Assembly (NCBI GenBank): GCA_031256235.1
Contig: JAIRQZ010000009.1
Span: forward strand, 1-47,779
Origin: Christensenellaceae bacterium
GTDB taxonomy: Bacteria > Bacillota > Clostridia > Christensenellales > UBA1242
Length of the DNA stretch: 47,779 nucleotides
Direction: 5' to 3'
In this document: piece after piece, positions 1 through 47,779 of the stretch
Position numbering within the stretch: the first letter of the stretch is position 1
How the letters are laid out: each line of letters starts with the position of its first letter
Made by a program: the position numbers and the translations under genes
The notes under the pieces: model-generated
Seen by the model: the letters and a program-made list of their open reading frames with translations, nothing else
Told to the model about the DNA's origin: nothing
Database searches by the model: none

Positions 1-663
1 GTGGTTTGTATCTTCACATGGACGAAAGGCATCAAACATGTCCCGGCCTCGATTGCCGAGCCCTTTGTCAACATAAGGATGTTCCTGTTGTTGGCGGTGT
101 CGTGGGCATTGTTCGGCGACAAAGTCGGATATGTAAGCATAATTTTGATTGTCGGCGTTTTTATTGCCTGCGTGATAATCGGATTCATTCAATACAAAAC
201 CGAAAAACAGCATGCAAACGCAAAAAATTACGTCCGCGGTTTGATATGGCTCTTGGCTTGGGTAGGTCTTTCCGTTGCGAATCTTACGGTCTTGAAGCAG
301 GCGGTTATATCCCAGGTCGACATCGTGACCTTCGTGACAATAGAGCAAGCAACATACACAATGCTTGCCTTTATTATTTTGTTGGTTTGGTGCTATCGTA
401 CAAAAACTTCCGTGAAAAGGTCCGTAAAAGAGGTTTTACGTTACCCAATCCACACGGGGATTGGCTCGACATACCTTGCCGATTTGATGTATATACCGCT
501 TTTGTTGGTGTTCAATATGGGAGTTTTGGATGCCATTATGGTCACAACTATAGTAGTAGTCATTGCAAGTGTAATCTTTTTGAAAGAAAAAATCCGTTGG
601 TACGTCTACCCTTTTATCGGAATAATCATCGGTTGCAGTGTGGCGTTAAGTTTACTTGGCTAG
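1..663 (+). CDS. Polytopic membrane protein, DMT/EamA-like permease (5' end outside window)
   Basis: The frame is open from base 1 to TAG at 661-663. It has multiple hydrophobic helices with short basic loops. The family call rests on topology and composition only. Confidence 0.4.
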   Translation: MVCIFTWTKGIKHVPASIAEPFVNIRMFLLLAVSWALFGDKVGYVSIILIVGVFIACVIIGFIQYKTEKQHANAKNYVRGLIWLLAWVGLSVANLTVLKQAVISQVDIVTFVTIEQATYTMLAFIILLVWCYRTKTSVKRSVKEVLRYPIHTGIGSTYLADLMYIPLLLVFNMGVLDAIMVTTIVVVIASVIFLKEKIRWYVYPFIGIIIGCSVALSLLG

Positions 664-1119
664 ATTCGCTTCATCAAACTTTGTTCGATCGATTTGAGTT
701 AATTCAACTCCGTTGCTACGGACAAATTCGTCATAAGGGCCATTGACCCAACAATTGGATGATTTGTCACGATAATAAACTGTTTTTACGCCTGCTGAAA
801 CAAGGTCGACAAGACACTCATAACAAGGCTGTTTTGTGACAATTGCGGTCAGTTTTTTGTAAGGCAGAACATCAAAATCTGAAAGTTTGTCGAGCGCATG
901 CATTTCTGCATGTTTAATTGGCATGTTCGGTTTATTTATGGTCGCGTCCCATTCTACTCCATCAGATATGGCATGGTTAAACCCACTTGCAAGGATACGC
1001 CCGTCACCTTCGATTATGCAACCGACTTTGCAACGCGTGTCTGGACTATCTTCGGAGATAAAGCCCGCATTCTCTATGCGACTTAAAGTTGTATGCAATT
1101 TGCTTTCTTTTAAATTCAT
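652..1119 (-). CDS. dCMP (deoxycytidylate) deaminase, ComEB type
   Basis: It has the zinc-deaminase motifs HAEMHAL and PCYECLVDL (H-A-E ... P-C-x-x-C) and is 155 aa long. Confidence 0.8.
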   Translation of the reverse strand: MNLKESKLHTTLSRIENAGFISEDSPDTRCKVGCIIEGDGRILASGFNHAISDGVEWDATINKPNMPIKHAEMHALDKLSDFDVLPYKKLTAIVTKQPCYECLVDLVSAGVKTVYYRDKSSNCWVNGPYDEFVRSNGVELTQIDRTKFDEANLAK

Positions 1120-1161
1120 TAAACTTAATTTAACATAAAACTTTGCATTTTACAAGAGCAA

Positions 1162-1190
1162 AATGTTCGACTTGTTACAATATGGTCGGG
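1162..1190. repeat. 29-nt direct repeat, copy A (aatgttcgacTtgttacaatatggtcggg)
   Basis: It matches 1789-1817 at 28 of 29 positions. Its last 8 nt equal the complement of the tRNA-Pro 3' end (CCCGACCA). Confidence 0.85.
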
Positions 1191-1238
1191 GTGACTGCTT
1201 CGCAGTCGAACTAATTATCAAACGAGATTACTTCGGTA

Positions 1239-1778
1239 TCAGTTTTGCCCATACTCGATAAACATTATTAAGTATTCGTACGCAGCCCATTTTTCAGTCA
1301 GTGACGCATTTTTATTGCGAACCATGTTTTTAAAATCTGCAAAATCTATCCATTTGACTTCATCGACTTCGTCTTTTTGTAGTTTAACTTTCATTACATT
1401 GACTTCTTTGAACGCAACGAAATATTCGTTAAAATGATTGTCGTTCATTCCGAATTTTGGTGTTTGCGTGCGGCGGCAACCAATGTATCTTACATCTTCG
1501 GGTTTGACTTTTATACCAAGTTCCTCATCAAGTTCACGAATCGCGGACATTAACCCAAGTTCGCCCGCCTCGACATGACCGCCGCTTGTGACGTCCCAGT
1601 ATCCACCCCATTTCTTTTTTGAAAGACTTCGTTTTTGTAACAACACTTGCTTTTTGCTGTTGACAAGGAACAAAACAACCGCCCTGTGATATGTGCCGTC
1701 CACGTGCGCTTTCTCTCGGCTTATTGTTTCACCTGTGAACTCGCCATTTTCATTTAATACGTCAAATAATTCTTCCAT
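1239..1778 (-). CDS. NUDIX hydrolase
   Basis: It has the Nudix box GGHVEAGELGLMSAIRELDEELGI. The SD aaggagga lies 5 nt upstream of the ATG at 1778. Confidence 0.8.
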   Translation of the reverse strand: MEELFDVLNENGEFTGETISREKAHVDGTYHRAVVLFLVNSKKQVLLQKRSLSKKKWGGYWDVTSGGHVEAGELGLMSAIRELDEELGIKVKPEDVRYIGCRRTQTPKFGMNDNHFNEYFVAFKEVNVMKVKLQKDEVDEVKWIDFADFKNMVRNKNASLTEKWAAYEYLIMFIEYGQN

Positions 1779-1788
1779 TTTCCTCCTT

Positions 1789-1817
1789 AATGTTCGACTC
1801 GTTACAATATGGTCGGG
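1789..1817. repeat. 29-nt direct repeat, copy B (overlaps the 3' end of tRNA-Pro)
   Basis: It matches 1162-1190 at 28 of 29 positions. It covers the last 8 nt of tRNA-Pro plus the 21 nt downstream of it. Confidence 0.85.
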
Positions 1818-1884
1818 ACTACAAGAGTTGAACTTGCCGTCTCTGCCCCCCCAGAGCAGCGCGATACCGCTTCGCTAAGTCCCG
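1810..1884 (-). tRNA. tRNA-Pro (anticodon GGG)
   Basis: A hand-folded 75-nt cloverleaf: acceptor CGGGACT/AGTCCCG, D stem GCGA/TCGC, anticodon stem CTGCT/GGCAG with loop CTGGGGG, T arm GCAAG-TTCAACT-CTTGT, discriminator A, encoded CCA. Confidence 0.85.
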
Positions 1885-1894
1885 ATAAGAAGTC

Positions 1895-2227
1895 TTATTT
1901 TCCCTCCCCTGTACGATTACCAGCCCCAGAAAAAACTCCACCAGTATGGCGCGCAGCAAGTTTCAAAATGTTCCTTTGCGCGACGTCTTCCAACGTGAAA
2001 CCAAACACATCACAAAGTTCCGCGATATACCACATTACGTCGCCAAGTTCCTTGATTAATTCGTCGCGGTCGATTGGCGTGCCTCGGCTGTAGTGCTTTT
2101 TAAGAATTTCGCACACTTCACCTGATTCGCCCGCGATACCCAAAAGCCCGTCGATTTCTTGGTCTTTCTTACTGGCGTGGTTCTTCTTGGTTACCATCGC
2201 CTGTCGTTGGTATTCGTTAAATTCCAT
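1895..2227 (-). CDS. MazG-like nucleotide pyrophosphohydrolase (small single-domain type)
   Basis: It has the EFNEYQ...ESGEVCE...ELGDVMWYIAEL helix pattern typical of all-alpha MazG NTP-PPases. The ORF extends to a GTG at 2242, but the ATG at 2227 is the more likely start. Confidence 0.7.
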   Translation of the reverse strand: MEFNEYQRQAMVTKKNHASKKDQEIDGLLGIAGESGEVCEILKKHYSRGTPIDRDELIKELGDVMWYIAELCDVFGFTLEDVAQRNILKLAARHTGGVFSGAGNRTGEGK

Positions 2228-2254
2228 AAAATATATTACCACACCGCCAGTACA

Positions 2255-2284
2255 TTGACAAGCAGGAAAGAAATGTTATATAAT
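2255..2284 (+). promoter_or_regulatory. Sigma-70-type promoter for tRNA-His
   Basis: TTGACA (2255-2260), an 18-nt spacer, then TATAAT (2279-2284). It lies about 70 nt upstream of the tRNA. Confidence 0.5.
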
Positions 2285-2357
2285 ACTTGACGCGGTGGAT
2301 TTGTAATACTTTTGGCTTACTTTCGTTCGACCAAAAGTATTGCTCCCACCACTACGT

Positions 2358-2435
2358 GGTGGGAGTAGCTCAGTTGGTTAGAGCGTTGGATTGTGGTCCC
2401 AAAGGTCGTGGGTTCGATTCCCATCTTCCACCCCA
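2358..2435 (+). tRNA. tRNA-His (anticodon GTG) with encoded G-1
   Basis: A 78-nt cloverleaf: G-1 pairs with C73, acceptor GTGGGAG/CTTCCAC, anticodon loop TTGTGGT, T arm GTGGG-TTCGATT-CCCAT, encoded CCA. Confidence 0.9.
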
Positions 2436-2627
2436 TTGAAAAACAAAGTTTTGATACTTGCGTATATGGGCACGGGCAAAACAGAAGTGGCGCGCCGTTA
2501 TCAAAATGTCGTCGACCACGACTTTCAAGATTACAAATTTATATACGACAAGTCCATAGCACACTTGCCGATTGTCATAAAACGTGGTCAATTCTTGGAC
2601 GAAGTGATTAAACAACTTCTTTTTTAG
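2436..2627 (+). pseudogene. Short P-loop NTPase N-terminal fragment (possible gene remnant)
   Basis: A TTG immediately after the tRNA CCA opens KNKVLILAYMGTGKTEVARRY (beta strand plus Walker A GTGKT). The frame stops after about 63 codons and its end overlaps the clpX 3' end. Confidence 0.25.
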
Positions 2628-3921
2628 GTATAGCCTTACACTCAAGTTTGGCGCGTTCGGACTTTTCGATAACGCGTTTCGTTATGAATACTTTGCCACT
2701 TTTTTCGGTTCCGCTGATTTCGGTTGGGGTTTCGTACATGATGTCAAGCATGCTTTCTTCAAGTATCGTTCGCAAGGCCCGCGCTCCAGTTTTTAACTGC
2801 ATCGCAAGTTCGGCGACGGCTTCAATGGCCTCGTCGTCGAAATCAAGTTCGATATTGTCAAGCGCGAACATTTTTTTGTACTGCTTTATAAGGGCGTTTT
2901 TGGGTTTGGTCAAAATTTTGACAAGCGCCTGTTTGTTAAGAGCCTGTAGCCCAACGATAATGGGCACGCGGCCGACGAATTCGGGGATGATACCGTATTT
3001 GACAAGGTCGACGGGCGAAACGGAATGAATATCGGCAATCTCTTGCGATTCGCCAGAATCCTCCTTTAGTTCCGCGCCAAAGCCCATGGATGTGCCGTGC
3101 AATCGGCTTGACACGATTTTTTCAAGGCCGACAAAAGCGCCACCCACGATGAAAAGGATGTTTTGAGTATTAATTTGGATGCATTCTTGGTTCGGATGTT
3201 TGCGTCCGCCTTGTGGAGGCACGTTTGCAATTGTGCTTTCAATAATTTTTAAAAGCGCCTGTTGCACACCCTCACCAGAAACGTCGCGTGTAATCGAGCG
3301 GTTTTCGCCTTTCTTGGCAATTTTGTCGATTTCGTCGATGTAAATTATTCCGCGTTCTGCGCGCGCAACGTCGTAATCGGCGGCCTGGATAAGTTTTAAC
3401 AAAATGTTTTCAACGTCTTCGCCGACATATCCCGCCTCGGTCAAAGCAGTCGCATCCGCTACGGCGAAAGGCACATCAAGAATACGGGCAAGCGTCCGAG
3501 CCATAAGAGTCTTTCCCGAACCCGTGGGGCCAATCATAAGGATGTTGCTTTTTTCAAGTTCGATATCGTCTTCTTTGTCTTTGCGGGATTTTGTCGCAAC
3601 CTTCTCGACATTGTTTTGTAATGTGGTTCGATCGGAAAGATTATAATTAACGCGCTTGTAATGATTGTAAACAGCAACGGCAAGGACCTTCTTGGCGGCG
3701 TCTTGGCCAATTATGTAATCATCCAACTTCGACTTGATTTCCGCGGGCGTCGGAAGTTTCAACAACGATGTTTCCGCAGTCTTGCGCTGTTCCATAAGCA
3801 TGATGTTGGAACATGTCGAGATGCACGAGTCGCAAATGAAACTTTTGCCGTTGGGACTGGCAATTATTTTTTTTACTTCATGGTTACTGCGACCGCAAAA
3901 ACTGCAAAATGTGTTAATCAT
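2608..3921 (-). CDS. clpX: ATP-dependent Clp protease ATP-binding subunit ClpX
   Basis: It has the N-terminal C4 zinc finger (CSFCG...CDSC), Walker A GPTGSGKT, Walker [10 protein letters not shown] and ClpX-typical length. Confidence 0.95.
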
Positions 3922-3949
3922 ATCCTATTATACTCCATATATTACCTTT

Positions 3950-4528
3950 TTATCGCTTAACAAAAACTTTGTCGATAAGTCCGTAATCTTTTGCTTCGGC
4001 GGCCGTCATGTAATAGTCACGCTCGCAATCGGCAGCGACTTTGTCAAGTTGTTGGCCAGCATTTTCGGATAAAATTTTTGTAAGTTTCTTCTTAAGTTTC
4101 AATATGTGTTCGGCCTGGATTTGTATATCGGTTGCTTGGCCTTGCGCGCCACCCAAAGGTTGATGAATCATGATTTCACTGTTCGGCAAAGCATATCGCT
4201 TGCCTTTCGCGCCCGAGGACAACAGGAATGCCCCCATGCTTGCCGCCATGCCGACGCAAATCGTGGACACGTCGCATTTGATGTATTGCATAGTGTCATA
4301 AATCGCCAAGCCGTCGGTGACGCTTCCACCTGGGCTGTTGATATACAAACTTATGTCCTTGGTCGGGTCCTTGGCCTCCAAGAAAATCAGTTGCGCGATA
4401 ACAACATTGGCCGATTGGCTGTTGACCTCGCCGTTCAAGAATACAACGCGATCCTCCAAAAGACGGCTGTAGATATCATAACTACGTTCTCCGTTCCCCG
4501 TTTGGTCGATGACTATAGGTATTAACAT
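3950..4528 (-). CDS. clpP: ATP-dependent Clp protease proteolytic subunit ClpP
   Basis: [11 protein letters not shown], the catalytic Ser context [11 protein letters not shown] and MIHQPLGG match ClpP. The SD aggagg lies upstream. Confidence 0.95.
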
Positions 4529-4644
4529 AAAATCCTCCTAAAACTCTTTCGAATTAGCCCAATACGGGTTAACTATATTATATACGAATAACGATGATAA
4601 ACAAACTAAAATCGTGACTTTTATGTAGAAAGTATCTATTTTGA

Positions 4645-4678
4645 TGACACCAATTTTGGCACTTATTTTTTACACTAT
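4645..4678. repeat. Island-flanking imperfect direct repeat, clpP-side copy
   Basis: tgacaccaattttggcacttattttttacacta aligns with 13460-13493 at 27 of the first 33 positions. The core is tgacacNNattttggcact. Confidence 0.45.
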
Positions 4679-4775
4679 TTCAAAAGTGCCGTATAAATTT
4701 TATCGTATTTATACAGTCATTCTTTAGATTAGACGTGTTACCTATGGCAAACAGCACATTAGGACAAAACTTTTC

Positions 4776-4797
4776 AAACCAGCAACCGCTGGTTTTT
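4776..4797. terminator. Hairpin terminator at the distal end of the island operon
   Basis: AAACCAGC-aacc-GCTGGTTT has an A-run on one side and a T-run on the other (bidirectional form). It starts 6 nt past the stop of the last operon gene. Confidence 0.4.
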
Positions 4798-4802
4798 ACA
4801 TA

Positions 4803-5123
4803 TCAAAAAGGAGACACTTGACTAGGATTTTTACCTCTTGAATGGATAATAAGATCACAAACTATTGATTGAACGACCGCTTCATTACCTGTCACAATAG
4901 TTTTCACACGTCCTTCGTTCCTATTGTACTCGACGTCAACTTTGTAGTGAGAAATCTTTGTCTGCCATTTTTTGTTTTCTAAATGCCTTTTCAATGCACC
5001 GCATAGAGTTCGTTCGGATACATCGTCATAAAATAAGTCTTTGTCTATTTTCAAAAAAGAAGCATTTGCCTTTTCAAATAAGTCTAACAAAAATTCATAG
5101 TCTTCGTCACAATCGTAGTTCAT
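4803..5123 (-). CDS. Small protein with a partial PD-(D/E)xK nuclease-like pattern (last gene of island operon)
   Basis: SERTLCGALKRHLE ... YKVDVEYNR ... VCDLIIHSRG resembles helix-E plus the (P)D strand of restriction-endonuclease-fold proteins. The ORF ends 12 aa later without an (D/E)xK strand. The ATG at 5123 has SD aaggaaa; the ORF track starts at a TTG at 5147. Confidence 0.3.
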   Translation of the reverse strand: MNYDCDEDYEFLLDLFEKANASFLKIDKDLFYDDVSERTLCGALKRHLENKKWQTKISHYKVDVEYNRNEGRVKTIVTGNEAVVQSIVCDLIIHSRGKNPSQVSPF

Positions 5124-5133
5124 TATTTTCCTT

Positions 5134-5556
5134 TTATCTTTGTACAATTCCTAAATAGGATTCTTTATATCCATAATACCTCTTCAAATAAACAGCAGTA
5201 TTCATAACTGAAGCAAATGCAAAAACCGGAAGAGCCGATTTCATATTAAATAACAAACCTGCCCAAATATACGCAGAAAATGAAACATTAACCGTAAATA
5301 CAGGAAAAGCAAAATAGCATATTATATCAATAATTACAGAGTAGATTAGAATGGATACAGACCTTACTATCTGATTATTGAATCTTTTAAGCGCCAGTGA
5401 CACAAAGTAAATAACACCTAAATTGAGGAATAAAAATGGTATTGTATTTGCTGTTGACGTACAGAATAAATAAACAGCCAGAATTGCAAGCGCTCCATAA
5501 CCTATAAACTTGTTTTTTTGTGCTACCCCATACATTAGGAAACCTGATATTGGCAT
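5134..5556 (-). CDS. Small polytopic membrane protein (4-5 TM), possibly an ECF S-component-like vitamin-binding subunit
   Basis: Hydrophobic helices run throughout. A strong SD agggagga lies upstream. It sits directly downstream of a DUF4430 gene. The function is inferred from context only. Confidence 0.35.
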   Translation of the reverse strand: MPISGFLMYGVAQKNKFIGYGALAILAVYLFCTSTANTIPFLFLNLGVIYFVSLALKRFNNQIVRSVSILIYSVIIDIICYFAFPVFTVNVSFSAYIWAGLLFNMKSALPVFAFASVMNTAVYLKRYYGYKESYLGIVQR

Positions 5557-5570
5557 TTGTTAATCCTCCC

Positions 5571-6020
5571 TTAATACCCCCAGTAAGATGCGTCCACATA
5601 TCTTAAAACAATCACATCGCCGTCCTTCACTCGGTATGCAGAAACACCGACTGCTGCTTGCTGAAAGTTTACTTCAAATGCCCAAGCGTACCCTGTTCCA
5701 GCACCCCAATCATAGTTGTCATCCTTGCCCATCGCAGAAGTAATTAACATACCGTAACTTGACTCTGTGTATCCAAGTTGCATAACTGATTTATTCTCTT
5801 TTAAAATATCCGCAACTAGATTTGATTTATAATCTTTTGAACTTATGAACTTAATCTCCACCGCACTTTCGTCTAAAATTGAGATACTAATATTTTTAAC
5901 TGCAACTTTGGGAGCAGGTATCAATGTCCAAATCATTAATCCAACCAAAACAACTGCCAAAGCAATATTAATATATAACGATATTTTACTTGGTCGCTTG
6001 TTTTGTGGTTGATTATCCAT
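5571..6020 (-). CDS. Membrane-anchored DUF4430 (transcobalamin beta-domain-like) protein
   Basis: It has an N-terminal TM anchor (ISLYINIALAVVLVGLMIWTLI). The C-terminal GYAWAFEVNFQQAAVGVSAYRVKDGDVIVLRY matches the DUF4430 signature GWxYxVNGxxxxxGxxxYxLKDGDxIxWxY. Its start overlaps the rSAM stop (ATGGATAA). Confidence 0.6.
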   Translation of the reverse strand: MDNQPQNKRPSKISLYINIALAVVLVGLMIWTLIPAPKVAVKNISISILDESAVEIKFISSKDYKSNLVADILKENKSVMQLGYTESSYGMLITSAMGKDDNYDWGAGTGYAWAFEVNFQQAAVGVSAYRVKDGDVIVLRYVDASYWGY

Positions 6021-7902
6021 TGTTTCTCCCTTTAATTTTGTCTTCAGTATCTTTTCTTGTGAAAGTATAATACTTTAACACCTTAAGGATATCCTTGTCA
6101 TCCGTTAGCGAGCTTATATCAGAAAAATTATTTTTTTCAACTATCCCCTTAAGTATTGATAGTTTTTCTTCTGGAAGCGCCCTGTAATCTCTCCACCACC
6201 TTCCGGTGCCACCATTTTTTTTGTTCTCTTCGCGGTAGATAATAAACGCTTCTGGCATATAAAGTATTTTCTCAAATTCTTTTTCGTCTTTGCCAAATGC
6301 TACTTCAAAGAACCTCTTACCTTTTCCTATCTTCCCTTTTGTTGAATTTAGCACTGCTTGTATTGCTCTAATAAACTTACGGTTCCAATGTTTGCCAGTA
6401 TACTTGCGGTCTTTGTAGCTCCACTCATCTTCTTTCCCTTTGCCTGTGATAGGATGATATTTCATAGGAAATGAAAAAATACTGACCTTAAGTTCCTCAC
6501 AAAGGTCAATATTTAGCTTCATGCGCAAAAATAGTTCCTCCGGTTTATCGTTAAAGTTGTAAAGCATGTAATTTGAAAGTTCACGTATTCCACTTTTTGC
6601 AGCCATACGAACAGATGCTTCATATGTTTCTTTGCCAGCCCATTGGTCAAATGCAATGCGCAGTGGTGAGATATTTGTTTCGGCCAGCTTGTCCATTTTC
6701 TCTTGAGTAATAAGACGTGCGTCTACCCCTTGGTTAAAATCAATAATTCTTTTCAATGGTCCACGTTTAAAATACTTTGCAAAGAGTGGCGACATAAAGC
6801 TATCAAGCTCAAGTATTTTTTCCTTTGATGCCGAAAGATAATCACTACAAAATGCTCCGTTAATTTTGGATTCTGCTTCAGCGACTACGTCCTGCTTATC
6901 AAGTTTGGTCAATTTTTTTATTAGTTCTTTATATAAATCAACGCATACTCGAATGTATGCTCGCTCGTTAAAATTATCTCGTAAGTTTTTTATTGCAATC
7001 TCGTATTTGCTTTCAGGAATATAGGTCGCGCCGTGCTGAAAACCGCAACGTTTTATTTCATCAATAATATTTGAATAACACTTTGAAGCAAGCACATTAT
7101 TATCAAGCAAAAGCAAGTTCCGTTGTTCACCAAACCGCTCTTTTGATTTTGCAATTGTTTTTTCAAGCCCGATATAATGCTTAAACTCTGGCTCAAGCTT
7201 TGGTACAGCACAAAAACCACATTTATTTGTACACCCACGAGTCATATAAGCAAAGTAAGCGTCGTGCGCTGGGTACTTATACTCAACTTCTTCCAAAATC
7301 GAATAATCAAGAGGTAATTCATCAATTATGTTCGTATCACCTTCATCAATGATACCAGGCTTATCTAATTGCCTTTCGAATGGTCTGATCCCTGTTTCTA
7401 GTTCAATTTCGTCAGGTAATAAGGATGCCATTATTCCACCAACCATTATCCGTCCGTCTGGCTTTCGAAATTTGTTTGCAAAGTTTATTGTTTCAATAGT
7501 TTTACTCCAATAAAATGTAAAAAGTGTTGTAACGCCCACGAAATCATAGACCGGATTATTTTTTATATAATCCTTATTTTTGAAGTTCTTTCTTGATGTT
7601 TGAATTTGTTCGACAATCTCACTTGACAAAATTTTGCAGATAAAATCAAAATCTTCATTTTTACCATGGCGAATAAACCTAAAAAAAAGCGGCTCTTGGC
7701 CGCACCAAGATTTGTCTGCCATGGTACACAATTGTTCCATAAAACGGTCGTATATAACTTCAGCACGAAGATCAAGTTCGCTACCCTTAAAAAAACGCAC
7801 ATCATCACCGCGCTCTCGAAAATAAGTCGCAAGTTTCATCAACCCCATCGGTGGGTACTTGTTGCGATAGTTAGGTTCGATTAAAAGCACTTTTCTTTTC
7901 AC
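6013..7902 (-). CDS. Radical SAM enzyme with N-terminal B12-binding-like domain (class B type)
   Basis: The N-terminus VLLIEPNYRNKYPPMGLMKLATYFRERGDDV is a Rossmann-like B12-binding-domain pattern. The CxxxCxxC cluster is MTRGCTNKCGFCAV. It is 629 aa long with a long uncharacterised C-terminal region. The GTG start overlaps the upstream stop (TAGTG) and has SD aaggag. Confidence 0.8.
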   Translation of the reverse strand: MKRKVLLIEPNYRNKYPPMGLMKLATYFRERGDDVRFFKGSELDLRAEVIYDRFMEQLCTMADKSWCGQEPLFFRFIRHGKNEDFDFICKILSSEIVEQIQTSRKNFKNKDYIKNNPVYDFVGVTTLFTFYWSKTIETINFANKFRKPDGRIMVGGIMASLLPDEIELETGIRPFERQLDKPGIIDEGDTNIIDELPLDYSILEEVEYKYPAHDAYFAYMTRGCTNKCGFCAVPKLEPEFKHYIGLEKTIAKSKERFGEQRNLLLLDNNVLASKCYSNIIDEIKRCGFQHGATYIPESKYEIAIKNLRDNFNERAYIRVCVDLYKELIKKLTKLDKQDVVAEAESKINGAFCSDYLSASKEKILELDSFMSPLFAKYFKRGPLKRIIDFNQGVDARLITQEKMDKLAETNISPLRIAFDQWAGKETYEASVRMAAKSGIRELSNYMLYNFNDKPEELFLRMKLNIDLCEELKVSIFSFPMKYHPITGKGKEDEWSYKDRKYTGKHWNRKFIRAIQAVLNSTKGKIGKGKRFFEVAFGKDEKEFEKILYMPEAFIIYREENKKNGGTGRWWRDYRALPEEKLSILKGIVEKNNFSDISSLTDDKDILKVLKYYTFTRKDTEDKIKGRNNG

Positions 7903-9464
7903 TATGAAAACTCCTTTTCAATCATTGCTAATATTCTTTGATTTGCTTCTGCATCAACATTAATTGCAATAATATCAAGTATTTTCCCTATAATTTTGCG
8001 CTCTACTTTACTACATCTTTTTAATCTATCGGTCCACCAAGCCTTTTTATTCTTATTATCTTCATTTGTTTCTCCCACACTTTTCTCAACTATATTTGCA
8101 TCACGATGTGTTCTTATTATATTAGCAACTTTACCTTGCAACGAGTCTTCCTCTAGACTTTCAATCTTCTTTCTAATATCTGTTTCAGCCTTCTCGGCAT
8201 TCGCCCTTATTTCAGCAAGTTCGCTTTCAAGTTTGTTTTTTTCAGCATTCCCAACAAAAGAATTCTCTTTTTTCTTTTTATCAAATTCTTTCTTTTTAAT
8301 GTTATATATTTCGATTTTTTTGTAAGAGCTGTTTATAGATGATGCGTTGTAATAAGTTCTATAGAGCTCGTCGTCAAAATATTTTTTGAGTTCAACTTCA
8401 AACTTCTCGCTCGAAGAATTAGTGTTAAAATAATCACGCTGCGAATTAGGTATTAAGTTTTTATCTATTGTAAAAACTTCACCAATAAAATAATTATTGC
8501 CTCTGTCTTCTTTAAATAATTTTTCCAAAGCGTTTTCATCGCCAATTTGGATGTTTTCTTTTCTAAGCCTTATTCCTCGCATTTTGTTTGACTTTGGAAT
8601 GGCTTGTTTAAACTGGCAAACTCCAATCCATGACCAAGCAATTAAACTTTTATCGTCACTGTAAAAACCCTTGAACGCAATATCCTTGACCTCGTCATAC
8701 TTTTTCTCACCATTTGTTAAGTGCGTAATGTATTTTTTATAAACATCTTCACCATTTATTTTAACAATATATTCATCAATTGGATACCCTATTTCCTTTG
8801 CTTGCTTGTAAATCTCTTCACGAAATCTAAATGTGTTTTGATAAGGAACAGGTGCTACAAATGATAGATATTCTTTAACTTTAATAATGTTTAATAAACC
8901 ATTATTGTGTTTGTCAATATTCTCTAATTTTACAACAAAAAAATGGCTTTCAGTATTCTCCGTTTTTTCTGAACTGAAGGAGTAAATTTCTTTCAATATT
9001 TCGGTAGCACTATATTTTTTCTCTTTTGTTTGATGCTTGTTTAAGAGCTCACGCATTCTTTTGGCATCACAGGACATTGTTGAAATAATATTTTCACCCT
9101 TGCATTTTGTTGAAAAAACTAGTTTATCACAAAATGCCATTCCGCAAAGCCTTCCTATTCCACGAAATCCCTTATCTTCGCCAAGTGTTTTATCTGAACT
9201 TGCCACATTAACTAATATCCTTTGGAAATCATCTTTGGATATTCCTGTTCCGTTATCTTTAATTTCAATACTTTTTGCAGATTGGTCTATCCATATTTCA
9301 ACTAAACCCTCATTTTTATTAGAAATTATTTCTTGTTCAACTGCTTTATCAATAGAATCACAAGCATTTTGAATATATTCTCTATAACAAACGAAGGGAT
9401 TTTTATACATCCCTGTCGTTAAACTATCTAAAATATTCGCACCAAAAATAATTTGTTCTTCCAT
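7902..9464 (-). CDS. GHKL (Bergerat-fold) ATPase, MORC/Hsp90/MutL-like, with C-terminal coiled-coil
   Basis: It has N box EYIQNACDS, G1 box DNGTGIS and G2 box GFRGIGRLCG. The C-terminal region is Lys/Glu-rich heptad-like (NKLESELAEIRANAEKAETDIRKKIESLEE). Confidence 0.75.
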   Translation of the reverse strand: MEEQIIFGANILDSLTTGMYKNPFVCYREYIQNACDSIDKAVEQEIISNKNEGLVEIWIDQSAKSIEIKDNGTGISKDDFQRILVNVASSDKTLGEDKGFRGIGRLCGMAFCDKLVFSTKCKGENIISTMSCDAKRMRELLNKHQTKEKKYSATEILKEIYSFSSEKTENTESHFFVVKLENIDKHNNGLLNIIKVKEYLSFVAPVPYQNTFRFREEIYKQAKEIGYPIDEYIVKINGEDVYKKYITHLTNGEKKYDEVKDIAFKGFYSDDKSLIAWSWIGVCQFKQAIPKSNKMRGIRLRKENIQIGDENALEKLFKEDRGNNYFIGEVFTIDKNLIPNSQRDYFNTNSSSEKFEVELKKYFDDELYRTYYNASSINSSYKKIEIYNIKKKEFDKKKKENSFVGNAEKNKLESELAEIRANAEKAETDIRKKIESLEEDSLQGKVANIIRTHRDANIVEKSVGETNEDNKNKKAWWTDRLKRCSKVERKIIGKILDIIAINVDAEANQRILAMIEKEFS

Positions 9465-9479
9465 TGTTTACCTCTAATT

Positions 9480-11159
9480 TTACTTAAATTGCTTATATAT
9501 TGGTTTTGGGAATCTAACTTTTAATAAAGACCTGAATACTGGATTTTGCAAGATATACTCTCCTTGATCTAATCGTGTGAGCATATTCTTGTAAGTTGAA
9601 TGGATACTTGAATAACTACTTGTTGAGGTTTCTATTGAGTTTGTTCGCCCGTAAGCGTGTGTCGCACAGTTTCCAGTGACACGTTTGTGAATATCAGACC
9701 TAAACTGTTCTGCACCAAACAACACAACACCCAATGAACGACCTCTCTCTGCTACATCCAATATTCCTCTAAGTATAGGTGAATGCTTTGGCGCATCTGT
9801 GCCAGCATATTTATTTAATTCATCAATAAAAACAACAATACGCTCCGGTGGATTTACACCATGTTCCTCGCTGAAAACATCTTGCTTGAGGTCGTAAATA
9901 GTTCTTAAGCAATCACCGAAAACAAAAGCCTGCTTATCCTCCGCCAGCTTTGCAATATCTACAACAAAAACATCATTTGCTTTAATTTGCTTTAATTCGT
10001 CTTGCAAACGACATTCATTGTTTTGTTTGCTAAATCCATTTGCGAACATGCTATCGTTTTTAATAGCTTTTGAAACTATTCTTTTAAACTTGCGCCAACT
10101 CATAATTGAGATTTCATCTTTCTGTGATTTCGGGTCACCTTTCTGTGTCTTTTCAGAAACTTTATCTAAGAAATCCTGCCAAGTGTCAAGACCGTTAAAC
10201 TCACCATCGCCAATTATCTTTTCAATAATTGACTCCATTGTCTGCGTAGTATCATCAATATTTGCAAACATCATCTCGATGCTTTCTTTATCATCTTTAT
10301 ACAGATATTTATATTTCTTCAACTGTTGTGCTCTTATGTAATTATCAACATCGTCTTTACCCATGTATGTAGATTGACGCGAATCAGAGGACGCAGAGTA
10401 TGGGATAAAATATTTAACATTTTCGAACGGTTTATCGATTAAACCTAATCTTTTGTATTCTTCTTTTACCTTAACTGACGCATCGCTTTCGTTCTCTTTA
10501 TCAATGGCCAACAAATCTCTGCCCTTAACATTAAAAATTACAAAAGCAGTTTTGCGCGCATCTTCGTTTTGTTGATTATAATCTTGAATAGCTTTAAGCA
10601 AAAACATTGCGTATGAAGTTTTTGTAGCCAAACCAGAAATACCTGAAATATTCAAATGTGCTCCTTCTGGACCAAGTAGAAATTCACTATTAAGATGTAC
10701 TGGCAAGATAACTGGGTTTTCTGTTCCAGCATACATTTTTAAAGAACCGCAAAGTAATTTGTGTTCAATTTTGTCAAGACCTAATGCCTGTATGATTTCT
10801 TCTTCGGTAGCTAAATAAACCTTATCATTATTGTGAACAGGTGTTTCATTGCCTTTAGTATTAAATGAAACTTTTGCTTCTACATAATTCATACCTACTC
10901 GCAACGTCGGTTCCAGCAACTCTGTGTCGCCAAAATCCGAAGAAATGAAGTTAGTTAAGAAACTTTGTGCGTCAGTAATATGCAAAATATTTTCGATGAC
11001 ACCAAAAGTATGTGAACCATCTCTTCGTTCCACTTTTACAACATCAAAAGCGTGCAACCTTAGATCAGAGTTTGTCCAAAATTTGAACTCATCGATTGTG
11101 GTCGGATACTTCTCCGTCGCCAACACCTTACCAATTGCCACTTTAGTTTCTTTTCCCAT
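9480..11159 (-). CDS. HerA/FtsK-superfamily ATPase (HerA-like, DUF87-type)
   Basis: The N-terminal barrel-like segment is IGKVLA...FDVVKVER...TFGVIENI. It has a deviant P-loop NISGISGLATKTSYAMFLL, Walker B RIVVFIDELNKY and a downstream RSLGVVLFGAEQ...THAYGRT. The start is set at the ATG at 11159 with SD aaggaga; the ORF track extends to 11219. Confidence 0.65.
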   Translation of the reverse strand: MGKETKVAIGKVLATEKYPTTIDEFKFWTNSDLRLHAFDVVKVERRDGSHTFGVIENILHITDAQSFLTNFISSDFGDTELLEPTLRVGMNYVEAKVSFNTKGNETPVHNNDKVYLATEEEIIQALGLDKIEHKLLCGSLKMYAGTENPVILPVHLNSEFLLGPEGAHLNISGISGLATKTSYAMFLLKAIQDYNQQNEDARKTAFVIFNVKGRDLLAIDKENESDASVKVKEEYKRLGLIDKPFENVKYFIPYSASSDSRQSTYMGKDDVDNYIRAQQLKKYKYLYKDDKESIEMMFANIDDTTQTMESIIEKIIGDGEFNGLDTWQDFLDKVSEKTQKGDPKSQKDEISIMSWRKFKRIVSKAIKNDSMFANGFSKQNNECRLQDELKQIKANDVFVVDIAKLAEDKQAFVFGDCLRTIYDLKQDVFSEEHGVNPPERIVVFIDELNKYAGTDAPKHSPILRGILDVAERGRSLGVVLFGAEQFRSDIHKRVTGNCATHAYGRTNSIETSTSSYSSIHSTYKNMLTRLDQGEYILQNPVFRSLLKVRFPKPIYKQFK

Positions 11160-11169
11160 TTTTTTCTCC

Positions 11170-12366
11170 TTAAAATAACTGCAGAAAACTCTCTGCTGAT
11201 ATATATTTTGATTTGACATATGTTTCTGTCATATACATCGGATAAATATGATTTGCCCATCGTAAATCCGAGCCATAACACACTGGGTTTCGCTCGTTTA
11301 TGATATACGCACTCAACGTGTCCACTAACTCGCTGTCAATTCCGTTTTCAATTTCTTCGCTTGTTACTAGCATCTTTTCTACTTTTAATATTCCGTCAAA
11401 TGGAGTCCTAGTTTTCTCTTGACCTTGTAAACGAATATACCAAACAGCAAAGTCAACATCACCACAGAATTCATTATGATAACGCGCCACAGGAGTTCTA
11501 CTATACAATGGCAAATCTGCAATAAATCCTGGATTTGGTTTCCCATTAATATCGCAACAAACTGAAGGATTAAAATGCTTGGACGCACCTAATACGAAAT
11601 TGTAATTCTGTTTAAACTTCGCAAATTGTTTCTTTTTCTCCTCTTTAGTTATATCTTTTTCATAAACAGGTTGAGAGTATTCAAGCGAGCCATCTTTCAC
11701 TAAATAATTATTTTGGTCTAGTTTTCCTTGGCTGACAAATAATGCAACCATTTCTTTTTCTTTTTCAATCATTCTGTCCTGGACTTTTGCAGTCGCTCGG
11801 TCTTCACACTCTCCATCTTTCTTAATATCATTAGTTTTATAACCCAAAACAGATCCGATTTTAATGCCGAGTCTTTTTAATTGATTACAAGTTTGTGAAA
11901 TCTTTAAGGCGAGTTGCGAAAAGAACTCTTCTTTTCTATCGGCATTAGCTTTCTCAGGCACGGCTAAAACAATTTCGTTAATGCATCTTTCCTGTTTTAA
12001 TATTCTATTTTTTCGTTTACAACATCCTACTCCTATTTGCCCAGCAATTATTGGATAAATTTCCATGCGATTACCCGAAGCATCATAACCCACATTATCA
12101 ACTTTATATACCTTCCTTGATCCATCTAAAAAATAAGTTAATATTTGTGAATCCCCATGTGATAGTTCTTTAGCCTTTTGTGTCAAATTTATCCATGTTT
12201 TATACTTTTCAGTTTCGCCGTATTTTTGCCACACATTTGATTTTTCTCTTTCGTCAAAACTTATTGCCGAATAATCGCCACTATCTAAACTATATTTACG
12301 CGCCTTATAACTTTTCCCACCTGTTTCGGTTTCGAGGATAGCGGTTATCTTTCGTTTTTCTAACAT
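11170..12366 (-). CDS. NurA-like nuclease
   Basis: It has two DGS motifs in beta-strand contexts (LTYFLDGSRKVY and YLVKDGSLEY) and a C-terminal ANHIYPMY segment, as in NurA-domain proteins. It lies immediately upstream of a HerA-like ATPase, the canonical pairing. Confidence 0.5.
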   Translation of the reverse strand: MLEKRKITAILETETGGKSYKARKYSLDSGDYSAISFDEREKSNVWQKYGETEKYKTWINLTQKAKELSHGDSQILTYFLDGSRKVYKVDNVGYDASGNRMEIYPIIAGQIGVGCCKRKNRILKQERCINEIVLAVPEKANADRKEEFFSQLALKISQTCNQLKRLGIKIGSVLGYKTNDIKKDGECEDRATAKVQDRMIEKEKEMVALFVSQGKLDQNNYLVKDGSLEYSQPVYEKDITKEEKKKQFAKFKQNYNFVLGASKHFNPSVCCDINGKPNPGFIADLPLYSRTPVARYHNEFCGDVDFAVWYIRLQGQEKTRTPFDGILKVEKMLVTSEEIENGIDSELVDTLSAYIINERNPVCYGSDLRWANHIYPMYMTETYVKSKYISAESFLQLF

Positions 12367-12375
12367 ATGAACTTA

Positions 12376-12404
12376 TATGTATCACAAATTTACATGAAAG
12401 TCAA
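12376..12404 (-). promoter_or_regulatory. Candidate promoter of the island operon
   Basis: On the minus strand it reads TTGACT, a 17-nt spacer ending in TGa (extended -10), then TACATA. The -10 ends 9 nt before the ATG at 12366, and there is no SD. Confidence 0.35.
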
Positions 12405-12459
12405 ACCCAAAAACATCACGAAAGTCCAGTTAACAGTACACTACTTTGCTTTTCATACT

Positions 12460-13383
12460 TCAAACGAGAGACAAATAATGATCAAGCGACTTCTCTGCGA
12501 CTGAAATTACCAGCTTAACAAATGTGGTATAATCTTTTGTAACGTGCGCATGGTCGAGCGCGTCATAGTACTCAAGGCGCTGTTCCCTACGAATTATTAA
12601 TGGCGGGAAGCCATTCTTAATCGCAATGAAATTCATCAGTAGCCTTGCAGTGCGCCCGTTGCCGTCAACGAAGGGGTGGATTCTAACAAATTCACCATGA
12701 AGTAATGCCGAAACGACAAGCGGATGGTATTGCTTTGACCAGGTCTTTAAGTCAAGCGTTAGTTGTTCCATTTGTTCAGGAACGAAAATATGGTCCGGGG
12801 GAATATGTGTGGCGCCGGAAATGATAACCTTCTCGTTGCGATAACGGCCAGCGTTCTCTTGGTCGATTTCTTTTAATACAAGCTGATGAATACTTTTGAT
12901 GTCGCGTTCAATGAGAACAGAATTCTTACTTACTAGCTCCTCAAGATACAAGATTGCCTCTTTGTGGTTTATTGCCTCAAGATGTTCCTTAACGCTCTTG
13001 CCACCAATTGTGATGCCCTCGAGGACAACCTTTGTCTCTTTAAGTGTTAAAGTATTTCCTTCGATACCGTTGCTGTTGTATGTCCATTCAATAAGTTCGT
13101 TGGACTTGATGCTTTTAATCGTCGCAATCGGAAAGGGACGCTTACTGTTTAACAGTGCAAGTTTTTCATCGATGGTTGCAAGGTTACTTGGCAAGTTAAT
13201 TATGAACTCACTTGGCTTTACACTAACACGAGTATCACGTGGCTTCTTAACATCGTTTGGAATCAGCCAGGATTTACCCATTTTGGTTGCACCTTGGATG
13301 CGCCCTTCTTCTATGAGTTGCCTTATTCTTCTTTCGCTTATGCCCCATTCTTTCGAGAGGTCGTTCAAGGTTTTGTATTCCAT
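12460..13383 (-). CDS. Fic family protein (class II, AMPylase-type) with N-terminal HTH
   Basis: It has the Fic motif HPFVDGNGRTAR, the intramolecular inhibitory motif SNGIEGN ((S/T)xxxE(G/N)) and an N-terminal excisionase/MerR-like HTH (LSKEWGISERRIRQLIEEGRI). Confidence 0.9.
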   Translation of the reverse strand: MEYKTLNDLSKEWGISERRIRQLIEEGRIQGATKMGKSWLIPNDVKKPRDTRVSVKPSEFIINLPSNLATIDEKLALLNSKRPFPIATIKSIKSNELIEWTYNSNGIEGNTLTLKETKVVLEGITIGGKSVKEHLEAINHKEAILYLEELVSKNSVLIERDIKSIHQLVLKEIDQENAGRYRNEKVIISGATHIPPDHIFVPEQMEQLTLDLKTWSKQYHPLVVSALLHGEFVRIHPFVDGNGRTARLLMNFIAIKNGFPPLIIRREQRLEYYDALDHAHVTKDYTTFVKLVISVAEKSLDHYLSLV

Positions 13384-13387
13384 ATCT

Positions 13388-13418
13388 ATATCCTACCGCA
13401 TACGGAAGGATATGTCAA
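13388..13418 (-). promoter_or_regulatory. Fic promoter with overlapping palindromic operator
   Basis: On the minus strand it reads TTGACA (13413-13418), a 17-nt spacer, then TAGGAT (13390-13395), with 6 nt to the ATG. An imperfect 26-nt palindrome ATATCCT-n12-AGGATAT (13388-13413) covers the spacer and -10. Confidence 0.45.
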
Positions 13419-13459
13419 CACATTATTACATAAGGAATTAAAAAGATTATCGGATTTTC

Positions 13460-13493
13460 TGACACTCATTTTGGCACTCAATTTTTACTGTAA
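13460..13493. repeat. Island-flanking imperfect direct repeat, tig-side copy
   Basis: tgacactcattttggcactcaatttttactgta aligns with 4645-4678. It lies between the tig terminator and the Fic promoter. Confidence 0.45.
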
Positions 13494-13505
13494 TATTAAA
13501 ATCGT

Positions 13506-13538
13506 TTTAAAAGGCGCCTTTGCGGGCGCCTATTTTTA
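13506..13538 (-). terminator. Rho-independent terminator of tig
   Basis: The stem is GGCGCC (13513-13518) / GGCGCC (13525-13530) with a 6-nt loop, flanked by an A-run and a T-run. It lies about 70 nt downstream of the tig stop. Confidence 0.6.
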
Positions 13539-13605
13539 TTACTTATTTTCTTGTCGAATTAGTAGAATGTTTGTTGAAAGGGTCAACTACTATTGGTACT
13601 AGCAT

Positions 13606-14748
13606 TTATTTTGCCTCCTTTAATTTATTATGTGTTTCAAGGAATTTTATAACCGAATCAAAGTCTTTCAAGTTTTCTTTCTTTGCAATGGCGTCCAAAA
13701 TAAGGGCGACTTTTGCGCTGTTTTGGGCGTTATTGCGTTGGATTTTTTCAATCTTTTCCACGGTCGACCCGATTGCAGTTGCGTACATTTCAAGAGTATA
13801 GCCACTTTGTGCAAGACTTTGCTGGGTGTCGTGCATTATTTGATGAAAATATCGGGCGACAAGTTTATCGTGCACATCAACTTTTGTGTTGTCGCAAATC
13901 ACGCGCAACAGCTCTTGTTCGTTAAGTTTGTCACTTTCGATTTTGGATTGCTTTTCCAAACGCGCTCGAATGTCCTTTTTGAACTCGGCCAAGGTGTTGA
14001 ACTCGCTTGATTCCTTTGCCAAATTGTCGTCAATCGCAGGAATTTCACGGATTAGGATGTTGCGGATTTCAACTTTAAAAACGGACTTTGCGCCTGCCAA
14101 TTCCTTGGCGTGGTAGTCTTTTGGGAAAGTCACGTTCACATCAAGTTTGTCACCAACTGTTTTGCCAACAAGTTGTTCTTCAAACGTGTCGATGAACGAA
14201 TGCGAACCAATTTCAAGTTCATGGTTTTTGGCCTCGCCACCCGCAAACTTTTTGCCATCGACAAAGCCCGTGAAATCGATAACCGCGATATTGCCGTTTG
14301 CGATTTTGTGACCTTTGTCCGCCGCGATTTGACGAGTACGGCCACCAGCCACACGAGCCAGGAAACCGTCAACTTCTTTGTCTGTGACTTTTATTGTTTT
14401 TGAATTAATCTCAAGCCCCGTATATTTGCCAAGTGTGAATTTGTCCTGGACTGGGATTACCGCAATAAACTCGATACCGTCAGGTTTTTGGCTTATATCA
14501 ACCTCGGGGTCGTCCAAAGGCGTCACATTCGGGTTACCTTCCAGATACTTTGAAAAGGCCTTGTTGAACAGTGCATTGAAAGCAGGTTCAGTAAAAACAT
14601 CGCCATATTCCTTTTCAATCATGCCGCGTGGAGCGTTGCCGTCGCGAAAGCCCTTGACCTTGTATCGGGCGCCCTCGCGCTTGCAAGCCTCGTCCATAGC
14701 GGTGTCGACCTGCGCCTTTGTGAAGTTAAATTTTGCTGTTACATTCAT
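13606..14748 (-). CDS. tig: Trigger factor (compact, 380 aa)
   Basis: It has the ribosome-binding motif GFRDGNAP and the FKBP-type PPIase segment VIDFTGFVDGKKFAGGEAKNHELEIGSHSFIDTFEEQLVG. Confidence 0.9.
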   Translation of the reverse strand: MNVTAKFNFTKAQVDTAMDEACKREGARYKVKGFRDGNAPRGMIEKEYGDVFTEPAFNALFNKAFSKYLEGNPNVTPLDDPEVDISQKPDGIEFIAVIPVQDKFTLGKYTGLEINSKTIKVTDKEVDGFLARVAGGRTRQIAADKGHKIANGNIAVIDFTGFVDGKKFAGGEAKNHELEIGSHSFIDTFEEQLVGKTVGDKLDVNVTFPKDYHAKELAGAKSVFKVEIRNILIREIPAIDDNLAKESSEFNTLAEFKKDIRARLEKQSKIESDKLNEQELLRVICDNTKVDVHDKLVARYFHQIMHDTQQSLAQSGYTLEMYATAIGSTVEKIEKIQRNNAQNSAKVALILDAIAKKENLKDFDSVIKFLETHNKLKEAK

Positions 14749-14756
14749 ATTTTATT

Positions 14757-15173
14757 CTACATAAGATTTGTGCAGTATGCAATTAAAATTACTATTAAAA
14801 GTAATTTGAAAGCGATAATAATGCCGTAAGTGGTTTTTTTACGGATGATTTCTTTTTTATCTTCGGGAGTAAAGCATGACGGTGTCCTGATTCGACCGTA
14901 AATCTCGGTTTCTCTTATTTTGTGTTCGAATTCAAGTTTTTTGATTTTACGCCTGAAATCAATCATATCTTGCAAAGTATCTTGAGTACTTGCACCAACC
15001 GCGATTACGCCTGTGCCAATCGCAAAATACAACAGTGTACCCGACTTGTCTATACCACTAATGCTCATCAAAAAAAGTGCCACTAACCCGCCCCAAAACG
15101 CTACCCGTCGAACAAGGCGCCCGTCATACCAGCACTTAAATTGCAAAAACAGTTTATTATTTTTTTTCATCAT
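14757..15173 (-). CDS. Membrane protein, unknown function
   Basis: It has three hydrophobic helices and a basic central loop, and is tightly packed between neighbouring genes. Confidence 0.4.
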   Translation of the reverse strand: MMKKNNKLFLQFKCWYDGRLVRRVAFWGGLVALFLMSISGIDKSGTLLYFAIGTGVIAVGASTQDTLQDMIDFRRKIKKLEFEHKIRETEIYGRIRTPSCFTPEDKKEIIRKKTTYGIIIAFKLLLIVILIAYCTNLM

Positions 15174-15469
15174 TAGAACAATCTTGTAAAGTCTTTGTTA
15201 AGGATTAAGAACACAACTACAAGGATTGTTGCGACAACCCAAATAACGCATTCCACAAAGTTGCGTGTAGCCCAACGGCGTTTACCGTCGCGGAATACGT
15301 AAAGACCCGAGTAGAAAATTATCATTATATACGCAAGCACAATCGCGATCGCCATCAATGGGCCAGAAATGCTTGGTACGATTTTGGCAAGCAATAATGC
15401 AAAACCGATAAATGCCAATGCAAGGAACGCGACGAAGTTGAATACATAAGTCCAAGTGGTTTTAGCCAT
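15173..15469 (-). CDS. Small membrane protein (3 TM), unknown function
   Basis: It is 98 aa and almost entirely hydrophobic helices. The SD aaggagga lies upstream. Confidence 0.4.
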   Translation of the reverse strand: MAKTTWTYVFNFVAFLALAFIGFALLLAKIVPSISGPLMAIAIVLAYIMIIFYSGLYVFRDGKRRWATRNFVECVIWVVATILVVVFLILNKDFTRLF

Positions 15470-15498
15470 ATTTCCTCCTTTTATAAATATGTCTTATA

Positions 15499-16383
15499 TT
15501 AGCGTGCCGTATTCAGTTTAGTCAAATGATTTTTAAACTCTTGAGTCGGTTGAATTTCAAATTCGATTTTTTCACCTGTGCGCGGATGAATAAAAGACAA
15601 CGAAACGCTTTCCAACATTTGGCCCTCGCCATGTTTGGGATTGTACTCTGGGTCGCCCACAAGCGGATGTCCGATGCTTTTGCAATGGACCCGAATTTGG
15701 TGGGTTCGGCCTGTTTCAAGGTTAAATCGCACAAGCGTGTGCTTTGCGAAATTTTGCACAACTGTGTAGTGCGTTATCGCGGTACGGCCTTTTTTGGAAT
15801 CGGCCGTTACTGTAAACAAAGTCCTGTGATTCGGGTCGCGGACAATATTTTTATTGATTGTACCGCTACCCTGCATTACGCCTTCAACAATGCCAAGGTA
15901 TGCGCGCTTTACTTCGCGACGCTCCAACATTGCGGACAAAAGGCCTTGGGTAGTAATATCGCGGGCGACGATTAAAAGGCCTGCCGTGTTTTTGTCAAGG
16001 CGATGAACGATGCCTGCGCGGTTCAAGTCTTGGGCGGTATTAACATGCGAAGTAGCGTGATGTAAAAGCGCATTTAAAAGCGTGTTGTCGTGATTGCCTG
16101 CACCAGGATGTGTGACCATCCCGCGTGGTTTGTTAATGACCATCAAATATTGGTCTTGAAAGACTATGTCAAGCGGGATGTCCTGGGCTCGATTTTCTTC
16201 GGGCTCAAGGTTCGGGTTCCACGAGGGGGCTATTTGTATAGCATCAGTTTCGCTTACCTCGAAGCCACATTTTTTTGTGACTACTTCGTGCACGGTTACA
16301 TGACCCGACTTTATGGCGTTCGTAATTTGGCTTCGGGTATACTTGTCGCCAAGACGCTTTGTCAAAAGGACATCAAGTCGCAT
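15499..16383 (-). CDS. rluD: RluA-family 23S rRNA pseudouridine synthase (RluD-like)
   Basis: It has an N-terminal S4-like domain, the catalytic motif HRLDKNTAGLLIVA, and GRTHQIRVH. Confidence 0.9.
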   Translation of the reverse strand: MRLDVLLTKRLGDKYTRSQITNAIKSGHVTVHEVVTKKCGFEVSETDAIQIAPSWNPNLEPEENRAQDIPLDIVFQDQYLMVINKPRGMVTHPGAGNHDNTLLNALLHHATSHVNTAQDLNRAGIVHRLDKNTAGLLIVARDITTQGLLSAMLERREVKRAYLGIVEGVMQGSGTINKNIVRDPNHRTLFTVTADSKKGRTAITHYTVVQNFAKHTLVRFNLETGRTHQIRVHCKSIGHPLVGDPEYNPKHGEGQMLESVSLSFIHPRTGEKIEFEIQPTQEFKNHLTKLNTAR

Positions 16384-16825
16384 TGCCAGTTTTCTCCGTT
16401 TTTTTGAATGACGCGATGCAGTAACAAATTACAAGGATGCCCGTGCCAATAGTAAGACAAATATCTGCCACATTAAATATCGGCGAGAAAAGAGGCATTT
16501 TTATAAAATCTCGAACATAGCCAAAGAAAATTCGGTCGTAAAGATTCCCTATGGCACCGCAAATGAACAAGGCGAAACCGACATTCATTATGTCGTTTAC
16601 TATACCTGTTTTTTTTACGATATAAAGCCACCACGCCACTACCGCGCAGCCCGACAAGAGCAGGTTCAAAATGACAAATAAAACCCGCATATTGCCGAAC
16701 AACCCGAAAGCAATTCCATCGTTATGAACAGACATGTCGTGGCCGTCGGTAAGATATTTTGTAAGCAAGTCAACAAAAAGCATCGCAGTGACTATAGCAA
16801 AAAACACGATAATGTTTTTTTTCAC
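16373..16825 (-). CDS. lspA: Lipoprotein signal peptidase II
   Basis: It has four TM helices and the NDGIAFG and FNVADICLTIG motifs. Confidence 0.85.
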   Translation of the reverse strand: MKKNIIVFFAIVTAMLFVDLLTKYLTDGHDMSVHNDGIAFGLFGNMRVLFVILNLLLSGCAVVAWWLYIVKKTGIVNDIMNVGFALFICGAIGNLYDRIFFGYVRDFIKMPLFSPIFNVADICLTIGTGILVICYCIASFKKTEKTGNAT

Positions 16826-18495
16826 TTGTGTCCTTGCAACATCGTGATAACCATCGGGCGACGTTTGACAGTCTTTTGGAAAAACGTTTGAAGGTCGCGA
16901 CGGACTTGTGTGCGGACTTCATCTATGTCGTCTTTTGCCAAATTAAGGTTGGCATTTTTAAGACATTCCAACACTGCAAGTCGGGCTTCTTGCATATTTT
17001 CAAGCAATTCGTCGCTGTACAAAAGCCCACGGGTCGCGACATCGGGCCCGCTTGTGATTTCACCTGTGCCCAAATTGTAGCCTATGCCGACAATGCAGAT
17101 ACCTTCTTCGGCCAAGGTTTGACGGTCGCGAAGAACCGAGGCGTCAGCAGAGCCAGAACTCGAGCCATCAATAAGAACCGCACCACTTGGAATACAGCCG
17201 ACGCGCTTCAAGTTATTCATGGAAAGTTCCAACACATCGCCAAGGTCTGGGATTATAATATTGCGCTTGTTGACGCCCAAACGGGCGGCCAGTGCGACGT
17301 TCTTTTTCATGTGCTTGTACTCGCCGTGGATAGGCACAAAATAGTGCGGATTAAGCAATGAAATCACAAGTTTGAATTCGTCCTCATATGCGTGCCCCGA
17401 GGCGTGAACGCCCGCCAAGGACTCGTATACTACTTCTGCGCCGCACTTAATTAAGTTGTTGATGACTTGGTTGACCGCGTCTTCGTTGCCTGGGATTGGT
17501 GCGGACGCGAATACGATTGTGTCGTTGGCGCCGATTTGAACCTTTGGAAAATCGCCCGACGCCATGCGCACAAGGGCGCTACGTGGCTCGCCTTGCGAAC
17601 CCGTAAGTACGATAAGTAACTCGCCGTCTTTGTAGTTGCCGATATGGGTGATGTCGATGATGCGACCACGCTCTTTTTCATCAAGGCGCATTTCGCCGAT
17701 TTTGATTGCGGTGTCGGTGACATTTATCATACTGCGACCGCAAAAAACAAGTTTGCGGTTATACTTGATTGCCAAGTCCAAAAGTTGTTGGACACGGTGA
17801 ATGTTGGATGCAAAAGTGCCAACGAACAAGCGTCGGTCGGAGTTGGCGGCAAAGACTTTGTCAAGTTGTTCCCCAGCCTCGGTCTCCGAAATTGAATGGC
17901 CTTTGCGTTCGGCATTGGTACATTCACACATCATAAGGGCGACACCTTTACGACCGATTTCGCCGATACGCGTGAGGTCGGTGACTTGGCCATCAACAGG
18001 TGTATAGTCGATTTTAAAGTCGCCAGTAAAAAAAATCACACCTACAGGGGTTGTAACTGACAACGCAAAACAACCCGCAATACTGTGGTTTACATGGACG
18101 AATTCGATACTGAAATTGCCGATTTGGACAACTGAACGAGCCTTTACAACAATGGCTTTAGCCTTGACATTTGGATGTTCGCGCAATTTGTTTTCGATTA
18201 ATGCAAGCGTCATACGGCTTCCATATACGGCCGCAGGAACTTGGCCAAGGGCGTATGCGATACCTCCGATATGGTCCTCATGCCCGTGTGTGATAATATA
18301 ACCGCGGACTTTGTCCTTGTTTTGGACAAGGTATGTAAGGTCTTGCACAACGCAGTCAATGCCAGGCATGTCGTCGGTTGGGAACCCGAGACCGCAGTCC
18401 AGAACGATAATTTCGTTTTCATATTCAAGCGCGTACATGTTCTTGCCGATTTCGCCGACGCCCCCGAGAAAGATGACTTTTACCCCTTTTGACAT
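16822..18495 (-). CDS. rnj: Ribonuclease J
   Basis: It has the metallo-beta-lactamase motif THGHEDHIGG, a beta-CASP region and an N-terminus (VIFLGGVGEIGKNMY) typical of RNase J. Confidence 0.9.
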   Translation of the reverse strand: MSKGVKVIFLGGVGEIGKNMYALEYENEIIVLDCGLGFPTDDMPGIDCVVQDLTYLVQNKDKVRGYIITHGHEDHIGGIAYALGQVPAAVYGSRMTLALIENKLREHPNVKAKAIVVKARSVVQIGNFSIEFVHVNHSIAGCFALSVTTPVGVIFFTGDFKIDYTPVDGQVTDLTRIGEIGRKGVALMMCECTNAERKGHSISETEAGEQLDKVFAANSDRRLFVGTFASNIHRVQQLLDLAIKYNRKLVFCGRSMINVTDTAIKIGEMRLDEKERGRIIDITHIGNYKDGELLIVLTGSQGEPRSALVRMASGDFPKVQIGANDTIVFASAPIPGNEDAVNQVINNLIKCGAEVVYESLAGVHASGHAYEDEFKLVISLLNPHYFVPIHGEYKHMKKNVALAARLGVNKRNIIIPDLGDVLELSMNNLKRVGCIPSGAVLIDGSSSGSADASVLRDRQTLAEEGICIVGIGYNLGTGEITSGPDVATRGLLYSDELLENMQEARLAVLECLKNANLNLAKDDIDEVRTQVRRDLQTFFQKTVKRRPMVITMLQGHK

Positions 18496-18529
18496 AATTT
18501 ATTTACTCCTTTTTTATAATAGGTTTTGT

Positions 18530-20596
18530 TTATGCTGTTACATTTTTACCGATTTTGATTTCGATGTCGACCTTTTGTTCGCGAACTTTGTTATATGCAG
18601 GACTTAAGAACAAATCCGTTGGGTGGGCATTGTCGATACTTACGACCCCGCTGTTGAACACCAGGATACCAAGTTGACGGAATACTGTAGCACAGAAAAT
18701 AAACTGGTGCAAGTTATACTGACACGAATTCGCCAAGGTTTCAAGTTTCATGAACAGGTCGTAGACATTGAACGCGCGTGTCCCGTGAGCGGTTTTGATG
18801 AATTTATAATAATCGACAAAGACTTCGCGGTCGGCGTTAAGGCTTTGCAAAATTTTGTTAAATTTAATGTCGGGTTCGTATGGAAAGGCGTCTTGCAAAT
18901 ATCCCGACAATGTGAGGGCGTAACTTTTTGCATCGGTCGGGATAGGAATTACAGTTTTGGCAACGGCTTTGGGTATTGTGGTACCGTCGGGCTTTTGGAA
19001 TTCAAAAAGGACCTTTTTAGGGAAATTATAGGCAAGAACATCTCCGCAGGCCGAGCCATTAAAGAAGATAAATTGCATATTTTTGTGGCTGAAACGCAAG
19101 TGAATTGGGTGATTTGTCAAGGCACCGACTTGGCAATTTGTTACCGTCATCATGAACACGGCTGATGGGTTGTCGCAACCTGTGGGTTCAAGTTTTTCGA
19201 TTTCGCTAAGGAATTGAGGGGTGATTTCGTCCTGTTCCAAATCGAAGTCGTACAATTTTTCGGATGTTAAGTTTACTTTGTTGTAAGACTCGTTCATGTG
19301 GTCTGTGATTTTTTTGTTAAACTCATCGAACCTGTCCACAGCAACAGACAATCCCGCAGCCATCGCATGTCCGCCGAAAGATATCAACATGTCGGAAAAT
19401 TTTTCCACGGTTCGGACAATGTCAATGCCGTCTATGCTTCGGCCTGACCCCTTCGCAACATTTTCTTTGATGCCAAATATGATGCTTGGTTTGCCGTATT
19501 TTTCAGTGATTCGAGCCGAAACAATACCAAGTACGCCCGATTCCCACTTTTTATCGGCAAGGACGATGATATTGTTTTTGTAAAGTTTCTCGTGTTCAAC
19601 TTGGGCTTCGACTTCTTGATAAATCGTATTGCAAAGTTTTTGACGGCGAAGGTTATAGTCGGCAAGGTGCTTGATGATTTTGTCAATCTCGGCTTCGTTT
19701 TGTTCAAGTATGATGTCAAGGCCGCGCTTCGCATTTCCCATGCGACCAGAGGCGTTGATTTTTGGGCCAAGTTTGAAAGAGATATCTGAACTTTTTATAT
19801 CGCCGTGGATATTGCAACTTTTCGCAAGCGCCGTGATCGACGGCAAGGAATTCGCATTTAGTTTTTGAAGGCCCAACGAAGTGATAATACGATTTTCGTC
19901 TTTTAATGCTACGATATCGGCGACCGTGGCGATTGAGCATATGTCCAGATATTTGCGCGCGGTTTCCAGGCCACCCAATGCGTGGACAACCTTAAGCGCA
20001 ACACCAGCACCGCACAGGTCGCGGAACGGATACTTTTGGTCGGCGAATTTTGGGTTGACGCAAATGCAATTCGGTGTCTTTTCGGGGATAACATGATGAT
20101 CGGTGACAATGCAATCAATACCGAGCGATTTGGCATGATCGACTTCCGCGGTACAACTTATACCGCAATCGACGGTGATTATTAACTTGGGTTCAAAGCG
20201 TTCGTTAAGTTTATCGATTAAATCTATGTTAAGTCCATAGCCGTCGTCGCTTCGGTCGGGCAAAAAGTAACGTGTCGAGGCGTGGCGCGAACAAAGATAC
20301 TTGTACATTATTGCAACAGAACAGATGCCGTCGGCGTCATAATCGCCAATCAGCAAAATACGCTCTTTCCGAGCAATGGCTTGTTCTATACGGACTGTGG
20401 CTTCGCGCATCCCTTTTAACAAAAACGGGTCATGCAGGTAATTCGGTGAAATGTCAAAAAACTGTTTGATTTTCTCCTTGGAGTCAATCCCTCGTGTGAA
20501 TAACAGTCTTGCAAACTTTTCACTGAGACCAAAGTCCGTGAACACCGCCAATTCCTTTGCACCCAATGGGTTGCTTCGTCGGGGTCGGTATTTCAT
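18530..20596 (-). CDS. recJ: Single-stranded-DNA-specific exonuclease RecJ
   Basis: It has the DHH-family motifs GDYDADGICS, VDCGIS and VTDHH, plus the DHHA1 segment GGHAMAAG. Confidence 0.9.
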   Translation of the reverse strand: MKYRPRRSNPLGAKELAVFTDFGLSEKFARLLFTRGIDSKEKIKQFFDISPNYLHDPFLLKGMREATVRIEQAIARKERILLIGDYDADGICSVAIMYKYLCSRHASTRYFLPDRSDDGYGLNIDLIDKLNERFEPKLIITVDCGISCTAEVDHAKSLGIDCIVTDHHVIPEKTPNCICVNPKFADQKYPFRDLCGAGVALKVVHALGGLETARKYLDICSIATVADIVALKDENRIITSLGLQKLNANSLPSITALAKSCNIHGDIKSSDISFKLGPKINASGRMGNAKRGLDIILEQNEAEIDKIIKHLADYNLRRQKLCNTIYQEVEAQVEHEKLYKNNIIVLADKKWESGVLGIVSARITEKYGKPSIIFGIKENVAKGSGRSIDGIDIVRTVEKFSDMLISFGGHAMAAGLSVAVDRFDEFNKKITDHMNESYNKVNLTSEKLYDFDLEQDEITPQFLSEIEKLEPTGCDNPSAVFMMTVTNCQVGALTNHPIHLRFSHKNMQFIFFNGSACGDVLAYNFPKKVLFEFQKPDGTTIPKAVAKTVIPIPTDAKSYALTLSGYLQDAFPYEPDIKFNKILQSLNADREVFVDYYKFIKTAHGTRAFNVYDLFMKLETLANSCQYNLHQFIFCATVFRQLGILVFNSGVVSIDNAHPTDLFLSPAYNKVREQKVDIEIKIGKNVTA

Positions 20597-20665
20597 ACTT
20601 TGTCCTTTTCTGTATCATAATATTGACATACTATTTTTATTTGTGCAAGGGTTTTGTAAAAATAT

Positions 20666-22138
20666 TTAAAAATTATCGGGTAAATCATTTTCAATCAACA
20701 ATATGTCGCCAGGCTTCAGCAATGTACCAAAGATAGTTTTGCCTTCGTCCAAGTTTTTTGCGAAGTGAATTTTGGATTCTGGAAACTGCGTCTCGGGCGG
20801 GCTCTCATGCAAACCGTCATAGATTGCACGCTTGTTTGTTTCGCCGACAATTATAACGTGGTCGGCGATACCTACCATTTGGGCACCGAATCGGCGATTG
20901 TCGTCGTATTGTGAAGCACCCAGTTCAATCATGCCTGGGGTGATTACTATTGCCGAGGCACCAGGTGACGACTTTTTAAGGTCGGCAAGCACAGTCAAAG
21001 CGGCGAATGCACCGTGCGGAGACGAGTTAAAACTGTCGTCAAGGATACGGACTCCGTTTGGGCTTTCGATAAGTTCAAGGCGGTGAGGCGTAGGTTTCAA
21101 TTCTGCGACCGCAACGCGGATTTGGTCTTGCGAGACGCCAAGTTCAAGCGCCATTTCACTGCAAACCATGATATTCCGACGGTTGTGGGCGCCGACAAGA
21201 CGAGTTTTGAAATCACGAGGAAATTCCATAAATGGGACTATATCTCCGTTAATTTTTATGCCACCGTTTGGCACAGCGTTCAATAATTCCATTTTTTCGG
21301 CCCTGATATTTTCTTCCGTTTTAAAAGTTTCAAGATGGCACTTTCCGATGCTTGTTAACAAACCGTGTTGGGGCTTGAATAACTTGCACATTTGCTTGAT
21401 GTCTCCCCTTTTTCGGGCGCCCATTTCCATGATAAGGACTTGGGTATCGGGCTTTAATTCCCCCAAAACTGTGCGACAAAAGCCCATTGGAGTATTAAAA
21501 CTTGCGGGGCTTGCGACTACTGCGTACTTTTTTGACAGCATCTCGGCAAGTATGTTTTTGCACGTTGTCTTTCCATAACTGCCCGTGATACCGATGCGGA
21601 TAAGGTCTTTATACTCGGGCGAAAACAGTTTTTTACGGGCGCGTCGGAGGTATATTTGACCGATAAGTTTTTCGGTTGGCAAAATTATATATATTGCGAC
21701 AAGCATCATTACGGGTAGCGCGGCCGCCGTGATTGGCAAGTACTTTGGGGGCGCGAAGTACAGCAGTATGAAACTTACGACATCCGCGACTATGGCGATT
21801 GTGCCAAGCAGGCGTTTTACGCGGGCCGTATATTTTAGGGGGATTTTTGCGGGCTTTTTAAGGTTTAAAACTATTGCGAATATGCCAAATGCAAAGTAAG
21901 GCAAGAGGCCCAAAAATGAGAATAAACCAGGGGCAAAGAAACCGATTATAAATCCCGAGCCTGCGCCAAGCAGTGCCACAACAACCAAGGTGATAAAATA
22001 CGGGTTGCGTTTTAAAAGCCACCTTAAAAGGTTTCGGGGCTTGTAACCTTCAAGTTGGAAAATGTGCACAAGTTTAATACCAAGCCCACACAAGAGGGCC
22101 GCGCTTAATATTGAAACGGTGATTTGAAGTGTTAACAT
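20666..22138 (-). CDS. MurF-like Mur ligase with an N-terminal multi-TM domain
   Basis: Residues 1-150 form about 5 hydrophobic helices. These are followed by the Mur ligase P-loop GITGSYGKTT and a MurF-like C-terminal domain (HRLELIESPNGVRILDDSFNSSP...GMIELG). Confidence 0.7.
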   Translation of the reverse strand: MLTLQITVSILSAALLCGLGIKLVHIFQLEGYKPRNLLRWLLKRNPYFITLVVVALLGAGSGFIIGFFAPGLFSFLGLLPYFAFGIFAIVLNLKKPAKIPLKYTARVKRLLGTIAIVADVVSFILLYFAPPKYLPITAAALPVMMLVAIYIILPTEKLIGQIYLRRARKKLFSPEYKDLIRIGITGSYGKTTCKNILAEMLSKKYAVVASPASFNTPMGFCRTVLGELKPDTQVLIMEMGARKRGDIKQMCKLFKPQHGLLTSIGKCHLETFKTEENIRAEKMELLNAVPNGGIKINGDIVPFMEFPRDFKTRLVGAHNRRNIMVCSEMALELGVSQDQIRVAVAELKPTPHRLELIESPNGVRILDDSFNSSPHGAFAALTVLADLKKSSPGASAIVITPGMIELGASQYDDNRRFGAQMVGIADHVIIVGETNKRAIYDGLHESPPETQFPESKIHFAKNLDEGKTIFGTLLKPGDILLIENDLPDNF

Positions 22139-22773
22139 TGTGTCTCCAAAAACTTGTAGGCGTCGTGAATGAACTTTTGCGGGTCGTCAAGGAAAGCGAA
22201 GTGTCCAGCGCCCGCGTATGTTTTTAAAATAGCCGAACGGCAAAGTTTTGTCCAACGTTTTGCCATATATATGGGCGTGGATTTGTCTTTTGCGCCGAAG
22301 ATAAGCAAGGTCGGCGTTTCAAGATACGAGATTTCAAACGACAAGTCACGGTGTATTATGTTTTTGAAAGTGCGCTTTCCATTTGCACATAGACGCGCGT
22401 AATCAAAACTTCCCTTTCCGATTCCAAACATCTTGTACAATTTAATTTTTGACCATATCTTAAGGTTGAATCGTGGCTTGAGGCCAGCCGCACCAGTCAG
22501 CACCATTCGTTTGACCATATGCGGGTTACGGCGCGCCAATAATACGGCGACACGGGCTCCGAAACTGTGGGCAATTATGTGACAACGGGTGACGCGCTTT
22601 TCGATAAGTTGTGCTTCGACATAGTCAGCGTAATCGTCCAAGTCCATAACTGTGCCAGGATTGCAATCAAAATCGATAAAAATACATTCGTGAGTGGACT
22701 CGAAAAACTTTGCTATACCCGTAAATGTGCCAGAGTTCGCGCCCCAGCCATGAAGAAAAACTATGTGTTCCAT
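22132..22773 (-). CDS. Alpha/beta hydrolase
   Basis: It has the HGWGANS oxyanion region, the nucleophile elbow AHSFGA and a C-terminal GAGHF. Confidence 0.7.
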   Translation of the reverse strand: MEHIVFLHGWGANSGTFTGIAKFFESTHECIFIDFDCNPGTVMDLDDYADYVEAQLIEKRVTRCHIIAHSFGARVAVLLARRNPHMVKRMVLTGAAGLKPRFNLKIWSKIKLYKMFGIGKGSFDYARLCANGKRTFKNIIHRDLSFEISYLETPTLLIFGAKDKSTPIYMAKRWTKLCRSAILKTYAGAGHFAFLDDPQKFIHDAYKFLETQC

Positions 22774-22789
22774 ATGTATAATGTATGAA

Positions 22790-23080
22790 TTATTGGGGGG
22801 TGTTGCTTTTGTTCACGATAAATTCCGCGTTATAGTAAGGCTCAAGTGTATGTATGTCGATTTGCTTGCCATTTTCGTATACAGGCTTGCCCGTCCCGAA
22901 TGCCAAGGCCTTGATTGCGGTGACGCCGACACGGCTTGCCGTCCATGATTTGGTATTTGTGTTTACAATTTCAAAACCGTCACAACCACGGATTTGTTCG
23001 GGTGTAAAGACCGTGGCAATTTTGTCGCTGTGACAATAGTCCGCGCTTGTATCAATTAAAAGTAACTTTGTGTTTTTCAT
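22790..23080 (-). CDS. Miniature TsaB-like protein (96 aa)
   Basis: LLLIDTSADY and SWTASRVGVTAIKALAFGTGKPV parallel the TsaB motifs ILAIDTS and GPGSYTGVRIGV..AK.LA, but the protein is less than half the usual length. It lies next to tsaE. Confidence 0.45.
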   Translation of the reverse strand: MKNTKLLLIDTSADYCHSDKIATVFTPEQIRGCDGFEIVNTNTKSWTASRVGVTAIKALAFGTGKPVYENGKQIDIHTLEPYYNAEFIVNKSNTPQ

Positions 23081-23381
23081 CTATGTACACATTTACCACG
23101 TTTTTAAGGTCTTTGTAAACGGCTTTGTCGACATTATTGTATGGCCATTCGATAAAGAACAAATTATCTCCGTGCAAAATTTCAAAAAAGTCGGTGTTGT
23201 ACAATTCGGATTGAGCCTTTATACGGTACAAATCCGCATGGAAGATGTTGGGAGCGTATTGATTTATGATTGTAAAGGTCGGGCTTGTTACGTTAACTTG
23301 GTCGCCCAAAATCGCGCGGACGACTTTTTGGGTAAACATAGTCTTGCCCGCCCCCATCTCCCCGTGTAAAAGTATTACCAC
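23052..23381 (-). CDS. tsaE: tRNA t6A biosynthesis ATPase TsaE (short form)
   Basis: It has LHGEMGAGKT (P-loop), SPTFTIINQY and ADLYRI. It starts at a GTG with a stop codon immediately upstream. Confidence 0.8.
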   Translation of the reverse strand: MVILLHGEMGAGKTMFTQKVVRAILGDQVNVTSPTFTIINQYAPNIFHADLYRIKAQSELYNTDFFEILHGDNLFFIEWPYNNVDKAVYKDLKNVVNVYIDEKHKVTFN

Positions 23382-23970
23382 GGTTTAATGGTAGCGCAAA
23401 AAGGCTTAATAGTGCAAACGAAAACATCACTGTTGCGATGACGATATAGTAAATGTTGAAGCGCACAAGGAAACTTGTTGCCAAGATTATAATGCCCATG
23501 AAGATGTAACTGCGGACTTTTTTGCGTTGAAAGGTCACAAATTTAAGCATTGTAAACATCATATGGGCGCGTGAACGGAATTGCAACAAGGTGATATTTT
23601 TCGACTTTGCGGACTTTTTCACGGCGGGAGAAAAAGATTTTGCCGCGATGTATGTGTTGGCTTCGCGGTCGGTTGCCGAGACACAGGCCTCAAGGTCAGA
23701 GGTTTTGGGCTCGGCTTTGAAAAGCGGGAACAGGTTGATTTTTTGGGTTTGTGTGTGGATGATATACTTTTTTTGCACAGGTACGGCGCGGATTTGGGCA
23801 ACGCGCTTTCGAGTTAATAACCAGTAAACCAAATTCACGGCCATCATAATCGTAAATGAAATCAAAAACACAAAAATAATATCGCGAAAATAAAACGACA
23901 GCCACAAATACGACAACAAAAACACGATGAACGAACGTGCAAGTAAATTACTTATCGATGCGATTCTCAC
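23293..23970 (-). CDS. Membrane protein, unknown function
   Basis: It has hydrophobic helices at both ends and a basic central region. The 3' end overlaps tsaE by 89 nt, so the true stop or frame of the tail is uncertain. Confidence 0.35.
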   Translation of the reverse strand: MRIASISNLLARSFIVFLLSYLWLSFYFRDIIFVFLISFTIMMAVNLVYWLLTRKRVAQIRAVPVQKKYIIHTQTQKINLFPLFKAEPKTSDLEACVSATDREANTYIAAKSFSPAVKKSAKSKNITLLQFRSRAHMMFTMLKFVTFQRKKVRSYIFMGIIILATSFLVRFNIYYIVIATVMFSFALLSLFALPLNRGNTFTRGDGGGQDYVYPKSRPRDFGRPS

Positions 23971-25072
23971 ACTTTAAGTATTGACAGATTTTGACTTGGA
24001 GTTTATCAATCGGCCTGTCCAAGTATTTTGCAAGCATCCAGTTTATTGTATAATTGTATATTATACCTATGACGAGGCAACTTGAAAAGACGATTGCGAC
24101 CGAATAAAGATTTTGCCAAATCGAACCATTTGTTACAAACCATTCTTTCCAAAACAAAGTGCGAAAGTTACGGGCTTCATGAATCAAGTACACGGTCAAT
24201 GTTCCAGCGGAGATTATGTTTATCGGTTTGAAACTGAATTTCAAATTTGCAAATACAACAAGCCACAATGTTGCCGACAAAATCACAAAAGGACCATGAA
24301 GTGCGGTGTCTCGATAACTTGAACAACAAATTGTTACGATTATTACCATAGTCACAACCAGTGAGATTGGTAAAATTATCAAATTATTTTTAAGAATTTT
24401 GTTTGGGTACAGGCGCAAGTAAGCCGCAATAAAATACAACAAAACAAATGTCATAAGGTCCGAATGGATATAAGGCGCATATGCAGACGTTTTAAAACAC
24501 TCGGATAAAATTTTTGGAAGAATACTTATGTAAAAGATACCTATTGCAAGTATTATTAAGTGGAGGCGAGGGCCCGTATTCCGAATTATGATATTTAAAA
24601 GTGGAAACATAAGGAACAAGAACACATATGGAATCATGAACCAGTTACTTGAGATGTAGGCGCGAAAGGTGTTTGGCGCAAGATGCATAAAGACTTTTAC
24701 TAAACTGTTGGGCGGATTAGTGTTGTTGTGGGCGAAGTAAAATATAAAAGCGATCACAAATGAAAAGAAGGATATTTGGAATAACAGTTTAAAAAGTTTT
24801 TTCAACTGGAATTTTGAAGTACACAAAAAATAGCCTGTGATTAAAACAAATACTGCGCAACCCCATTTCCCCCAAGAGCCAAGGAGTTCAAAACCGACAC
24901 CAAGTTTAGGTTTTTGCTTTGAAGGAACTGCGTATGTCCAATAATGGCTGAAAACAATCATCAACATCGCGATAAGGCGCAACAATTCTATTCCAGAATT
25001 ACGCGACCTTGGTTGGTTGGTTGGTTGGTTGGTTGGTTGGTTGGTTGGTTGGTTGGTTGGTTCATATGTCAC
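23948..25072 (-). CDS. Acyltransferase family 3 (OafA/OatA-like O-acyltransferase) membrane protein
   Basis: It has IELLRLIAMLMIVFSHY and about 10 TM helices. The N-terminal PTNQ x4 is encoded by the CCAA tract. The only in-frame start is a GTG at 25072. Confidence 0.8.
   Translation of the reverse strand: MTYEPTNQPTNQPTNQPTNQPRSRNSGIELLRLIAMLMIVFSHYWTYAVPSKQKPKLGVGFELLGSWGKWGCAVFVLITGYFLCTSKFQLKKLFKLLFQISFFSFVIAFIFYFAHNNTNPPNSLVKVFMHLAPNTFRAYISSNWFMIPYVFLFLMFPLLNIIIRNTGPRLHLIILAIGIFYISILPKILSECFKTSAYAPYIHSDLMTFVLLYFIAAYLRLYPNKILKNNLIILPISLVVTMVIIVTICCSSYRDTALHGPFVILSATLWLVVFANLKFSFKPINIISAGTLTVYLIHEARNFRTLFWKEWFVTNGSIWQNLYSVAIVFSSCLVIGIIYNYTINWMLAKYLDRPIDKLQVKICQYLKCENRIDK
25009..25062 (-). 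repeat. Tetranucleotide tract (CCAA)13 on the coding strand
   Basis: Thirteen perfect units were counted by hand (GGTT on the plus strand). They lie in codons 5-22 of the acyltransferase ORF. Confidence 0.95.
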
Positions 25073-25081
25073 ATTATATCA
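25073..25081 (-). promoter_or_regulatory. Extended -10 element TGaTATAAT upstream of the acyltransferase gene
   Basis: On the minus strand it reads TGATATAAT, directly followed by GTGACAT and then an ATG (25065-25063). Confidence 0.4.
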
Positions 25082-25095
25082 TAACATTTCAAGTT

Positions 25096-25902
25096 TTACG
25101 AGTCAATTTTTTTCAATTCGCGCTTTAGTCGGGCAATGATTTTCTTTTCAAGACGGCTTATATAGGATTGCGAGATACAAAGCATTTCGGCGACTTCTTT
25201 TTGCGTGCGCTCTTCGCCACCCGTATTGCCCAGGCCAAATCTCAATTGCATGATTTCTTGTTCGCGGATGCTTAAGCGGTTAATTGCAAGCCACAACAGA
25301 TTGCGTTCCACCCCAACGTCAAGTTCGTTTTGTACGTTGTCTTGGTCAACACAGATAACGTCGCCAAGGCGGATTTCGGTACCGTCGCTGTCCATATTAA
25401 TGGGCTCGTCAATGCTTACATCTCCCCTGTTTTTTAATACTTTGCGCAGGTGCATTAAAATTTCATTTTCAATGCAACGACTTGAATATGTTGCAAGTTT
25501 GATATTTTTTTCGTACTTGAAACTGTTGACGGCTTTGATAAGACCGATACTTCCGACACTTATTAAATCTTCGATGTCAAGGCCAGTGTTTTCAAACTTT
25601 TTGGCGATATAGACTACCAATCGCAGGTTGTGCTCGATTAACTTTTGACGGGTTTCGGGATATCCCAAATGAAGTTCCTGTAAAAGGGTTTCTTCTTCGT
25701 CCTTGGACAGCGGTTTGGCAAGGGCTTCGGTGCCGTTTATAAAGTATACGAAATTGTCATCCCATAACTTTGCGTTGGTGATTTTCTGAAACAAAGATTT
25801 TGCTCGGGCAAAAATACTGACATGTGAACGAGAGCCCATTACGCTGTTTTCAAATATGGTCATAGTGCAATGTATATTAACAAAGGGCAAGAAATATGAC
25901 AT
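25096..25902 (-). CDS. sigE: Sporulation sigma factor, SigE-like (with pro-sequence)
   Basis: [49 protein letters not shown] and [18 protein letters not shown] match the SigE/SigK group. It has an N-terminal extension and a spoIIGA gene nearby. The exact start is uncertain (Met at codons 1, 14 and 22). Confidence 0.75.
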
Positions 25903-25960
25903 TTTATTAAAACTCTTTGACTATTTTTGTCGGAAGTGTTAAACAATAGAAGAGGTTTAT

Positions 25961-27466
25961 ATGAAAAAACTTGCGATAATTTTATGTACGGTTATGCTTG
26001 CGGGAATTATAAGTTTCGCGGGCGGGATCCAAGCATTCGTTCACGCTTCGGCAAATTGGAACATCACAAACTACAAGGTCTTTTATATCGGGGCAAAAGA
26101 TGGCGTTTATAAAACGACCTCGCCCGCTTTATTCACAAAAACAGGTATCAATCCTTTGATCGCGGCGGAATTGATGAGAATTTTGAACGAAGTCGGCTTT
26201 GACGAAACAAAGACTGCCGAGGACTTTTCAAACTTTGCGCATAAAGGTGATAATTTGGACTTTCAAACTGGTGCAGTTTATATTCGGCTTTTCGACCGAT
26301 TGACAACATCGGGGACCGACGCAGTCAAGGCCTTTACGGGCAATGATGATGTCGGAGCGCGTTGGTGGCAGGCGGTTTACATGGGCAAAGACACCGTCGG
26401 CAACGACATATTGACGCTTATGATGGCCGAGCCTTACCGCGACAGCCCGTTCAGTGGCACGACCTATGCGACAAGCGCGGCAAGGGCAAATCTTTTAACG
26501 GATTTTGCAGGCGTTTTAAGTGCATATCCGAGTGCGAGTGCAACCATTGCGACGACCAATATTCCATGGCAAGTCGGCCAAGCAAATTCCGTAATAACTT
26601 TCGAGGATGACGAGGACGAGTTTCTTAACCCAGGTTTAAATTCGGACGACAAGGTCTGGTTGCCGTCGGTATACGAGACTTCGATTATGCCTGGCGTGGA
26701 TGACGAAAAGTTGGTTTCAAGCATTGATGCCGACGGCAATCTTGATGATTGGAACAGGACGGGTCTTTGGAAATTGAACGGTTTTGACAGGGGTTTTTTG
26801 CCAAGCGCAACGTATGGTGAAAGTTTGCTTCGGTCACTTTCGACAGACGGGGCTTTTGTGGGTACTTTGGACAGTTCGGACCCCAGTGCCATTTATTCTG
26901 AAGGCGGTCCATATCAAGCGGGCTTGCGGCCTTGCATAAACATCAAATTGTCGGCCATAAGAACAGCACAAATTTATGCGGGCTTTGCAGCAGGAAGCGC
27001 GGCGGCATGGGATGCAGGGGTAAGCACGACGGGCATTAACGGCACAAGCGGTAAAAGCATCAGCGTATTCGGAGGCGGGCTTGGCGATGTCGTGTCGATT
27101 ACTTACTTTTCGGGAAGCAGGCGCAAAATAAGCGGAATCACAATCAATGATATCGAGATAGCCATTGCGTCAAGTTTAAGCAAGGCCGAGTGGCAAGAAA
27201 CAATTACAGGTGCGAAGTTCCGTGCATGGTATGCAAATGATTCGGCTCAAATGGTCAAGGTAGAATTTAAAGATATCAACAACACAAACTTTACATATAA
27301 CACTCCTCTATTTGTTACCGCGACAACCGAAAAATGGACAGGTGGTGGCGGAAAGAAAAAGTTTGATGTTAAAACTTTCGGCTATGTCGCTGGTGGAATT
27401 GCGGTTGTGCTTGCAAGTGCTGCGGTTTTTGTTGCGCTCAAGTCACGAAAAAGTACCGAAGCCTAG
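25961..27466 (+). CDS. Secreted protein with C-terminal TM anchor
   Basis: It has a signal peptide (MKKLAIILCTVMLAGIISFAGG) and a C-terminal helix plus basic tail. It also has a VWLPS...LLRS...GLRPCINIKL pattern like surface-protein domains of the DUF6273 type. SD gaagagg. Confidence 0.55.
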   Translation: MKKLAIILCTVMLAGIISFAGGIQAFVHASANWNITNYKVFYIGAKDGVYKTTSPALFTKTGINPLIAAELMRILNEVGFDETKTAEDFSNFAHKGDNLDFQTGAVYIRLFDRLTTSGTDAVKAFTGNDDVGARWWQAVYMGKDTVGNDILTLMMAEPYRDSPFSGTTYATSAARANLLTDFAGVLSAYPSASATIATTNIPWQVGQANSVITFEDDEDEFLNPGLNSDDKVWLPSVYETSIMPGVDDEKLVSSIDADGNLDDWNRTGLWKLNGFDRGFLPSATYGESLLRSLSTDGAFVGTLDSSDPSAIYSEGGPYQAGLRPCINIKLSAIRTAQIYAGFAAGSAAAWDAGVSTTGINGTSGKSISVFGGGLGDVVSITYFSGSRRKISGITINDIEIAIASSLSKAEWQETITGAKFRAWYANDSAQMVKVEFKDINNTNFTYNTPLFVTATTEKWTGGGGKKKFDVKTFGYVAGGIAVVLASAAVFVALKSRKSTEA

Positions 27467-28113
27467 ACCAAATTAACATTTAACAACGCATCGTATTTGA
27501 TAGAGTCGCGAAAACTTTTGTACGAAAGCCCAAGGCGGACATTATCGTGTGAAATCTTTTGCTTGTTGTCGATTATCTCAAACTTTGCAGGGGCGAAAAC
27601 GAACATCTTGGCATCCGATTTATCCACAGTCGAAAAGTTTATATAATGCCCGTTTATTACTGGGAACATCTTTAAATACAACTTTAACGAAATGATTACG
27701 ACAGGTGCGTTGCTCTCGGGGTCAACAAGCCTGTTCCCTGTGTCAAGATACCCTTTTGTTTTGTACTCTTTGCCCTTGTATGTGATTATGCAGTCGCGCA
27801 AGTGCGTGGTTACGGCTTGGCGCATGCACATGAATTTGATAAGACCAGACATAACACACAGAAACATCACGGTCACAAAAACTTTTGTGGCCATAAGAAC
27901 AACTATTGCGACATAAAAAGTTTTCGGGTTGAAAATTGTCAAAAGCCCCATAGAGGCAAGCGGGACTACACACGCAAAAAGCATGCCAACAGTTATACAG
28001 ACGGCCATTTTCCACAAGACAAGTTTATGCTTGATGGTTTTAAAAAGGAATCCAAGCAACACGAAGTTTATTACAAGATTGTCTATGATTGCGTACTCGA
28101 CGTATATCGACAT
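27463..28113 (-). CDS. spoIIGA: Sigma-E processing aspartic peptidase SpoIIGA (short form)
   Basis: The N-terminus is IYVEYAIIDNLVINFVLL with about 5 TM helices. The catalytic motif is GYLDTGNRLVDPESNAPVVII. Confidence 0.7.
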   Translation of the reverse strand: MSIYVEYAIIDNLVINFVLLGFLFKTIKHKLVLWKMAVCITVGMLFACVVPLASMGLLTIFNPKTFYVAIVVLMATKVFVTVMFLCVMSGLIKFMCMRQAVTTHLRDCIITYKGKEYKTKGYLDTGNRLVDPESNAPVVIISLKLYLKMFPVINGHYINFSTVDKSDAKMFVFAPAKFEIIDNKQKISHDNVRLGLSYKSFRDSIKYDALLNVNLV

Positions 28114-28147
28114 ACATATGTATATGCGAGCATGCCATTAGAATATG

Positions 28148-28606
28148 TTAATTCTTTACGCCGATTCCACTTGGAGTCATGATAAATTTGTGCGTGTCGA
28201 GCGGTTTGATAGTACCACCAAGGCCACAAGCAACACCGCTTAAAAAATCAATGCGTCGTTGCGTTTCATTCACGGGGATTCCTTCAAAGTTGACTATGAC
28301 GGCTTCGTTGGTTTTAAGATGGTCAACAATAGCGATAACTTCTACATCAGTTTTAGGCGATATTATCAAAATATGTCGGTTGCCGATTGTGCCGCCTTGG
28401 AACGCAGAGTTAAAACCTTGATTATCAACCGCGCGTGTCGGCGTGTCGTAGTTGAACAAGACCGCGGCCGCGTGGGATTGAGGGTTCGGAATCGGCGCAA
28501 GTTCTTGTTCAAATTCTTGTTCTTGTTGGATTGGTTCGGTGGCGCTACCTTTTGTTGGACGGCGCTCGGTACTGAAGCCTTTTGTTACCCAGTTCATAAA
28601 TGACAT
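28148..28606 (-). CDS. sepF: Cell division protein SepF
   Basis: The C-terminal DUF552 core is ILIISPKTDVEVIAIVDHLKTNEAVIVNFEGIPVNETQRRIDFLSG. Confidence 0.85.
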   Translation of the reverse strand: MSFMNWVTKGFSTERRPTKGSATEPIQQEQEFEQELAPIPNPQSHAAAVLFNYDTPTRAVDNQGFNSAFQGGTIGNRHILIISPKTDVEVIAIVDHLKTNEAVIVNFEGIPVNETQRRIDFLSGVACGLGGTIKPLDTHKFIMTPSGIGVKN

Positions 28607-28617
28607 GTCTTATTGTG

Positions 28618-29391
28618 TCAGATTTTTAGGCTTTCTGTCAAATCAAAATAAGCAAAAATAACCCACGATGCGGAATTTTTTAACACGTGCGAAAAATTTG
28701 CGGGGGCGGTGTCAAGCCATAAAAGATTCAACCCGAACAGTTGCTTTGTAAGCGCTCCCAGCAATAATGCATAGTCGGGGCTTTTGGATTCAGATTGTAT
28801 AATTTCAAGTTCGCCCCGCAAGTCTACAAGATTGTTATAGGCAAGTCGGGCTTTGTCGATTATGTCGGATGCCGTTATCGATTTTTCTTTGTACTGCGAC
28901 AACAAATCACACAAAGTCTCAAAGGTAGGTTTGAACGTCCCGACAAGTGTTGTGACAAGTTCTCTGTGGCCTTGATTTGCAAGTTTCAAGTTGGCTGTTT
29001 TCGTTGTGCACGGCGTGCCTGCTTCAAGTTCGTCTGTGTGGATGTTATCTATCACCGCCCATGCGTCGCCCGATTGCACAAGGTATCCGCTTCCACCGCT
29101 TTGTTTAACTTCCGTGCTTGTCCTCATCGCGTCGGACTTGTTTGTGTGGGTATCACTTAAGGTCACATAAAATGTCACCTGCTCCAATGCAAGCGCAGAT
29201 GAATCTTTACGTGTAAAATTGACGAATCCAAACAAAAGATTGCCTACAAAAAACAATATTGCCAAAGCAATCGGCACGACGATGAAGATAAACATGCCAC
29301 GGCGCGGACGATAACGGGTGTATTTATAGCCACTGTATGCATCAGCGTAATTATCATTACCTTTATGTAAAACTTTATCGCCCGATTCCAT
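28618..29391 (-). CDS. Single-pass membrane protein, possible SPOR-like domain
   Basis: It has a TM helix FIFIVVPIALAILFFVGNLLF, then FYVTLSD...SGGSGYLVQSGDAWAVI. The start is set at the Met (29391) that avoids overlap with obg. Confidence 0.35.
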   Translation of the reverse strand: MESGDKVLHKGNDNYADAYSGYKYTRYRPRRGMFIFIVVPIALAILFFVGNLLFGFVNFTRKDSSALALEQVTFYVTLSDTHTNKSDAMRTSTEVKQSGGSGYLVQSGDAWAVIDNIHTDELEAGTPCTTKTANLKLANQGHRELVTTLVGTFKPTFETLCDLLSQYKEKSITASDIIDKARLAYNNLVDLRGELEIIQSESKSPDYALLLGALTKQLFGLNLLWLDTAPANFSHVLKNSASWVIFAYFDLTESLKI

Positions 29392-29419
29392 GGCAATGAA
29401 TATGCGGGTTTTGTCGAAT

Positions 29420-30622
29420 TTAGTCGCGCCAAATAAACTGCGTATCGGCGACCTGCACGGTATCACCGTCAATCATGCCAAGATTTTTTAATGCTTCAAT
29501 CACTCCGCTTTTATCAAGTCGGCGGTGGAAGTATGCCGCGGACTCGGTGTCAGAAAGGACCACGCCACGGATTAGGTTGTCAATCATTGGGCCCGTTGCG
29601 GTATAGACTCCTTCTGCGTCGACAAAGACTTCAAATTTGTTTTTGTCGATGGCCACTTCCAAAATCGCGGTGGTTTGGCTTTCGTTAGGTTTCGGCAAAA
29701 GACTTACCTGCTTGGCGATGTGGTTCATAAGTTCGTCGATACCTTCTCGTGTGGCGCACGAGATATAAAAGTCACAGCCTTTGATTTTTTCATTGACATC
29801 AATTTTGTTTTGGACAAGGATTCGGGGCCTTTTTACAAGGTCGGAAGAAAAATTTTCAAGTTCCTTTTTGATGATTTGGATTTGGGATTCTTCTTCGATT
29901 ATATGGACAAGCAAACGAGTGCGGTTGATGTGTTTCAAAAAGTCTATACCAAGGCCGACGCCGTTACTTGCGCCTTCAATAAGGCCAGGAATATCGGCAA
30001 AGATTATGGTTTGTGAACCTTTTGAATATACTCCAATGTTCGGGTGCAGGGTCGTGAACGGGTAATTTCCGATTTTGGGGTTTGCTCGACTTACAATGGA
30101 TAGCAACGAACTTTTGCCCACATTCGGGAAACCAACAAGGCCGACATCAGCGATACAGTTTAATTCAAGCACCACCGTATGCATTGCGGTCGTGATGCCG
30201 TGTTGTGAAAAATTTGGAGTTTGGCGCCGTGCGGTTGCGTACTTTGCGTTGCCTTGGCCTCCTCCGCCACCACGCAATGCAAGGTATTTTTGGTCTTTTT
30301 CAACTATGTCGGCAAGTAACCCGCCGTCCATATTCAATACCTTTGTTCCCAAAGGCACGTGTATCTCAAGGTCTTTGCCGTTGGAACCGCTTTTGTTCAT
30401 TGGGCGACCGTTGATGCCGTCTTCGGCCTTGAATTCGTGATTGTATCGAAAGTCAATCAAGTTGTCTGCACGGGTAGAGCCAATGAAAACTATGTCGCCG
30501 CCTTTACCACCGTCTCCTCCATTTGGGCCACCACGTTGGGTGTTTTTGTCGCGAAGAAACGATGTGTGGCCGTTGCCACCGTTGCCTGCTTTTATTTTTA
30601 TCTCGACTCTGTCAATGAACAT
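29420..30622 (-). CDS. obg: GTPase Obg
   Basis: It has the glycine-rich Obg fold (GGNGGNG...GGDGGKGG), G motifs GFPNVGKSS and DIPGLIEGA, and a C-terminal OCT domain. Confidence 0.95.
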   Translation of the reverse strand: MFIDRVEIKIKAGNGGNGHTSFLRDKNTQRGGPNGGDGGKGGDIVFIGSTRADNLIDFRYNHEFKAEDGINGRPMNKSGSNGKDLEIHVPLGTKVLNMDGGLLADIVEKDQKYLALRGGGGGQGNAKYATARRQTPNFSQHGITTAMHTVVLELNCIADVGLVGFPNVGKSSLLSIVSRANPKIGNYPFTTLHPNIGVYSKGSQTIIFADIPGLIEGASNGVGLGIDFLKHINRTRLLVHIIEEESQIQIIKKELENFSSDLVKRPRILVQNKIDVNEKIKGCDFYISCATREGIDELMNHIAKQVSLLPKPNESQTTAILEVAIDKNKFEVFVDAEGVYTATGPMIDNLIRGVVLSDTESAAYFHRRLDKSGVIEALKNLGMIDGDTVQVADTQFIWRD

Positions 30623-30675
30623 AATGTATCATAACATGATTGACAATTTTCGCAAAAGAGTTTATACTACAACCG

Positions 30676-31110
30676 ATGAATAATTATTTTGAAGTGCAAA
30701 TTGAATATGAAAACGCTACTGATAAACCAACACTTTGTGGGGTTTTGGAATTTGAAAACGACGTGCGTGCTATAAAAGATGGCGACAAAGGCAAATTTAT
30801 AAAACAATTCAAAGGCATCGTTGATGGAAAAGGCGTTTTGGGGCATATGGAAATGAGCCCTTACAATTCAACATTGCAATTCAGAAAATTTGCAAAAGAC
30901 CACGCGTCATCGGTGTTCAGTTTAAAAACAAACAGGGACTTTGTATTCAGTGGCACCTGTGATACATCGGGAACCAAACAACCCGAAAACGTAAGTTTTA
31001 CAAAGTTTGTTTGCTTGTCCGACGAAGAGGTCCAAGAAAAAGGCATCAAAGAAACTTTGAACAAAGGTTATAAAGAAATCGGATTCGGTTTAGAGCGTGA
31101 ATTGTCGTGA
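30676..31110 (+). CDS. Hypothetical protein, paralogue A of a tandem pair
   Basis: It shares YFEVQIEY, LEFENDVR and LSDEEVQEKGIKETLNKGY blocks with the next gene. The ORF track starts at a TTG at 30640. Confidence 0.45.
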   Translation: MNNYFEVQIEYENATDKPTLCGVLEFENDVRAIKDGDKGKFIKQFKGIVDGKGVLGHMEMSPYNSTLQFRKFAKDHASSVFSLKTNRDFVFSGTCDTSGTKQPENVSFTKFVCLSDEEVQEKGIKETLNKGYKEIGFGLERELS

Positions 31111-31733
31111 AATACTTTAAAATCGAAGGCGAATACGCACGTAACGACGGAGTCTTTTATAGCGGAGATGAATTCACGGGCTTTTTTGAACTTGACGAAC
31201 AAGTGCGTAAGTATGACCACCCCGTGTATGGCGAAGTCGGCGTACAACACTTTTGGGGCGTCCAAAACGAAAGACAGGATATGGCGGAAGAACTTGCCAT
31301 CAAAGATTGCAAGCCTTTGATGCTTGGTTTTATACAAACTCACCGAGTTGGACAAGTCTTGAACTTTACCGAAATTCCAAACCACCCTTTTTTACATATC
31401 GAGCCCGCTACCTATACTGTGGAATCCAAGGGTGACGGGGCTTTCGAGGGCAAATGCGTTATCGACCCCTTGGCGTTCCAAGACGATGCCACTATGGCCG
31501 AACTTGCACAGGCAACAGGAATAATGGAACCAAAAAAAGCCAATGTATTTACCACCGAACTTACCAATGAAGAAGTCAAAGACAACAAAATCAAAGAGTT
31601 TTTGGACGAGGGCTACATACAAAACGTATGGCTTGGGTTCAGGCCAGAAATGCGCGCCGTTATCGAAGAATTTGAAGGCTCGAGAAACGCGCTTATCAAA
31701 TTGAATCAAGAGCAAGAAGACAAATCAATTTAA
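31107..31733 (+). CDS. Hypothetical protein, paralogue B of a tandem pair
   Basis: It has YFKIEGEY, FELDEQVR and LTNEEVKDNKIKEFLDEGY blocks collinear with paralogue A. Its GTG start overlaps the upstream stop (GTGA). Confidence 0.45.
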   Translation: MKYFKIEGEYARNDGVFYSGDEFTGFFELDEQVRKYDHPVYGEVGVQHFWGVQNERQDMAEELAIKDCKPLMLGFIQTHRVGQVLNFTEIPNHPFLHIEPATYTVESKGDGAFEGKCVIDPLAFQDDATMAELAQATGIMEPKKANVFTTELTNEEVKDNKIKEFLDEGYIQNVWLGFRPEMRAVIEEFEGSRNALIKLNQEQEDKSI

Positions 31734-32348
31734 ATCACAAAATTCCTTTATCATGCAGTTTTTGCAATCGGGCTTTTTTGCCGTGCAATGATAGCGACCG
31801 AACAAAACCATGTAAAGGTGATACTTTGACCAATTTCCGCGAGCCAGGATTTTGCCAAGGTCGCGTTCGATTGCTTCTGGGGTCGTGCCTTTTGAAAACC
31901 CAAGGCGCTGACTTACTCGCGACACATGGGTGTCGACAGGGATTGCGGGAATCCCATAAAATTCGGATACAAAAACCGATGCAGTCTTGCGCCCTACGCC
32001 CGCCAATGCCGTCAATGCATCGATGTCATCGGGGATTTTGGATTCTCCCTTGTCATTCAAATCGCGACAAAGCGAGATTATATTTTTTGCTTTGTTGCGA
32101 TAAAAACCTGTTGAATAAATATACTTTTCTACTTCATGCGGGTCCGCGGTTGCATAATCGGCAATAGTTTTAAACCTTGCAAACAATGCTGGAGTGACCA
32201 TATTTACGCGCTTGTCTGTGCATTGAGCCGACAGTATTATGGCGACCAACAACTGTAAATCATCGGCATAGTTAAGTTCGCACTTTGGATTTTCGCCAAA
32301 AAGCGTGGCGAAATGGGAGAATATTTTGTCTACTTTTTCGGTTTGCAC
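31725..32348 (-). CDS. nth: Endonuclease III
   Basis: It has the HhH-GPD motif LAGVGRKTASV and the C-terminal 4Fe-4S cluster CTAKKPDCKNCMIKEFC. Confidence 0.9.
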   Translation of the reverse strand: MQTEKVDKIFSHFATLFGENPKCELNYADDLQLLVAIILSAQCTDKRVNMVTPALFARFKTIADYATADPHEVEKYIYSTGFYRNKAKNIISLCRDLNDKGESKIPDDIDALTALAGVGRKTASVFVSEFYGIPAIPVDTHVSRVSQRLGFSKGTTPEAIERDLGKILARGNWSKYHLYMVLFGRYHCTAKKPDCKNCMIKEFCDLN

Positions 32349-32361
32349 ATATATTTATAAC

Positions 32362-32568
32362 ATGAATGAAAAAGATTTGAAAGCAACAATCGAAAGTTAC
32401 AGCAAGTTGTCCAATGACCAGTTGATGATTGAATTCGCCAAGCATATGTCTTTGCAAAAGCAAAAAGACGGCGGAGCAAGCATGCGTAAAACGATTGAAC
32501 GAATCAAGCCGTTTCTTAACGCGGAACAGCGCGCAAGATTGGAGAAAGTTTTAAAAGATGCCGAATAA
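32362..32568 (+). CDS. Small helical protein, unknown function
   Basis: It is 68 aa from the ATG at 32362. The longer ORF from 32305 would overlap the nth start. Confidence 0.3.
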   Translation: MNEKDLKATIESYSKLSNDQLMIEFAKHMSLQKQKDGGASMRKTIERIKPFLNAEQRARLEKVLKDAE

Positions 32569-32908
32569 CAGCATCAAAGATTGGGTAGTACCTACAAAGT
32601 TGGAAAGCGCAGGCGCTTCTTTTGATAAAGTCGTGCAGGCAGACGAAATCATTTCTGACGCACCGAAAGCCACCGAGCCTGCACCTGCACCTACAGCCAT
32701 GTCCGAAGCCTCTGGTGGTGGGTTTTCGCCCGAGATGCTTATGGGACTTCTAGGCGACCAAAACCCTATGATGAGTACAATGATGTCAATAATAAGTGGC
32801 GAAAAGCCCGACATGATGTCATTACTGCCCTTGTTTATGCAACTTAACACCAAAAAAGAAAGCGCCCCACAGACGCTTTCTTTGGATGATTACAAAATCA
32901 TTTCTTGA
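32558..32908 (+). CDS. Small Met/Pro-rich low-complexity protein, unknown function
   Basis: An ORF of 116 aa that overlaps the upstream stop. It has no recognisable motif. Confidence 0.3.
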   Translation: MPNNSIKDWVVPTKLESAGASFDKVVQADEIISDAPKATEPAPAPTAMSEASGGGFSPEMLMGLLGDQNPMMSTMMSIISGEKPDMMSLLPLFMQLNTKKESAPQTLSLDDYKIIS

Positions 32909-33452
32909 CCGATGCGTTGGTAACATCGATAACGCCTACGTGGCCGTCTTCGCGTTTGTACATTACTTTTACGTTTTTGGTTTTTTCATCCGCGTAAATA
33001 AAGAAACTTATGTCCAATGTCGCAAGCGCCAATTCGGCAACCGTGTCGGACATTAACTTGATGTCGAAAGATTTGGTCTTTTTGATTTCGGTGCTTGGAA
33101 GATTCCAAATTTCTTTTGGCTTGGTGTACGAAAGCGTCTTTTCATTTATGGATTCGTGACGCAGAACTGTGCGAAGTTTTTCTTTGTTACGGACGACTTG
33201 GCGCTCGATTTTGCCAAGCACAATGTCGATATTGCTGTACATATTGCGACTGTCGGCTTGGGCGCGGAACGAATGGCCTTTTGAAGTGATTGTCAACTCC
33301 ATGCGTTCGGTACCGCTTACACTTGCACAAACCATGATGAATGATGTCTTTTCATCAAAGTATTTTTGGATTTTTTCAAGTTTCTTTTCGACAAGGTCGC
33401 GCAGTTTGTCCGAGACCTTGTAGTTTCTTTCATGTATTGTGATATTTAACAT
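32898..33452 (-). CDS. hpf: Ribosome hibernation promoting factor (long HPF)
   Basis: The N-terminal RaiA/S30AE fold is ITIHERNYKVSDKLRDLVEKKLEKIQKYF. The length of 184 aa includes a C-terminal dimerisation domain. Confidence 0.9.
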   Translation of the reverse strand: MLNITIHERNYKVSDKLRDLVEKKLEKIQKYFDEKTSFIMVCASVSGTERMELTITSKGHSFRAQADSRNMYSNIDIVLGKIERQVVRNKEKLRTVLRHESINEKTLSYTKPKEIWNLPSTEIKKTKSFDIKLMSDTVAELALATLDISFFIYADEKTKNVKVMYKREDGHVGVIDVTNASVKK

Positions 33453-33961
33453 ATTGTGATTATATAGGCGTCGGAAAACTTTTGCAAGTCAATTTCAACA
33501 TTTGTCGAAACTTTATTGAAAACGACAAGGCCGATTTTGCGAAAATGCGCACGGGCAAGCGCCACTGTAATCAGTTCTTCACCAGTAAGAAGTTTTACAT
33601 TGAAAGTTTCAAGTTTCCTAAGATTATAAAGTCCGATGACTTCGTCGGTTCGGGCCATTGCCGTTTTTTTGTCGGTGCGCAGGCGCAAAGCCTTGTATAT
33701 ATTGCGACGAACACTTCCGCGGATAAACATTGTGCGGTCGCCAAGAGCCAGTACGTTGTTGAAACTTGAACGATTGAAACATAATCCGTCGCCCGAAATT
33801 GTGCCCGTATAACCCGCATCAAGGCCACACAGCACCCAAAACAGTTTGTCGGCAAGCGCACGCTCGCCTACGTTGTATGTGTATGGCTTGCCACGTTCGA
33901 CAAGGTCCGTGAAGTCAAACTTCATGTCCTTAAGTTGAAAAGATATGTCTACTTTAAGCAT
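33446..33961 (-). CDS. Degenerate ABC-ATPase-like protein (motifs eroded)
   Basis: It is collinear with ABC NBDs, but Walker A is GERALADK, the signature LSGGQ is LTGEE, and Walker B is VVFNKV. Confidence 0.4.
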   Translation of the reverse strand: MLKVDISFQLKDMKFDFTDLVERGKPYTYNVGERALADKLFWVLCGLDAGYTGTISGDGLCFNRSSFNNVLALGDRTMFIRGSVRRNIYKALRLRTDKKTAMARTDEVIGLYNLRKLETFNVKLLTGEELITVALARAHFRKIGLVVFNKVSTNVEIDLQKFSDAYIITIC

Positions 33962-36303
33962 ATTTTGATTCTCTCGTCTTCAAGTGAAACACGGCAATTC
34001 GTTTTGGAACTTTCGGAAAGCATAGCCTCGGCAATCGGGTCTTCAAGTTCGGTTTGGATAAGGCGTTTGATTGGGCGCGCGCCGTATTCCGACGCTCCGC
34101 CTTTTTTGGCAAGGTAGTCGATGACGGGATGTTCGATGTGAAGTTTGATACCTGCGGCCTCGAGTTTCAATGTAAGGCCGTTGATTAAAAGCGCCGTGAT
34201 TTTTTTGATATTGTCTTGGGTAAGCGAGTTAAACACGACGATGTTGTCGATGCGATTTATGAATTCGGGCTTGAAGCGCTTACGCAGACCCTGCATGATA
34301 AGGGCTTCTTCGTTTTTCATGTCGCTGTCGGCCGCGCTGAATCCTATGGTTGCGGTCTTTGATAAATTTTCCACACCACAATTGCTTGTCATGATTATGA
34401 TTGCGTTTTTGAAACTTGTCACACGGCCTCGGTTGTCGGTCAATCGGCCTTCGTCAAGAACCTGTAGCAACACGTTGTACACATCGGGGTGGGCTTTTTC
34501 GATTTCGTCGAACAAGACAATGCAATATGGGTTGCGACGGACGCGGTCGCAAACTACGGCGCCTTCGTCATAGCCAACATAGCCAGGAGGTGCGCCAATC
34601 AGTTTTGATACGCTGTGGGATTCGCCGAATTCGCTCATATCCAACTTGATAAGCGACTTTTCAGACGCGAACAGGTGCTTTGCGATGACTTTGCAAACTT
34701 CGGTTTTACCGACACCTGTGCGCCCAAGGAACATGAATGACCCGACGGGACGATTTGGGTCACCCACGCCTGCGCGTGAACGGCGGATTGCTTTTGCGAT
34801 ATACGACAGTGCGGTATCTTGGCCAATAATGCTTTTTTTAAGTTCTTCTTCAAGATGTATAAGGTTTTCACGGTCGGAACCTGTCATTTTTGAAAGCGGT
34901 ATTCCTGTGGCGCGGGCGCAGGCTTCGGCGATGTTGTCGGCGGTAAGGAACGGCACGTCGTCGGTGGCTTTCTTGCCGACCTTGATGTGGGCACAGGCTT
35001 CGTCCAACATGTCGATTGCTTTGTCGGGTAAGTTTCGGTCGTTGATATACCTGTCCGACAAGGTGACCGCGGCGACGATTGCGTCATCACCTATCATAAG
35101 GCCGTGGAATTTTTCGTATCCAGACTTGATACCACGCAATATTTCGATGGCCTGGGTGGCGGTCGGCGGATTGACAATTATGGGTTGGAATCGACGTTCA
35201 AGCGCAGAGTCTTTTTCGATGAATTTACGATACTCGTCGGTAGTTGTCGCTCCGATTGTTTGAAGTTCTCCACGTGCAAGGCGTGGTTTTAACATTTCAC
35301 TTATTCCGACTTCGCCCTCTTTGCCCGTTGCGGTGGTTATTTGATGAAGTTCATCAATAAACAAAATTATGTCGTCGCGCTTGGTCAAAGTTTGAATAAG
35401 GTGTTCAAGCCTGGATTCAAGTTCACCACGGAATTTCGTGCCCGCCATCAAAGAGCCAATGTCCAGGCTGAAAATTGTTTTGTCCTTTAACAAGTCTGGC
35501 ACATTGCCCGCCACGATGCGTAAAGCAAGGCCTTCCACGATTGCGCTTTTGCCTACGCCCGCCTCGCCGATTAAAACAGGATTGTTTTTGGTTTTACGGC
35601 AAAGGATTTCGATGCAACGCGCTGTCTCGTCGTCGCGCCCGATTATGTTATCGATTTTATTTGCTTTGGCTTTTGCCGTCACATCATAGCCCATTTGCAA
35701 CAGTTCGGGTGGCAAGGTCGAATTCACTGGTGCATTCGCGGGCTGCGATACTTCGCCCGTTACCGTGGCGAACGGTGCGATTTTTTCTTCCATGCCGTCC
35801 GACATCATGAAGTCTTGGCTTATGCTTGTTTTTTTCGTAAGTGGCGTCAATCTTTTGGGGTCTATGCCAGCGTCGCGCAAAATCAATTCCACAAGAGCCT
35901 TGCATGTTCCCTTGCCAAAGGCCTCGATGACTTCGATAGTTTGCAAACATCCCGCGCAAAGAACAAACAAAAGAGCCTCGGACACTACTGCGTTTTGGCC
36001 GAATTCGGTGCTTATAAGGTCCGCGTCTTTTAATAACGCCGACACAGTCATGTCGGGCCTGTGTACCATTTTTACCGCAGTGATTGTATCAATGGTTATG
36101 CCTACGCTTGCCAAATACTTTGCAGCAAGACAATGGGTCACCGCGCAGGCACCATAAAGCAAGTGTATGGGCATAGTCGGCATCGGACTGCCACCAGAAC
36201 TTGCGACATTGTTCGCGGTCTTTATAATCGTGTTAACATTTAATGACACGTTCATAACTTTATTGTAAAACAATGTCGAATTAAGGGCAACTGATTTACA
36301 CAC
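33949..36303 (-). CDS. clpC: Clp/Hsp100 AAA+ unfoldase, ClpC-like
   Basis: It has two AAA+ modules (GEAGVGKSA and GRTGVGKTE), Clp_N-like repeats and an IGF loop for ClpP docking. It lies downstream of mcsA-mcsB. The start may be the Met at codon 17. Confidence 0.85.
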   Translation of the reverse strand: MCKSVALNSTLFYNKVMNVSLNVNTIIKTANNVASSGGSPMPTMPIHLLYGACAVTHCLAAKYLASVGITIDTITAVKMVHRPDMTVSALLKDADLISTEFGQNAVVSEALLFVLCAGCLQTIEVIEAFGKGTCKALVELILRDAGIDPKRLTPLTKKTSISQDFMMSDGMEEKIAPFATVTGEVSQPANAPVNSTLPPELLQMGYDVTAKAKANKIDNIIGRDDETARCIEILCRKTKNNPVLIGEAGVGKSAIVEGLALRIVAGNVPDLLKDKTIFSLDIGSLMAGTKFRGELESRLEHLIQTLTKRDDIILFIDELHQITTATGKEGEVGISEMLKPRLARGELQTIGATTTDEYRKFIEKDSALERRFQPIIVNPPTATQAIEILRGIKSGYEKFHGLMIGDDAIVAAVTLSDRYINDRNLPDKAIDMLDEACAHIKVGKKATDDVPFLTADNIAEACARATGIPLSKMTGSDRENLIHLEEELKKSIIGQDTALSYIAKAIRRSRAGVGDPNRPVGSFMFLGRTGVGKTEVCKVIAKHLFASEKSLIKLDMSEFGESHSVSKLIGAPPGYVGYDEGAVVCDRVRRNPYCIVLFDEIEKAHPDVYNVLLQVLDEGRLTDNRGRVTSFKNAIIIMTSNCGVENLSKTATIGFSAADSDMKNEEALIMQGLRKRFKPEFINRIDNIVVFNSLTQDNIKKITALLINGLTLKLEAAGIKLHIEHPVIDYLAKKGGASEYGARPIKRLIQTELEDPIAEAMLSESSKTNCRVSLEDERIKICLK

Positions 36304-37282
36304 GAGATGACTTTAACAATTCACAAACACGTTTGGCGCGGATTTTGTCACGTTCTGTGACCGCACTTGCGCGGTTGTCGGTCGTCACAAGTGTTTGAGG
36401 TTGGATTACAAAAAACAGGTCGTCAAGGATTCGTTGGTTTTTGAACTTCACGATTCCAAGGTTGCTGCCAAGTTTTAACATCGCGATGTATTGTACGGCC
36501 TCGGCGCTTGTCAACAAATAAGCATTTGTCAAAATACCCCAAGCACGCATGACGCTGTCGATGACTTCGACGGGGCGACTTTTGTATAATTCAGTTTGCG
36601 CCTTTACCTCAAGTTCCACGATTTGCGTTGCGATACTTTTAACCATCTCAAGAATTTGCTTTGGTTGCATGCCGACACAGGCTTGGTTAGATATTTGGTA
36701 CATATAACCGCACGCATCGCTACCCTCGCCATAGACGCCTCGGACGGTAAGATGTTCGTCTGAAAGTTGGTCGGCGATAAACCCAATTTGCTCGTCAAGT
36801 GTAAGTGCAGGCAAAAAAAGCATGACACTTGCGCGCATACCACTCCCCAAGTTCGTGGGGCAACTTGTAAGATATCCAAAGTCCTTGCGGTGCGCAATTT
36901 TGTGTTGAGATTCGATGTCTTTTGAAATTTTATTTGCAAGAGTGTACGCTGTGTCCAAATCGAACCCAGTTTGAATCGATTGAATACGTATGTGGTCTTC
37001 CTCGCCAAGCATTACGACAATTTTATTATCGTTACGGGAAACAATCATCGAGTTCTTTTTATTTTCGATAAGTTCAAGAGATATAAGGTGTTGTTCAAAA
37101 AGGGCGCGACTCATTTCAGGCGCAAGTTGCGACACATATGTCGATACAAAGTTTGTGTTATTAGATTTTATTGTGTTGGCAAGTCCCTCAAAAGCACCCG
37201 CAACCTTGGTTTTAAAAGGCACGGATTCAAGGTTACGCGCCAAACGGACACGGCTTGACACAACAAGATTGTTCAGTTCCAT
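36296..37282 (-). CDS. mcsB: Protein arginine kinase McsB
   Basis: It has the ATP:guanido phosphotransferase motifs (SSRVRLARNL, CPTNLGSGMRASV). Confidence 0.9.
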   Translation of the reverse strand: MELNNLVVSSRVRLARNLESVPFKTKVAGAFEGLANTIKSNNTNFVSTYVSQLAPEMSRALFEQHLISLELIENKKNSMIVSRNDNKIVVMLGEEDHIRIQSIQTGFDLDTAYTLANKISKDIESQHKIAHRKDFGYLTSCPTNLGSGMRASVMLFLPALTLDEQIGFIADQLSDEHLTVRGVYGEGSDACGYMYQISNQACVGMQPKQILEMVKSIATQIVELEVKAQTELYKSRPVEVIDSVMRAWGILTNAYLLTSAEAVQYIAMLKLGSNLGIVKFKNQRILDDLFFVIQPQTLVTTDNRASAVTERDKIRAKRVCELLKSSRV

Positions 37283-37464
37283 TCCGCTACCTGTCTGGCT
37301 ATTTCGTCATGGAACACGTCGTAACATACACTGCAACCAAGTTTGTGGGATTGCAAATAATTTTCAAATTCGTACCCGCAAGACGGGCAAATCGCGCGTT
37401 TTGAATCGCATCCTTGCGTCTTTTTGAAAAAGTCAATAAGTTCTCCGCTGAAGTTTATTATCAC
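37273..37464 (-). CDS. mcsA: McsA-like small zinc-finger protein
   Basis: CPSCG...GCSVCY (two CxxC pairs) lies directly upstream of, and overlaps, mcsB. It starts at a GTG with no clear SD. Confidence 0.55.
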   Translation of the reverse strand: MIINFSGELIDFFKKTQGCDSKRAICPSCGYEFENYLQSHKLGCSVCYDVFHDEIARQVAEWN

Positions 37465-37487
37465 GAAAAAATTTTATCACAAGGGTA

Positions 37488-37516
37488 TTGATTTTTCAAA
37501 CAAAATAGGGTATAAT
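37488..37516 (+). promoter_or_regulatory. Sigma-70-type promoter
   Basis: TTGATT (37488-37493), a 17-nt spacer, then TATAAT (37511-37516). There are only 7 nt to the ATG at 37524. Confidence 0.55.
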
Positions 37517-37523
37517 CAATGTG

Positions 37524-38015
37524 ATGAAAAGATTTATATTTTTTATTATACTTGCGGGCGGTATTGTCGGCTCTTCGGCTGTTGTACTTTTTATGAACAA
37601 GTACTTGCCTGCTGGCGCCATTATGAAAAATGGCAACAAAATTATGTACAATTTTGTTAAAGGAGTAGCCAAAGGGACATTTAAATTTGGAACGACCCCT
37701 TCCCACGTTTTCATTTATGCGATGTTTGCATTCCTTGTAATCAACGCAGGCATATTCATCTCGATGATTTTACTATTCCTTTTAAGTGGGTTGACTTTGT
37801 TCCGCATCAAGCGCTTTTATCGCATCTCGCTTTGGTATCTTTTTTCGGCACTTATCTTGACCGCATCATGGATGTGGTTTAACATCAAAACAACAGGTGG
37901 CAGTTGGAATCTTGACGCCGCTAAAGAACTTATGTGGATTCCGGGAATTCCTTTGATATCTGCCCTTGTGACAGTAGTTCTTGGTCTTGTTTTTTCAATC
38001 GGCCGGCGGCGGTAG
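37524..38015 (+). CDS. Membrane protein, unknown function
   Basis: It has four or five hydrophobic helices and a promoter directly upstream. Confidence 0.45.
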   Translation: MKRFIFFIILAGGIVGSSAVVLFMNKYLPAGAIMKNGNKIMYNFVKGVAKGTFKFGTTPSHVFIYAMFAFLVINAGIFISMILLFLLSGLTLFRIKRFYRISLWYLFSALILTASWMWFNIKTTGGSWNLDAAKELMWIPGIPLISALVTVVLGLVFSIGRRR

Positions 38016-38583
38016 TTTTCACGCTTTCGGTAATATCAACGCCTGTGATATTGTCAAGGCTGTGAAAGAACGCATCCAAAATCATTTCAACTCGCTTGCT
38101 TCTGTCGGTGGGTGAAAGGTTGTCCCAATCGCCTTTAAAGTCTTTCATTCGACGGCGTACAATAACCCAAAGCACGTCCCACATAACCGAGATAAGGAAC
38201 GAAAAGCCAACTACGAACACGCCAACCAACATGATGACATTGTGGCTTGTGTCCTTGGTGGTCGCAATAGCGATGCAAACAAATGTGGCATTGATAATTT
38301 TCATAGCCCACTTCGAGTATCGTAAAATGAATCGGGCTTGGCGTTGGAATTGTTTCTTTTCAAAAAGACTGTTAAGCGCAGCGACCTTTGAAACGAAAAA
38401 AATTATGTAAATAATGGTAATCGAAAGCATGCACCAGTTAAGCCAAGGCGGGCCAAGTTTAAATATCAATAATAATACCACATACAAGATGTACATGATG
38501 GCCATGAAAAGGCTACCCACATCGGCAATGGTATCAATCAACCGCGCGGGCTTTATTTTTGGCTTTTCTACTTCTTTCAACAC
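37930..38583 (-). CDS. Membrane protein, unknown function
   Basis: It has several hydrophobic helices. Its 3' end overlaps the convergent gene by 86 nt. Confidence 0.4.
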   Translation of the reverse strand: MLKEVEKPKIKPARLIDTIADVGSLFMAIMYILYVVLLLIFKLGPPWLNWCMLSITIIYIIFFVSKVAALNSLFEKKQFQRQARFILRYSKWAMKIINATFVCIAIATTKDTSHNVIMLVGVFVVGFSFLISVMWDVLWVIVRRRMKDFKGDWDNLSPTDRSKRVEMILDAFFHSLDNITGVDITESVKTTAAGRLKKQDQELLSQGQISKEFPEST

Positions 38584-38611
38584 TATATATTATAACGAAA
38601 TTGATTGATTA

Positions 38612-39226
38612 TCAACCGTTTCGATACCTCCCCTTTTTTAAAACTTCGCGCAAGGTCACAACATATGTGCTCTCGCTTTGTGTGTTAACGCTTGCAAGCA
38701 TAATCAGTGCAAAGAATCCAATCGACCAACTGTGCAACGCAAAGCACGCGACAAAGAAAAGCGCAGTAAAAGTTAGATTTGATATTACGTACAATACTTT
38801 CGTCATTGCCTTGTTTGCAAAAAGTTCGATGGCTTTCCCGCCGTCCAAAGGATAAAACGGCAAAAGGTTTAACACCGCGACCGTAATGTTTGCGAAGATG
38901 AACAGCCCAAGGCTGTTGAAAAATTGAGGTACAAGCCATAATAACGCACCCGCGACGACGCATGCACACATATTGCCAAAAGCACCCGCCATCAATATGG
39001 TGGCCTGGCACGAACGTTTTAAGAATGCACAATCTATACTTACCGCACCGCCGAACGGCAACAATGTGATACGGCTTGCTTTTACGCCGAAACATCGTGC
39101 AGTCACGGCATGCGAAAACTCGTGTATCAAAACCGCCAACACGCACATCATCATGTACAGCCCAAGCCCGTACCAAATACTGGCGGCCACTACAAACAAA
39201 AACAGAGGATGAAAGACAATGCGCAC
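38612..39226 (-). CDS. M50 site-2 metalloprotease, SpoIVFB-like (no CBS domain)
   Basis: It has HEFSHAV (HExxH) in a TM helix and the second motif NLLPFYPLDGG. Confidence 0.8.
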   Translation of the reverse strand: MRIVFHPLFLFVVAASIWYGLGLYMMMCVLAVLIHEFSHAVTARCFGVKASRITLLPFGGAVSIDCAFLKRSCQATILMAGAFGNMCACVVAGALLWLVPQFFNSLGLFIFANITVAVLNLLPFYPLDGGKAIELFANKAMTKVLYVISNLTFTALFFVACFALHSWSIGFFALIMLASVNTQSESTYVVTLREVLKKGRYRNG

Positions 39227-39237
39227 ATCAATTAATA

Positions 39238-39882
39238 TTAATTGGCCTCGACGATTTTGCGTACAAGTTCGGGTTTTGAAAGAAGTTCCCCCGCACCGTT
39301 AATAACCGACATACGGTCACCAAGGTGCTTTTCGACATTCGGATAGTGCTCTTGAAAGCCAGTAAGTGCCAGGTCAAATTTCGAAAGGTCGTGTAAAGTG
39401 CCACCGTCAATTATTTCGGGGCCACACAAAACGGCCATATCTGCGGATTCGCCATCAGTGATGACGCTTAAGAATTCGGTTTTTGCGCCCAGTTTGAACC
39501 CCGCATGGTAGGCGCTGGCAATGACGCTTGGTATGAATGTTGCGTCGGCGACACCCGCAGTATAAACGGCGGTTTTGTAATCGTTCAATGCGTTTTGGTC
39601 AAGGCTCGAGGGTATACAGACAAGGCAGTCGCACATTGTGCCGACTTTTTTCAACATTGCCGCCACAAAAACCGATGAATGTTCGACATTGATAAGGGCG
39701 CCTTGGCGGATTACTTGTTTAAAAACCGTGTCTGGGCGGTCAAGAAATTGGAGCGCGGTTTTACCCACGGCCGTGACCTTGCCGTCGGTGACAGCAATTA
39801 TCGAAGGCTCGTTAAGAACTATGCCCTGGCCTTTTTTGTATATAAGAGTTTTTTCCTCGCCAATGAAAACAGCAAAATCCAA
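39238..39882 (-). CDS. Truncated, motif-degenerate MreB/actin-like protein
   Basis: KTLIYKKGQGIVLNEPSIIAV and LVCIPSSL are collinear with MreB. However, phosphate-1 DLGT reads FIGE, DIGGGTT reads ITDGESA, and the protein is only 214 aa. Confidence 0.5.
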   Translation of the reverse strand: MDFAVFIGEEKTLIYKKGQGIVLNEPSIIAVTDGKVTAVGKTALQFLDRPDTVFKQVIRQGALINVEHSSVFVAAMLKKVGTMCDCLVCIPSSLDQNALNDYKTAVYTAGVADATFIPSVIASAYHAGFKLGAKTEFLSVITDGESADMAVLCGPEIIDGGTLHDLSKFDLALTGFQEHYPNVEKHLGDRMSVINGAGELLSKPELVRKIVEAN

Positions 39883-39891
39883 GTGTGCTCC

Positions 39892-40317
39892 TTAACGCTT
39901 CGAGAATTGCGGTGCGCGACGGGCTTTTTTAAGGCCGTATTTTTTACGTTCTTTCATGCGCGGGTCGCGTTTCAAGAATCCAAGTTTTTTAAGTTCGGGT
40001 TTTAATTGTGGATTTTCTTTTATAAGTGCGCGCGCGATGCCGTGACGGATTGCACCAGCCTGACCGCTTAAACCGCCACCCCCGACATTTACTATGGCGT
40101 CAAAGTTTTTGACTTCGGCGGACGTAAAAGGTTGGTTTACGATAAGGCGCAAGAAATCGGAAGCAAAAAATTCTTCCAAAGTTTTTGTGTTGACGACGAC
40201 TTTGCCTGTACCAGGAACCAAGCGCACGCGAGCGACACTTTTTTTGCGACGGCCACTTGCGTTTGTGCCGTTCATTTTGATTTTAGGATTTTTTGGTTTT
40301 GCTACTGTTTGTTCCAT
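39892..40317 (-). CDS. rpsI: 30S ribosomal protein S9
   Basis: It has [19 protein letters not shown] and the C-terminal [12 protein letters not shown]. Confidence 0.95.
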
Positions 40318-40319
40318 TA

Positions 40320-40766
40320 TTATTTGTTTCCTCCGACAAGAGTGATTTTGCGCGGTTGTTGAGCCTGATGTTCGTGTTCAGGGCCTTTATAGACTTTAAG
40401 TTTTTTGAACATTTGACGACCAAGCGAGTTTTTTGGCAACATGCCCTTGATTGTGCGTTGGACTGTGACGTCGCTTTTTTTCTCGAGCATATGTTTGGCT
40501 TGGACGTGTTTGTCGTGGCCGATGAAGCCACTGTGAGTAAAGTAGGTTTTATCTTCCAACTTGTTGCCCGTAAGGACTACTTTGTCGGTGTTGACAATTA
40601 TGACGTAATCGCCAGTGTCGACGTTCGCGGTGAAAATCGGTTTGTGTTTCCCGCGTAAAATTGACGCAACTTGGGACGCCAAACGCCCGATAGCCATACC
40701 CGTCGCGTCGACCAAAAGCCATTCGCGTTTTATGTCGGATTCTTTCGCAATGTAAGATTTTTGCAT
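40320..40766 (-). CDS. rplM: 50S ribosomal protein L13
   Basis: It has [28 protein letters not shown] and the conserved L13-S9 gene order. Confidence 0.95.
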
Positions 40767-40818
40767 TCTTTAAGTATATGGTTTCGTAATCCCTATGTCA
40801 AGTGGAATTTTCAAGTTT

Positions 40819-40892
40819 TGGAGCGGGAGATGGGAATCGAACCCACGCTATCTGCTTGGAAGGCAGGAATTCTACCATTGAATTACTCCCGC
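40819..40892 (-). tRNA. tRNA-Gly (anticodon UCC)
   Basis: A 74-nt cloverleaf: acceptor GCGGGAG/CTCCCGC, anticodon loop CTTCCAA, T arm GTGGG-TTCGATT-CCCAT, encoded CCA. Confidence 0.9.
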
Positions 40893-40900
40893 AAAGATGG

Positions 40901-40976
40901 TGGTGATCCGTCCAGGGCTTGAACCTGGGACACCGTCATTAAAAGTGACGTGCTCTACCAACTGAGCTAACGGACC
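40901..40976 (-). tRNA. tRNA-Lys (anticodon UUU)
   Basis: A 76-nt cloverleaf: acceptor GGTCCGT/ACGGATC, anticodon stem CGTCA/TGACG with loop CTTTTAA, T arm CCAGG-TTCAAGC-CCTGG, encoded CCA. Confidence 0.9.
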
Positions 40977-40990
40977 AGAACCACCATCAT

Positions 40991-41019
40991 ATTTTAGCAT
41001 ATGGATTTTTGATTTACAA
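40991..41019 (-). promoter_or_regulatory. Promoter for the tRNA-Lys / tRNA-Gly / rplM-rpsI unit
   Basis: On the minus strand it reads TTGTAA (41014-41019), a 17-nt spacer, then TAAAAT (40991-40996). It lies about 15 nt upstream of tRNA-Lys. Confidence 0.5.
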
Positions 41020-41029
41020 GTGTATTATG

Positions 41030-43720
41030 TTACTTTTTTTTGCCGTCGCCCGAGAGTGCGTATGCAAGGCCCGAGCCCAAAGTTGCGATAACAAAGACGC
41101 CAAGGAGAACCGACCAGATGATGATTTTTTTGATGTCTTTGCCACCGGTAGGGACTTCTTCGACGCCTTTCCAAATGTTGTCGCGGTCGATGGTGTCGCC
41201 TTCGTCGCCGTCGTCGGGTTCGGGTTCGGTGATAGGTTCATCGGGGTCTTCGGTTTCGGGGCCAGTCAATCCCAAAAGTTTGATTGTTGTGCCGTCGTTC
41301 CAAATCAAATATGGGATGTCCCCATCGGTGTTGCTACCATGTGAAGGATTGTGAAGCGGTGAGTTACTTAATGCCCAAATGTTCAGGACAGTAACAGTTT
41401 CTTCCTCGGTAAGGCCTTGGATAGCGACACCGTTGCCGATTGCCTTGTTAAGGCAGGCCTCGACCAACGCGATTTCGACAGGCGTGATTTGGTCTTCGGG
41501 TTCCAAAGTTTCGTTATATTCGGCGACAGTATTCAAATAGTTTTGAACAAAGTTAGCGATATAGTTTGTAGCATAGTTGTCCTTGAATGTTTGAAGTTTT
41601 TCGGGTGTGTTTACGGGTTCCCAGTACTTTTCAGCAAGGGCAAACAAAAGGTTTGGGACATTACCTTGAGCGTCGATTAATGCCGAGTCGTCTGGATAAA
41701 CTTCCTTGAAGACTTTTTTAACATCGTTAATGGGGAGCCTATCAAACTGTTCCGCATTCATTGGACGTTGATAGAACGGAACCCAATCGACAGGTTGGTC
41801 GAAGTAACCTTCCACGGCATACAATGCACTCAGTTGTTGCATGTGTTGCGCAGCATTTACACCAGCCCAGTTTGTGGCAGTTGTTGTAGGAAATGCCGAG
41901 GTTTTCAATATTTTGTATAACTCTTCAGTTACCCATACTGGTGTATTTGGAACACTGTTAACACCATAATATTCCCTTTCATAGAATTGTTCGAGGTACG
42001 TTTTTTGGTAATAGTAGTTATTACCAAGCGTACTGAATATCGCAGTAGACATTACGTAGTTTGATGCGATGAATTGTTCCTTGAAGGATGCGATTAATTC
42101 TTCCCTGTATGCCTTGTTAATAACATTGGTCATGTCGAACGTATAATAAAGATTGTCTTGGTTGTTTAAAAAGAACGTAAGTTTTGCTTCCATGGTCGTA
42201 ACACTACCACAAACGCTATGCACATTGTCGCCCTCGCCGATAACCTGCCCATCGTTCAATACGTTAGTGACAACTGTAGCACCCAACCCTGCTTGTCCCA
42301 CAACACCACCAACAAAATCAGCACCCGTTACGTCACCAGTATTTTGTGAATTAGTGATGTGCACATTAGCGTCTCCGACGATACCGCCTATTTGGTTGCC
42401 CGTCCCAGTTACATCTCCCGAATTGACACAATTGACGCATCCTCCGGTAGACGAATAATACGCGCCCGCGATGCCACCCACCTTGTTCTTCCCGCTGACA
42501 TCACCAGAATTCCAACAGTTAGCCACGTCGCCATAAACCCATCCCGCAATACCGCCTACGCCGTTGTATTCGCTGTTAGGTGCACTTATGTCACCCACGT
42601 TAAAGCAATTTTCAATGTTGATACCGTTGTTCGCCATCCCGACGATACCACCCACGTAGCCTTTGTCATTCGAGACTGGTGCCTCATTGCTACAATTTCT
42701 GATGATACCAGCGAACCCGCCACCACAAATACCGCCCGCATACATTGACGCACCAAGCGTTAAAGTCCCATAGTTGTGGCAATTTTCAATTACAGAACCC
42801 GGCAAACCATTTCCCCAATATCCGATGATACCACCCGAATAACCGTTGTTTGTATTTTCACGCGTGATGTCGCCATAATTGATGCAATTTGATATTTTTG
42901 TTAAAATCCCCGACGAAATGTATGAAATGATGCCTGCAAGATAACTTACATTTGTTCCCGATTTTGCAATAATTCGTCCACGGAATGTACAGTCTTTGAG
43001 TGTTACGGAAGGAGTAGAGGAACCTGCGTCAAAAGCAATTCCAGCCCCCCCCAAAGATGTGCCGTCGACATGTACATTTTCAACATAGAGCCCACGAGGG
43101 CTGGTCTGGCTACCTGTATCTGGGTCCCAATAAGAACTGCCATAGGCTGTTCGTAATAAGGCGCCTGCATTCGCTTTGGTTATGTAAACATTTTTGAGGT
43201 TAAGGTTTTTCACAGAGAGCCCACAACCTTGTACGACGCCAAAGAGTCCGTCGCCATACATGCCATAAATCGTGTGTCCGTTGCCATCAAAATTTCCACA
43301 AAAGCTATTTGGACCAATCTCGGCCCATTTATTAAGGTGACTGTCGTCGAAACCTTCGGTTCCCCACATATCATAATCCGAGATATCGTTAAGATAGATG
43401 TCATTGGTAAGAATGTAATGAATGCTACTGTCGCGTTTGGTGTATTTTTTTTCAATGTCGCCGTACTGTTTTGACGCCCATTGCAGGAAGGCCAACTCGG
43501 CACCGTTTGAAATCCTGTACGGATTCGATTCGGTGCCGATGTCGGTTGGCATTAATTCCGGGTCGGCGGTTTCATTTGCAAACCTTTCGGCAATGTCCCC
43601 CGACCAAATTGTCGCCGCGTTTGTGTTGCCTGCCTCGATTCCAACGAACACCGCGCAAAGCGATGCAAGTATAAAACAGACCGATGCAACAATAGCAGAA
43701 AAGAGTCTTGTGTTTTTCAT
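41030..43720 (-). CDS. Large surface protein with GLUG-motif repeats, signal peptide and C-terminal TM anchor
   Basis: It has repeated GGIAG / GGIVG ... N(C/S)xNxGDV(S/T)G units, the signal peptide MKNTRLFSAIVASVCFILASLCA (start at 43720 with SD agggaga), an acidic stalk and a C-terminal TM helix. Confidence 0.7.
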   Translation of the reverse strand: MKNTRLFSAIVASVCFILASLCAVFVGIEAGNTNAATIWSGDIAERFANETADPELMPTDIGTESNPYRISNGAELAFLQWASKQYGDIEKKYTKRDSSIHYILTNDIYLNDISDYDMWGTEGFDDSHLNKWAEIGPNSFCGNFDGNGHTIYGMYGDGLFGVVQGCGLSVKNLNLKNVYITKANAGALLRTAYGSSYWDPDTGSQTSPRGLYVENVHVDGTSLGGAGIAFDAGSSTPSVTLKDCTFRGRIIAKSGTNVSYLAGIISYISSGILTKISNCINYGDITRENTNNGYSGGIIGYWGNGLPGSVIENCHNYGTLTLGASMYAGGICGGGFAGIIRNCSNEAPVSNDKGYVGGIVGMANNGINIENCFNVGDISAPNSEYNGVGGIAGWVYGDVANCWNSGDVSGKNKVGGIAGAYYSSTGGCVNCVNSGDVTGTGNQIGGIVGDANVHITNSQNTGDVTGADFVGGVVGQAGLGATVVTNVLNDGQVIGEGDNVHSVCGSVTTMEAKLTFFLNNQDNLYYTFDMTNVINKAYREELIASFKEQFIASNYVMSTAIFSTLGNNYYYQKTYLEQFYEREYYGVNSVPNTPVWVTEELYKILKTSAFPTTTATNWAGVNAAQHMQQLSALYAVEGYFDQPVDWVPFYQRPMNAEQFDRLPINDVKKVFKEVYPDDSALIDAQGNVPNLLFALAEKYWEPVNTPEKLQTFKDNYATNYIANFVQNYLNTVAEYNETLEPEDQITPVEIALVEACLNKAIGNGVAIQGLTEEETVTVLNIWALSNSPLHNPSHGSNTDGDIPYLIWNDGTTIKLLGLTGPETEDPDEPITEPEPDDGDEGDTIDRDNIWKGVEEVPTGGKDIKKIIIWSVLLGVFVIATLGSGLAYALSGDGKKK

Positions 43721-43792
43721 TGTGTTAGTTTCTCCCTTTATCACAAATTTAACACCCTTTTTGTATTTTGTCAAGCGGTTTCAGCATCTTTT

Positions 43793-43868
43793 TGGTGTCA
43801 GCGACAGGAGTTGAACCTGCAAAAACTGGTTTCTAAGACCAGCGCGTATGCCATTCCGCCACGCTGAC
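43793..43868 (-). tRNA. Atypical tRNA: Leu anticodon UAG, Leu-like D arm, but a 5-nt variable loop
   Basis: A 76-nt perfect cloverleaf: acceptor GTCAGCG/CGCTGAC (7 Watson-Crick pairs), D arm GTGGCGGAATGGCATACGCGC, anticodon stem CTGGT/ACCAG with loop CTTAGAA, variable TTTTT, T arm GCAGG-TTCAACT-CCTGT, discriminator A, encoded CCA. Confidence 0.75.
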
Positions 43869-43922
43869 AAGGAATCATATAATACCATACTTTTGGGCAA
43901 ATGTGAAGCATATCAATAGACT

Positions 43923-44249
43923 ATGGACAATGTCGAAAGATATATATCTTTGGCGGAAATTGCGTACAAGAGTGGCAATGTTTCAAAGTCCATTGTTTAT
44001 GCAAAGGCGGCATTGAAATGCGACATTACGCCCGAAAAAGTCACGGCCTTGCGGATTTTCATTGCGCGGGGCTATAGCAAAATCGGCAAAATCGAAGAAA
44101 GCAACAAGGTTTATCGGGCGCTTTTGACCGAGAAGAACTATTTGCCGCCGATTGTTATGGGGCTTTTGCATAATAACTTCAAGCAAAAGGACTTGAACAC
44201 CCAAAAAATCAGTCGAAACCTTGGGTTGATGAAAGTTTGGGTGCGGTGA
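43923..44249 (+). CDS. Small TPR-like repeat protein
   Basis: It has helical-repeat patterns (AEIAYKSGNVSKSIVYAKAAL, ARGYSKIGKIEESNKVYRALL). Confidence 0.35.
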   Translation: MDNVERYISLAEIAYKSGNVSKSIVYAKAALKCDITPEKVTALRIFIARGYSKIGKIEESNKVYRALLTEKNYLPPIVMGLLHNNFKQKDLNTQKISRNLGLMKVWVR

Positions 44250-44250
44250 T

Positions 44251-45198
44251 ATGGTCGAGATTGTATTGCTTGTCATAAGCGCGATTGTTGGGGCGGGATT
44301 TGCTACGGGCGCCGAGTTGATCACGTTCTTTGGCGATACTGGATTGCACCCTGTTGTTATATCCGCCATGGTTGCTGTCTTTTCGGTCATTATTATGGCC
44401 GTGTTGCTTTACGCGCGGAAACGCCCCACCAAAAGCACCCGATATCTTTTCACCACCATATACTTGGCGGTCTTTATTGTCATGACGGCGGGATTGAAAT
44501 CCTTGTCGGGCACGCTTGCCACGGTTTTGGCACTTGGGTTTTGTTGCCTTGTCGTGTTTTGGGGGCTTGGCGGTGTTTTGCGGGTCAACAAGTATCTTAT
44601 GTATTTTGTCTTGGCCATTTTGGTCTTTACCTGCGTCACAAGTTTATTCAAGCCGTCAATTCCGACAGATGTTTGCACCCGACCGAACATTATCATGGGA
44701 GTCGGAAAAGCCCTTTTATATTCGGGCTTGAACTGTTGCATCCTTGAACGCGTGTTTTTAGAGTTGCGAGAAAGAAACTCGGCAAGGCGTGTTTTCATGG
44801 CCTGTGTTTGGGCCATGATTGTGATTGCATGTATGGTCACCCTTATTTTGTCCGCGATTAATCACCTTTCAGTTCGCGCCGAGATGCCGATTCTGGAACT
44901 TTCAAACAACATCATCACAAAAACCGCTGTGTTCTTTTGCATACTTACGTCTATGATGATTTGTCTTTATACTATTGCGTGCGACTTGGCCAATCAACCG
45001 AAGGCGCGCGTTTCATGGTCAGTTCTTTTTTGTTGTGCCGCTTTTGGGTTTAGTTTTCTTGGCTTCAAAAGCATCCTTGGTATTGTCTATCCCGCTATCG
45101 GTGTCTTTATGCTCTTGTACGTTTGTGGCTTGGGCCTGGGCAATCTTTTCTTCGTTTACAATTCCGTAAATCGCTTGAAGGTCGTATCGGATAAGTGA
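44251..45198 (+). CDS. YkvI-family membrane protein
   Basis: The N-terminus VISAIVGAGFATGAELITFFG resembles the YkvI signature IVGAGFASGQEI.QFF. It has about 9 TM helices. Confidence 0.5.
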   Translation: MVEIVLLVISAIVGAGFATGAELITFFGDTGLHPVVISAMVAVFSVIIMAVLLYARKRPTKSTRYLFTTIYLAVFIVMTAGLKSLSGTLATVLALGFCCLVVFWGLGGVLRVNKYLMYFVLAILVFTCVTSLFKPSIPTDVCTRPNIIMGVGKALLYSGLNCCILERVFLELRERNSARRVFMACVWAMIVIACMVTLILSAINHLSVRAEMPILELSNNIITKTAVFFCILTSMMICLYTIACDLANQPKARVSWSVLFCCAAFGFSFLGFKSILGIVYPAIGVFMLLYVCGLGLGNLFFVYNSVNRLKVVSDK

Positions 45199-45453
45199 CG
45201 GAGTTTCCAAAAGCACGGTTTTAAAACCCGGGGCTTCTTCGCGAATTTCCTTTATAACACCGATAACGCCACCCACGGTTTTGACTTTTGTGCCCACACG
45301 CAATGTGTCAAGCATACCCGTGTATTCGGCCTGTTGGGTTTTACGGCGACGGCTTTGCGACGCGACAAGAACCGTAAATACCAAGATAATTACCGCAAGG
45401 ACGACATAAAAACCGATGTCGCCTGATTTCATTTTAAGAAGAAGATTTGTCAT
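45019..45453 (-). CDS. yajC: Preprotein translocase subunit YajC (with long hydrophilic tail)
   Basis: It has a single N-terminal TM helix, then MLDTLRVGTKVKTVGGVIGVIKEI (YajC core). It lies upstream of tgt, as in many bacteria. The tail overlaps the convergent gene by 180 nt. Confidence 0.7.
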   Translation of the reverse strand: MTNLLLKMKSGDIGFYVVLAVIILVFTVLVASQSRRRKTQQAEYTGMLDTLRVGTKVKTVGGVIGVIKEIREEAPGFKTVLLETPSLIRYDLQAIYGIVNEEKIAQAQATNVQEHKDTDSGIDNTKDAFEAKKTKPKSGTTKKN

Positions 45454-45455
45454 GG

Positions 45456-47547
<2,092 letters not shown>

Positions 47548-47556
47548 GACAAAAGT

Positions 47557-47779
47557 CTACACCAAAAGGCAGGCGTCGCCAAATGAAAAGAAGCGAAATT
47601 TCTCTTTGATTGCGAAATTGTATAACTCCAATGCGACTTCCCTGCCGACGAAGGCCGACACAAGCATTAACAGTGTACTTTTGGGTAAGTGGAAGTTGGT
47701 TATTATTGCGTCGACGATTTTGAACTTGTACGGTGGATAGATAAAGATGTCGGTTTCGCCAGCAGTGGCGCGGATTTCG
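47557..47779 (-). CDS. queA: S-adenosylmethionine:tRNA ribosyltransferase-isomerase QueA (C-terminal 74 codons; 5' part outside window)
   Basis: My own translation of the minus strand gives [66 protein letters not shown], then TAG at 47557-47559. It contains the QueA motif TNFHLP.STL. It is not in the ORF track because it lacks a start. Confidence 0.85.

Follow-up and report, generated by a model that had tools for sequence, protein, structure and literature searches.

In the window, a stretch of 47,779 nt from a Christensenellaceae bacterium (GCA_031256235.1, contig JAIRQZ010000009.1, positions 1 to 47,779, forward strand), tig and the pair clpP-clpX lie on one strand with eight genes between them. 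This raises the questions of whether foreign DNA has entered a conserved gene order, where it begins and ends, and what it encodes. The locus very likely holds a horizontally acquired, composite island of ~9.1 kb, placed in the opening codons of clpP, which normally adjoins tig directly, and carrying a gene cassette that is a candidate anti-mobile-element system. The flanking genes, with identities confirmed by Pfam, are:

13606..14748, minus: tig, trigger factor, short 380-aa form (Pfam Trigger_N, FKBP_C, Trigger_C); upstream flank of the insertion
3950..4528, minus: clpP (Pfam CLP_protease, 3e-85)
2608..3921, minus: clpX, downstream flank (tblastn, 77–82% identity to ClpX of relatives)

Junction of tig and clpP in relatives

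The comparison set comprised 160 tig-anchored loci searched by tblastn, with 19 Clostridia-type loci checked for gene order, and the three nearest relatives, added afterwards (L174, L175, and L176; tig identities 70, 67, and 64%). The tig orthologues in these three and in L081 are 51–70% identical to that of the window, as are those of the six closest relatives. All 19 Clostridia-type loci have tig followed by clpP, and then clpX wherever the contig extends far enough; the three nearest relatives likewise have tig-clpP-clpX. The order recJ-rnj-lspA-rluD-x-x-tig-clpP-clpX is conserved, clpX in relatives is always directly 3′ of clpP, and their ClpP is 88–93% identical to ClpP of the window.

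The spacing between tig and clpP is −16 to +24 nt in every relative examined, the six closest included, and in the closest relatives the clpP ATG adjoins the tig stop or overlaps it. The island genes have no tblastn match in any of the 160 tig-anchored loci. The earlier note had read the eight genes as an insertion splitting a conserved tig-clpP-clpX, and the compact junction seen on alignment with the closest genomes bears this out. The nearest of these relatives reaches only 70% identity in tig; no strain-level empty site was seen among them, and the event cannot be dated.

Boundaries of the inserted DNA

The sites that define the insertion, from the tig side to the clpP side, are:

13581..13605, minus: relic of the native clpP 5′ end, ATGCTAGTACCAATAGTAGTTGACC, MLVPIVVD; adjoins the tig stop and marks the left junction
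13512..13531, minus: GC-rich hairpin and T-run (terminator scan), inside the inserted DNA
13448..13488, minus: inner imperfect direct repeat, left copy, upstream of the Fic promoter-like site; extends over ~13439–13501 with indels
13390..13418, minus: promoter-like site upstream of Fic, TTGACA-17-TAGGAT (consensus scan only)
4633..4673, minus: inner imperfect direct repeat, right copy, upstream of the clpP promoter-like site; extends over ~4626–4685
4572..4600, minus: promoter-like site upstream of clpP, TTATCA-17-TATAGT, with TATAAT at 4577–4582 (consensus scan)

The inserted segment runs from ~13580 to 4504 (~9.08 kb), and not over 4679–13459 (~8.8 kb) as had been proposed. The tig stop (13608–13606) is followed at once by ATGCTAGTACCAATAGTAGTTGACC, which agrees at 20–22 of 25 positions with the clpP starts of relatives and at 19 of 25 with the working clpP start of the window. 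Besides the working start, it alone among the 25-mers of the window scores 17 or more of 25 matches, and its short ORF continues to a TAA at ~13543. The first 25 nt of the working clpP (4528–4504, MLIPIVID) form the replacement 5′ end and the right junction. Because a relic of the clpP start follows the tig stop, the junction is broken inside clpP codon 9. The idea that the insertion sits exactly in an old intergenic spacer is not supported in that form, since the closest relatives have no such spacer. Insertion of foreign DNA at the clpP 5′ end is almost certain.

The relatives lack the DNA that holds the terminator, both promoter-like sites, an AGGAGG ribosome-binding site between the promoter-like site at 4572..4600 and clpP, and codons 1–8 of the working clpP. 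The hairpin had been taken for an intact tig terminator but is itself part of this DNA. The terminator scan lists it as palindromic on the plus strand; read on the minus strand, it directly precedes TTTTAAAA, and tig transcripts probably now stop at this imported terminator. The TATAAT reported upstream of clpP is indeed present, but it belongs to the inserted DNA and not to an old spacer.

The best matches of the window are metagenome contigs, and the window therefore looks metagenome-derived, which would suit a misassembly of foreign DNA into the contig. Such an artefact is nevertheless most improbable, as the contig exits and re-enters the locus at junctions 25 nt apart in ancestral coordinates, and re-entry restores the clpP frame exactly, together with a working ribosome-binding site and a promoter-like site, which is not expected of a chimera.

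Composition and gene content

Between tig and clpP there are eight ORFs, all on the minus strand:

12460..13383, minus: HTH_17-Fic protein, 307 aa (Pfam Fic, 9e-22; GC3 0.458, host-like)
11170..12366, minus: NurA-family nuclease, 398 aa, first cassette gene (AF2 model against PDB)
9480..11219, minus: HerA-family hexameric ATPase/translocase (PDB 7f6d_B HerA, E 1.5e-41)
7902..9464, minus: GHKL ATPase (Hsp90/MutL/MORC-type) with a charged C-terminal region (Pfam HATPase_c_3, 3.7e-11)
6013..7902, minus: radical SAM enzyme, 629 aa, the cassette's signature gene, B12-binding-type domain at the N terminus (motif and AF2)
5571..6020, minus: DUF4430 protein with an N-terminal membrane anchor (Pfam PF14478, 34.6 bits, cut-off 23.8)
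5134..5556, minus: small hydrophobic protein, 140 aa, without family match (translation)
4803..5147, minus: small protein, ~106–114 aa, last gene of the low-GC operon (ORF list)

The earlier view of a composite island of foreign composition is confirmed by compositional analysis, in which GC, GC3, and tetranucleotide usage all break sharply at the island. GC in 1-kb windows falls from ~0.45 to 0.31–0.37 between ~4500 and ~12500. The seven genes from 4803 to 12366 have a GC3 of 0.25–0.33, and Fic lies near the 39 other ORFs of the window that served as reference (0.486 ± 0.052). The tetranucleotide distance is 0.33–0.51 in the island and 0.213 ± 0.029 outside it, with a maximum of 0.316. Fic could be an older arrival, or could come from another donor.

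An ancestral presence of these genes, followed by deletion in all sampled relatives, is very hard to credit. Sampling is sparse, with the nearest relative at 70% identity in tig, and this lends it some room. However, more than 20 relatives at several depths all have the compact junction, GC3 and tetranucleotide usage are strongly foreign, and the cassette also occurs in unrelated contexts, in viral contigs, and in an archaeon. The duplicated clpP start is likewise not expected from deletion.

Course of the insertion

Integration was probably catalysed by a recombinase of the parent mobile element, since lost. None of the eight island ORFs contains a recombinase or transposase domain, in agreement with the earlier note, and the island has no perfect att repeats, so that the mechanism of integration is a proposal. 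The native clpP start remains as a 25-nt relic fused to the tig end, and the far end of the island provides the promoter-like site, the ribosome-binding site, and substitute clpP codons 1–8. With its 5′ end supplied by the island, clpP-clpX thus stays intact but is uncoupled from tig. Of 25 positions, 6 differ between the two clpP 5′ copies, yet the composition of the cargo is still strongly un-ameliorated; the replacement end was therefore probably different on arrival.

The island resembles integrating elements that bring a substitute end for their target gene. Phage 21 and e14 integrate at the 3′ end of icd in E. coli. There too the insertion is intragenic, a diverged gene end is substituted, the gene stays functional, and a native fragment is left as a relic. 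In contrast, the island replaces a 5′ end together with promoter and ribosome-binding site, duplicates 25 nt, and has no integrase left.

A course in two steps is possible, if somewhat doubtful. A short spacer (relic, terminator, repeat, promoter, ribosome-binding site, and new clpP start) would have been imported first, and an 8.8-kb block from Fic through the last small gene would have entered later at the 41–63-nt repeat. This is essentially the picture of the earlier note, which may thus describe the second step, a block entering an earlier-imported spacer. The direct repeats at 4633–4673 and 13448–13488 flank exactly the eight genes, their similarity continues through both promoter-like sites, and their core motif has only these two occurrences in the window. 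The repeat (family D2) is 78% identical over 41 nt, with a local alignment score of 25 against 11.2 ± 1.6 for shuffled sequences (2000 shuffles, 0 as high). On the other hand, the repeats are only 73–78% identical and could be one regulatory region present twice within one element. Both copies lie in DNA that all relatives lack, and hence no spacer-only intermediate is observed. The repeat-bounded block is also not uniform, because Fic differs from the cassette in GC. For an island inserted in the first codons of clpP, the host-like GC of Fic and the imperfect repeat of 41–63 nt nested inside the insert suggest that a single event is too simple a history.

The four-gene cassette

The low-GC operon is tightly packed and has the core order NurA-HerA-GHKL-radical SAM. 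NurA has no match in Pfam and no sequence match in PDB. Its AF2 model, of moderate confidence (pLDDT 67.5), best matches 7f6d_G of the D. radiodurans HerA-NurA complex (E 1.4e-9) and Sulfolobus NurA 2ygk (2e-6). The homologue HM1_1332 is “NurA domain-containing” in UniRef, and D81-G82-S83 is invariant. HerA also matches PADLOC mad8 (1.7e-9) and has an invariant Walker B-like FIDE and P-loop-like GISGLAxKTS, the latter non-canonical. The alignment of HerA homologues begins at M21, which is probably the true start (~11159), and the NurA and HerA genes are adjacent and probably overlap. PDB matches of the GHKL ATPase are Hsp90 N-domains, and residues E29, N33, D36, D70, G74, G102, and G104 are invariant, proteobacterial homologues included.

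The radical SAM enzyme has an invariant CTNKCGFC (CxxxCxxC motif), matches phrog_9298 “radical SAM domain protein” (1e-34), and matches Pfam B12-binding and Radical_SAM, both below threshold. The family is large: clustering at 90% identity gives at least 7,969 clusters, and at 50% identity there are 246 representatives with E ≤ 1e-30. The best PDB matches of the AF2 model (pLDDT 84.5) are TsrM, MgmA, and AprD4. The cobalamin-dependent class B radical SAM methyltransferases TsrM and MgmA share its order of a Rossmann-type B12-like domain and then a CxxxCxxC barrel, yet identity is 12–14% and Foldseek TM-scores are low (0.30–0.36). The cassette enzyme is modelled with an extra helical C-terminal region of ~200 aa, and its cobalamin binding is putative. 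As to its substrate, the neighbouring genes point to nucleic acid and not to a peptide or metabolite.

Fic and the small genes

Fic matches PADLOC PDC-S04 (9.6e-39), SoFic (7e-31), and FICD in PDB (3.8e-38). Its translation contains HPFVDGNGR as active-site motif and SNGIEG as inhibitory-type motif, and it is predicted to be an autoinhibited-type HTH-Fic AMP-transferase. HPFxDGNGR and the inhibitory-type Glu motif are shared with SoFic, PDC-S04, and FICD-type AMP-transferases, with strong HMM matches, whereas the N-terminal HTH_17 domain sets the island protein apart; its function is putative. Fic is linked to the cassette in no other locus examined.

The DUF4430 ORF shares its first 8 nt with the end of the radical SAM gene and is absent from all other cassette loci examined. 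The 140-aa hydrophobic protein, with no match in Pfam, NCBIfam, PADLOC, or PHROGs, is by its translation probably a multi-pass membrane protein. The protein at 4803..5147 has only a weak PADLOC PD-Lambda-3_A match (5e-4). These three genes accompany the cassette in the window only.

Occurrence of the cassette elsewhere

The four-gene order was mapped in L161–L164, L168–L170, L172, L173, and 8 of 10 IMG/VR loci, and is identical in all 17, which comprise Firmicutes, one archaeon, and viral contigs. In one further IMG/VR locus the cassette ends within the radical SAM gene. The distribution is patchy across bacteria and archaea at 58–65% identity, the archaeal copy being 58% identical. Neighbours include SIR2 and a PLD-helicase, KilA-N and MobL, and an integrase fragment and a YhcG nuclease. 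In Heliomicrobium modesticaldum four transposases lie beside the cassette, and a phage-like end bears two large serine recombinases. D5 primase, AAA_13 with Macro, HD-CE with HATPase, a serine recombinase, and a tyrosine integrase also occur. Large serine recombinases and tyrosine integrases thus adjoin the same cassette in other loci. No publication describing a NurA-HerA-GHKL-radical SAM cassette was found in the literature; it is a widespread, mobile, and so far uncharacterised four-gene set.

These neighbourhoods give about an even chance that the cassette is an anti-phage or anti-plasmid defence system. NurA-HerA would be an ATP-driven DNA-degrading effector, and the GHKL-radical SAM pair may be the sensing or self-marking part. 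A DNA-repair or housekeeping module, for example end resection with spore photoproduct lyase-like radical repair, is unlikely. Characterised NurA-HerA complexes work in double-strand-break resection (PDB 7f6d match; PMC12977600), and the defence models of PADLOC recognise only HerA (as mad8) and Fic on the island. Against repair stand the patchy spread, the viral contigs, and the adjoining recombinases, transposases, and known defence genes; moreover, the cassette is absent from all close relatives of the host, and no Mre11-Rad50 partner is present.

Comparison with known systems

The NurA-HerA end-resection complex (D. radiodurans 7f6d; Sulfolobus 2ygk) resembles the cassette in HerA sequence and NurA fold. 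The cassette differs in being mobile, in its GHKL and radical SAM genes, in the non-canonical P-loop, in lacking Mre11-Rad50, and in its accessory-type distribution. Radical SAM proteins are known in defence as prokaryotic viperins, which stand alone. Ophion is an immune cluster with an essential radical SAM protein and PHP and PRTase partners (bioRxiv 10.1101/2025.09.30.679545). In both, radical SAM is essential to the immune gene cluster, as proposed here, but is not paired with a GHKL ATPase, NurA, or HerA. The HerA-based anti-phage systems SIR2-HerA and DUF4297-HerA (PMC11472057, PMC11514289, PMC11291478) and the HerA/FtsK “capture” systems (PMC10853773, PMC12839542) likewise combine a HerA-family ATPase with an effector enzyme in defence-island contexts. 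Unlike in SIR2-HerA and DUF4297-HerA, the effector here would be NurA, and GHKL and radical SAM have no counterpart there.

Proteobacterial plasmid variants contain DGQHR, radical SAM, and GHKL, with PIN-like and GHKL proteins. What the cassette has in common with these variants is a conserved core, the GHKL-radical SAM pair, which in them occurs with a DndB-like DGQHR protein and a PIN-like nuclease.

Organization and composition of the locus

The interval between tig and clpP contains eight ORFs in the ORF listing, all on the minus strand. The seven low-GC genes form an operon in which neighbors overlap or lie no more than a few tens of nucleotides apart.

Genes from tig to clpX and the basis of each assignment
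13606-14748, minus strand: tig (Pfam Trigger_N, FKBP_C, and Trigger_C)
12460-13383, minus strand: Fic protein (HTH_17 and Fic domain, Pfam 9e-22)
11170-12366, minus strand: NurA (AF2 model against NurA structures; invariant DGS; UniRef name of a homologue)
9480-11219, likely from M21, minus strand: HerA (PDB 7f6d_B, E 1.5e-41; invariant Walker B)
7902-9464, minus strand: GHKL ATPase (HATPase_c_3, 43.6 bits against a cut-off of 25; Bergerat motifs)
6013-7902, minus strand: radical SAM enzyme (invariant CxxxCxxC; AF2 model, pLDDT 84.5)
5571-6020, minus strand: DUF4430 protein (Pfam, above threshold), overlapping the radical SAM stop codon
5134-5556, minus strand: small membrane protein (no family match)
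4803-5147, minus strand: small protein (weak PADLOC match only)
3950-4528, minus strand: clpP (Pfam CLP_protease, 3e-85)
2608-3921, minus strand: clpX (ORF listing and Pfam)

The compositional break proposed in the earlier note is borne out by three measures. GC in 1-kb windows falls from about 0.45 in the flanks to 0.31-0.37 at roughly 4500-12500. GC3 of the seven genes at 4803-12366 is 0.25-0.33, compared with 0.486 ± 0.052 for 39 other ORFs of the window. Every 2-kb stretch of the island has a tetranucleotide distance of 0.33-0.51 (more than 3 sd) from the remainder of the window, compared with 0.213 ± 0.029 and a maximum of 0.316 outside the island. Fic has a GC3 of 0.458 and is host-like, as had been suggested from hand counts, and it is the lone exception to the deviating composition. 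In the codon-usage check that had been proposed for the island genes, codon log-likelihoods range from z -0.6 to -4.5, with Fic at -2.1, and separate the island poorly. GC3 and tetranucleotides are the clearer measures. On the plus strand, GC skew is strongly negative in the island (-0.13 to -0.26 at 4500-12500) and near 0 in the flanks. A second, milder low-GC stretch (23300-25100, GC 0.365-0.40) includes an Acyl_transf_3 membrane acyltransferase gene (23948-25072, GC 0.372), which adjoins a sigma-70 family gene (25096-25902).

The reported lack of mobility genes also holds, as Pfam, NCBIfam, and PHROGs profile searches find no integrase, recombinase, or transposase domain in the eight ORFs, and the intergenic gaps are too short for a hidden recombinase gene. 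Rfam finds no riboswitch in the island and matches tRNAs only.

Comparison with relatives

Species-representative genomes and metagenomes were scanned with tig as the anchor, which gave 160 loci, and a protein search added closer relatives. Inspection of 19 Clostridia-type loci shows tig immediately followed by clpP in every one, with clpX next wherever the contig extends that far. The closest relatives have Tig proteins 70% (L174), 67% (L175), 64% (L176), and 51% (L081) identical to that of the window. The order recJ-rnj-lspA-rluD-two small genes-tig-clpP-clpX is common to the window, L175, L176, and L081, while L174, a contig of 5.6 kb, shares just the portion from the small genes to clpX. 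Even this nearest comparator is another species, and exact-sequence look-ups with the Tig and ClpP of the window gave no match.

The compact junction that had been suggested as a check is present in these closest genomes: the distance from the tig stop to the clpP ATG is -16 to +24 nt, so that the genes abut or overlap. The island genes have no tblastn match among the 160 tig-anchored loci. Since tig and clpP are adjacent in the relatives examined and the island genes are missing from these loci, the insertion between tig and clpP-clpX is confirmed.

In L084, a relative with a 50% identical tig, the tig-clpP gap is 758 nt (L084:2628-3386). By eye, it contains an apparent ORF on the opposite strand and a promoter-like site upstream of clpP, and this would be a small insertion that arose independently at the tig-clpP junction. 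The tig product of the window (13606-14748) is a short trigger factor, of 376-383 aa across the lineage, which matches about two-thirds of the Trigger_C model; in more distant Clostridia, trigger factor has about 425-450 aa. Synteny between the window and its relatives stops immediately past clpX, and the region downstream (1239-2435) holds a tRNA-His gene on the plus strand, a MazG-like gene, a tRNA-Pro gene, and a NUDIX gene.

The insertion point in clpP

Immediately after the tig stop codon (13608-13606) comes ATGCTAGTACCAATAGTAGTTGACC (13605-13581), which encodes MLVPIVVD. This relic is identical to the clpP starts of the relatives at 20-22 of 25 positions, and to the working clpP start of the window (4528-4504) at 19 of 25. 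The two copies form an outer imperfect direct repeat of the insert, and across both strands of the whole window every other 25-mer matches at fewer than 17 positions. Past GACC, the relic has fully diverged and runs into a stop codon, beyond which lie a GC-rich hairpin and its T-run (13531-13512). The match and the divergence after GACC place the break in clpP codon 9. The foreign segment extends from about 13580 to 4504, approximately 9.08 kb. DNA missing from the relatives holds the 'tig terminator', both promoter-like sites (that of Fic and that of clpP, at 4572-4600), the clpP ribosome-binding site, and the first eight clpP codons. The earlier note had placed the insertion in an old intergenic spacer beside an intact tig terminator; this placement is corrected here, as the closest relatives have no spacer and the terminator lies in DNA that they lack. 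The insertion is real and is better defined than had been proposed.

The two clpP 5' copies differ at six of 25 positions, and the composition of the cargo is still far from that of the host. These two features suggest that the replacement clpP end was already divergent on arrival. The island resembles phage 21 and e14, which insert at icd and supply a substitute end for the interrupted gene. It is of foreign origin. It interrupts clpP, an essential protease gene, within the first codons and mends the gene with a promoter-like site and a start of its own, so that clpP is restored and clpP-clpX expression would be rewired away from tig.

Inside the outer repeat, an inner imperfect direct repeat of 41 nt (4633-4673 and 13448-13488, 78% identical) brackets the eight genes; with indels allowed, it reaches about 63 nt. 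Local alignment of the copies scores 25, compared with 11.2 ± 1.6 for shuffled sequences, and none of 2000 shuffles reached 25. The core, AGTGCCAAAATnnGTGTCA, occurs twice in the window, both times at the island ends, and the inner repeat has no further match elsewhere in the window. The four IMG/VR matches to the core are judged no more than chance. The copies lie at equal distance upstream of both promoter-like sites, and they could be one regulatory region used twice inside a single element. It is possible, though somewhat doubtful, that the repeat bracketing the genes is instead a scar left when a second integration hit a spacer that had been imported before. A CtsR operator was considered for the 41-nt repeat and dropped, given a poor fit to the tandem heptad consensus and the occurrence of the motif at the island ends only.

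Proteins encoded by the island

NurA has no sequence-family match, and its AF2 model (pLDDT 67.5) matches NurA structures only (Foldseek, 7f6d_G, E 1.4e-9; 2ygk, 2e-6). The DGS motif is invariant, UniRef calls one homologue NurA, and the plasmid collection contains no match. HerA has an invariant Walker B motif (FIDE) and a P-loop of the form GISGLAxKTS, not the canonical GxxxxGK[ST]. The listed ORF begins 20 codons upstream of M21, where all homologues start, and the true start is probably near 11159, overlapping the end of NurA. Sub-threshold DUF5838/PagF matches in the middle of HerA were disregarded.

The GHKL ATPase has invariant E29, N33, D36, D70, G74, G102, and G104. In the radical SAM enzyme, cysteines C224, C228, and C231 are invariant; it matches phrog_9298 (1e-34), its Pfam Radical_SAM match is weak, and its N-terminus scores 23.5 bits for Pfam B12-binding, below the cut-off of 32.1. 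The best PDB matches of its model are the cobalamin-dependent methylases TsrM and MgmA, followed by AprD4, all with low TM-scores.

Among the cassette loci examined, the DUF4430 protein, the membrane protein, and the small protein accompany the cassette in this window only. PF14478 (DUF4430) is the transcobalamin-like C-terminal domain, which makes its location just behind a B12-type radical SAM gene suggestive. The DUF4430 and membrane proteins may supply cobalamin.

The Fic translation contains the motif HxFx(D/E)GNGRxxR as HPFVDGNGRTAR, with catalytic HPFVDGNGR, and also an inhibitory-type SNGIEG motif. It matches the PADLOC models PDC-S04 (9.6e-39) and SoFic (7e-31), and human FICD in the PDB (3.8e-38). 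Fic accompanies the cassette in no other cassette locus, and its HTH_17 domain has no similarity to a small HTH_17 gene upstream of the Heliomicrobium cassette (E 0.56). Relatives of Fic on viral contigs are only 43% identical, lack the HTH domain, and are uninformative.

Distribution of the cassette

Homologues of the radical SAM enzyme form at least 7,969 clusters when grouped at 90% identity; at 50% identity, there are 246 representatives with E ≤ 1e-30. NurA, HerA, GHKL, and radical SAM genes occur in identical order in 17 other loci mapped.

Genomes and elements with the cassette
Butyricicoccus MAG: cassette adjoins SIR2-TPR and PLD-helicase
Another Firmicutes MAG: cassette present
Heliomicrobium modesticaldum Ice1: cassette amid four transposases
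Contig with a NurA homologue (58% identity), assigned by NCBI to a Methanomicrobiales archaeon: cassette present
Phage-like region: cassette, in a region that ends in two large serine recombinases
KilA-N and MobL element: carries the cassette
IMG/VR contigs: full cassette in 8 of 10, and one more with the radical SAM gene incomplete

Neighbors in IMG/VR include D5 primase, AAA_13 with Macro, HD-CE with HATPase, serine recombinase, and tyrosine integrase. The island DNA has a single match in the phage collection, of 95 nt in the GHKL-radical SAM part, to an unannotated 'Bacteriophage sp.' contig on which a radical SAM homologue is encoded as well. The conservation of the cassette, its mobile and defence-rich surroundings, and the folds and families of its proteins are shown here.

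The alphaproteobacterial plasmids pNL1 (L166, NC_002033.1 58383-66382) and NZ_CP104153.1 (L167) have radical SAM homologues that are 33-36% identical. In both, the homologue lies between a DGQHR (DndB-like) gene and a GHKL gene; a PIN-like gene, paired with another GHKL gene, is close by, and NurA-HerA is missing. By this comparison, the GHKL-radical SAM pair seems to be the conserved core and the nuclease module the exchangeable part.

A short contig (L165:1-6377, JGI Ga0264413_152566) has GHKL and radical SAM genes, followed by genes for a 299-aa protein, a YhcG nuclease, a sigma-70-like protein, and a 170-aa tyrosine-integrase fragment, and then the start of clpX on the same strand. It is a second case of cassette genes beside a clp gene. 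The two cases may hint at a recurrent target region, or may be coincidence.

Relation to known systems and possible function

The insertion is an ordinary kind of event, an ordinary genomic island with a tidy anatomy. The cargo matters more: a compact four-gene cassette of strict order whose radical SAM signature gene has thousands of homologues in public data, and which resides on mobile elements, prophage-like ones among them, and occurs on both sides of the bacteria-archaea boundary.

PADLOC recognizes just HerA (mad8, 1.7e-9) and Fic among the island proteins, and assignment to MADS or to the SIR2- or DUF4297-HerA systems therefore fails. MADS comprises a mad1-mad8 set including a methyltransferase, and no mad model except mad8 matches the island proteins. 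SIR2-HerA and DUF4297-HerA (Gao_Her) do not apply, as the island has no SIR2 or DUF4297 domain and the neighbor of HerA is NurA. Dnd/Dpd-like systems do not fit, as the window has no DGQHR gene and DGQHR flanks only the 33-36% identical proteobacterial plasmid homologues. Ophion is a radical-SAM system with partners other than those of the cassette. Literature searches on HerA or NurA with radical SAM, GHKL, and DGQHR gave no account of the cassette and no paper that unites its components, a provisional result since many subscription papers lie outside the search; in the Dnd reappraisal and ProPhylo papers, such terms occur in other contexts only.

The main cargo is plausibly a new variant among HerA-based defence-like systems. 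That the cassette acts against mobile elements is an evenly balanced proposition, in which NurA-HerA, whose NurA2-HerA6 complex and ATP-driven nuclease activity are predicted, would be the DNA-degrading effector, and GHKL and radical SAM would be the sensing or self-marking part. A role in repair is improbable, and is retained because characterized NurA-HerA complexes resect DNA ends. Should the cassette prove to be a defence system, the known repertoire would gain a B12-type radical SAM enzyme and a NurA nuclease. The proteobacterial variants, in which radical SAM goes with a DndB-like protein, hint at a new DNA modification.

The more specific proposal that it represents a new class of immune system is likewise unlikely. 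Here, the cobalamin-type radical SAM enzyme would cooperate with a GHKL DNA clamp, either to label self DNA chemically or to produce a signal or poison derived from a nucleotide. Invading DNA without the label would be degraded processively by NurA-HerA, and the DUF4430 and membrane-protein pair of the window could feed cobalamin to the cassette. If true, this would follow the logic of restriction-modification, with radical chemistry as its basis.

Follow-up and report, generated by a model that had tools for sequence, protein, structure and literature searches.

A conserved, mobile NurA-HerA-GHKL-radical SAM cassette as a candidate undescribed system against mobile genetic elements

In Deinococcus, NurA and HerA form a machine in which a free DNA end is threaded first through a NurA dimer and then into a HerA hexamer, the DNA being cut during translocation, and this machine has been described as one of repair rather than defence (PMC9960219). 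Homologues of both proteins are encoded in a 47,779-nt stretch of DNA from a Christensenellaceae bacterium (contig JAIRQZ010000009.1; hereafter the window), as the first two (g1 and g2) of seven tightly packed minus-strand open reading frames (ORFs; g1 to g7) at positions 4803-12366, between tig and clpP. A preliminary description of this block proposed a seven-gene system of NurA-like, HerA-like, MORC-like GHKL ATPase and radical SAM (rSAM) proteins with a membrane module of its own, and knew of no named system that combines them. No match to a named system was found for the cassette in PADLOC v2, NCBIfam or the searched literature, in agreement with that statement. The functional unit, however, almost certainly consists of four genes, NurA, HerA, GHKL and rSAM, and not seven.

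The window block is an insertion of low GC content that separates tig from clpP and is flanked by a 41-nt repeat. The GC content of positions 4674-13447 is 35.5%, compared with 44.0% in the left flank and 44.8% in the right flank, which bears out the earlier remark that the block is AT-rich. The imperfect direct repeat that brackets it has one intergenic copy by clpP (4633..4673) and another between a Fic gene and tig (13448..13488), and the two copies are 78% identical and lie 8815 nt apart. NCBI gene products are identical to the seven ORFs, including g2 from an internal ATG and g7 from its own ATG, and the junctions are as first described, with neighbouring genes overlapping or no more than 15 nt apart: TAA, 10 nt and ATG between g1 and g2, a gap of 15 nt between g2 and g3, a g3 stop that overlaps the g4 start (TAGTG), the overlap ATGGATAA between g4 and g5, and gaps of 14 nt (g5/g6) and 10 nt (g6/g7).

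The second gene (g2; 9480..11159, minus strand) encodes a bacterial-type HerA hexameric translocase of 559 aa, which matches D. radiodurans HerA (7f6d_B) at 1.9e-41 in a phmmer search of the PDB, with two aligned stretches covering both protein ends. The P-loop GISGLATKTS, the Walker B motif VFIDELNKYA and the stretch ERGRSLG are common to the two proteins, and the P-loop and Walker B align residue for residue. The P-loop had been noted as deviant, and this is a hallmark of the Deinococcus-type HerA, to which g2 belongs as judged by its sequence. Weak matches to PADLOC mad8 (1.7e-9) and to NCBIfam HerA were also obtained. The first gene of the four-gene core (g1; 11170..12366, minus strand; 398 aa) gave no match in sequence searches against Pfam and the PDB, and its NurA fold is predicted from an AF2 model. 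The overall quality of this model is low (mean pLDDT 52), with values of about 70-80 across much of residues 81-220, and it has a beta-beta-beta-alpha-beta-alpha-beta core whose significant Foldseek matches in the PDB are NurA proteins only (7f6d_G of D. radiodurans, 9.6e-11; 1zup, TM1739; 2ygk, Sso NurA). Furthermore, the two DGS motifs behind the initial NurA-like call, at D81 (FLDGSR) and D225 (KDGS), are invariant in 26 homologues, and HM1_1332, which is 61% identical to g1, is labelled 'NurA domain-containing' in UniRef.

The GHKL ATPase (g3; 7902..9464, minus strand; 520 aa; HATPase_c_3, 3.7e-11) has a family-specific middle domain and a coiled-coil or helical tail, and its N-box, G1 and G2 residues (E29, N33, D36, D70, G74, G99, G102 and G104) do not vary among 29 orthologues and paralogues. 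While the GHKL assignment holds, the label 'MORC-like' found no support: the g3 profile matches the N-domain of Hsp90, HtpG and TRAP1 at about 1e-10, the best matches are Hsp90/HtpG N-domains, and neither MORC nor MutL occurs in the top 60, which places g3 nearer to Hsp90/HtpG than to MORC.

The radical SAM enzyme (g4; 6013..7902, minus strand; 629 aa) carries an N-terminal B12-binding-type Rossmann domain, an arrangement known as class-B architecture. Pfam matches are weak (B12-binding, 5e-5; Radical_SAM, 6e-3) and PDB sequences gave no match, profile search included. The cysteines of its CxxxCxxC motif (C224, C228 and C231) are invariant in 120 rSAM homologues, and the AF2 model (pLDDT 88) is closest in fold to the cobalamin enzymes TsrM (6wtf, 1e-6) and MgmA (9ccb, 6.5e-6), followed by AprD4 (6fd2, 3e-4), so that the B12-type radical SAM call is sustained. 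Class-B architecture by itself is no proof of B12 use, because AprD4 has a B12-like domain yet, to our knowledge, does not use cobalamin. TsrM acts on free tryptophan, MgmA on a protein glutamine and AprD4 on an aminoglycoside; the nearest structural relatives of g4 are enzymes of an amino acid, a protein side chain or a sugar, and not of DNA.

The four genes also occur together in other genomes. In a tblastn survey with the window proteins, g1, g2, g3 and g4 were present in 76, 82, 85 and 86 of 86 loci, respectively, and 11 viral loci from IMG/VR carry the complete colinear cassette at identities down to 33-44%. The order NurA-HerA-GHKL-rSAM is the same wherever the contig reaches in about 100 independent loci examined, which span Clostridia, Bacteroidota, Planctomycetota, Chlorobi, methanogens and the 11 viral contigs, and the four genes covary in identity from locus to locus. 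A scan for the rSAM motif over a collection with one genome per species (185,579 species genomes) matched 466 stretches, in hosts that are mostly strict anaerobes and include Clostridia, Bacteroidales, Planctomycetota, Chlorobiaceae, Cloacimonadota, Methanosarcina and Methanomicrobiales; the rSAM family comprises 246 clusters at 50% identity (E <= 1e-30). Identities of 50-60% across phyla, and across the divide between bacteria and archaea, imply frequent transfer, and the cassette is conserved and horizontally mobile. In one lineage (L001/L011) the GHKL gene is split and NurA-HerA is intact, and for this reason a role of the GHKL protein as a restraint on a toxic nuclease fits awkwardly.

The neighbourhoods of the cassette are rich in defence and mobile genetic element (MGE) genes such as AbiE, SIR2, integrase, Mob and terminase. 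About 10 loci have an AbiEi/AbiEii pair immediately upstream, at least 14 have small HTH genes upstream, and 129 neighbours include PDC-S01, SIR2, Schlafen-AlbA_2, RES, Mob_Pre and recombinases. Single loci adjoin SIR2-TPR and PLD-helicase genes, or integrase, ParB, NikA, TnpV and HipA, or SbcCD; the Heliomicrobium locus sits in an IS field, and terminase, integrase, repressor and Mu-type transposition genes occur near the cassette on the viral contigs. A large number of the loci are on chromosomes and lack MGE genes within 10 kb, such as L089, which lies between housekeeping genes. Because g1, g3 and g4 match no PADLOC family, the case for a defence role comes entirely from context and mobility, on which basis a conflict or defence role is likely.

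The rSAM-GHKL pair also occurs with other partners. The alphaproteobacterial plasmids pNL1 and pR132505 carry DndB-rSAM-GHKL together with PIN_8-GHKL, and their GHKL protein is 32% identical to g3 (3e-55); DndB-like and PIN_8 partners thus take the place that NurA-HerA holds in the window cassette. The distant pair is also found near DGQHR (ParB-like) proteins, SNF2 helicase and ParB. DndB/DGQHR, SNF2 helicase and ParB are the usual company of DNA-modification systems, and the DndB-like link leans towards nucleic-acid modification by the rSAM. The rSAM-GHKL pair is the older core, found again alongside other nucleases (PIN_8 with a paralogous GHKL) as well as DndB-like DNA-binding proteins.

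The three remaining genes of the window block are add-ons. The g5 protein (5571..6020, minus strand) is membrane-anchored by one N-terminal hydrophobic span (residues 10-41) and, as initially proposed, contains DUF4430 (2.7e-8), the transcobalamin C-terminal domain (PMC4350170); it is a lineage-specific addition and a predicted corrinoid binder. Its partner g6 (5134..5556, minus strand; 140 aa; no Pfam family) is a small polytopic membrane protein, predicted to be a corrinoid uptake component, for which a crude hydropathy scan gives 3-4 hydrophobic spans instead of the four to five suggested before. Only 2 homologues of g6 were found in a word-indexed search of 5.8 billion proteins, with further ones in 7 metagenome loci (40-52% identity), and a DUF4430 gene precedes the g6 homologue in 6/6 loci where the DNA just upstream is present. 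Homologues of the pair are also found without the cassette: the cobalamin riboswitch RF00174 lies upstream in three loci (L106, L107 and L108; 80-88 bits), and a gene for B12-dependent ornithine aminomutase follows downstream in L106 and also, as judged by 95% identity, in L108. As such, the pair is an independent, separately evolving module of a cobalamin-riboswitch regulon and not the system's own membrane module. The B12 add-on is joined to the cassette in two known loci only, the window and a sister contig (L087) that keeps rSAM-DUF4430-TM at 67% nucleotide identity. Its recruitment by the cassette of the window sublineage argues that the rSAM truly uses cobalamin, and dependence of g4 on cobalamin is probable. 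The 106-aa g7 protein (4803..5123, minus strand) is a doubtful member, co-transcribed in the window and not conserved; it matches nothing in Pfam or NCBIfam, and the sole basis for its description as nuclease-fold-like is a weak PD-Lambda-3_A match (5e-4), which covers profile positions 22-104 of 159 only, so that g7 is possibly truncated.

We somewhat favour a reading in which the cassette is an undescribed system against MGEs, with an rSAM-GHKL modification or sensing pair and a NurA-HerA effector directed at phages or plasmids. The rSAM would need cobalamin, which g5-g6 may feed to it, and would form a complex on nucleic acid with the translationally coupled GHKL ATPase. It would introduce a radical modification, probably of the C-methyl type, while an ATP-gated GHKL clamp could discriminate or license and NurA-HerA could act as the ATP-driven effector that shreds, from an end, DNA judged foreign. 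That the rSAM substrate is DNA, with a self-marking logic, is a tentative proposal that falls somewhat short of an even chance. The rSAM product of a defence system could instead be a small molecule, either a signal or an antiviral nucleotide analogue, or a modified partner protein such as NurA, HerA or GHKL, with NurA-HerA as effector or under control of the product. The tight GHKL-rSAM coupling fits an enzyme-partner complex, none of the closest fold relatives acts on DNA, and the rSAM enzymes found in immunity so far are viperins, which make nucleotide analogues. However, g4 showed no viperin similarity in PADLOC or in its fold matches, no small-molecule receptor or sensor domain was found in any cassette partner (Pfam, NCBIfam), and the DNA-modification company of the distant rSAM-GHKL pair also speaks against this version, which we consider unlikely.

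A module for DNA repair or recombination in anaerobes, in which NurA-HerA resects while a MutL/Hsp90-like GHKL and a spore photoproduct lyase (SPL)-like rSAM process the lesion, would suit the predominance of strict anaerobes among the hosts, the locus beside SbcCD and the homology to a Deinococcus pair studied as an end-resection machine (PMC9960219). Such a module appears distinctly unlikely given the patchy spread and cross-domain identities of the cassette, its insertion in the window as low-GC DNA, its carriage on ICE-like, IS-rich, plasmid and prophage-like DNA beside AbiE, SIR2, HipA and RES, and an rSAM fold that is class-B, unlike SPL. The complete cassettes on viral contigs, and others carried by conjugative plasmids or set in ICE-like surroundings, could also mean that the cassette serves its carrier, through exclusion of competitors, anti-defence (such as modification of its own DNA against restriction) or the processing of its DNA. 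Since defence systems are often carried by prophages and ICEs, such a location cannot separate service to the host from service to the element; the many chromosomal loci away from MGE genes, and a processive end-dependent nuclease of the kind that is a typical anti-invader effector, make service to the carrier improbable. Finally, a single seven-gene system with DUF4430 and membrane proteins as effector or sensor could be read from the shared orientation, tight packing and common low GC, from g5-g6 behind the rSAM in the sister contig as well, and from a faint SLATT_6 match of g6 (0.042). It is very improbable, since g5, g6 and g7 are missing from 97 other cassette loci (86 of the first survey and 11 viral), g5-g6 homologues live apart behind riboswitches and beside a B12 enzyme, and a different gene takes the g7 position in the sister contig, g7 being absent from all other loci.

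Two flanking elements of the window block are less distinct than first suggested. Upstream of g1, a gene with no obvious Shine-Dalgarno sequence, the promoter-like element (12376..12404, minus strand) is present as TTGACT, 17 nt and TACATA, but it is weak, is absent from the output of a consensus promoter scan, and lies in a region where promoter-like sites are at chance level (31 vs 32.9 in shuffles). The hairpin 3' of g7 (4776..4797, minus strand), a possible terminator of the seven-gene transcript, is missing from the scan's list of terminator-like sites and has an interrupted U-run behind its stem; it is nevertheless real if modest, with an 8-bp stem, a 4-nt loop and a centroid energy of -11.4 kcal/mol (z = -1.98).

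The unit conserved at this locus is a cassette of four genes rather than the seven-gene system proposed in the preliminary description. These genes encode a predicted NurA-fold nuclease (g1, 398 aa), the ATPase HerA (g2), a GHKL ATPase (g3, 520 aa) and a predicted B12-type radical SAM enzyme (rSAM; g4, 629 aa). Relatives of g4 are numerous, with at least 7,969 recovered by a word-indexed protein search, 246 clusters at 50% identity in an exhaustive search (E <= 1e-30), and 466 stretches encoding a relative in an rSAM motif scan of a one-genome-per-species collection. The best 80 of these 466 stretches and six contigs from exact look-ups were surveyed as 86 loci using tblastn with the window proteins, and g1, g2, g3 and g4 were present in 76, 82, 85 and 86 of them, respectively. 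Wherever a locus is long enough, the four genes are colinear and equally tightly spaced, which bears out the suspected co-occurrence of the rSAM, GHKL, HerA and NurA genes. Furthermore, 11 IMG/VR contigs hold the full set in identical order, at identities down to 33, 44, 36 and 38% for g1 to g4. The remaining genes of the proposed system, encoding a DUF4430 protein (g5), a 140-aa membrane protein (g6) and a 106-aa protein (g7), were found in none of these 86 and 11 loci. The majority of cassette hosts are Clostridia, and the others include Bacteroidales, Planctomycetota, Chlorobiaceae, Cloacimonadota, Desulfosporosinus and methanogenic archaea; Heliomicrobium modesticaldum Ice1 is a cultured host.

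Judged by their content, the genes surrounding the cassette mark it as mobile cargo of conflict islands. For example, the non-redundant set of 129 neighbouring ORFs (180 aa or longer) includes PADLOC PDC-S01 (6), AbiEi (5), SIR2 (4), Schlafen-AlbA_2 (4), Mob_Pre (4) and AAA_25 (4), as well as serine recombinases and tyrosine integrases. An AbiEi/AbiEii pair lies upstream of g1 in about 10 loci, in most of them ending some 10 nt (at most 21 nt) before it, and possibly shares a transcript with the cassette. In at least 14 loci, g1 is preceded by small XRE or HTH_17 genes. Contexts seen at single loci include a SIR2-TPR gene with a PLD-helicase, and an ICE-like setting of integrase, ParB, NikA, TnpV and HipA, while the Heliomicrobium cassette sits in a field of IS elements and one archaeal cassette lies near NOV_C. 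On viral contigs, terminase, integrase, repressor and Mu-type transposition genes are found near the cassette. What lies 3' of the rSAM gene varies, and frequently no gene is present. A 250-270-aa protein and a paralogous GHKL occupy this position in about 13 loci (for example, L003 11909-14126 and L022 11874-14156, both comparison loci), the GHKL being 21-26% identical to g3 and matching HATPase_c_3 at 2.8e-14. Two representatives of the 250-270-aa protein gave no Pfam match, and one of them was unlike the PIN_8 protein of plasmid pNL1 by BLAST. Similarly, about eight loci have a Schlafen-AlbA_2/HATPase_c_4/wHTH protein 3' of the rSAM and one has a RES-domain protein.

Some details of these comparison loci can be added. 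The AbiEi-like antitoxin and a protein of about 300 aa, called AbiEii-like from its sequence, were seen upstream of g1 in L021, L022, L023, L025, L028, L041, L062, L068 and L086, with the partner gene split in L086; in L027 and L030 the AbiEi-like gene alone was found there. The phage record MT836743 was not counted as evidence for phage carriage: this unverified metagenome scaffold of 8.9 kb contains the cassette and nothing else.

In the window, the interval from clpX/clpP (2608-4528) to tig (13606-14748) contains eight minus-strand genes, namely a Fic/HTH gene (12460-13383) directly upstream of the cassette and the seven closely packed genes g1 to g7 (4803-12366, minus strand). The NCBI products are identical to these seven, with g2 read from an internal ATG (559 aa) and g7 from its ATG (106 aa). 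Junctions from g1 to g7 measure, in order, 10, 15, -1 (TAGTG), -8 (ATGGATAA), 14 and 10 nt, in agreement with the packing described earlier. The block was also rightly described as AT-rich, as GC content is 35.5% across 4674-13447 and 44-45% on either side, with 31-37% for each of g1 to g7 and 43% for the Fic gene. An imperfect 41-nt direct repeat of 78% identity (4633-4673 and 13448-13488, 8815 nt apart) brackets the whole block. Its copies are intergenic, one beside clpP and the other beside tig, and no integrase occurs among the block genes between them. Insertion may have left this repeat by duplicating a target or a promoter segment. The Fic gene has a host-like and not a cassette-like GC content, yet is enclosed by the repeat pair; its product has an N-terminal HTH_17 and matches the PADLOC candidate families PDC-S04 (9.6e-39) and SoFic (7e-31). 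Fic was found in one surveyed cassette locus, at another position, and its upstream placement is peculiar to the window.

The assignment of g2 to the bacterial-type HerA family is borne out by homology across the protein, a Walker A motif, a Walker B motif and an arginine-finger region. Its match to Deinococcus radiodurans HerA (7f6d_B, 1.9e-41) consists of two stretches reaching both protein ends, in which residues 2-257 and 336-555 align to residues 8-271 and 386-594. The P-loop had been called deviant, and the motif is indeed unusual, but it is the same in the Deinococcus protein (GISGLATKTS in g2, GISGVATKTS in D. radiodurans) and so not peculiar to g2. Walker B reads VFIDELNKYA and VVLDELNKYA, respectively, and ERGRSLG of the arginine-finger region is common to both.

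The NurA identity of g1 comes from its predicted fold, because the fold search matched while the sequence-level NurA test failed. There was no match to Pfam at E <= 0.1, including the NurA model, and neither the single sequence nor a 26-sequence profile found a NurA or other sequence match in the PDB, although a 61%-identical homologue bears the automatic UniRef name 'NurA domain-containing'. The AlphaFold model is poor (pLDDT 52 overall, about 70-80 across much of residues 81-220), with a core of beta-beta-beta-alpha-beta-alpha-beta. In Foldseek against the PDB, its significant matches were the three solved NurA structures only (7f6d_G, 9.6e-11; 1zup, 5e-7; 2ygk, 5e-6), which points to an RNase H-like NurA fold. 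Residues D81, D90, D225, E203, E330, E358, H373 and E381 are invariant; D81 and D225 are the aspartates of the two DGS motifs noted previously and lie at core-strand ends of the low-confidence model as putative catalytic acids. Moreover, 10 nt separate g1 from the downstream g2, and the two are adjacent in 76 of the 76 loci in which the tblastn survey found g1.

For g3, the GHKL assignment was confirmed while the label 'MORC-like' was not, because the Bergerat motifs (N-box E/N/D, G1 DxGxG, G2 GxxGxG) are invariant in 29 sequences and the best matches are Hsp90-type; the top 60 matches in the PDB include neither MORC nor MutL. The Pfam family HATPase_c_3 is matched at 3.7e-11, and single-sequence, NCBIfam and profile searches all place the N-domain nearest HtpG, Hsp90, TRAP1 and Grp94 in a match spanning about the first 90 residues. 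PADLOC gave no match for g3. The MORC hallmark is a GHKL domain plus an S5-fold transducer, and membership of the MORC/paraMORC subfamily is not supported at the level of the N-domain, to which Hsp90/HtpG are nearer over about those first 90 residues; residues 150-400 may include an S5 domain.

The g4 model is confident (pLDDT 88, pTM 0.85) and argues for a member of the radical SAM superfamily, with CxxxCxxC placed in a partial TIM barrel, and for an N-terminal Rossmann-type B12-binding domain in a class B architecture. The cysteines C224, C228 and C231 of this motif are invariant in 120 sequences. Sequence signals are fainter: Radical_SAM at 6.5e-3 is sub-threshold, B12-binding at 5.4e-5 is below the curated cut-off, and neither g4 nor its 120-sequence profile found anything in the PDB by sequence. 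The best PDB neighbours by Foldseek (1e-6 to 3e-4) are TsrM and MgmA, both cobalamin-dependent rSAM methylases, and the B12-domain rSAM AprD4, matched over the whole chain at 10-14% identity and TM-scores of 0.30-0.53, so that the B12-domain rSAM call made previously holds. Additional features of the model, relative to these neighbours, are an insert of helices at about residues 42-115 and a helical C-terminal domain of about 120 residues. A Pfam scan for fusions in longer relatives (680-820 aa) gave no informative domain. A viperin-type enzyme is not indicated, with no PADLOC match at E <= 0.1 and class-B enzymes as fold neighbours. Class-B rSAMs mostly methylate unactivated carbons, and AprD4, which is not known to use cobalamin, illustrates that a B12-type domain can exist without B12.

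Use of cobalamin by the rSAM nevertheless receives circumstantial support from g5 and g6. A search of 5.8 billion proteins returned just two homologues of g6, one of them on L087, a 1.6-kb sister contig with DNA 67% identical to window 5200-6480. Its order is rSAM C-terminus, DUF4430, g6 homologue and then a different fourth gene, and therefore the nearest relative known keeps the g5-g6 pair, though not g7, downstream of its rSAM. Seven further g6 relatives of 40-52% identity came from JGI metagenomes scanned with a degenerate pattern, while g5 alone gave no match to metagenome contigs. A DUF4430 gene precedes the g6 relative in all six loci with immediate upstream DNA, and none of these loci has a cassette gene. 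In three of four long contigs the module of DUF4430 and a polytopic membrane protein of about 140 aa without Pfam match (L106 6142-8438, L107 7181-8441, L108 6154-8444) lies directly behind an RF00174 cobalamin riboswitch (80-88 bits, E about 1e-18 to 1e-20). In L106 and L108 it is preceded by an unknown gene of 315-323 aa. In L106, and in L108 by virtue of 95% identity, the gene downstream of the pair encodes D-ornithine 4,5-aminomutase, which uses adenosylcobalamin. DUF4430 also occurs in vertebrate transcobalamins, as their C-terminal domain (PMC4350170).

Because of the riboswitches upstream, the aminomutase downstream and the occurrence of DUF4430 in transcobalamins, g5-g6 are best read as a candidate corrinoid capture or uptake module of a B12 regulon. 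They are not the system's own membrane module, as had been supposed, since their homologues occur without the cassette and behind cobalamin riboswitches. The window itself has no RF00174, g5-g6 being driven from the cassette and translationally coupled to the rSAM. The coupling of a B12-regulon module to the rSAM offers independent, if circumstantial, support for its use of cobalamin. As such, this small unannotated candidate module provides, through its operon placement, a rare genomic hint on the cofactor need of an uncharacterised enzyme. The only match of the last gene, g7 (4803-5123, minus strand), is to the first two thirds of PD-Lambda-3_A (5e-4; positions 22-104 of the 159 in the profile), and the gene stops just short of the hairpin. 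It could be what remains of a nuclease-like gene after truncation.

More distant relatives indicate which part of the cassette is shared with other systems. Alphaproteobacterial conjugative plasmids encode shorter rSAMs that are 35-40% identical to g4 (tblastn against plasmids). On pNL1 of Novosphingobium aromaticivorans (NC_009426.1 114946-125348), one group of genes encodes a PIN_8 nuclease (651 aa) and a GHKL (533 aa), and a second group a DndB/DGQHR protein (335 aa), an rSAM (537 aa) and a GHKL (507 aa) that is 32% identical to g3 (3e-55), together with a convergent DndB-HEPN protein. The pNL1 set recurs on Rhizobium pR132505, where an SNF2 helicase and a ParB-domain protein are added. Neither plasmid locus has NurA or HerA, and therefore the rSAM-GHKL pair is the shared element. 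The plasmid gene set seems to be a sister system whose nuclease module differs. Nuclease modules are exchangeable, and rSAM-GHKL has DndB-like DNA-binding proteins as recurrent partners. On L087, the gene downstream of the g6 homologue begins ...LDIENPRF and is possibly ParB-like, going by the 'ENPR' motif within its first 45 residues.

Several known systems share parts of this composition. The NurA-HerA end-resection complex of D. radiodurans (DR0836/DR0837; 7F6D, 7WRW) resembles g1-g2 in gene order and close spacing. In that complex a free DNA end passes through the dimer of NurA, enters the stable hexamer of HerA and is cut during translocation (PMC9960219). In contrast, g1 has no detectable sequence similarity to solved NurA or Pfam NurA, the cassette pair is always followed by a GHKL and a B12-type rSAM, and the cassette is mobile and island-borne and not a stable lineage-wide repair operon. 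Sir2-HerA and DUF4297-HerA ('Gao_Her') likewise combine a HerA-family hexameric ATPase with an enzymatic effector on defence islands or mobile elements, but the partner here is NurA, and the GHKL and rSAM have no counterpart there. No Sir2 or DUF4297/Cap4-like domain was detected by Pfam or PADLOC in the seven window proteins, and of the PADLOC models g2 matched mad8 alone (1.7e-9) and none of the HerA models of those two systems. The architecture of TsrM, MgmA and AprD4, a Rossmann-type B12-binding domain followed by a CxxxCxxC TIM barrel, is that of g4, whose genomic partners are nucleases and ATPases and not biosynthetic genes.

The distant rSAM-GHKL pairs of pNL1 and pR132505 recall Dnd and Dpd, defence systems based on DNA modification that have DndB-like (DGQHR/ParB-fold) proteins: a DndB-family protein directly precedes the pairs, and genes for nucleases, SNF2 and ParB lie around them. 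However, DndACDE, DpdA/TGT and sulfur or deazapurine biosynthesis are absent, the window cassette lacks a DndB-like gene, and any modification chemistry would be based on radical SAM and cobalamin. MORC/paraMORC proteins, which Iyer, Abhiman and Aravind reportedly linked to restriction-modification contexts in 2008, are likewise GHKL ATPases with a coiled-coil region beside nucleases in conflict-type neighbourhoods. MADS (mad1-8) is a multi-gene, island-borne system combining modification and ATPase components, of which mad6, mad7 and mad8 together are mandatory according to its authors (bioRxiv 10.1101/2023.03.30.534895). It was rejected because only the weak mad8 match of g2 was obtained and no other mad model matched in the eight proteins scanned; the cassette has no methyltransferase, specificity subunit or kinase, and the likeness is at the level of the FtsK/HerA superfamily only.

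The earlier statement that no named system contains all four components stood up to PADLOC v2, which has no model for g1, g3 or g4 and gave only the superfamily-level mad8 match for g2. NCBIfam (June 2026) gave no family-level match for g1 to g4, and the full-text literature to October 2026, largely outside subscription journals, contained no description of the combination; a Dnd reappraisal and a paper on archaeal 'dark matter' contain the relevant terms separately only. Within these sources the cassette is undescribed. From its gene content it is filed as a HerA-plus-nuclease, island-borne conflict system, with a substantial chance that it is, through its rSAM chemistry, of an altogether new category.

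Gene linkage, protein folds, mobility and the B12-regulon origin of g5-g6 are shown, and a possible mechanism can be proposed around them. GHKL ATPases are ATP-gated dimerising clamps; the rSAM and GHKL would act as a complex on nucleic acid, marking or interrogating it, NurA-HerA would destroy DNA that fails the test, and g5-g6 would secure the rSAM's cofactor. In its fullest form, which we regard as tentative and rather unlikely as a whole, the cassette would be the first example of immunity based on a cobalamin-dependent rSAM. The rSAM-GHKL pair would install or read a radical-chemistry DNA mark, for instance C-methylation at an unactivated carbon, separating self from invader; interchangeable nucleases would carry out restriction (NurA-HerA here, PIN_8-GHKL on alphaproteobacterial plasmids); and hunger for B12 would have led one lineage to wire corrinoid uptake into the operon. 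Alternatively, the rSAM may make a small molecule or modify a partner protein, or the cassette may serve the element that carries it. It may also be a repair module, a reading weakened because its neighbourhoods are those of mobile cargo in conflict islands. A self-marking scheme, with host DNA tagged by the modification enzyme and thereby spared by the nuclease, would be in line, though only indirectly, with the DndB-like partners of the distant rSAM-GHKL pairs and with the degraded NurA-HerA of L082. Cases of gene decay are scattered and too few to choose between self-marking and other logics. In L082 (7270-8413), short NurA and HerA remnants precede an intact GHKL and rSAM, an apparent decay, and in Butyricicoccus avistercoris (L001/L011, 8430-9999) the GHKL is split into ORFs of 303 and 159 aa with the other genes intact, while the near-identical L002 has an intact GHKL.

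If the cassette is a defence system, cobalamin and radical SAM chemistry would be new enzymology in prokaryotic immunity, and bacterial NurA-HerA would gain a role outside repair. The 466 motif-scan stretches include many gut and rumen Clostridia and methanogens, so that the cassette bears on how phages and their hosts interact in anaerobic microbiomes, a setting with few tested systems. Moreover, an rSAM-GHKL pair with swappable nuclease partners could be a useful handle for mining further systems.

The expression signals of the window's own copy are less distinct. An element is present at the promoter proposed upstream, but it is weak and no better than chance; promoter-like sites in the region occur at chance level, and the promoter and terminator scans were uninformative. 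The hairpin described after g7 is real, though only modest. On the minus strand at 12364-12404, g1 is without a recognisable Shine-Dalgarno sequence and a putative -10 lies about 10 nt from its ATG; the mRNA from which g1 is translated may be leaderless or nearly so.

Follow-up and report, generated by a model that had tools for sequence, protein, structure and literature searches.

The NurA-HerA complex of Deinococcus radiodurans functions in DNA end resection and its structure has been solved (PDB 7F6D/7WRW; PMC9960219). A radical SAM (rSAM) enzyme combined with PHP and PRTase proteins, termed Ophion, has been linked to phage defence (bioRxiv 10.1101/2025.09.30.679545). The window analyzed here, a stretch of 47,779 nucleotides from a Christensenellaceae bacterium (contig JAIRQZ010000009.1), encodes a cassette consisting of a NurA-like nuclease (gene A), a HerA ATPase (gene B), a GHKL ATPase (gene C), and an rSAM enzyme (gene D). 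As in NurA-HerA operons, the first two genes are adjacent with the nuclease gene in first position; the product of gene B matches HerA from D. radiodurans (7f6d_B, E = 1.5e-41) and that of gene A is NurA-like. In contrast to NurA-HerA, this pair always shares its operon with genes for a GHKL ATPase and an rSAM enzyme, it resides on mobile islands without linkage to Mre11-Rad50, its HerA protein has a non-canonical P-loop, and the NurA similarity of gene A is marginal. No description of the cassette was found in PADLOC, NCBIfam, or the literature searched.

Gene structure and spread of the cassette

The GHKL ATPase gene (positions 7902-9464, minus strand, ATG start, 520 aa) and the rSAM gene (6013-7902, minus strand, GTG start, 629 aa) had been recognized at these coordinates in a sequence-only reading, which omitted the strand. 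As proposed there, both genes share one base: in the minus-strand sequence at the junction, ATTGAAAAGGAGTTTTCATAGTG, the GHKL stop codon TAG (7904-7902) and the rSAM start codon GTG (7902-7900) have G7902 in common, resulting in the overlap TAGTG (7900..7904, minus strand). The Shine-Dalgarno sequence AAGGAG of the rSAM gene lies within the 3' end of the GHKL gene (7916-7911, minus strand), 8 nt before the GTG. A lone overlap of this kind is commonplace, but the conservation of the GHKL-rSAM overlap is above chance. The distance from GHKL stop to rSAM start is -26 to +7 nt in 77 of 84 related loci and -4 to +7 nt in 75 of them, with the outliers being loci in which the called GHKL ORF is truncated or split. 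In addition, the two genes have stayed neighbours in distantly related loci, in either order, in agreement with the tight coupling suggested by the sequence-only reading. Its statement that no characterized ATPase-rSAM pairing of this kind was known holds for the databases and literature searched.

The pair is thus real, but the NurA-like nuclease and HerA genes directly upstream had been missed. Together with these, the GHKL-rSAM pair makes up a four-gene operon, of which it is the distal half and whose genes are inherited and transferred jointly. Every locus with enough upstream DNA (about 90 loci) shows the order A-B-C-D, the gaps between the genes are tiny, and pairwise comparison of the distance matrices of the four proteins across 54 cassettes gives r = 0.94-0.96. 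Cassettes are found in Clostridia, Bacteroidales, Planctomycetota, Chlorobiaceae, Coriobacteriia, and methanogenic archaea (two genera), with the proteins being about 50-60% identical between phyla, and their spread is patchy (488 matches among 185,579 one-per-species genomes). Full cassettes are also present in IMG/VR, on 8 contigs in one scan and in 14 loci in a second scan that shared some contigs with the first; these 'viral' contigs may represent prophages or other mobile elements. Because the pair is only half of a cassette, the question about its role changes from that of a clamp with an rSAM enzyme to that of a nuclease-translocase combined with a GHKL-rSAM system.

In the window, the cassette lies in a low-GC island that is flanked by tig and clpP, and it is adjoined by a Fic/SoFic-like gene. 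Elsewhere, cassettes are part of integrative elements, prophages, or defence islands, adjoined by integrases, ParB, relaxase-type genes, or IS21, and with SIR2-TPR, PLD-helicase, and HipA genes nearby. Among 140 flanking proteins, PADLOC matches (raw counts) include PDC-S01 (6), type IV restriction (4), PbeA (4), AbiEi (3), DpdF (3), and PsyrT (3).

Predicted properties of the four proteins

All four proteins are predicted to be active, as their catalytic motifs are conserved and intact. Gene A (11170..12366, minus strand, 398 aa), the first gene of the cassette, was assigned by its position and by Pfam NurA matches of its orthologues. Of 27 orthologues, 4 match this model, with a best E value of 4.9e-5, and the orthologue in locus L009 passes the curated cut-off (22.7 vs 21 bits); the protein from the window itself has no Pfam match. 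FLDGSR (D81), E203, KDGSL (D225), and H373 are invariant.

Gene B, assigned by its PDB match, is a mechanical ORF of 579 aa (9480..11219, minus strand). Its true start is likely the ATG at 11159 (M21), 10 nt past the gene A stop; in most other loci, genes A and B are 9-17 nt apart or overlap by 4 nt. Further matches are weak, namely to mad8 in PADLOC (1.7e-9) and to HerA/CedD in NCBIfam. The Walker B motif FIDE (464-467) is conserved, as is the P-loop GISGLAxKT (193-201), although the latter is non-canonical. This P-loop is a point against the explanation favored below.

Gene C was assigned by Pfam, PDB profile search, and Foldseek, and its protein passes the Pfam model HATPase_c_3 (43.6 bits vs a cut-off of 25, E = 3.7e-11). 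It consists, in approximate boundaries on the minus strand, of a Bergerat N-domain (aa 25-205, nt 8850-9392) with the invariant residues E29, N33, D36, D70, and G74 as well as G99-G104, a middle domain (aa 206-346, nt 8427-8849), and a long tail (aa 350-519, nt 7908-8417), which is helical in the AF2 model (pLDDT 79.5), as expected from the sequence-only reading. The same reading had regarded the protein as reminiscent of MORC-type DNA clamps. In a sequence profile search against the PDB, only N-domains of Hsp90, HtpG, TRAP1, and GRP94 match (1e-9), and the top 50 Foldseek matches are all Hsp90, TRAP1, HtpG, or GRP94 (E = 1e-14), covering their N-terminal and middle domains with about 410-450 aligned columns. 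The protein is thus Hsp90-like rather than MORC-like by its sequence and predicted fold. The MORC-specific S5-domain motif is GhXhhpXXRhl (PMC2292703); the segment G297-IRLRKENIQI of gene C does not match it.

Three loci (L004, L006, L013) carry the GHKL gene in two parts (303 + 159 aa) beside intact nuclease genes; the near-identical locus L005 has an intact GHKL gene. If not caused by a sequencing error, this combination is difficult to reconcile with restriction-modification in the strict sense.

Gene D (assigned by Pfam, phrog_9298, and Foldseek) encodes a class-B-like rSAM protein. Its Pfam matches to B12-binding (5.4e-5) and Radical_SAM (6.5e-3) are both below the curated cut-offs, and it matches phrog_9298 with 1e-34. 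Using the AF2 model (pLDDT 87.4), the best Foldseek matches are TsrM (6wtf), MgmA (9ccb), and AprD4 (6fd2), with E values of about 1e-5. Together with the sub-threshold B12-binding match, this is consistent with the earlier proposal of an N-terminal cobalamin-type Rossmann domain (aa 1-170, nt 7393-7902), which contains a helical insertion (aa 41-113). The cluster motif CTNKCGFC (CX3CX2C; aa 223-230, nt 7213-7236) was located as previously noted, and its cysteines C223, C227, and C230 occur without exception in 34 homologues. The barrel (aa 214-480, nt 6463-7263) carries a helical insertion of about 80 residues (aa 298-376, nt 6775-7011) and is followed by a C-terminal helical domain (aa 489-628, nt 6019-6438; all features on the minus strand). 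The extension beyond the core is therefore about 140 residues long and not about 250 as stated before, the remainder being the insertions 298-376 and 41-113.

The motifs LxEPxY, PPxGLxK, RGCxxxCxFC, DNN, DFNQG, LRIAFD, LYN, FPM, and HW are invariant throughout the family. The sequence-only reading had considered a Lys/Trp/Tyr-rich segment as a possible nucleic-acid-binding surface. As HWNRKF is conserved family-wide and located directly past the last barrel strand, a role in the substrate site is as likely as one as a DNA-binding surface. No recognized DNA-binding domain was found in the protein. The substrate of rSAM enzymes is not readable from sequence, which counts against the reading that DNA is the substrate.

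Possible functions

Distant relatives of the rSAM protein (about 34% identity) keep an adjoining GHKL homologue in other arrangements. Their neighbours include genes for a DndB/DpdB-like protein (DpdB, 7e-11), a ParB_N-like protein, and an SNF2 helicase, as well as for a PIN_8 nuclease with a second GHKL paralogue. Relatives encoded by phages overlap a gene for either a DndB-domain protein or a fusion of helicase and N6-N4 DNA methylase, or adjoin genes for DnaB- or HerA-type proteins. Next to the short phage forms, DNA methylases are the commonest neighbour family (8 of 110 neighbours), and in Marinitoga camini virus 1 a family member of 360 aa is encoded beside genes annotated as HerA and NurA. 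The DndB-like gene is absent from the cassette type of the window, so the argument for DNA modification is carried over from these distant relatives. Since no PADLOC model matches genes A, C, or D, the proposed defence role derives entirely from neighbourhood and mobility.

Tentatively, with a probability of roughly 45%, we regard the cassette as a new DNA-directed conflict system (anti-phage or anti-plasmid) composed of two modules. In one module, the GHKL protein would probably dimerize via its ATP lid and helical tail and work with the rSAM protein, which, with a [4Fe-4S] cluster, SAM, and possibly cobalamin, may chemically modify or otherwise process DNA. In the other, the NurA-like protein and HerA would form an ATP-driven nuclease-translocase degrading DNA. 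The most likely logic would resemble restriction-modification: either the rSAM mark could shield self DNA from the nuclease, or an rSAM lesion or mark on invading DNA could hand it over to the nuclease. The gene structure of the cassette, its cohesion and mobility, and the assignments to folds and families are shown by the data; the complexes, DNA as substrate of the rSAM enzyme, the role in defence, and the self/non-self logic are inferred.

It is possible, but rather unlikely, that the cassette is instead an infection-triggered effector system without self-marking, in which a phage cue is detected by the Hsp90-like GHKL protein or switches it on. The rSAM enzyme would then damage or modify invading or all cellular DNA or produce an antiviral nucleotide analogue like viperin, with NurA-HerA as DNA-degrading co-effector causing abortive infection. 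Abortive or effector-type modes are reported for Sir2-HerA and DUF4297-HerA (PMC11291478, PMC11472057, PMC13434337), the GHKL family pairs with PIN_8, a 250-aa protein, or rSAM like a sensor or regulator, and the GHKL frameshift is tolerated beside intact nuclease genes. However, the rSAM protein matches no pVip model of PADLOC, nucleotide kinase or phosphatase genes are not conserved alongside, and the DndB/DpdB-like, ParB-like, SNF2, and DNA-methylase neighbours of the relatives are more typical of constitutive DNA modification. Repair or maintenance of DNA on mobile elements is improbable. Spore photoproduct lyase is a precedent for DNA repair by rSAM enzymes, and in such a module the rSAM protein would reverse or process a lesion in a similar way, the GHKL protein would act like MutL or Hsp90, and NurA-HerA would resect DNA ends for recombination. 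Phage relatives do occur among RecA, RecT, and DnaB genes, and end resection in archaea and Deinococcus is what NurA-HerA is best known for (PMC9960219, PMC12977600). Against this stand the very patchy distribution, the transfer across phyla, the location in low-GC islands and integrative elements beside defence and toxin genes rather than among housekeeping repair genes, and the absence of spore photoproduct lyase from the top fold-search matches.

The self-contained two-gene unit suggested by the sequence-only reading, in which a MORC-type clamp loads a cobalamin-dependent rSAM enzyme onto nucleic acid, is about as doubtful as a repair module. It would fit the tight coupling, the conserved adjacency, the class-B-like fold, and ten IMG/VR loci with only GHKL and rSAM members within the HMM set used. 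However, several such 'pair-only' loci carry ParB-like, SNF2, DndB-like, HNH-WYL, or PIN_8 genes alongside, the window-type pair is never found without the upstream NurA-like and HerA genes, the GHKL protein is Hsp90-like and does not match the MORC motif, and one of the best fold matches, AprD4, works independently of B12. Most improbable is a metabolic, cofactor, or peptide-maturation enzyme with a chaperone-like Hsp90 partner and no relation to nucleic acids. Most characterized class-B-like rSAM enzymes (TsrM, MgmA, AprD4) act on small molecules, peptides, or proteins, and downstream of the rSAM gene the window encodes a DUF4430 membrane protein and a second, multi-pass membrane protein, but these two are absent from all 88 other loci. 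Moreover, the cassette has no conserved association with precursor peptide, transporter, or biosynthetic genes, the rSAM protein matches no metabolic family of NCBIfam, and the sole conserved partners are nuclease, DNA translocase, and DNA-binding or DNA-modification proteins.

Comparison with known systems

The favored two-module conflict system shares features with several described systems. The N-terminal motif LLxEP...PPxGL is typical of the group of class B rSAM enzymes and B12-domain look-alikes. Like TsrM (6WTF), MgmA (9CCB), and AprD4 (6FD2), gene D combines a B12-binding-like Rossmann domain with a subsequent CX3CX2C barrel, but identity is only 9-13% with TM-scores of 0.35-0.54. It further differs by its two large helical insertions, its distinct C-terminal helical domain, and the motif set DFNQG, LRIAFD, FPMKY, and HWNRKF. 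Gene C shares the Bergerat motifs and the fold of the N-terminal and middle domains with Hsp90/HtpG, but is far below the NCBIfam HtpG cut-off (40.9 vs 371 bits) and has a helical tail of about 170 residues instead of the Hsp90 C-terminal domain. Like the prokaryotic MORC/paraMORC GHKL-S5 ATPases of restriction systems (PMC2292703), it is encoded in operons with nucleases, but it lacks a match to the MORC-specific motif.

The anti-phage systems Sir2-HerA and DUF4297-HerA (PMC11472057, PMC11514289, PMC11291478) likewise combine HerA with an effector enzyme in defence islands and on mobile elements. In the cassette, the effector is NurA-like and two further conserved genes (GHKL and rSAM) are present; the PADLOC models of these systems do not match, the weak match to mad8 being the only one. 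With Dnd phosphorothioation and Dpd 7-deazaguanine systems, the clusters of the distant relatives share DndB/DpdB-like, ParB-like, and SNF2 proteins as well as a nuclease module, and thus the parts list of a modification and a restriction module. They differ in having no DndA/C/D/E, DpdA, or PP-loop enzyme, with rSAM and GHKL as putative modifier, and the cassette type of the window differs from these relatives in the missing DndB-like gene. Compared with viperins, gene D belongs to another rSAM family and has no pVip match; compared with Ophion, the partners are other than PHP and PRTase; and compared with both, its architecture is far larger and includes a B12-like domain. Common to the cassette, prokaryotic viperins, and Ophion, however, is an rSAM enzyme as one of the core components of a defence system, be it putative or validated.

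Four-gene cassette around the GHKL-rSAM pair

The genes of the GHKL ATPase (gene C; 7902-9464, minus strand, 520 aa, ATG start) and of the radical SAM (rSAM) enzyme (gene D; 6013-7902, minus strand, 629 aa, GTG start) meet in the minus-strand junction ATTGAAAAGGAGTTTTCATAGTG. The stop codon TAG of C (7904-7902) and the start codon GTG of D (7902-7900) have one base in common, and an AAGGAG motif is located at 7916-7911, 8 nt upstream of GTG, both as described in an earlier reading based on the sequence only. While a one-base overlap of neighbouring genes is ordinary within operons, the conservation of the tight spacing is not: of 84 related loci, 75 have C and D at a distance of -4 to +7 nt. 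The proposed GHKL-rSAM pairing is real and conserved across related loci, and the opposite outcome envisaged by the sequence-only reading, a known metabolic family for the rSAM enzyme combined with an unconserved adjacency, was clearly not what was found. Scans of the window for promoters and terminators returned promoter-like sites that were no commoner than in shuffled sequence.

The pair is not a two-gene unit. When the surroundings of rSAM homologues were examined in metagenome and genome contigs, the same four genes were found in the same order every time, encoding a NurA-like nuclease (A, about 390 aa), a HerA ATPase (B, about 565 aa), C (about 520 aa), and D (about 625 aa). In the window, A is located at 11170-12366 and B at 9480-11219 with a probable start at 11159, both on the minus strand. 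A scan of one genome per GTDB species yielded 488 matches, from which the best 80 of 488 were kept. With the window proteins as tblastn queries, A, B, C, and D were in register in every locus with sufficient upstream DNA, as well as on 8 IMG/VR contigs. Because the distance matrices of the four proteins correlate pairwise with r = 0.94-0.96 (54 cassettes), the four genes are inherited and transferred together.

The genes flanking the cassette in the window are not part of this system, since they are absent in every other locus. This applies to the upstream Fic/HTH gene (12460-13383) and to the DUF4430, 140-aa, and 114-aa genes 3' of the rSAM gene, all of which were rejected as cassette members. 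The Fic/HTH gene, located directly upstream on the same (minus) strand, encodes a 307-aa HTH_17 and Fic protein with strong PADLOC matches to PDC-S04 (1e-38) and SoFic (7e-31); as the cassette occurs elsewhere without it, this gene probably represents an independent one-gene candidate for defence in the same island. On the other side, the region 5134-6020 (minus strand) encodes a 149-aa DUF4430 protein with an N-terminal membrane helix, followed by a 140-aa multi-pass membrane protein; the beginning of the DUF4430 gene and the end of the rSAM gene overlap by 8 nt. Both genes are absent in 88 of 88 related loci. DUF4430 is transcobalamin-like, and its position beside an rSAM enzyme with a B12-binding-like domain is curious.

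In three loci (L004, L006, and L013), the GHKL gene is split into ORFs of 303 and 159 aa (at about 8430-9999 in L004), with A, B, and D intact. In L005, which is nearly identical to them, the GHKL gene is whole (523 aa), so the split may be a sequencing error; it may also be real decay. The GHKL family is modular: in the loci L001-L003 (11909-14126) and L030 (9909-12134), a second GHKL paralogue of 479 aa with about 28% identity to the cassette GHKL and a 250-aa partner follow directly 3' of the rSAM gene; PADLOC gave no significant match for either of them. L088, too, carries a second GHKL copy downstream.

Assignment of the four proteins

The assignment of C as a GHKL ATPase, already made from the sequence, was confirmed by a match to HATPase_c_3 (43.6 bits, Pfam cut-off 25) and by the invariance of all Bergerat motif residues, i.e., E29, N33, and D36 of the N-box ExxxNxxD, D70 and G74 of the G1 motif DxGxG, and G99-FRGIG-104 of the G2 motif GxxGxG. 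A profile of 27 C orthologues matched the N-domains of Hsp90, HtpG, TRAP1, and GRP94 in the PDB, and all 60 matches listed belong to the Hsp90 family. Likewise, the top 50 Foldseek matches of the AlphaFold (AF2) model of C (pLDDT 79.5) are all Hsp90, TRAP1, HtpG, or GRP94 (E 1e-14), covering N-terminal and middle domains. The similarity to MORC-type ATPases suggested earlier did not hold. Iyer et al. (2008, PMC2292703) describe the motif GhXhhpXXRhl of the S5-fold domain as specific to MORCs; the respective strand of C reads G297-I-R-L-R-K-E-N-I-Q-I, with Arg instead of a hydrophobic residue at position 5 and Ile instead of Arg at position 9. The NCBIfam HtpG model aligned with residues 10-91 only, with a score of 40.9 bits (cut-off 371). 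The structural match to Hsp90 is confined to the N-terminal and middle domains, which are followed by a long helical tail at the C-terminus; the coiled-coil tail proposed for this protein is plausible because residues 350-519 are modelled as long helices. By profile and predicted fold, C is Hsp90-like, and it is neither MORC-like nor a true HtpG.

In D, the CX3CX2C motif proposed earlier (CTNKCGFC, residues 223-230) was recovered as C223-TNK-C227-GF-C230, and 34 close homologues as well as 18 diverse family members share its three Cys residues without exception. The Pfam Radical_SAM score of 17.1 bits is below the cut-off of 29.5. The AF2 model of D (pLDDT 87.4) matched the rSAM enzymes TsrM, MgmA, AprD4, HydG, ThiH, and NosL in Foldseek, with TsrM, MgmA, and AprD4 as best matches (E about 1e-5, TM 0.35-0.54). 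Cluster motif and predicted barrel fold together place D in the radical SAM superfamily. According to the model, D consists of an N-terminal Rossmann domain (residues 1-170, helical insert 41-113), the barrel (residues 214-480) with a helical insert of about 80 residues (298-376), and an all-helical C-terminal domain (residues 489-628). The match to Pfam B12-binding (23.5 bits) is below the cut-off of 32.1, and PF02310 is precomputed for some D homologues. The fold matches to TsrM and MgmA support a putative B12-binding-like N-terminal domain, but AprD4, which carries such a domain without using B12, matches too. The modelled architecture of D is class-B-like, and its use of cobalamin is putative. 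An auxiliary cluster appears unlikely because C285 is the only invariant Cys beyond the three cluster Cys. Searches of D against the PDB by sequence, singly and as a profile, gave nothing useful, and NCBIfam has neither a model for D nor a family for the small downstream proteins. The rSAM family comprises at least 7,969 clusters at 90% identity in a word-index search; clustering at 50% identity leaves 434 representatives with E <= 1e-30 and 2,253 with E <= 1e-3. It is a distinct and sizeable family.

B matches HerA, chain B of the NurA-HerA structure 7F6D of D. radiodurans (7f6d_B), with an E-value of 1.5e-41. Its Walker B motif FIDE (residues 464-467) is conserved and normal; its P-loop GISGLAxKT (residues 193-201) is non-canonical with respect to the expected GxxxxGK[ST], yet at least 98% conserved. 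On these sequence features, B is assigned as a HerA ATPase of the FtsK-HerA superfamily. In PADLOC, it has a weak match to mad8 only (1.7e-9). The assignment of A is the weakest of the four. Pfam NurA matches 4 of 27 A orthologues (best E 4.9e-5), one of them above the curated cut-off (22.7 vs 21 bits). Since the window's own A protein has no Pfam match, A is considered NurA-like by orthology. Comparisons of A with PDB sequences, singly and as a profile, gave nothing useful, and NCBIfam holds no family for it. Invariant residues of A are D81 (FLDGSR), E203, D225 (KDGSL), and H373.

Genomic setting and relatives in other arrangements

The four-gene cassette occurs in hundreds of species, chiefly anaerobes of gut and sediment as well as methanogenic archaea. 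Its hosts are mostly anaerobic members of the Clostridia, Bacteroidales, Cloacimonadota, Planctomycetota, Chlorobiaceae, Coriobacteriia, and Gastranaerophilales, and include the archaea Methanosarcina and Methanomethylovorans. Carriers of the four genes are, for instance, Desulfosporosinus orientis DSM 765 (CP003108, about 2.50-2.52 Mb), Frisingicoccus caecimuris DSM 28559, and Anaeromicropila populeti 743A. Sequences from different phyla share an identity of about 50-57%, a sign of horizontal transfer. In the window, the region of about 5000-13000 is a low-GC island (31-39% vs 41-46% GC in the flanks) bordered by the trigger factor gene tig (13606-14748) and by clpP (3950-4528) and clpX (2608-3921). 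The rest of the window has a housekeeping character (RNase J, RecJ, Mur ligase, Obg, ClpC, McsB, Tgt); a 914-aa ORF (41030-43774, minus strand) and a 501-aa ORF (25961-27466, plus strand) have no Pfam match at E <= 1e-5. In other loci, the cassette is found in integrative elements with integrase, ParB, NikA-like, HipA, and TnpV genes, or it adjoins SIR2-TPR and PLD-helicase genes or IS21. Many of the 140 proteins flanking 28 cassettes match PADLOC models; in raw counts, these matches include PDC-S01 (six), type IV restriction (four), PbeA (four), and AbiEi, DpdF, and PsyrT (three each).

The main evidence on function comes from relatives of D in other arrangements. Alphaproteobacteria (Novosphingobium pNL1, Rhizobium, Mesorhizobium, Sphingomonas) encode, on plasmids as well as on chromosomes, an rSAM enzyme of about 540 aa with about 34% identity to D, and the homologue of C (E 1e-54 to 1e-63) comes after, not before, the rSAM gene. 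This rSAM gene is preceded by a gene for a DGQHR/DndB-like protein (PADLOC DpdB, 7e-11) and accompanied by genes for a PIN_8 nuclease and a second C paralogue; in many cases, genes for ParB_N-like proteins and SNF2 helicases are located upstream as well. In proteobacterial and phage-borne loci (L089, L090, L100-L102, and L108-L116), this variant comprises up to nine genes, encoding a ParB_N-like protein, a protein of about 140 aa, SNF2, a DndB/DpdB-like protein, the rSAM enzyme of about 540 aa, and GHKL, plus PIN_8 and a second GHKL. Examples are found on pNL1 of Novosphingobium aromaticivorans (at about 58-66 kb) and on Rhizobium and Mesorhizobium plasmids.

Further arrangements are found on IMG/VR contigs and in phages. 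A family-wide alignment recovered 79 IMG/VR loci, among them 14 full A-B-C-D cassettes and 12 reverse-order rSAM-GHKL pairs, two of the latter with a DndB-like gene. Some longer rSAM forms from IMG/VR lie beside DnaB-like or HerA-like proteins. In other longer forms, the rSAM start overlaps the gene of a 767-aa DndB-domain protein in L104 (4648-8173) and that of a DEAD-helicase/N6-N4 DNA methylase fusion in L129/L130 (4734-8080). Short phage rSAMs (about 280-320 aa, like phrog_9298) are encoded on about 30 IMG/VR phage contigs (L148-L181) in replication and modification modules, where DNA methylases are the commonest neighbours (8 of 110); ParB_N ranks second, ahead of replication and recombination genes. 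Marinitoga camini virus 1 (KP836355; L103, 4404-8230), a temperate phage of Thermotogae, encodes a minimal 360-aa family member with the motifs LLIEPKYY...PPLGLLK and CIRKCPFC. Its gene and the neighbouring ones, which carry HerA and NurA annotations, are convergent; the cluster lies near a resolvase/regulator region and has no GHKL gene. A single-protein scan of viral contigs with this rSAM gave no matches, whereas the alignment-based scan did recover loci. From these arrangements it follows that the GHKL-rSAM pairing persists when the gene order or the nuclease partner differs, and that the neighbours of the rSAM family consistently have a role in DNA binding, movement, cleavage, or modification. 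The pairing described in the sequence-only reading is retained, and its context suggests DNA conflict.

Proposed function and comparison with known systems

What is established for the cassette is its operon structure, cohesion, and mobility, together with the assignment of its proteins to folds and families and the integrity of their catalytic motifs. From what is known of NurA-HerA (PMC9960219), A and B would form an ATP-driven nuclease-translocase that degrades DNA. Conserved adjacency and coupling suggest a joint action of C and D in which C would be a dimeric partner gated by ATP, and the neighbourhoods of its relatives suggest that D may act on DNA, or possibly on nucleotides. A restriction-modification-like logic is favoured, in which the product of the rSAM enzyme on DNA would decide the target of NurA-HerA. 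To this whole package, in which A-B degrade DNA and C-D act together on DNA according to such a logic, we assign a probability of about 0.45. That the cassette is a conflict or defence system of some kind is probable. A specific self-marking logic is doubtful. The split GHKL gene next to intact nuclease genes in three loci speaks against strict self-marking, with the reservation that the split may be a sequencing error. Rather speculative is also a chemically explicit version, according to which the rSAM enzyme would install a new radical-mediated, possibly cobalamin-dependent, covalent DNA modification, serving NurA-HerA as a self mark or as a kill mark on the invader, with GHKL as DNA-loading or gating partner; the stripped-down phage enzymes beside methylases would then pre-modify their own genomes.

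An infection-triggered effector system without self-marking would tolerate a split GHKL gene; considering the methylases and DndB/DpdB-like proteins next to rSAM relatives, this reading is conceivable and on the whole unlikely. The occurrence of NurA-HerA in end resection would agree with a DNA repair module on mobile elements, an improbable explanation given the location of the cassette in integrative elements and next to defence genes. A stand-alone clamp with an rSAM enzyme, as originally envisaged, has the conserved pairing in its favour, and has the four-gene structure and the Hsp90-like character of C against it, so that we give it little credence. Least probable is a metabolic or peptide-maturation enzyme: the best fold matches of D do include enzymes such as TsrM, and the company of its family consists of DNA-handling proteins.

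If the cassette is a defence system, it would be widespread and would combine enzymes (rSAM, Hsp90-like ATPase, NurA-HerA) found together in no catalogued system. If the rSAM enzyme acts on DNA, this would be a novel type of reaction in epigenetic self-marking or in the damage of invader DNA, and would provide a function for an rSAM family of about 430 clusters (50% identity, E <= 1e-30), or thousands at 90%. Bacterial NurA-HerA and Hsp90-like GHKL ATPases would be given a concrete function in genome conflict. The variant of proteobacteria (N. aromaticivorans pNL1, Rhizobium plasmids) resides in aerobic, culturable hosts, and the question is thus directly testable.

Within PADLOC, NCBIfam, Pfam, and the literature covered, the cassette belongs to no catalogued system. 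At E <= 0.01, A, C, and D had no match in PADLOC-DB 2.0.0, NCBIfam and Pfam have no family specific to cassette proteins, and a full-text search that covered few subscription journals found no paper on the A-B-C-D combination, so a prior description may exist. Several papers were rejected as such: a reappraisal of Dnd mentions rSAM only for DndC, the rSAM in a paper on archaeal 'dark matter' is unrelated, a Sir2-HerA classification merely cites an HXS-repeat rSAM, and papers on NTP-dependent conflict systems and on T. kivui have no bearing on the cassette. The only recent rSAM defence system that turned up is Ophion (rSAM+PHP+PRTase), whose partners differ from those of the cassette.

Parts in common with the cassette are found in NurA-HerA end resection, HerA-based defence (Sir2-HerA, DUF4297-HerA), class B rSAMs, and the GHKL ATPases of restriction systems (Iyer et al., PMC2292703). 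Dnd/Dpd modification-restriction clusters share parts only through relatives of the cassette rSAM: DndB/DpdB-like genes are found only with distant rSAM relatives, DndACDE or DpdA were not seen, and neither the window cassette nor the 88 related loci contain a DndB-like gene, apart from one weak match in L068. By this comparison, the cassette would be a modular system of defence islands that combines a nuclease-ATPase module with a core formed by an uncharacterised enzyme pair.

Follow-up and report, generated by a model that had tools for sequence, protein, structure and literature searches.

The AT3 gene and its insertion next to sigE

The window, that is, the whole stretch of DNA analysed (47.8 kb; 47,779 nt), carries on its minus strand a gene for a membrane O-acyltransferase consisting only of an acyltransferase-3 (AT3) domain (Table 1). 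The match to the Pfam profile has an E-value of 1.6e-19, scores 70.6 bits where the gathering cut-off is 31, and covers profile positions 2-323 of 326. The R-X10-H motif of transmembrane helix 1 (TMH1) is absolutely conserved in AT3 proteins (PMC9833829), and here it reads R32-LIAMLMIVFS-H43. In an alignment of 41 homologues (alignment A2), R24, H43 and P157 are invariant, and E29, L30 and R32 are conserved at 90% or above. The RXXR motif at the cytoplasmic face of TMH3 is highly conserved in AT3 proteins (PMC9833829); its equivalent is K-L-F-K at residues 92-95, and most homologues of the subfamily have K/R-K-x-x-K. The AF2 model (pLDDT 86, pTM 0.87) consists of helices throughout, about 10 of them long, with residues 1-15 disordered and TMH1 beginning at residue 26. 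A crude hydropathy count of the transmembrane helices was not decisive. The only high-probability fold match in the PDB was human HGSNAT, a transmembrane acetyl-CoA transferase, and it was weak (E 0.07-0.3, TM about 0.4). No NCBIfam name matched the protein. Its nearest homologue, P0002, is 43% identical, lacks the repeat described below and lies in a different gene context. An exact-protein look-up for other copies returned no record, and a scan of JGI metagenome contigs gave 143 pattern matches and 0 relatives. None of the neighbouring genes is a glycan-synthesis gene that would point to the substrate. Judged from its family, the enzyme is a putative acylator of a cell-surface glycan.

Table 1. 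Features of the AT3 locus
Feature	Positions	Strand	Basis
AT3-only membrane O-acyltransferase gene, 374 aa from GTG	23948..25072	-	Pfam PF01757 Acyl_transf_3
Low-GC accessory insertion, ~1.15 kb (promoter, tract and AT3 gene)	23948..25103	-	Comparison with L125
R32-X10-H43, essential AT3 motif of TMH1	24944..24979	-	Protein regex
Internal TTG (codon 30), where the database gene caller begins its 345-aa product P0001	24983..24985	-	Judged non-native
TAG ending the ATG-frame peptide of the 13-unit allele	24988..24990	-	Sequence reading, unit series
R24 codon, 3 codons past the tract	25001..25003	-	Invariant in 41 AT3 homologues (alignment A2)
AA(CCAA)13 tract, proposed slippage-prone switch	25009..25062	-	TRF, regex scan, sequence reading
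TGA closing the third frame immediately before the tract	25062..25064	-	Direct sequence reading
ATG start codon, enzyme frame at n = 11, 14, 17	25063..25065	-	In-silico unit series
GTG start codon, enzyme frame at n = 10, 13, 16	25070..25072	-	ORF list, in-silico unit series
Extended −10 TGaTATAAT of promoter P2	25073..25081	-	Sequence; overlaps P1 with 5-nt offset, no −35
Extended −10 TGtTATGAT of promoter P1	25078..25086	-	Promoter scan
−35 hexamer TTGACT of promoter P1, within the last sigE codons	25101..25106	-	Promoter scan
SigE-like sporulation sigma factor gene	25096..25902	-	NCBIfam best match SigE

The gene lies between sigE and a conserved ORF, which is followed by tsaE. In a relative (L125), sigE directly adjoins the orthologue of the ORF at 23293-23970 (E 1e-44), and tsaE comes next. 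Homology to this relative ends near 25104 and is picked up again at 23947, and the GC content of the inserted DNA is 36.7% versus 43.2%. By this comparison the AT3 gene is an accessory, low-GC, single-gene insertion that is absent from relatives. Neither inverted nor direct repeats were found at 23948/25104 or at 24986/25096, and an invertible promoter or mobile-element borders were rejected. The earlier note on this DNA had named the upstream gene sigE. The profile search agrees in that SigE is the best match (319.8 bits, just below the 339-bit equivalog cut-off), and SpoIIGA is encoded nearby. A scan of 23800-26100 for terminators came back empty, which makes read-through transcription from sigE into the AT3 gene possible.

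A perfect CCAA tract lies upstream of invariant residues

Thirteen CCAA units (25009-25060, minus strand) occupy codons 5-22 of the AT3 gene. Tandem Repeats Finder reported a single array with period 4, 13.5 copies, 100% matches and a score of 108, and a regex scan found no other tetranucleotide repeat of at least 3 units elsewhere in the window. The tract is therefore far beyond chance, and the earlier description of 13 perfect units in the 5' end of the gene is borne out by both programs. The tract encodes PTNQ repeats in all three frames, (PTNQ)4 being its product in the GTG frame, and it contains neither start nor stop codons. None of its 52 bp departs from the repeat, and the 13 units show no synonymous drift. 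At the sequence level, such perfection is the signature of recent slippage and not of selection on the peptide.

The position of the tract relative to the conserved residues determines whether it can be bypassed. R24 lies only three codons past the tract and no start codon intervenes, so on sequence grounds the reading frame must be entered upstream and translation of the tract would be unavoidable. The sole alternative start is the internal TTG, and R24, E29 and the conserved R-x-S-G-I-E block are all encoded in frame between the tract and this codon. As a start the TTG was rejected, since it removes both R24 and E29; moreover, neither a −10 box nor any good SD precedes it. The CCAA repeat is absent from 39 of the 40 aligned homologues. 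The one that has it, P0034 on contig L126, carries a short CCAA/CAAA tract of its own. As judged from this alignment, the repeat is not a conserved feature of the protein, which speaks against the possibility, named earlier as one that would refute a switch, that PTNQ is a fixed part of it.

Unit number selects the start codon in silico

When the unit number was varied in silico from 9 to 18, full-length and truncated products toggled. With its 13 units the sequenced allele belongs to the GTG class (Table 1), and its product is 374 aa long. In the same allele the ATG, which is followed on the minus strand by AA and then by (CCAA)13, opens a frame that yields the 25-aa peptide MNQPTNQPTNQPTNQPTNQGRVILE. 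With 9, 12, 15 or 18 units both ORFs are cut to 16-34 aa and the enzyme body has no upstream start at all, because the TGA immediately before the tract shuts the third frame. Much of this had been anticipated. The minus-strand coordinates of TGaTATAAT (25081-25073), GTG (25072-25070) and ATG (25065-25063) were given correctly in the earlier note, as were termination of the ATG frame after 25 codons and its return to the enzyme frame with 11, 14 or 17 units. The statement that this ATG is the only one needs amending: further ATGs occur at 25074, 25082 and 25087, each meeting a stop within 1-3 codons, and the one at 25065 is the sole ATG that opens into the tract. The general proposal of a translational slipped-strand switch is strengthened by this frame logic together with the conservation of R24 and E29.

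Two overlapping promoter-like elements at leaderless distance

Upstream of the start codons two extended −10 elements overlap. Promoter P1 reads TTGACT-N17-TATGAT (10 of 12 matches, TG present), and its −10 ends 5 nt before the GTG at 25072. The ATG at 25065 sits 7 nt past the TATAAT of P2. In the 2.3-kb region scanned, 7 promoter-like matches were found against 6.8 expected, and individual matches are not significant. The layout, −35/N17/−10/N5-7/start, is shared by many genes in the window. The obg gene, at 30622, has the P1 nonamer TGtTATGAT 5 nt ahead of its ATG, the same spacing as at the GTG, and TATAAT-N7-ATG is found again at 37524 and 30676. A −10-like box lies 5-7 nt ahead of the start in 18 of 51 genes of the window, versus 7.6% of all ATGs; in two relatives the figures are 8 of 26 and 10 of 23 genes. 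SD sequences are rare, and no GGAGG-like motif precedes the AT3 starts.

In GeneMarkS-2, leaderless genes of "group C" are recognized by the lack of an SD and by a Pribnow box that precedes the start codon by about 6-8 nt (PMC6028130). This combination was found in the AT3 gene at the GTG and at the ATG. The leaderless geometry that the earlier note had pointed out at the ATG thus gains support from the window genes and the two relatives. By its sequence, the AT3 gene is probably transcribed into leaderless mRNAs, as are about a third of the genes of this organism. The same note had held that the GTG probably lies upstream of the transcription start, and had therefore suggested that the sequenced state may be OFF, or ON only by read-through from sigE; it had missed the second extended −10 and its −35. 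P1 is the better formed of the two promoters and gives the GTG leaderless geometry too, so the 13-unit allele is likelier to be ON than OFF.

The locus as a probable simple-sequence contingency switch

The features above are best read as a simple-sequence contingency switch controlling this accessory membrane enzyme of the AT3 family, and we put the probability of this reading at roughly 0.6. Slipped-strand mispairing at replication would add or remove whole units of the (CCAA)13 tract. Since the start codons lie on one side of the tract and the first invariant residue on the other, each 4-nt step would shift the frame of the enzyme body. With n = 1 mod 3, including the sequenced 13, the enzyme would be read from the GTG; with n = 2 mod 3 it would be read from the ATG; with n = 0 mod 3 there would be no start and the gene would be OFF. 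The promoter region of the gene comprises two overlapping extended −10s, each 5-7 nt from one start codon, and transcripts from P1 would begin on the GTG or beside it, those from P2 on the ATG or beside it. A point against the reading is the uneven performance of GTG as a leaderless start, which mycobacteria use efficiently and which in E. coli reaches less than 10% of the level of ATG (PMC4633059). The GTG and ATG states may be expected to differ in expression level, the third state being silent. Such a three-level device would serve bet-hedging, plausibly against phages that read surface glycans.

A more specific version is tentative and less likely than not: that tract length picks between the leaderless pairs P1+GUG and P2+AUG, giving weak, strong and off states in a wholly leaderless system, and that a 5' CCAA AT3 module has recurred by independent evolution in gut Clostridia and Bacteroidales. 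In the literature searched, the P1+GUG / P2+AUG leaderless arrangement was not found described for any contingency locus.

Alternative explanations

The repeat might be a fixed, harmless N-terminal tail read from the GTG, with a tract too stable for consequential switching. The 374-aa ORF of the 13-unit allele is indeed open all the way from the GTG, and the length of the tail, for which a disordered, cytoplasmic state is predicted, would probably be tolerated. This is nevertheless unlikely: the 52 bp are free of synonymous variation, the repeat is absent from nearly all homologues (39 of 40), and another frame has a start codon and a −10 of its own; moreover, CCAA tracts of this length vary from 4 to 39 units among H. 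influenzae strains (PMC2651432). Slightly less probable is that the cassette arrived not long ago and is poorly adapted or decaying, the tract being an accident of mutation that came in by horizontal transfer and serves no adaptive switching. A low-GC single-gene insertion missing from relatives, the lack of an SD, the unusual start codons and a best homologue only 43% identical would all suit such a history. Decay is hard to reconcile with an ORF that stays open over 374 codons in 37% GC DNA with all invariant residues intact. The promoter layout is the same as at the gene starts of the host, which argues for host adaptation, and the position of the tract recurs on other AT3 genes.

It is improbable that the internal TTG is the correct start, which would leave the tract in the 5' leader, or in a short ORF ahead of the enzyme, where it gates nothing. 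The database product P0001 does begin there, a weak GGA lies 3 nt upstream, and the 345-aa product retains the essential R32-X10-H43 pair. Against this, the shortened protein would lose R24, invariant in 41 of 41 sequences, and E29 (at least 90%), would have 2 residues before the essential Arg where the homologue N-termini read have at least 13, and would leave the conserved R-x-S-G-I-E block in frame ahead of the start. No −10 box lies at leaderless distance from the TTG, and TTG did not support leaderless initiation in the one system tested (PMC4633059). The chance that the assembly is at fault, in unit number or in the join itself, is slightly smaller. The concern arises since (CCAA)n microsatellites are very abundant in the termite metagenome. 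A single public run, X1, and no RNA run carries the locus; X1 is available as k=31 contigs, which cannot reach across the tract, and depth over the tract in this run rises to about 100,000, stemming from unrelated CCAA-bearing contigs. The Logan contigs end 22 and 33 nt outside the tract and leave 24987-25095 wholly uncovered, whereas at the analogous tract of L101 (see below) contigs do enter about 28 nt into the repeat even at 4.5-5.8x depth. A wrong join is nevertheless opposed by the adjacency of the flanks in the relative L125 (sigE, the ORF orthologue and tsaE), by the similar depths beside the tract (8.3 and 6.5 on its two sides) and by the coherence of the joined parts, with promoter and starts on one side and a start-less AT3 body on the other. 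As for the unit number, ordinary short reads span 54 nt, so the majority count should be recoverable.

Comparison with other CCAA-bearing and phase-variable genes

Three further AT3 genes carry CCAA tracts at the corresponding structural position. The gene of L101 (Lachnospiraceae, mouse gut; Pfam 1e-28) has a 5' (CCAA)12, that of L114 (Ca. Caccoplasma, a Bacteroidales MAG from ruminant gut; Pfam 2.6e-31) a 5' (CCAA)14, and that of contig L126 a (CCAA)6(CAAA)3. As in the window, the tract begins a few codons past the start and ends a few before the conserved TMH1 Arg. Their similarity to the window enzyme is distant or not detectable, the L101 product aligning with it at a BLASTP E of 0.64 and the L114 product at 23% identity. 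The only start in L101 is a TTG with an SD and the only one in L114 an ATG, whereas the window gene has GTG and ATG; the two-start, two-promoter arrangement is absent in L101, L114 and L126. No shorter alleles of the L101 tract were seen in contigs of four independent runs, those contigs ending inside the tract. As far as we have searched, none of the three genes has been described in the literature. Across GTDB genomes, 5' CCAA tracts were found on DNA methylases, restriction enzymes, TonB receptors, glycosyltransferases and AT3 genes, which is the usual contingency repertoire.

Among the closest counterparts is oafA of H. influenzae, a phase-variable LOS O-acetyltransferase of the AT3 family whose expression is switched by slipped-strand mispairing at a GCAA tract in the gene (PMC10505976, PMC9558356). 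Both are accessory membrane O-acyltransferases of the surface-glycan-modifying type with an intragenic tetranucleotide tract. They differ in the unit (GCAA versus CCAA) and in that switching of oafA has been demonstrated whereas the window gene is known from its sequence. The host of oafA is a Gram-negative pathogen with SD-led translation, and that of the window gene an uncultured spore-forming member of the termite-gut Clostridia with probably leaderless translation. The searches returned no oafA-like relative of the window protein. In H. influenzae lic1A, start codons lie in two frames, according to the part of PMC4019658 that cites Dixon et al. 2007. As far as that account goes, lic1A and lic2A resemble the window gene in having starts in two of three frames, with two ON classes, possibly unequal, and one OFF class. 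Their unit is CAAT, their products are a choline kinase and a galactosyltransferase, and initiation is conventional and leadered, unlike in the window, where each start has its own overlapping −10 at leaderless distance. The CCAA unit itself is shared with the H. influenzae hgp genes, whose tracts comprise 4-39 units among strains (PMC2651432), and with the glycosyltransferase gene NTHI_1769. In both cases it is read in the same sense and encodes hydrophilic, uncharged PTNQ-type N-terminal peptides. The hgp products are TonB-dependent receptors with the tract after the signal peptide, NTHI_1769 is a glycosyltransferase, and the phylum differs from that of the window host.

Tetranucleotide contingency loci are textbook examples from a few Gram-negative mucosal pathogens. 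The present locus is a credible new case of this known type. Should the switch prove real, uncultured spore-formers among the termite-gut Clostridia would also turn a surface-glycan acyltransferase on and off stochastically, and together with the cases from mouse-gut Lachnospiraceae and ruminant-gut Bacteroidales it would be a general tool of gut commensals. The driver of such switches in the gut would probably be phage pressure rather than host immunity. Consensus sequences of MAGs would mask a mixture of ON and OFF cells, and gene callers mis-start such genes; the product called here is without an invariant residue. A side observation also concerns annotation: apparently leaderless genes are numerous in this Clostridia lineage, which bears on gene annotation and translation start in the Firmicutes, where the leaderless-rich class makes up only 3.4% of genomes (PMC6028130).

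The tract and its reading frame

On the minus strand the order is TGTTATGATATAAT-GTG-ACAT-ATG-AA-(CCAA)13-GGTCGCGTAAT..., and Tandem Repeats Finder reports one array; no other tetranucleotide repeat of at least 3 units was found in the 47.8-kb window. The tract encodes (PTNQ)4 at the start of an acyltransferase-3 (AT3) gene. An earlier note had proposed a slipped-strand phase-variation switch here, and every coordinate it gave was right when the minus strand was read.

The number of units was varied in silico from 9 to 18 and the products were read off. With 10, 13 or 16 units the GTG opens the full-length protein. With 11, 14 or 17 units the ATG does so, as had been calculated before. With 9, 12, 15 or 18 units both ORFs shrink to 16-34 aa, and a TGA overlapping the ATG shuts the third frame.

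In an alignment of 41 AT3 homologues, R24, H43 and P157 are invariant, and the conservation of E29, L30 and R32 is at least 90%. The R-X10-H motif, essential in AT3 proteins (PMC9833829), is found as R32...H43. The tract must be translated, because the invariant R24 lies 3 codons past it, in the frame of the AT3 body, and there is no start codon within the tract or the next 3 codons. The database gene caller starts at an internal TTG (codon 30; product 345 aa). This was rejected as the native start because the product would lack R24 and E29 and keep 2 residues ahead of the essential Arg, compared with at least 13 at the N-termini of the homologues examined. The TTG may serve as a low-level bypass start. 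In the AF2 model (pLDDT 86, pTM 0.87) residues 1-15 are disordered and TMH1 begins at residue 26, so that the PTNQ peptide is predicted to form a flexible tail, and differences in its length should be tolerable.

The locus is a well-formed tetranucleotide contingency switch, probably functional, on an accessory AT3 acyltransferase gene, and we put the probability that it switches in nature at roughly 0.6.

Features of the window and of related loci
Feature	Position	Strand	Remark
(CCAA)13 array	25009-25062	-	13.5 perfect copies
AT3 ORF	23948-25072	-	PF01757 (Acyl_transf_3), E 1.6e-19, whole domain; 374 aa from GTG
R24 codon	25003-25001	-
TGA	25064-25062	-	third frame
-35 TTGACT	25106-25101	-	17-nt spacer to TATGAT
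-10 TATGAT	25083-25078	-	TG extension; GTG 5 nt past it
-10 TGaTATAAT	25081-25073	-	no -35; ATG 7 nt past it
Promoter-tract module	24987-25095	-	109 nt
ORF beyond AT3	23293-23970		orthologue in L125, E 1e-44
sigE	25096-25902	-
Opposite-strand gene	25961-27466	+	501 aa
spoIIGA	27463-28113	-
obg	29420-30622	-	ATG at 30622
Divergent ORF	30640-31110	+	144-156 aa
GLUG-motif ORF	41030-43774		914 aa
G8 homopolymer	43045-43052		coding strand, ~220 codons into GLUG-motif ORF
L122, opposite-strand gene	20525-21178		217 aa
L125, opposite-strand gene	18570-20267		565 aa
L125, region upstream of clpC	1203-9522
L094, methyltransferase gene	2801-3684		Pfam 4.6e-64

Promoters and start codons

In place of a Shine-Dalgarno (SD) sequence, many window genes have a TATAAT-like box at a distance of 5-7 nt from the start codon (e.g. 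40766, 33452, 30622, 30676, 13383, 14748, 36255, 37524 and 2227). At this spacing the box precedes 18 of the 51 first start codons, against 7.6% of all ATG triplets, and SD sequences are found at only about one third of first starts. The same pattern is seen on the contigs of two relatives, L122 and L125 (8/26 in one, 10/23 in the other). Several window genes (e.g. 40766, 13383, 30676, 36255 and 37524) have a full TTGAC-type -35, 17-nt spacer, -10 and start 5-7 nt further on. This layout corresponds to the leaderless-rich group C of GeneMarkS-2, which holds 36 of 1064 Firmicutes genomes (3.4%; PMC6028130), so that a leaderless-rich Clostridia lineage, if true, would be unusual. Many of these genes are probably given wrong start codons by gene callers. 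The divergent obg and 30640 ORF lie 17 bp apart, each promoter-like element falling within the first codons of the opposite gene, which fits leaderless transcription both ways.

The earlier note had argued that, with transcription from TGaTATAAT, the GTG of AT3 would probably lie upstream of the transcription start, and regarded the 13-unit state as possibly OFF. The leaderless geometry that it gave for the ATG held up, the same spacing being found at 37524 and 30676. However, a promoter scan detected a second -10, in TTGACT-N17-TATGAT, which TGaTATAAT overlaps at a 5-nt offset and which puts the GTG downstream of it. The nonamer TGTTATGAT of this promoter also lies 5 nt ahead of the obg ATG. 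The GTG and the ATG are thus both spaced as in leaderless genes. Leaderless initiation in mycobacteria requires no more and no less than an ATG or GTG at the 5' terminus, and in E. coli leaderless GTG gives less than 10% of ATG (PMC4633059). We read the sequenced 13-unit allele as more probably ON, by way of the GTG, than OFF; its level might differ from that of the ATG state. Since no terminator was found between sigE and the AT3 gene, read-through from sigE may add to expression.

The k=31 Logan contigs of X1, the metagenome run in which the window occurs, end at 24986 and 25096, 22 and 33 nt short of the tract, and the promoter-tract module is in none of them. At the control L101, another AT3 locus with a 5' CCAA tract, contigs enter the tract by ~28 nt even at 4.5-5.8x depth. 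The 109-nt gap could come from low coverage, from graph cleaning beside a ~100,000x repeat node, or from true promoter-tract heterogeneity.

Genomic setting

One metagenome run, from termite gut, matched the window. The ClpC encoded here shares 76% identity with metagenomic proteins and at most ~60% with any named entry, those hits being MAGs labelled 'Firmicutes', 'Clostridia' or 'Christensenellaceae'. The neighbours are housekeeping and sporulation genes (SigE-like sigma factor, SpoIIGA, SepF, Obg, ClpC, McsB, RecJ, RNase J, MurF-like ligase, TsaE). From the ClpC matches and the sporulation genes, the host is an uncultured endospore-forming Clostridia lineage.

In L125 (ClpC 73% identical) 19 nt separate sigE from a 267-aa ORF, orthologous to the ORF beyond AT3, and tsaE comes next; no AT3 gene follows sigE in L122 or in another relative, L123. 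Homology with L125 stops at ~25104 and restarts at 23947, and the 1.15 kb between has 36.7% GC against 43.2% elsewhere. No border repeats were found at the insertion. This comparison points to the AT3 gene as an accessory insertion, and the synteny disfavours a chimeric join across the repeat.

The genes spoIIGA and sigE usually share one operon. Here they are split by an opposite-strand gene, whose product has hydrophobic stretches near both termini and no match in Pfam or NCBIfam; L122 and L125 have an opposite-strand gene at the same position. Upstream of clpC, L125 carries an integrase, a Rep protein, a DpnII-type restriction-modification set and further methylases, a set that resembles an integrated element and that the window lacks. 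G8 is the window's sole G or C homopolymer of 8 nt and might act as another, weaker site of slippage.

Known switches and recurrence of 5' CCAA tracts

The H. influenzae AT3 O-acetyltransferase gene oafA is switched by a GCAA tract (PMC9558356, PMC10505976); it shares family and tetranucleotide tract with the window gene but differs in the unit. CCAA tracts gate hgp genes and one glycosyltransferase; the unit number ranges from 4 to 39 across strains, and such tracts typically encode hydrophilic repeat peptides (PMC2651432). According to PMC4019658, which cites Dixon et al. 2007, lic1A has three possible starts spread over two frames. The two-start principle is shared with lic1A and lic2A, whereas the window version appears to be built on two overlapping leaderless promoters. 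The full-text literature searched described neither a simple-sequence-repeat switch on a leaderless mRNA nor a tetranucleotide contingency locus in Clostridia, whether from termite gut or elsewhere. The switch type is known, and the host lineage is unexpected for it.

GTDB species genomes were scanned for (CCAA)10, and tracts of this length or longer turned up at no fewer than 120 loci from many phyla. Among the matches listed were the expected Haemophilus, Moraxella, Mannheimia, Histophilus and Neisseria, together with Paenibacillus (several species, some at more than one locus), Weissella, Lachnospiraceae, gut Clostridia MAGs, Bacteroidota and others. Some, e.g. L019, L033 and L073 (Metamycoplasmataceae MAG), may be contamination or repeat proteins. 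Among these listed matches, 51 tracts lie 5' on a long ORF, 42 of them in CCAA sense orientation; the Pfam families behind them include DNA methylases, restriction enzymes, TonB-receptor plugs, SAM methyltransferases, GT2 glycosyltransferases and two AT3.

The AT3 gene of Ca. Caccoplasma (L114) reads ATG, 4 codons, (CCAA)14, ~7 codons, R-E-S-G-L-D-I-I-R; that of mouse-gut Lachnospiraceae (L101) reads SD, TTG, (CCAA)12, N-R-N-S-L-L and has no BLASTP similarity to the window AT3. A distant homologue, P0034 on L126, lies in a polysaccharide gene cluster and reads ATG-AGC-CAC-AA(CCAA)6(CAAA)3, I-R-Q-S-N-I-E-L-L-R. Counting that of the window, four AT3 genes, at least partly independent of one another, share this structural position of the tract.

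In Weissella cibaria SP7 (L094), (CCAA)14 lies at the 5' end of the gene for a Dam-type DNA methyltransferase of the D12 class, which makes this methylase of a lactic acid bacterium a candidate for phase variation (phasevarion).
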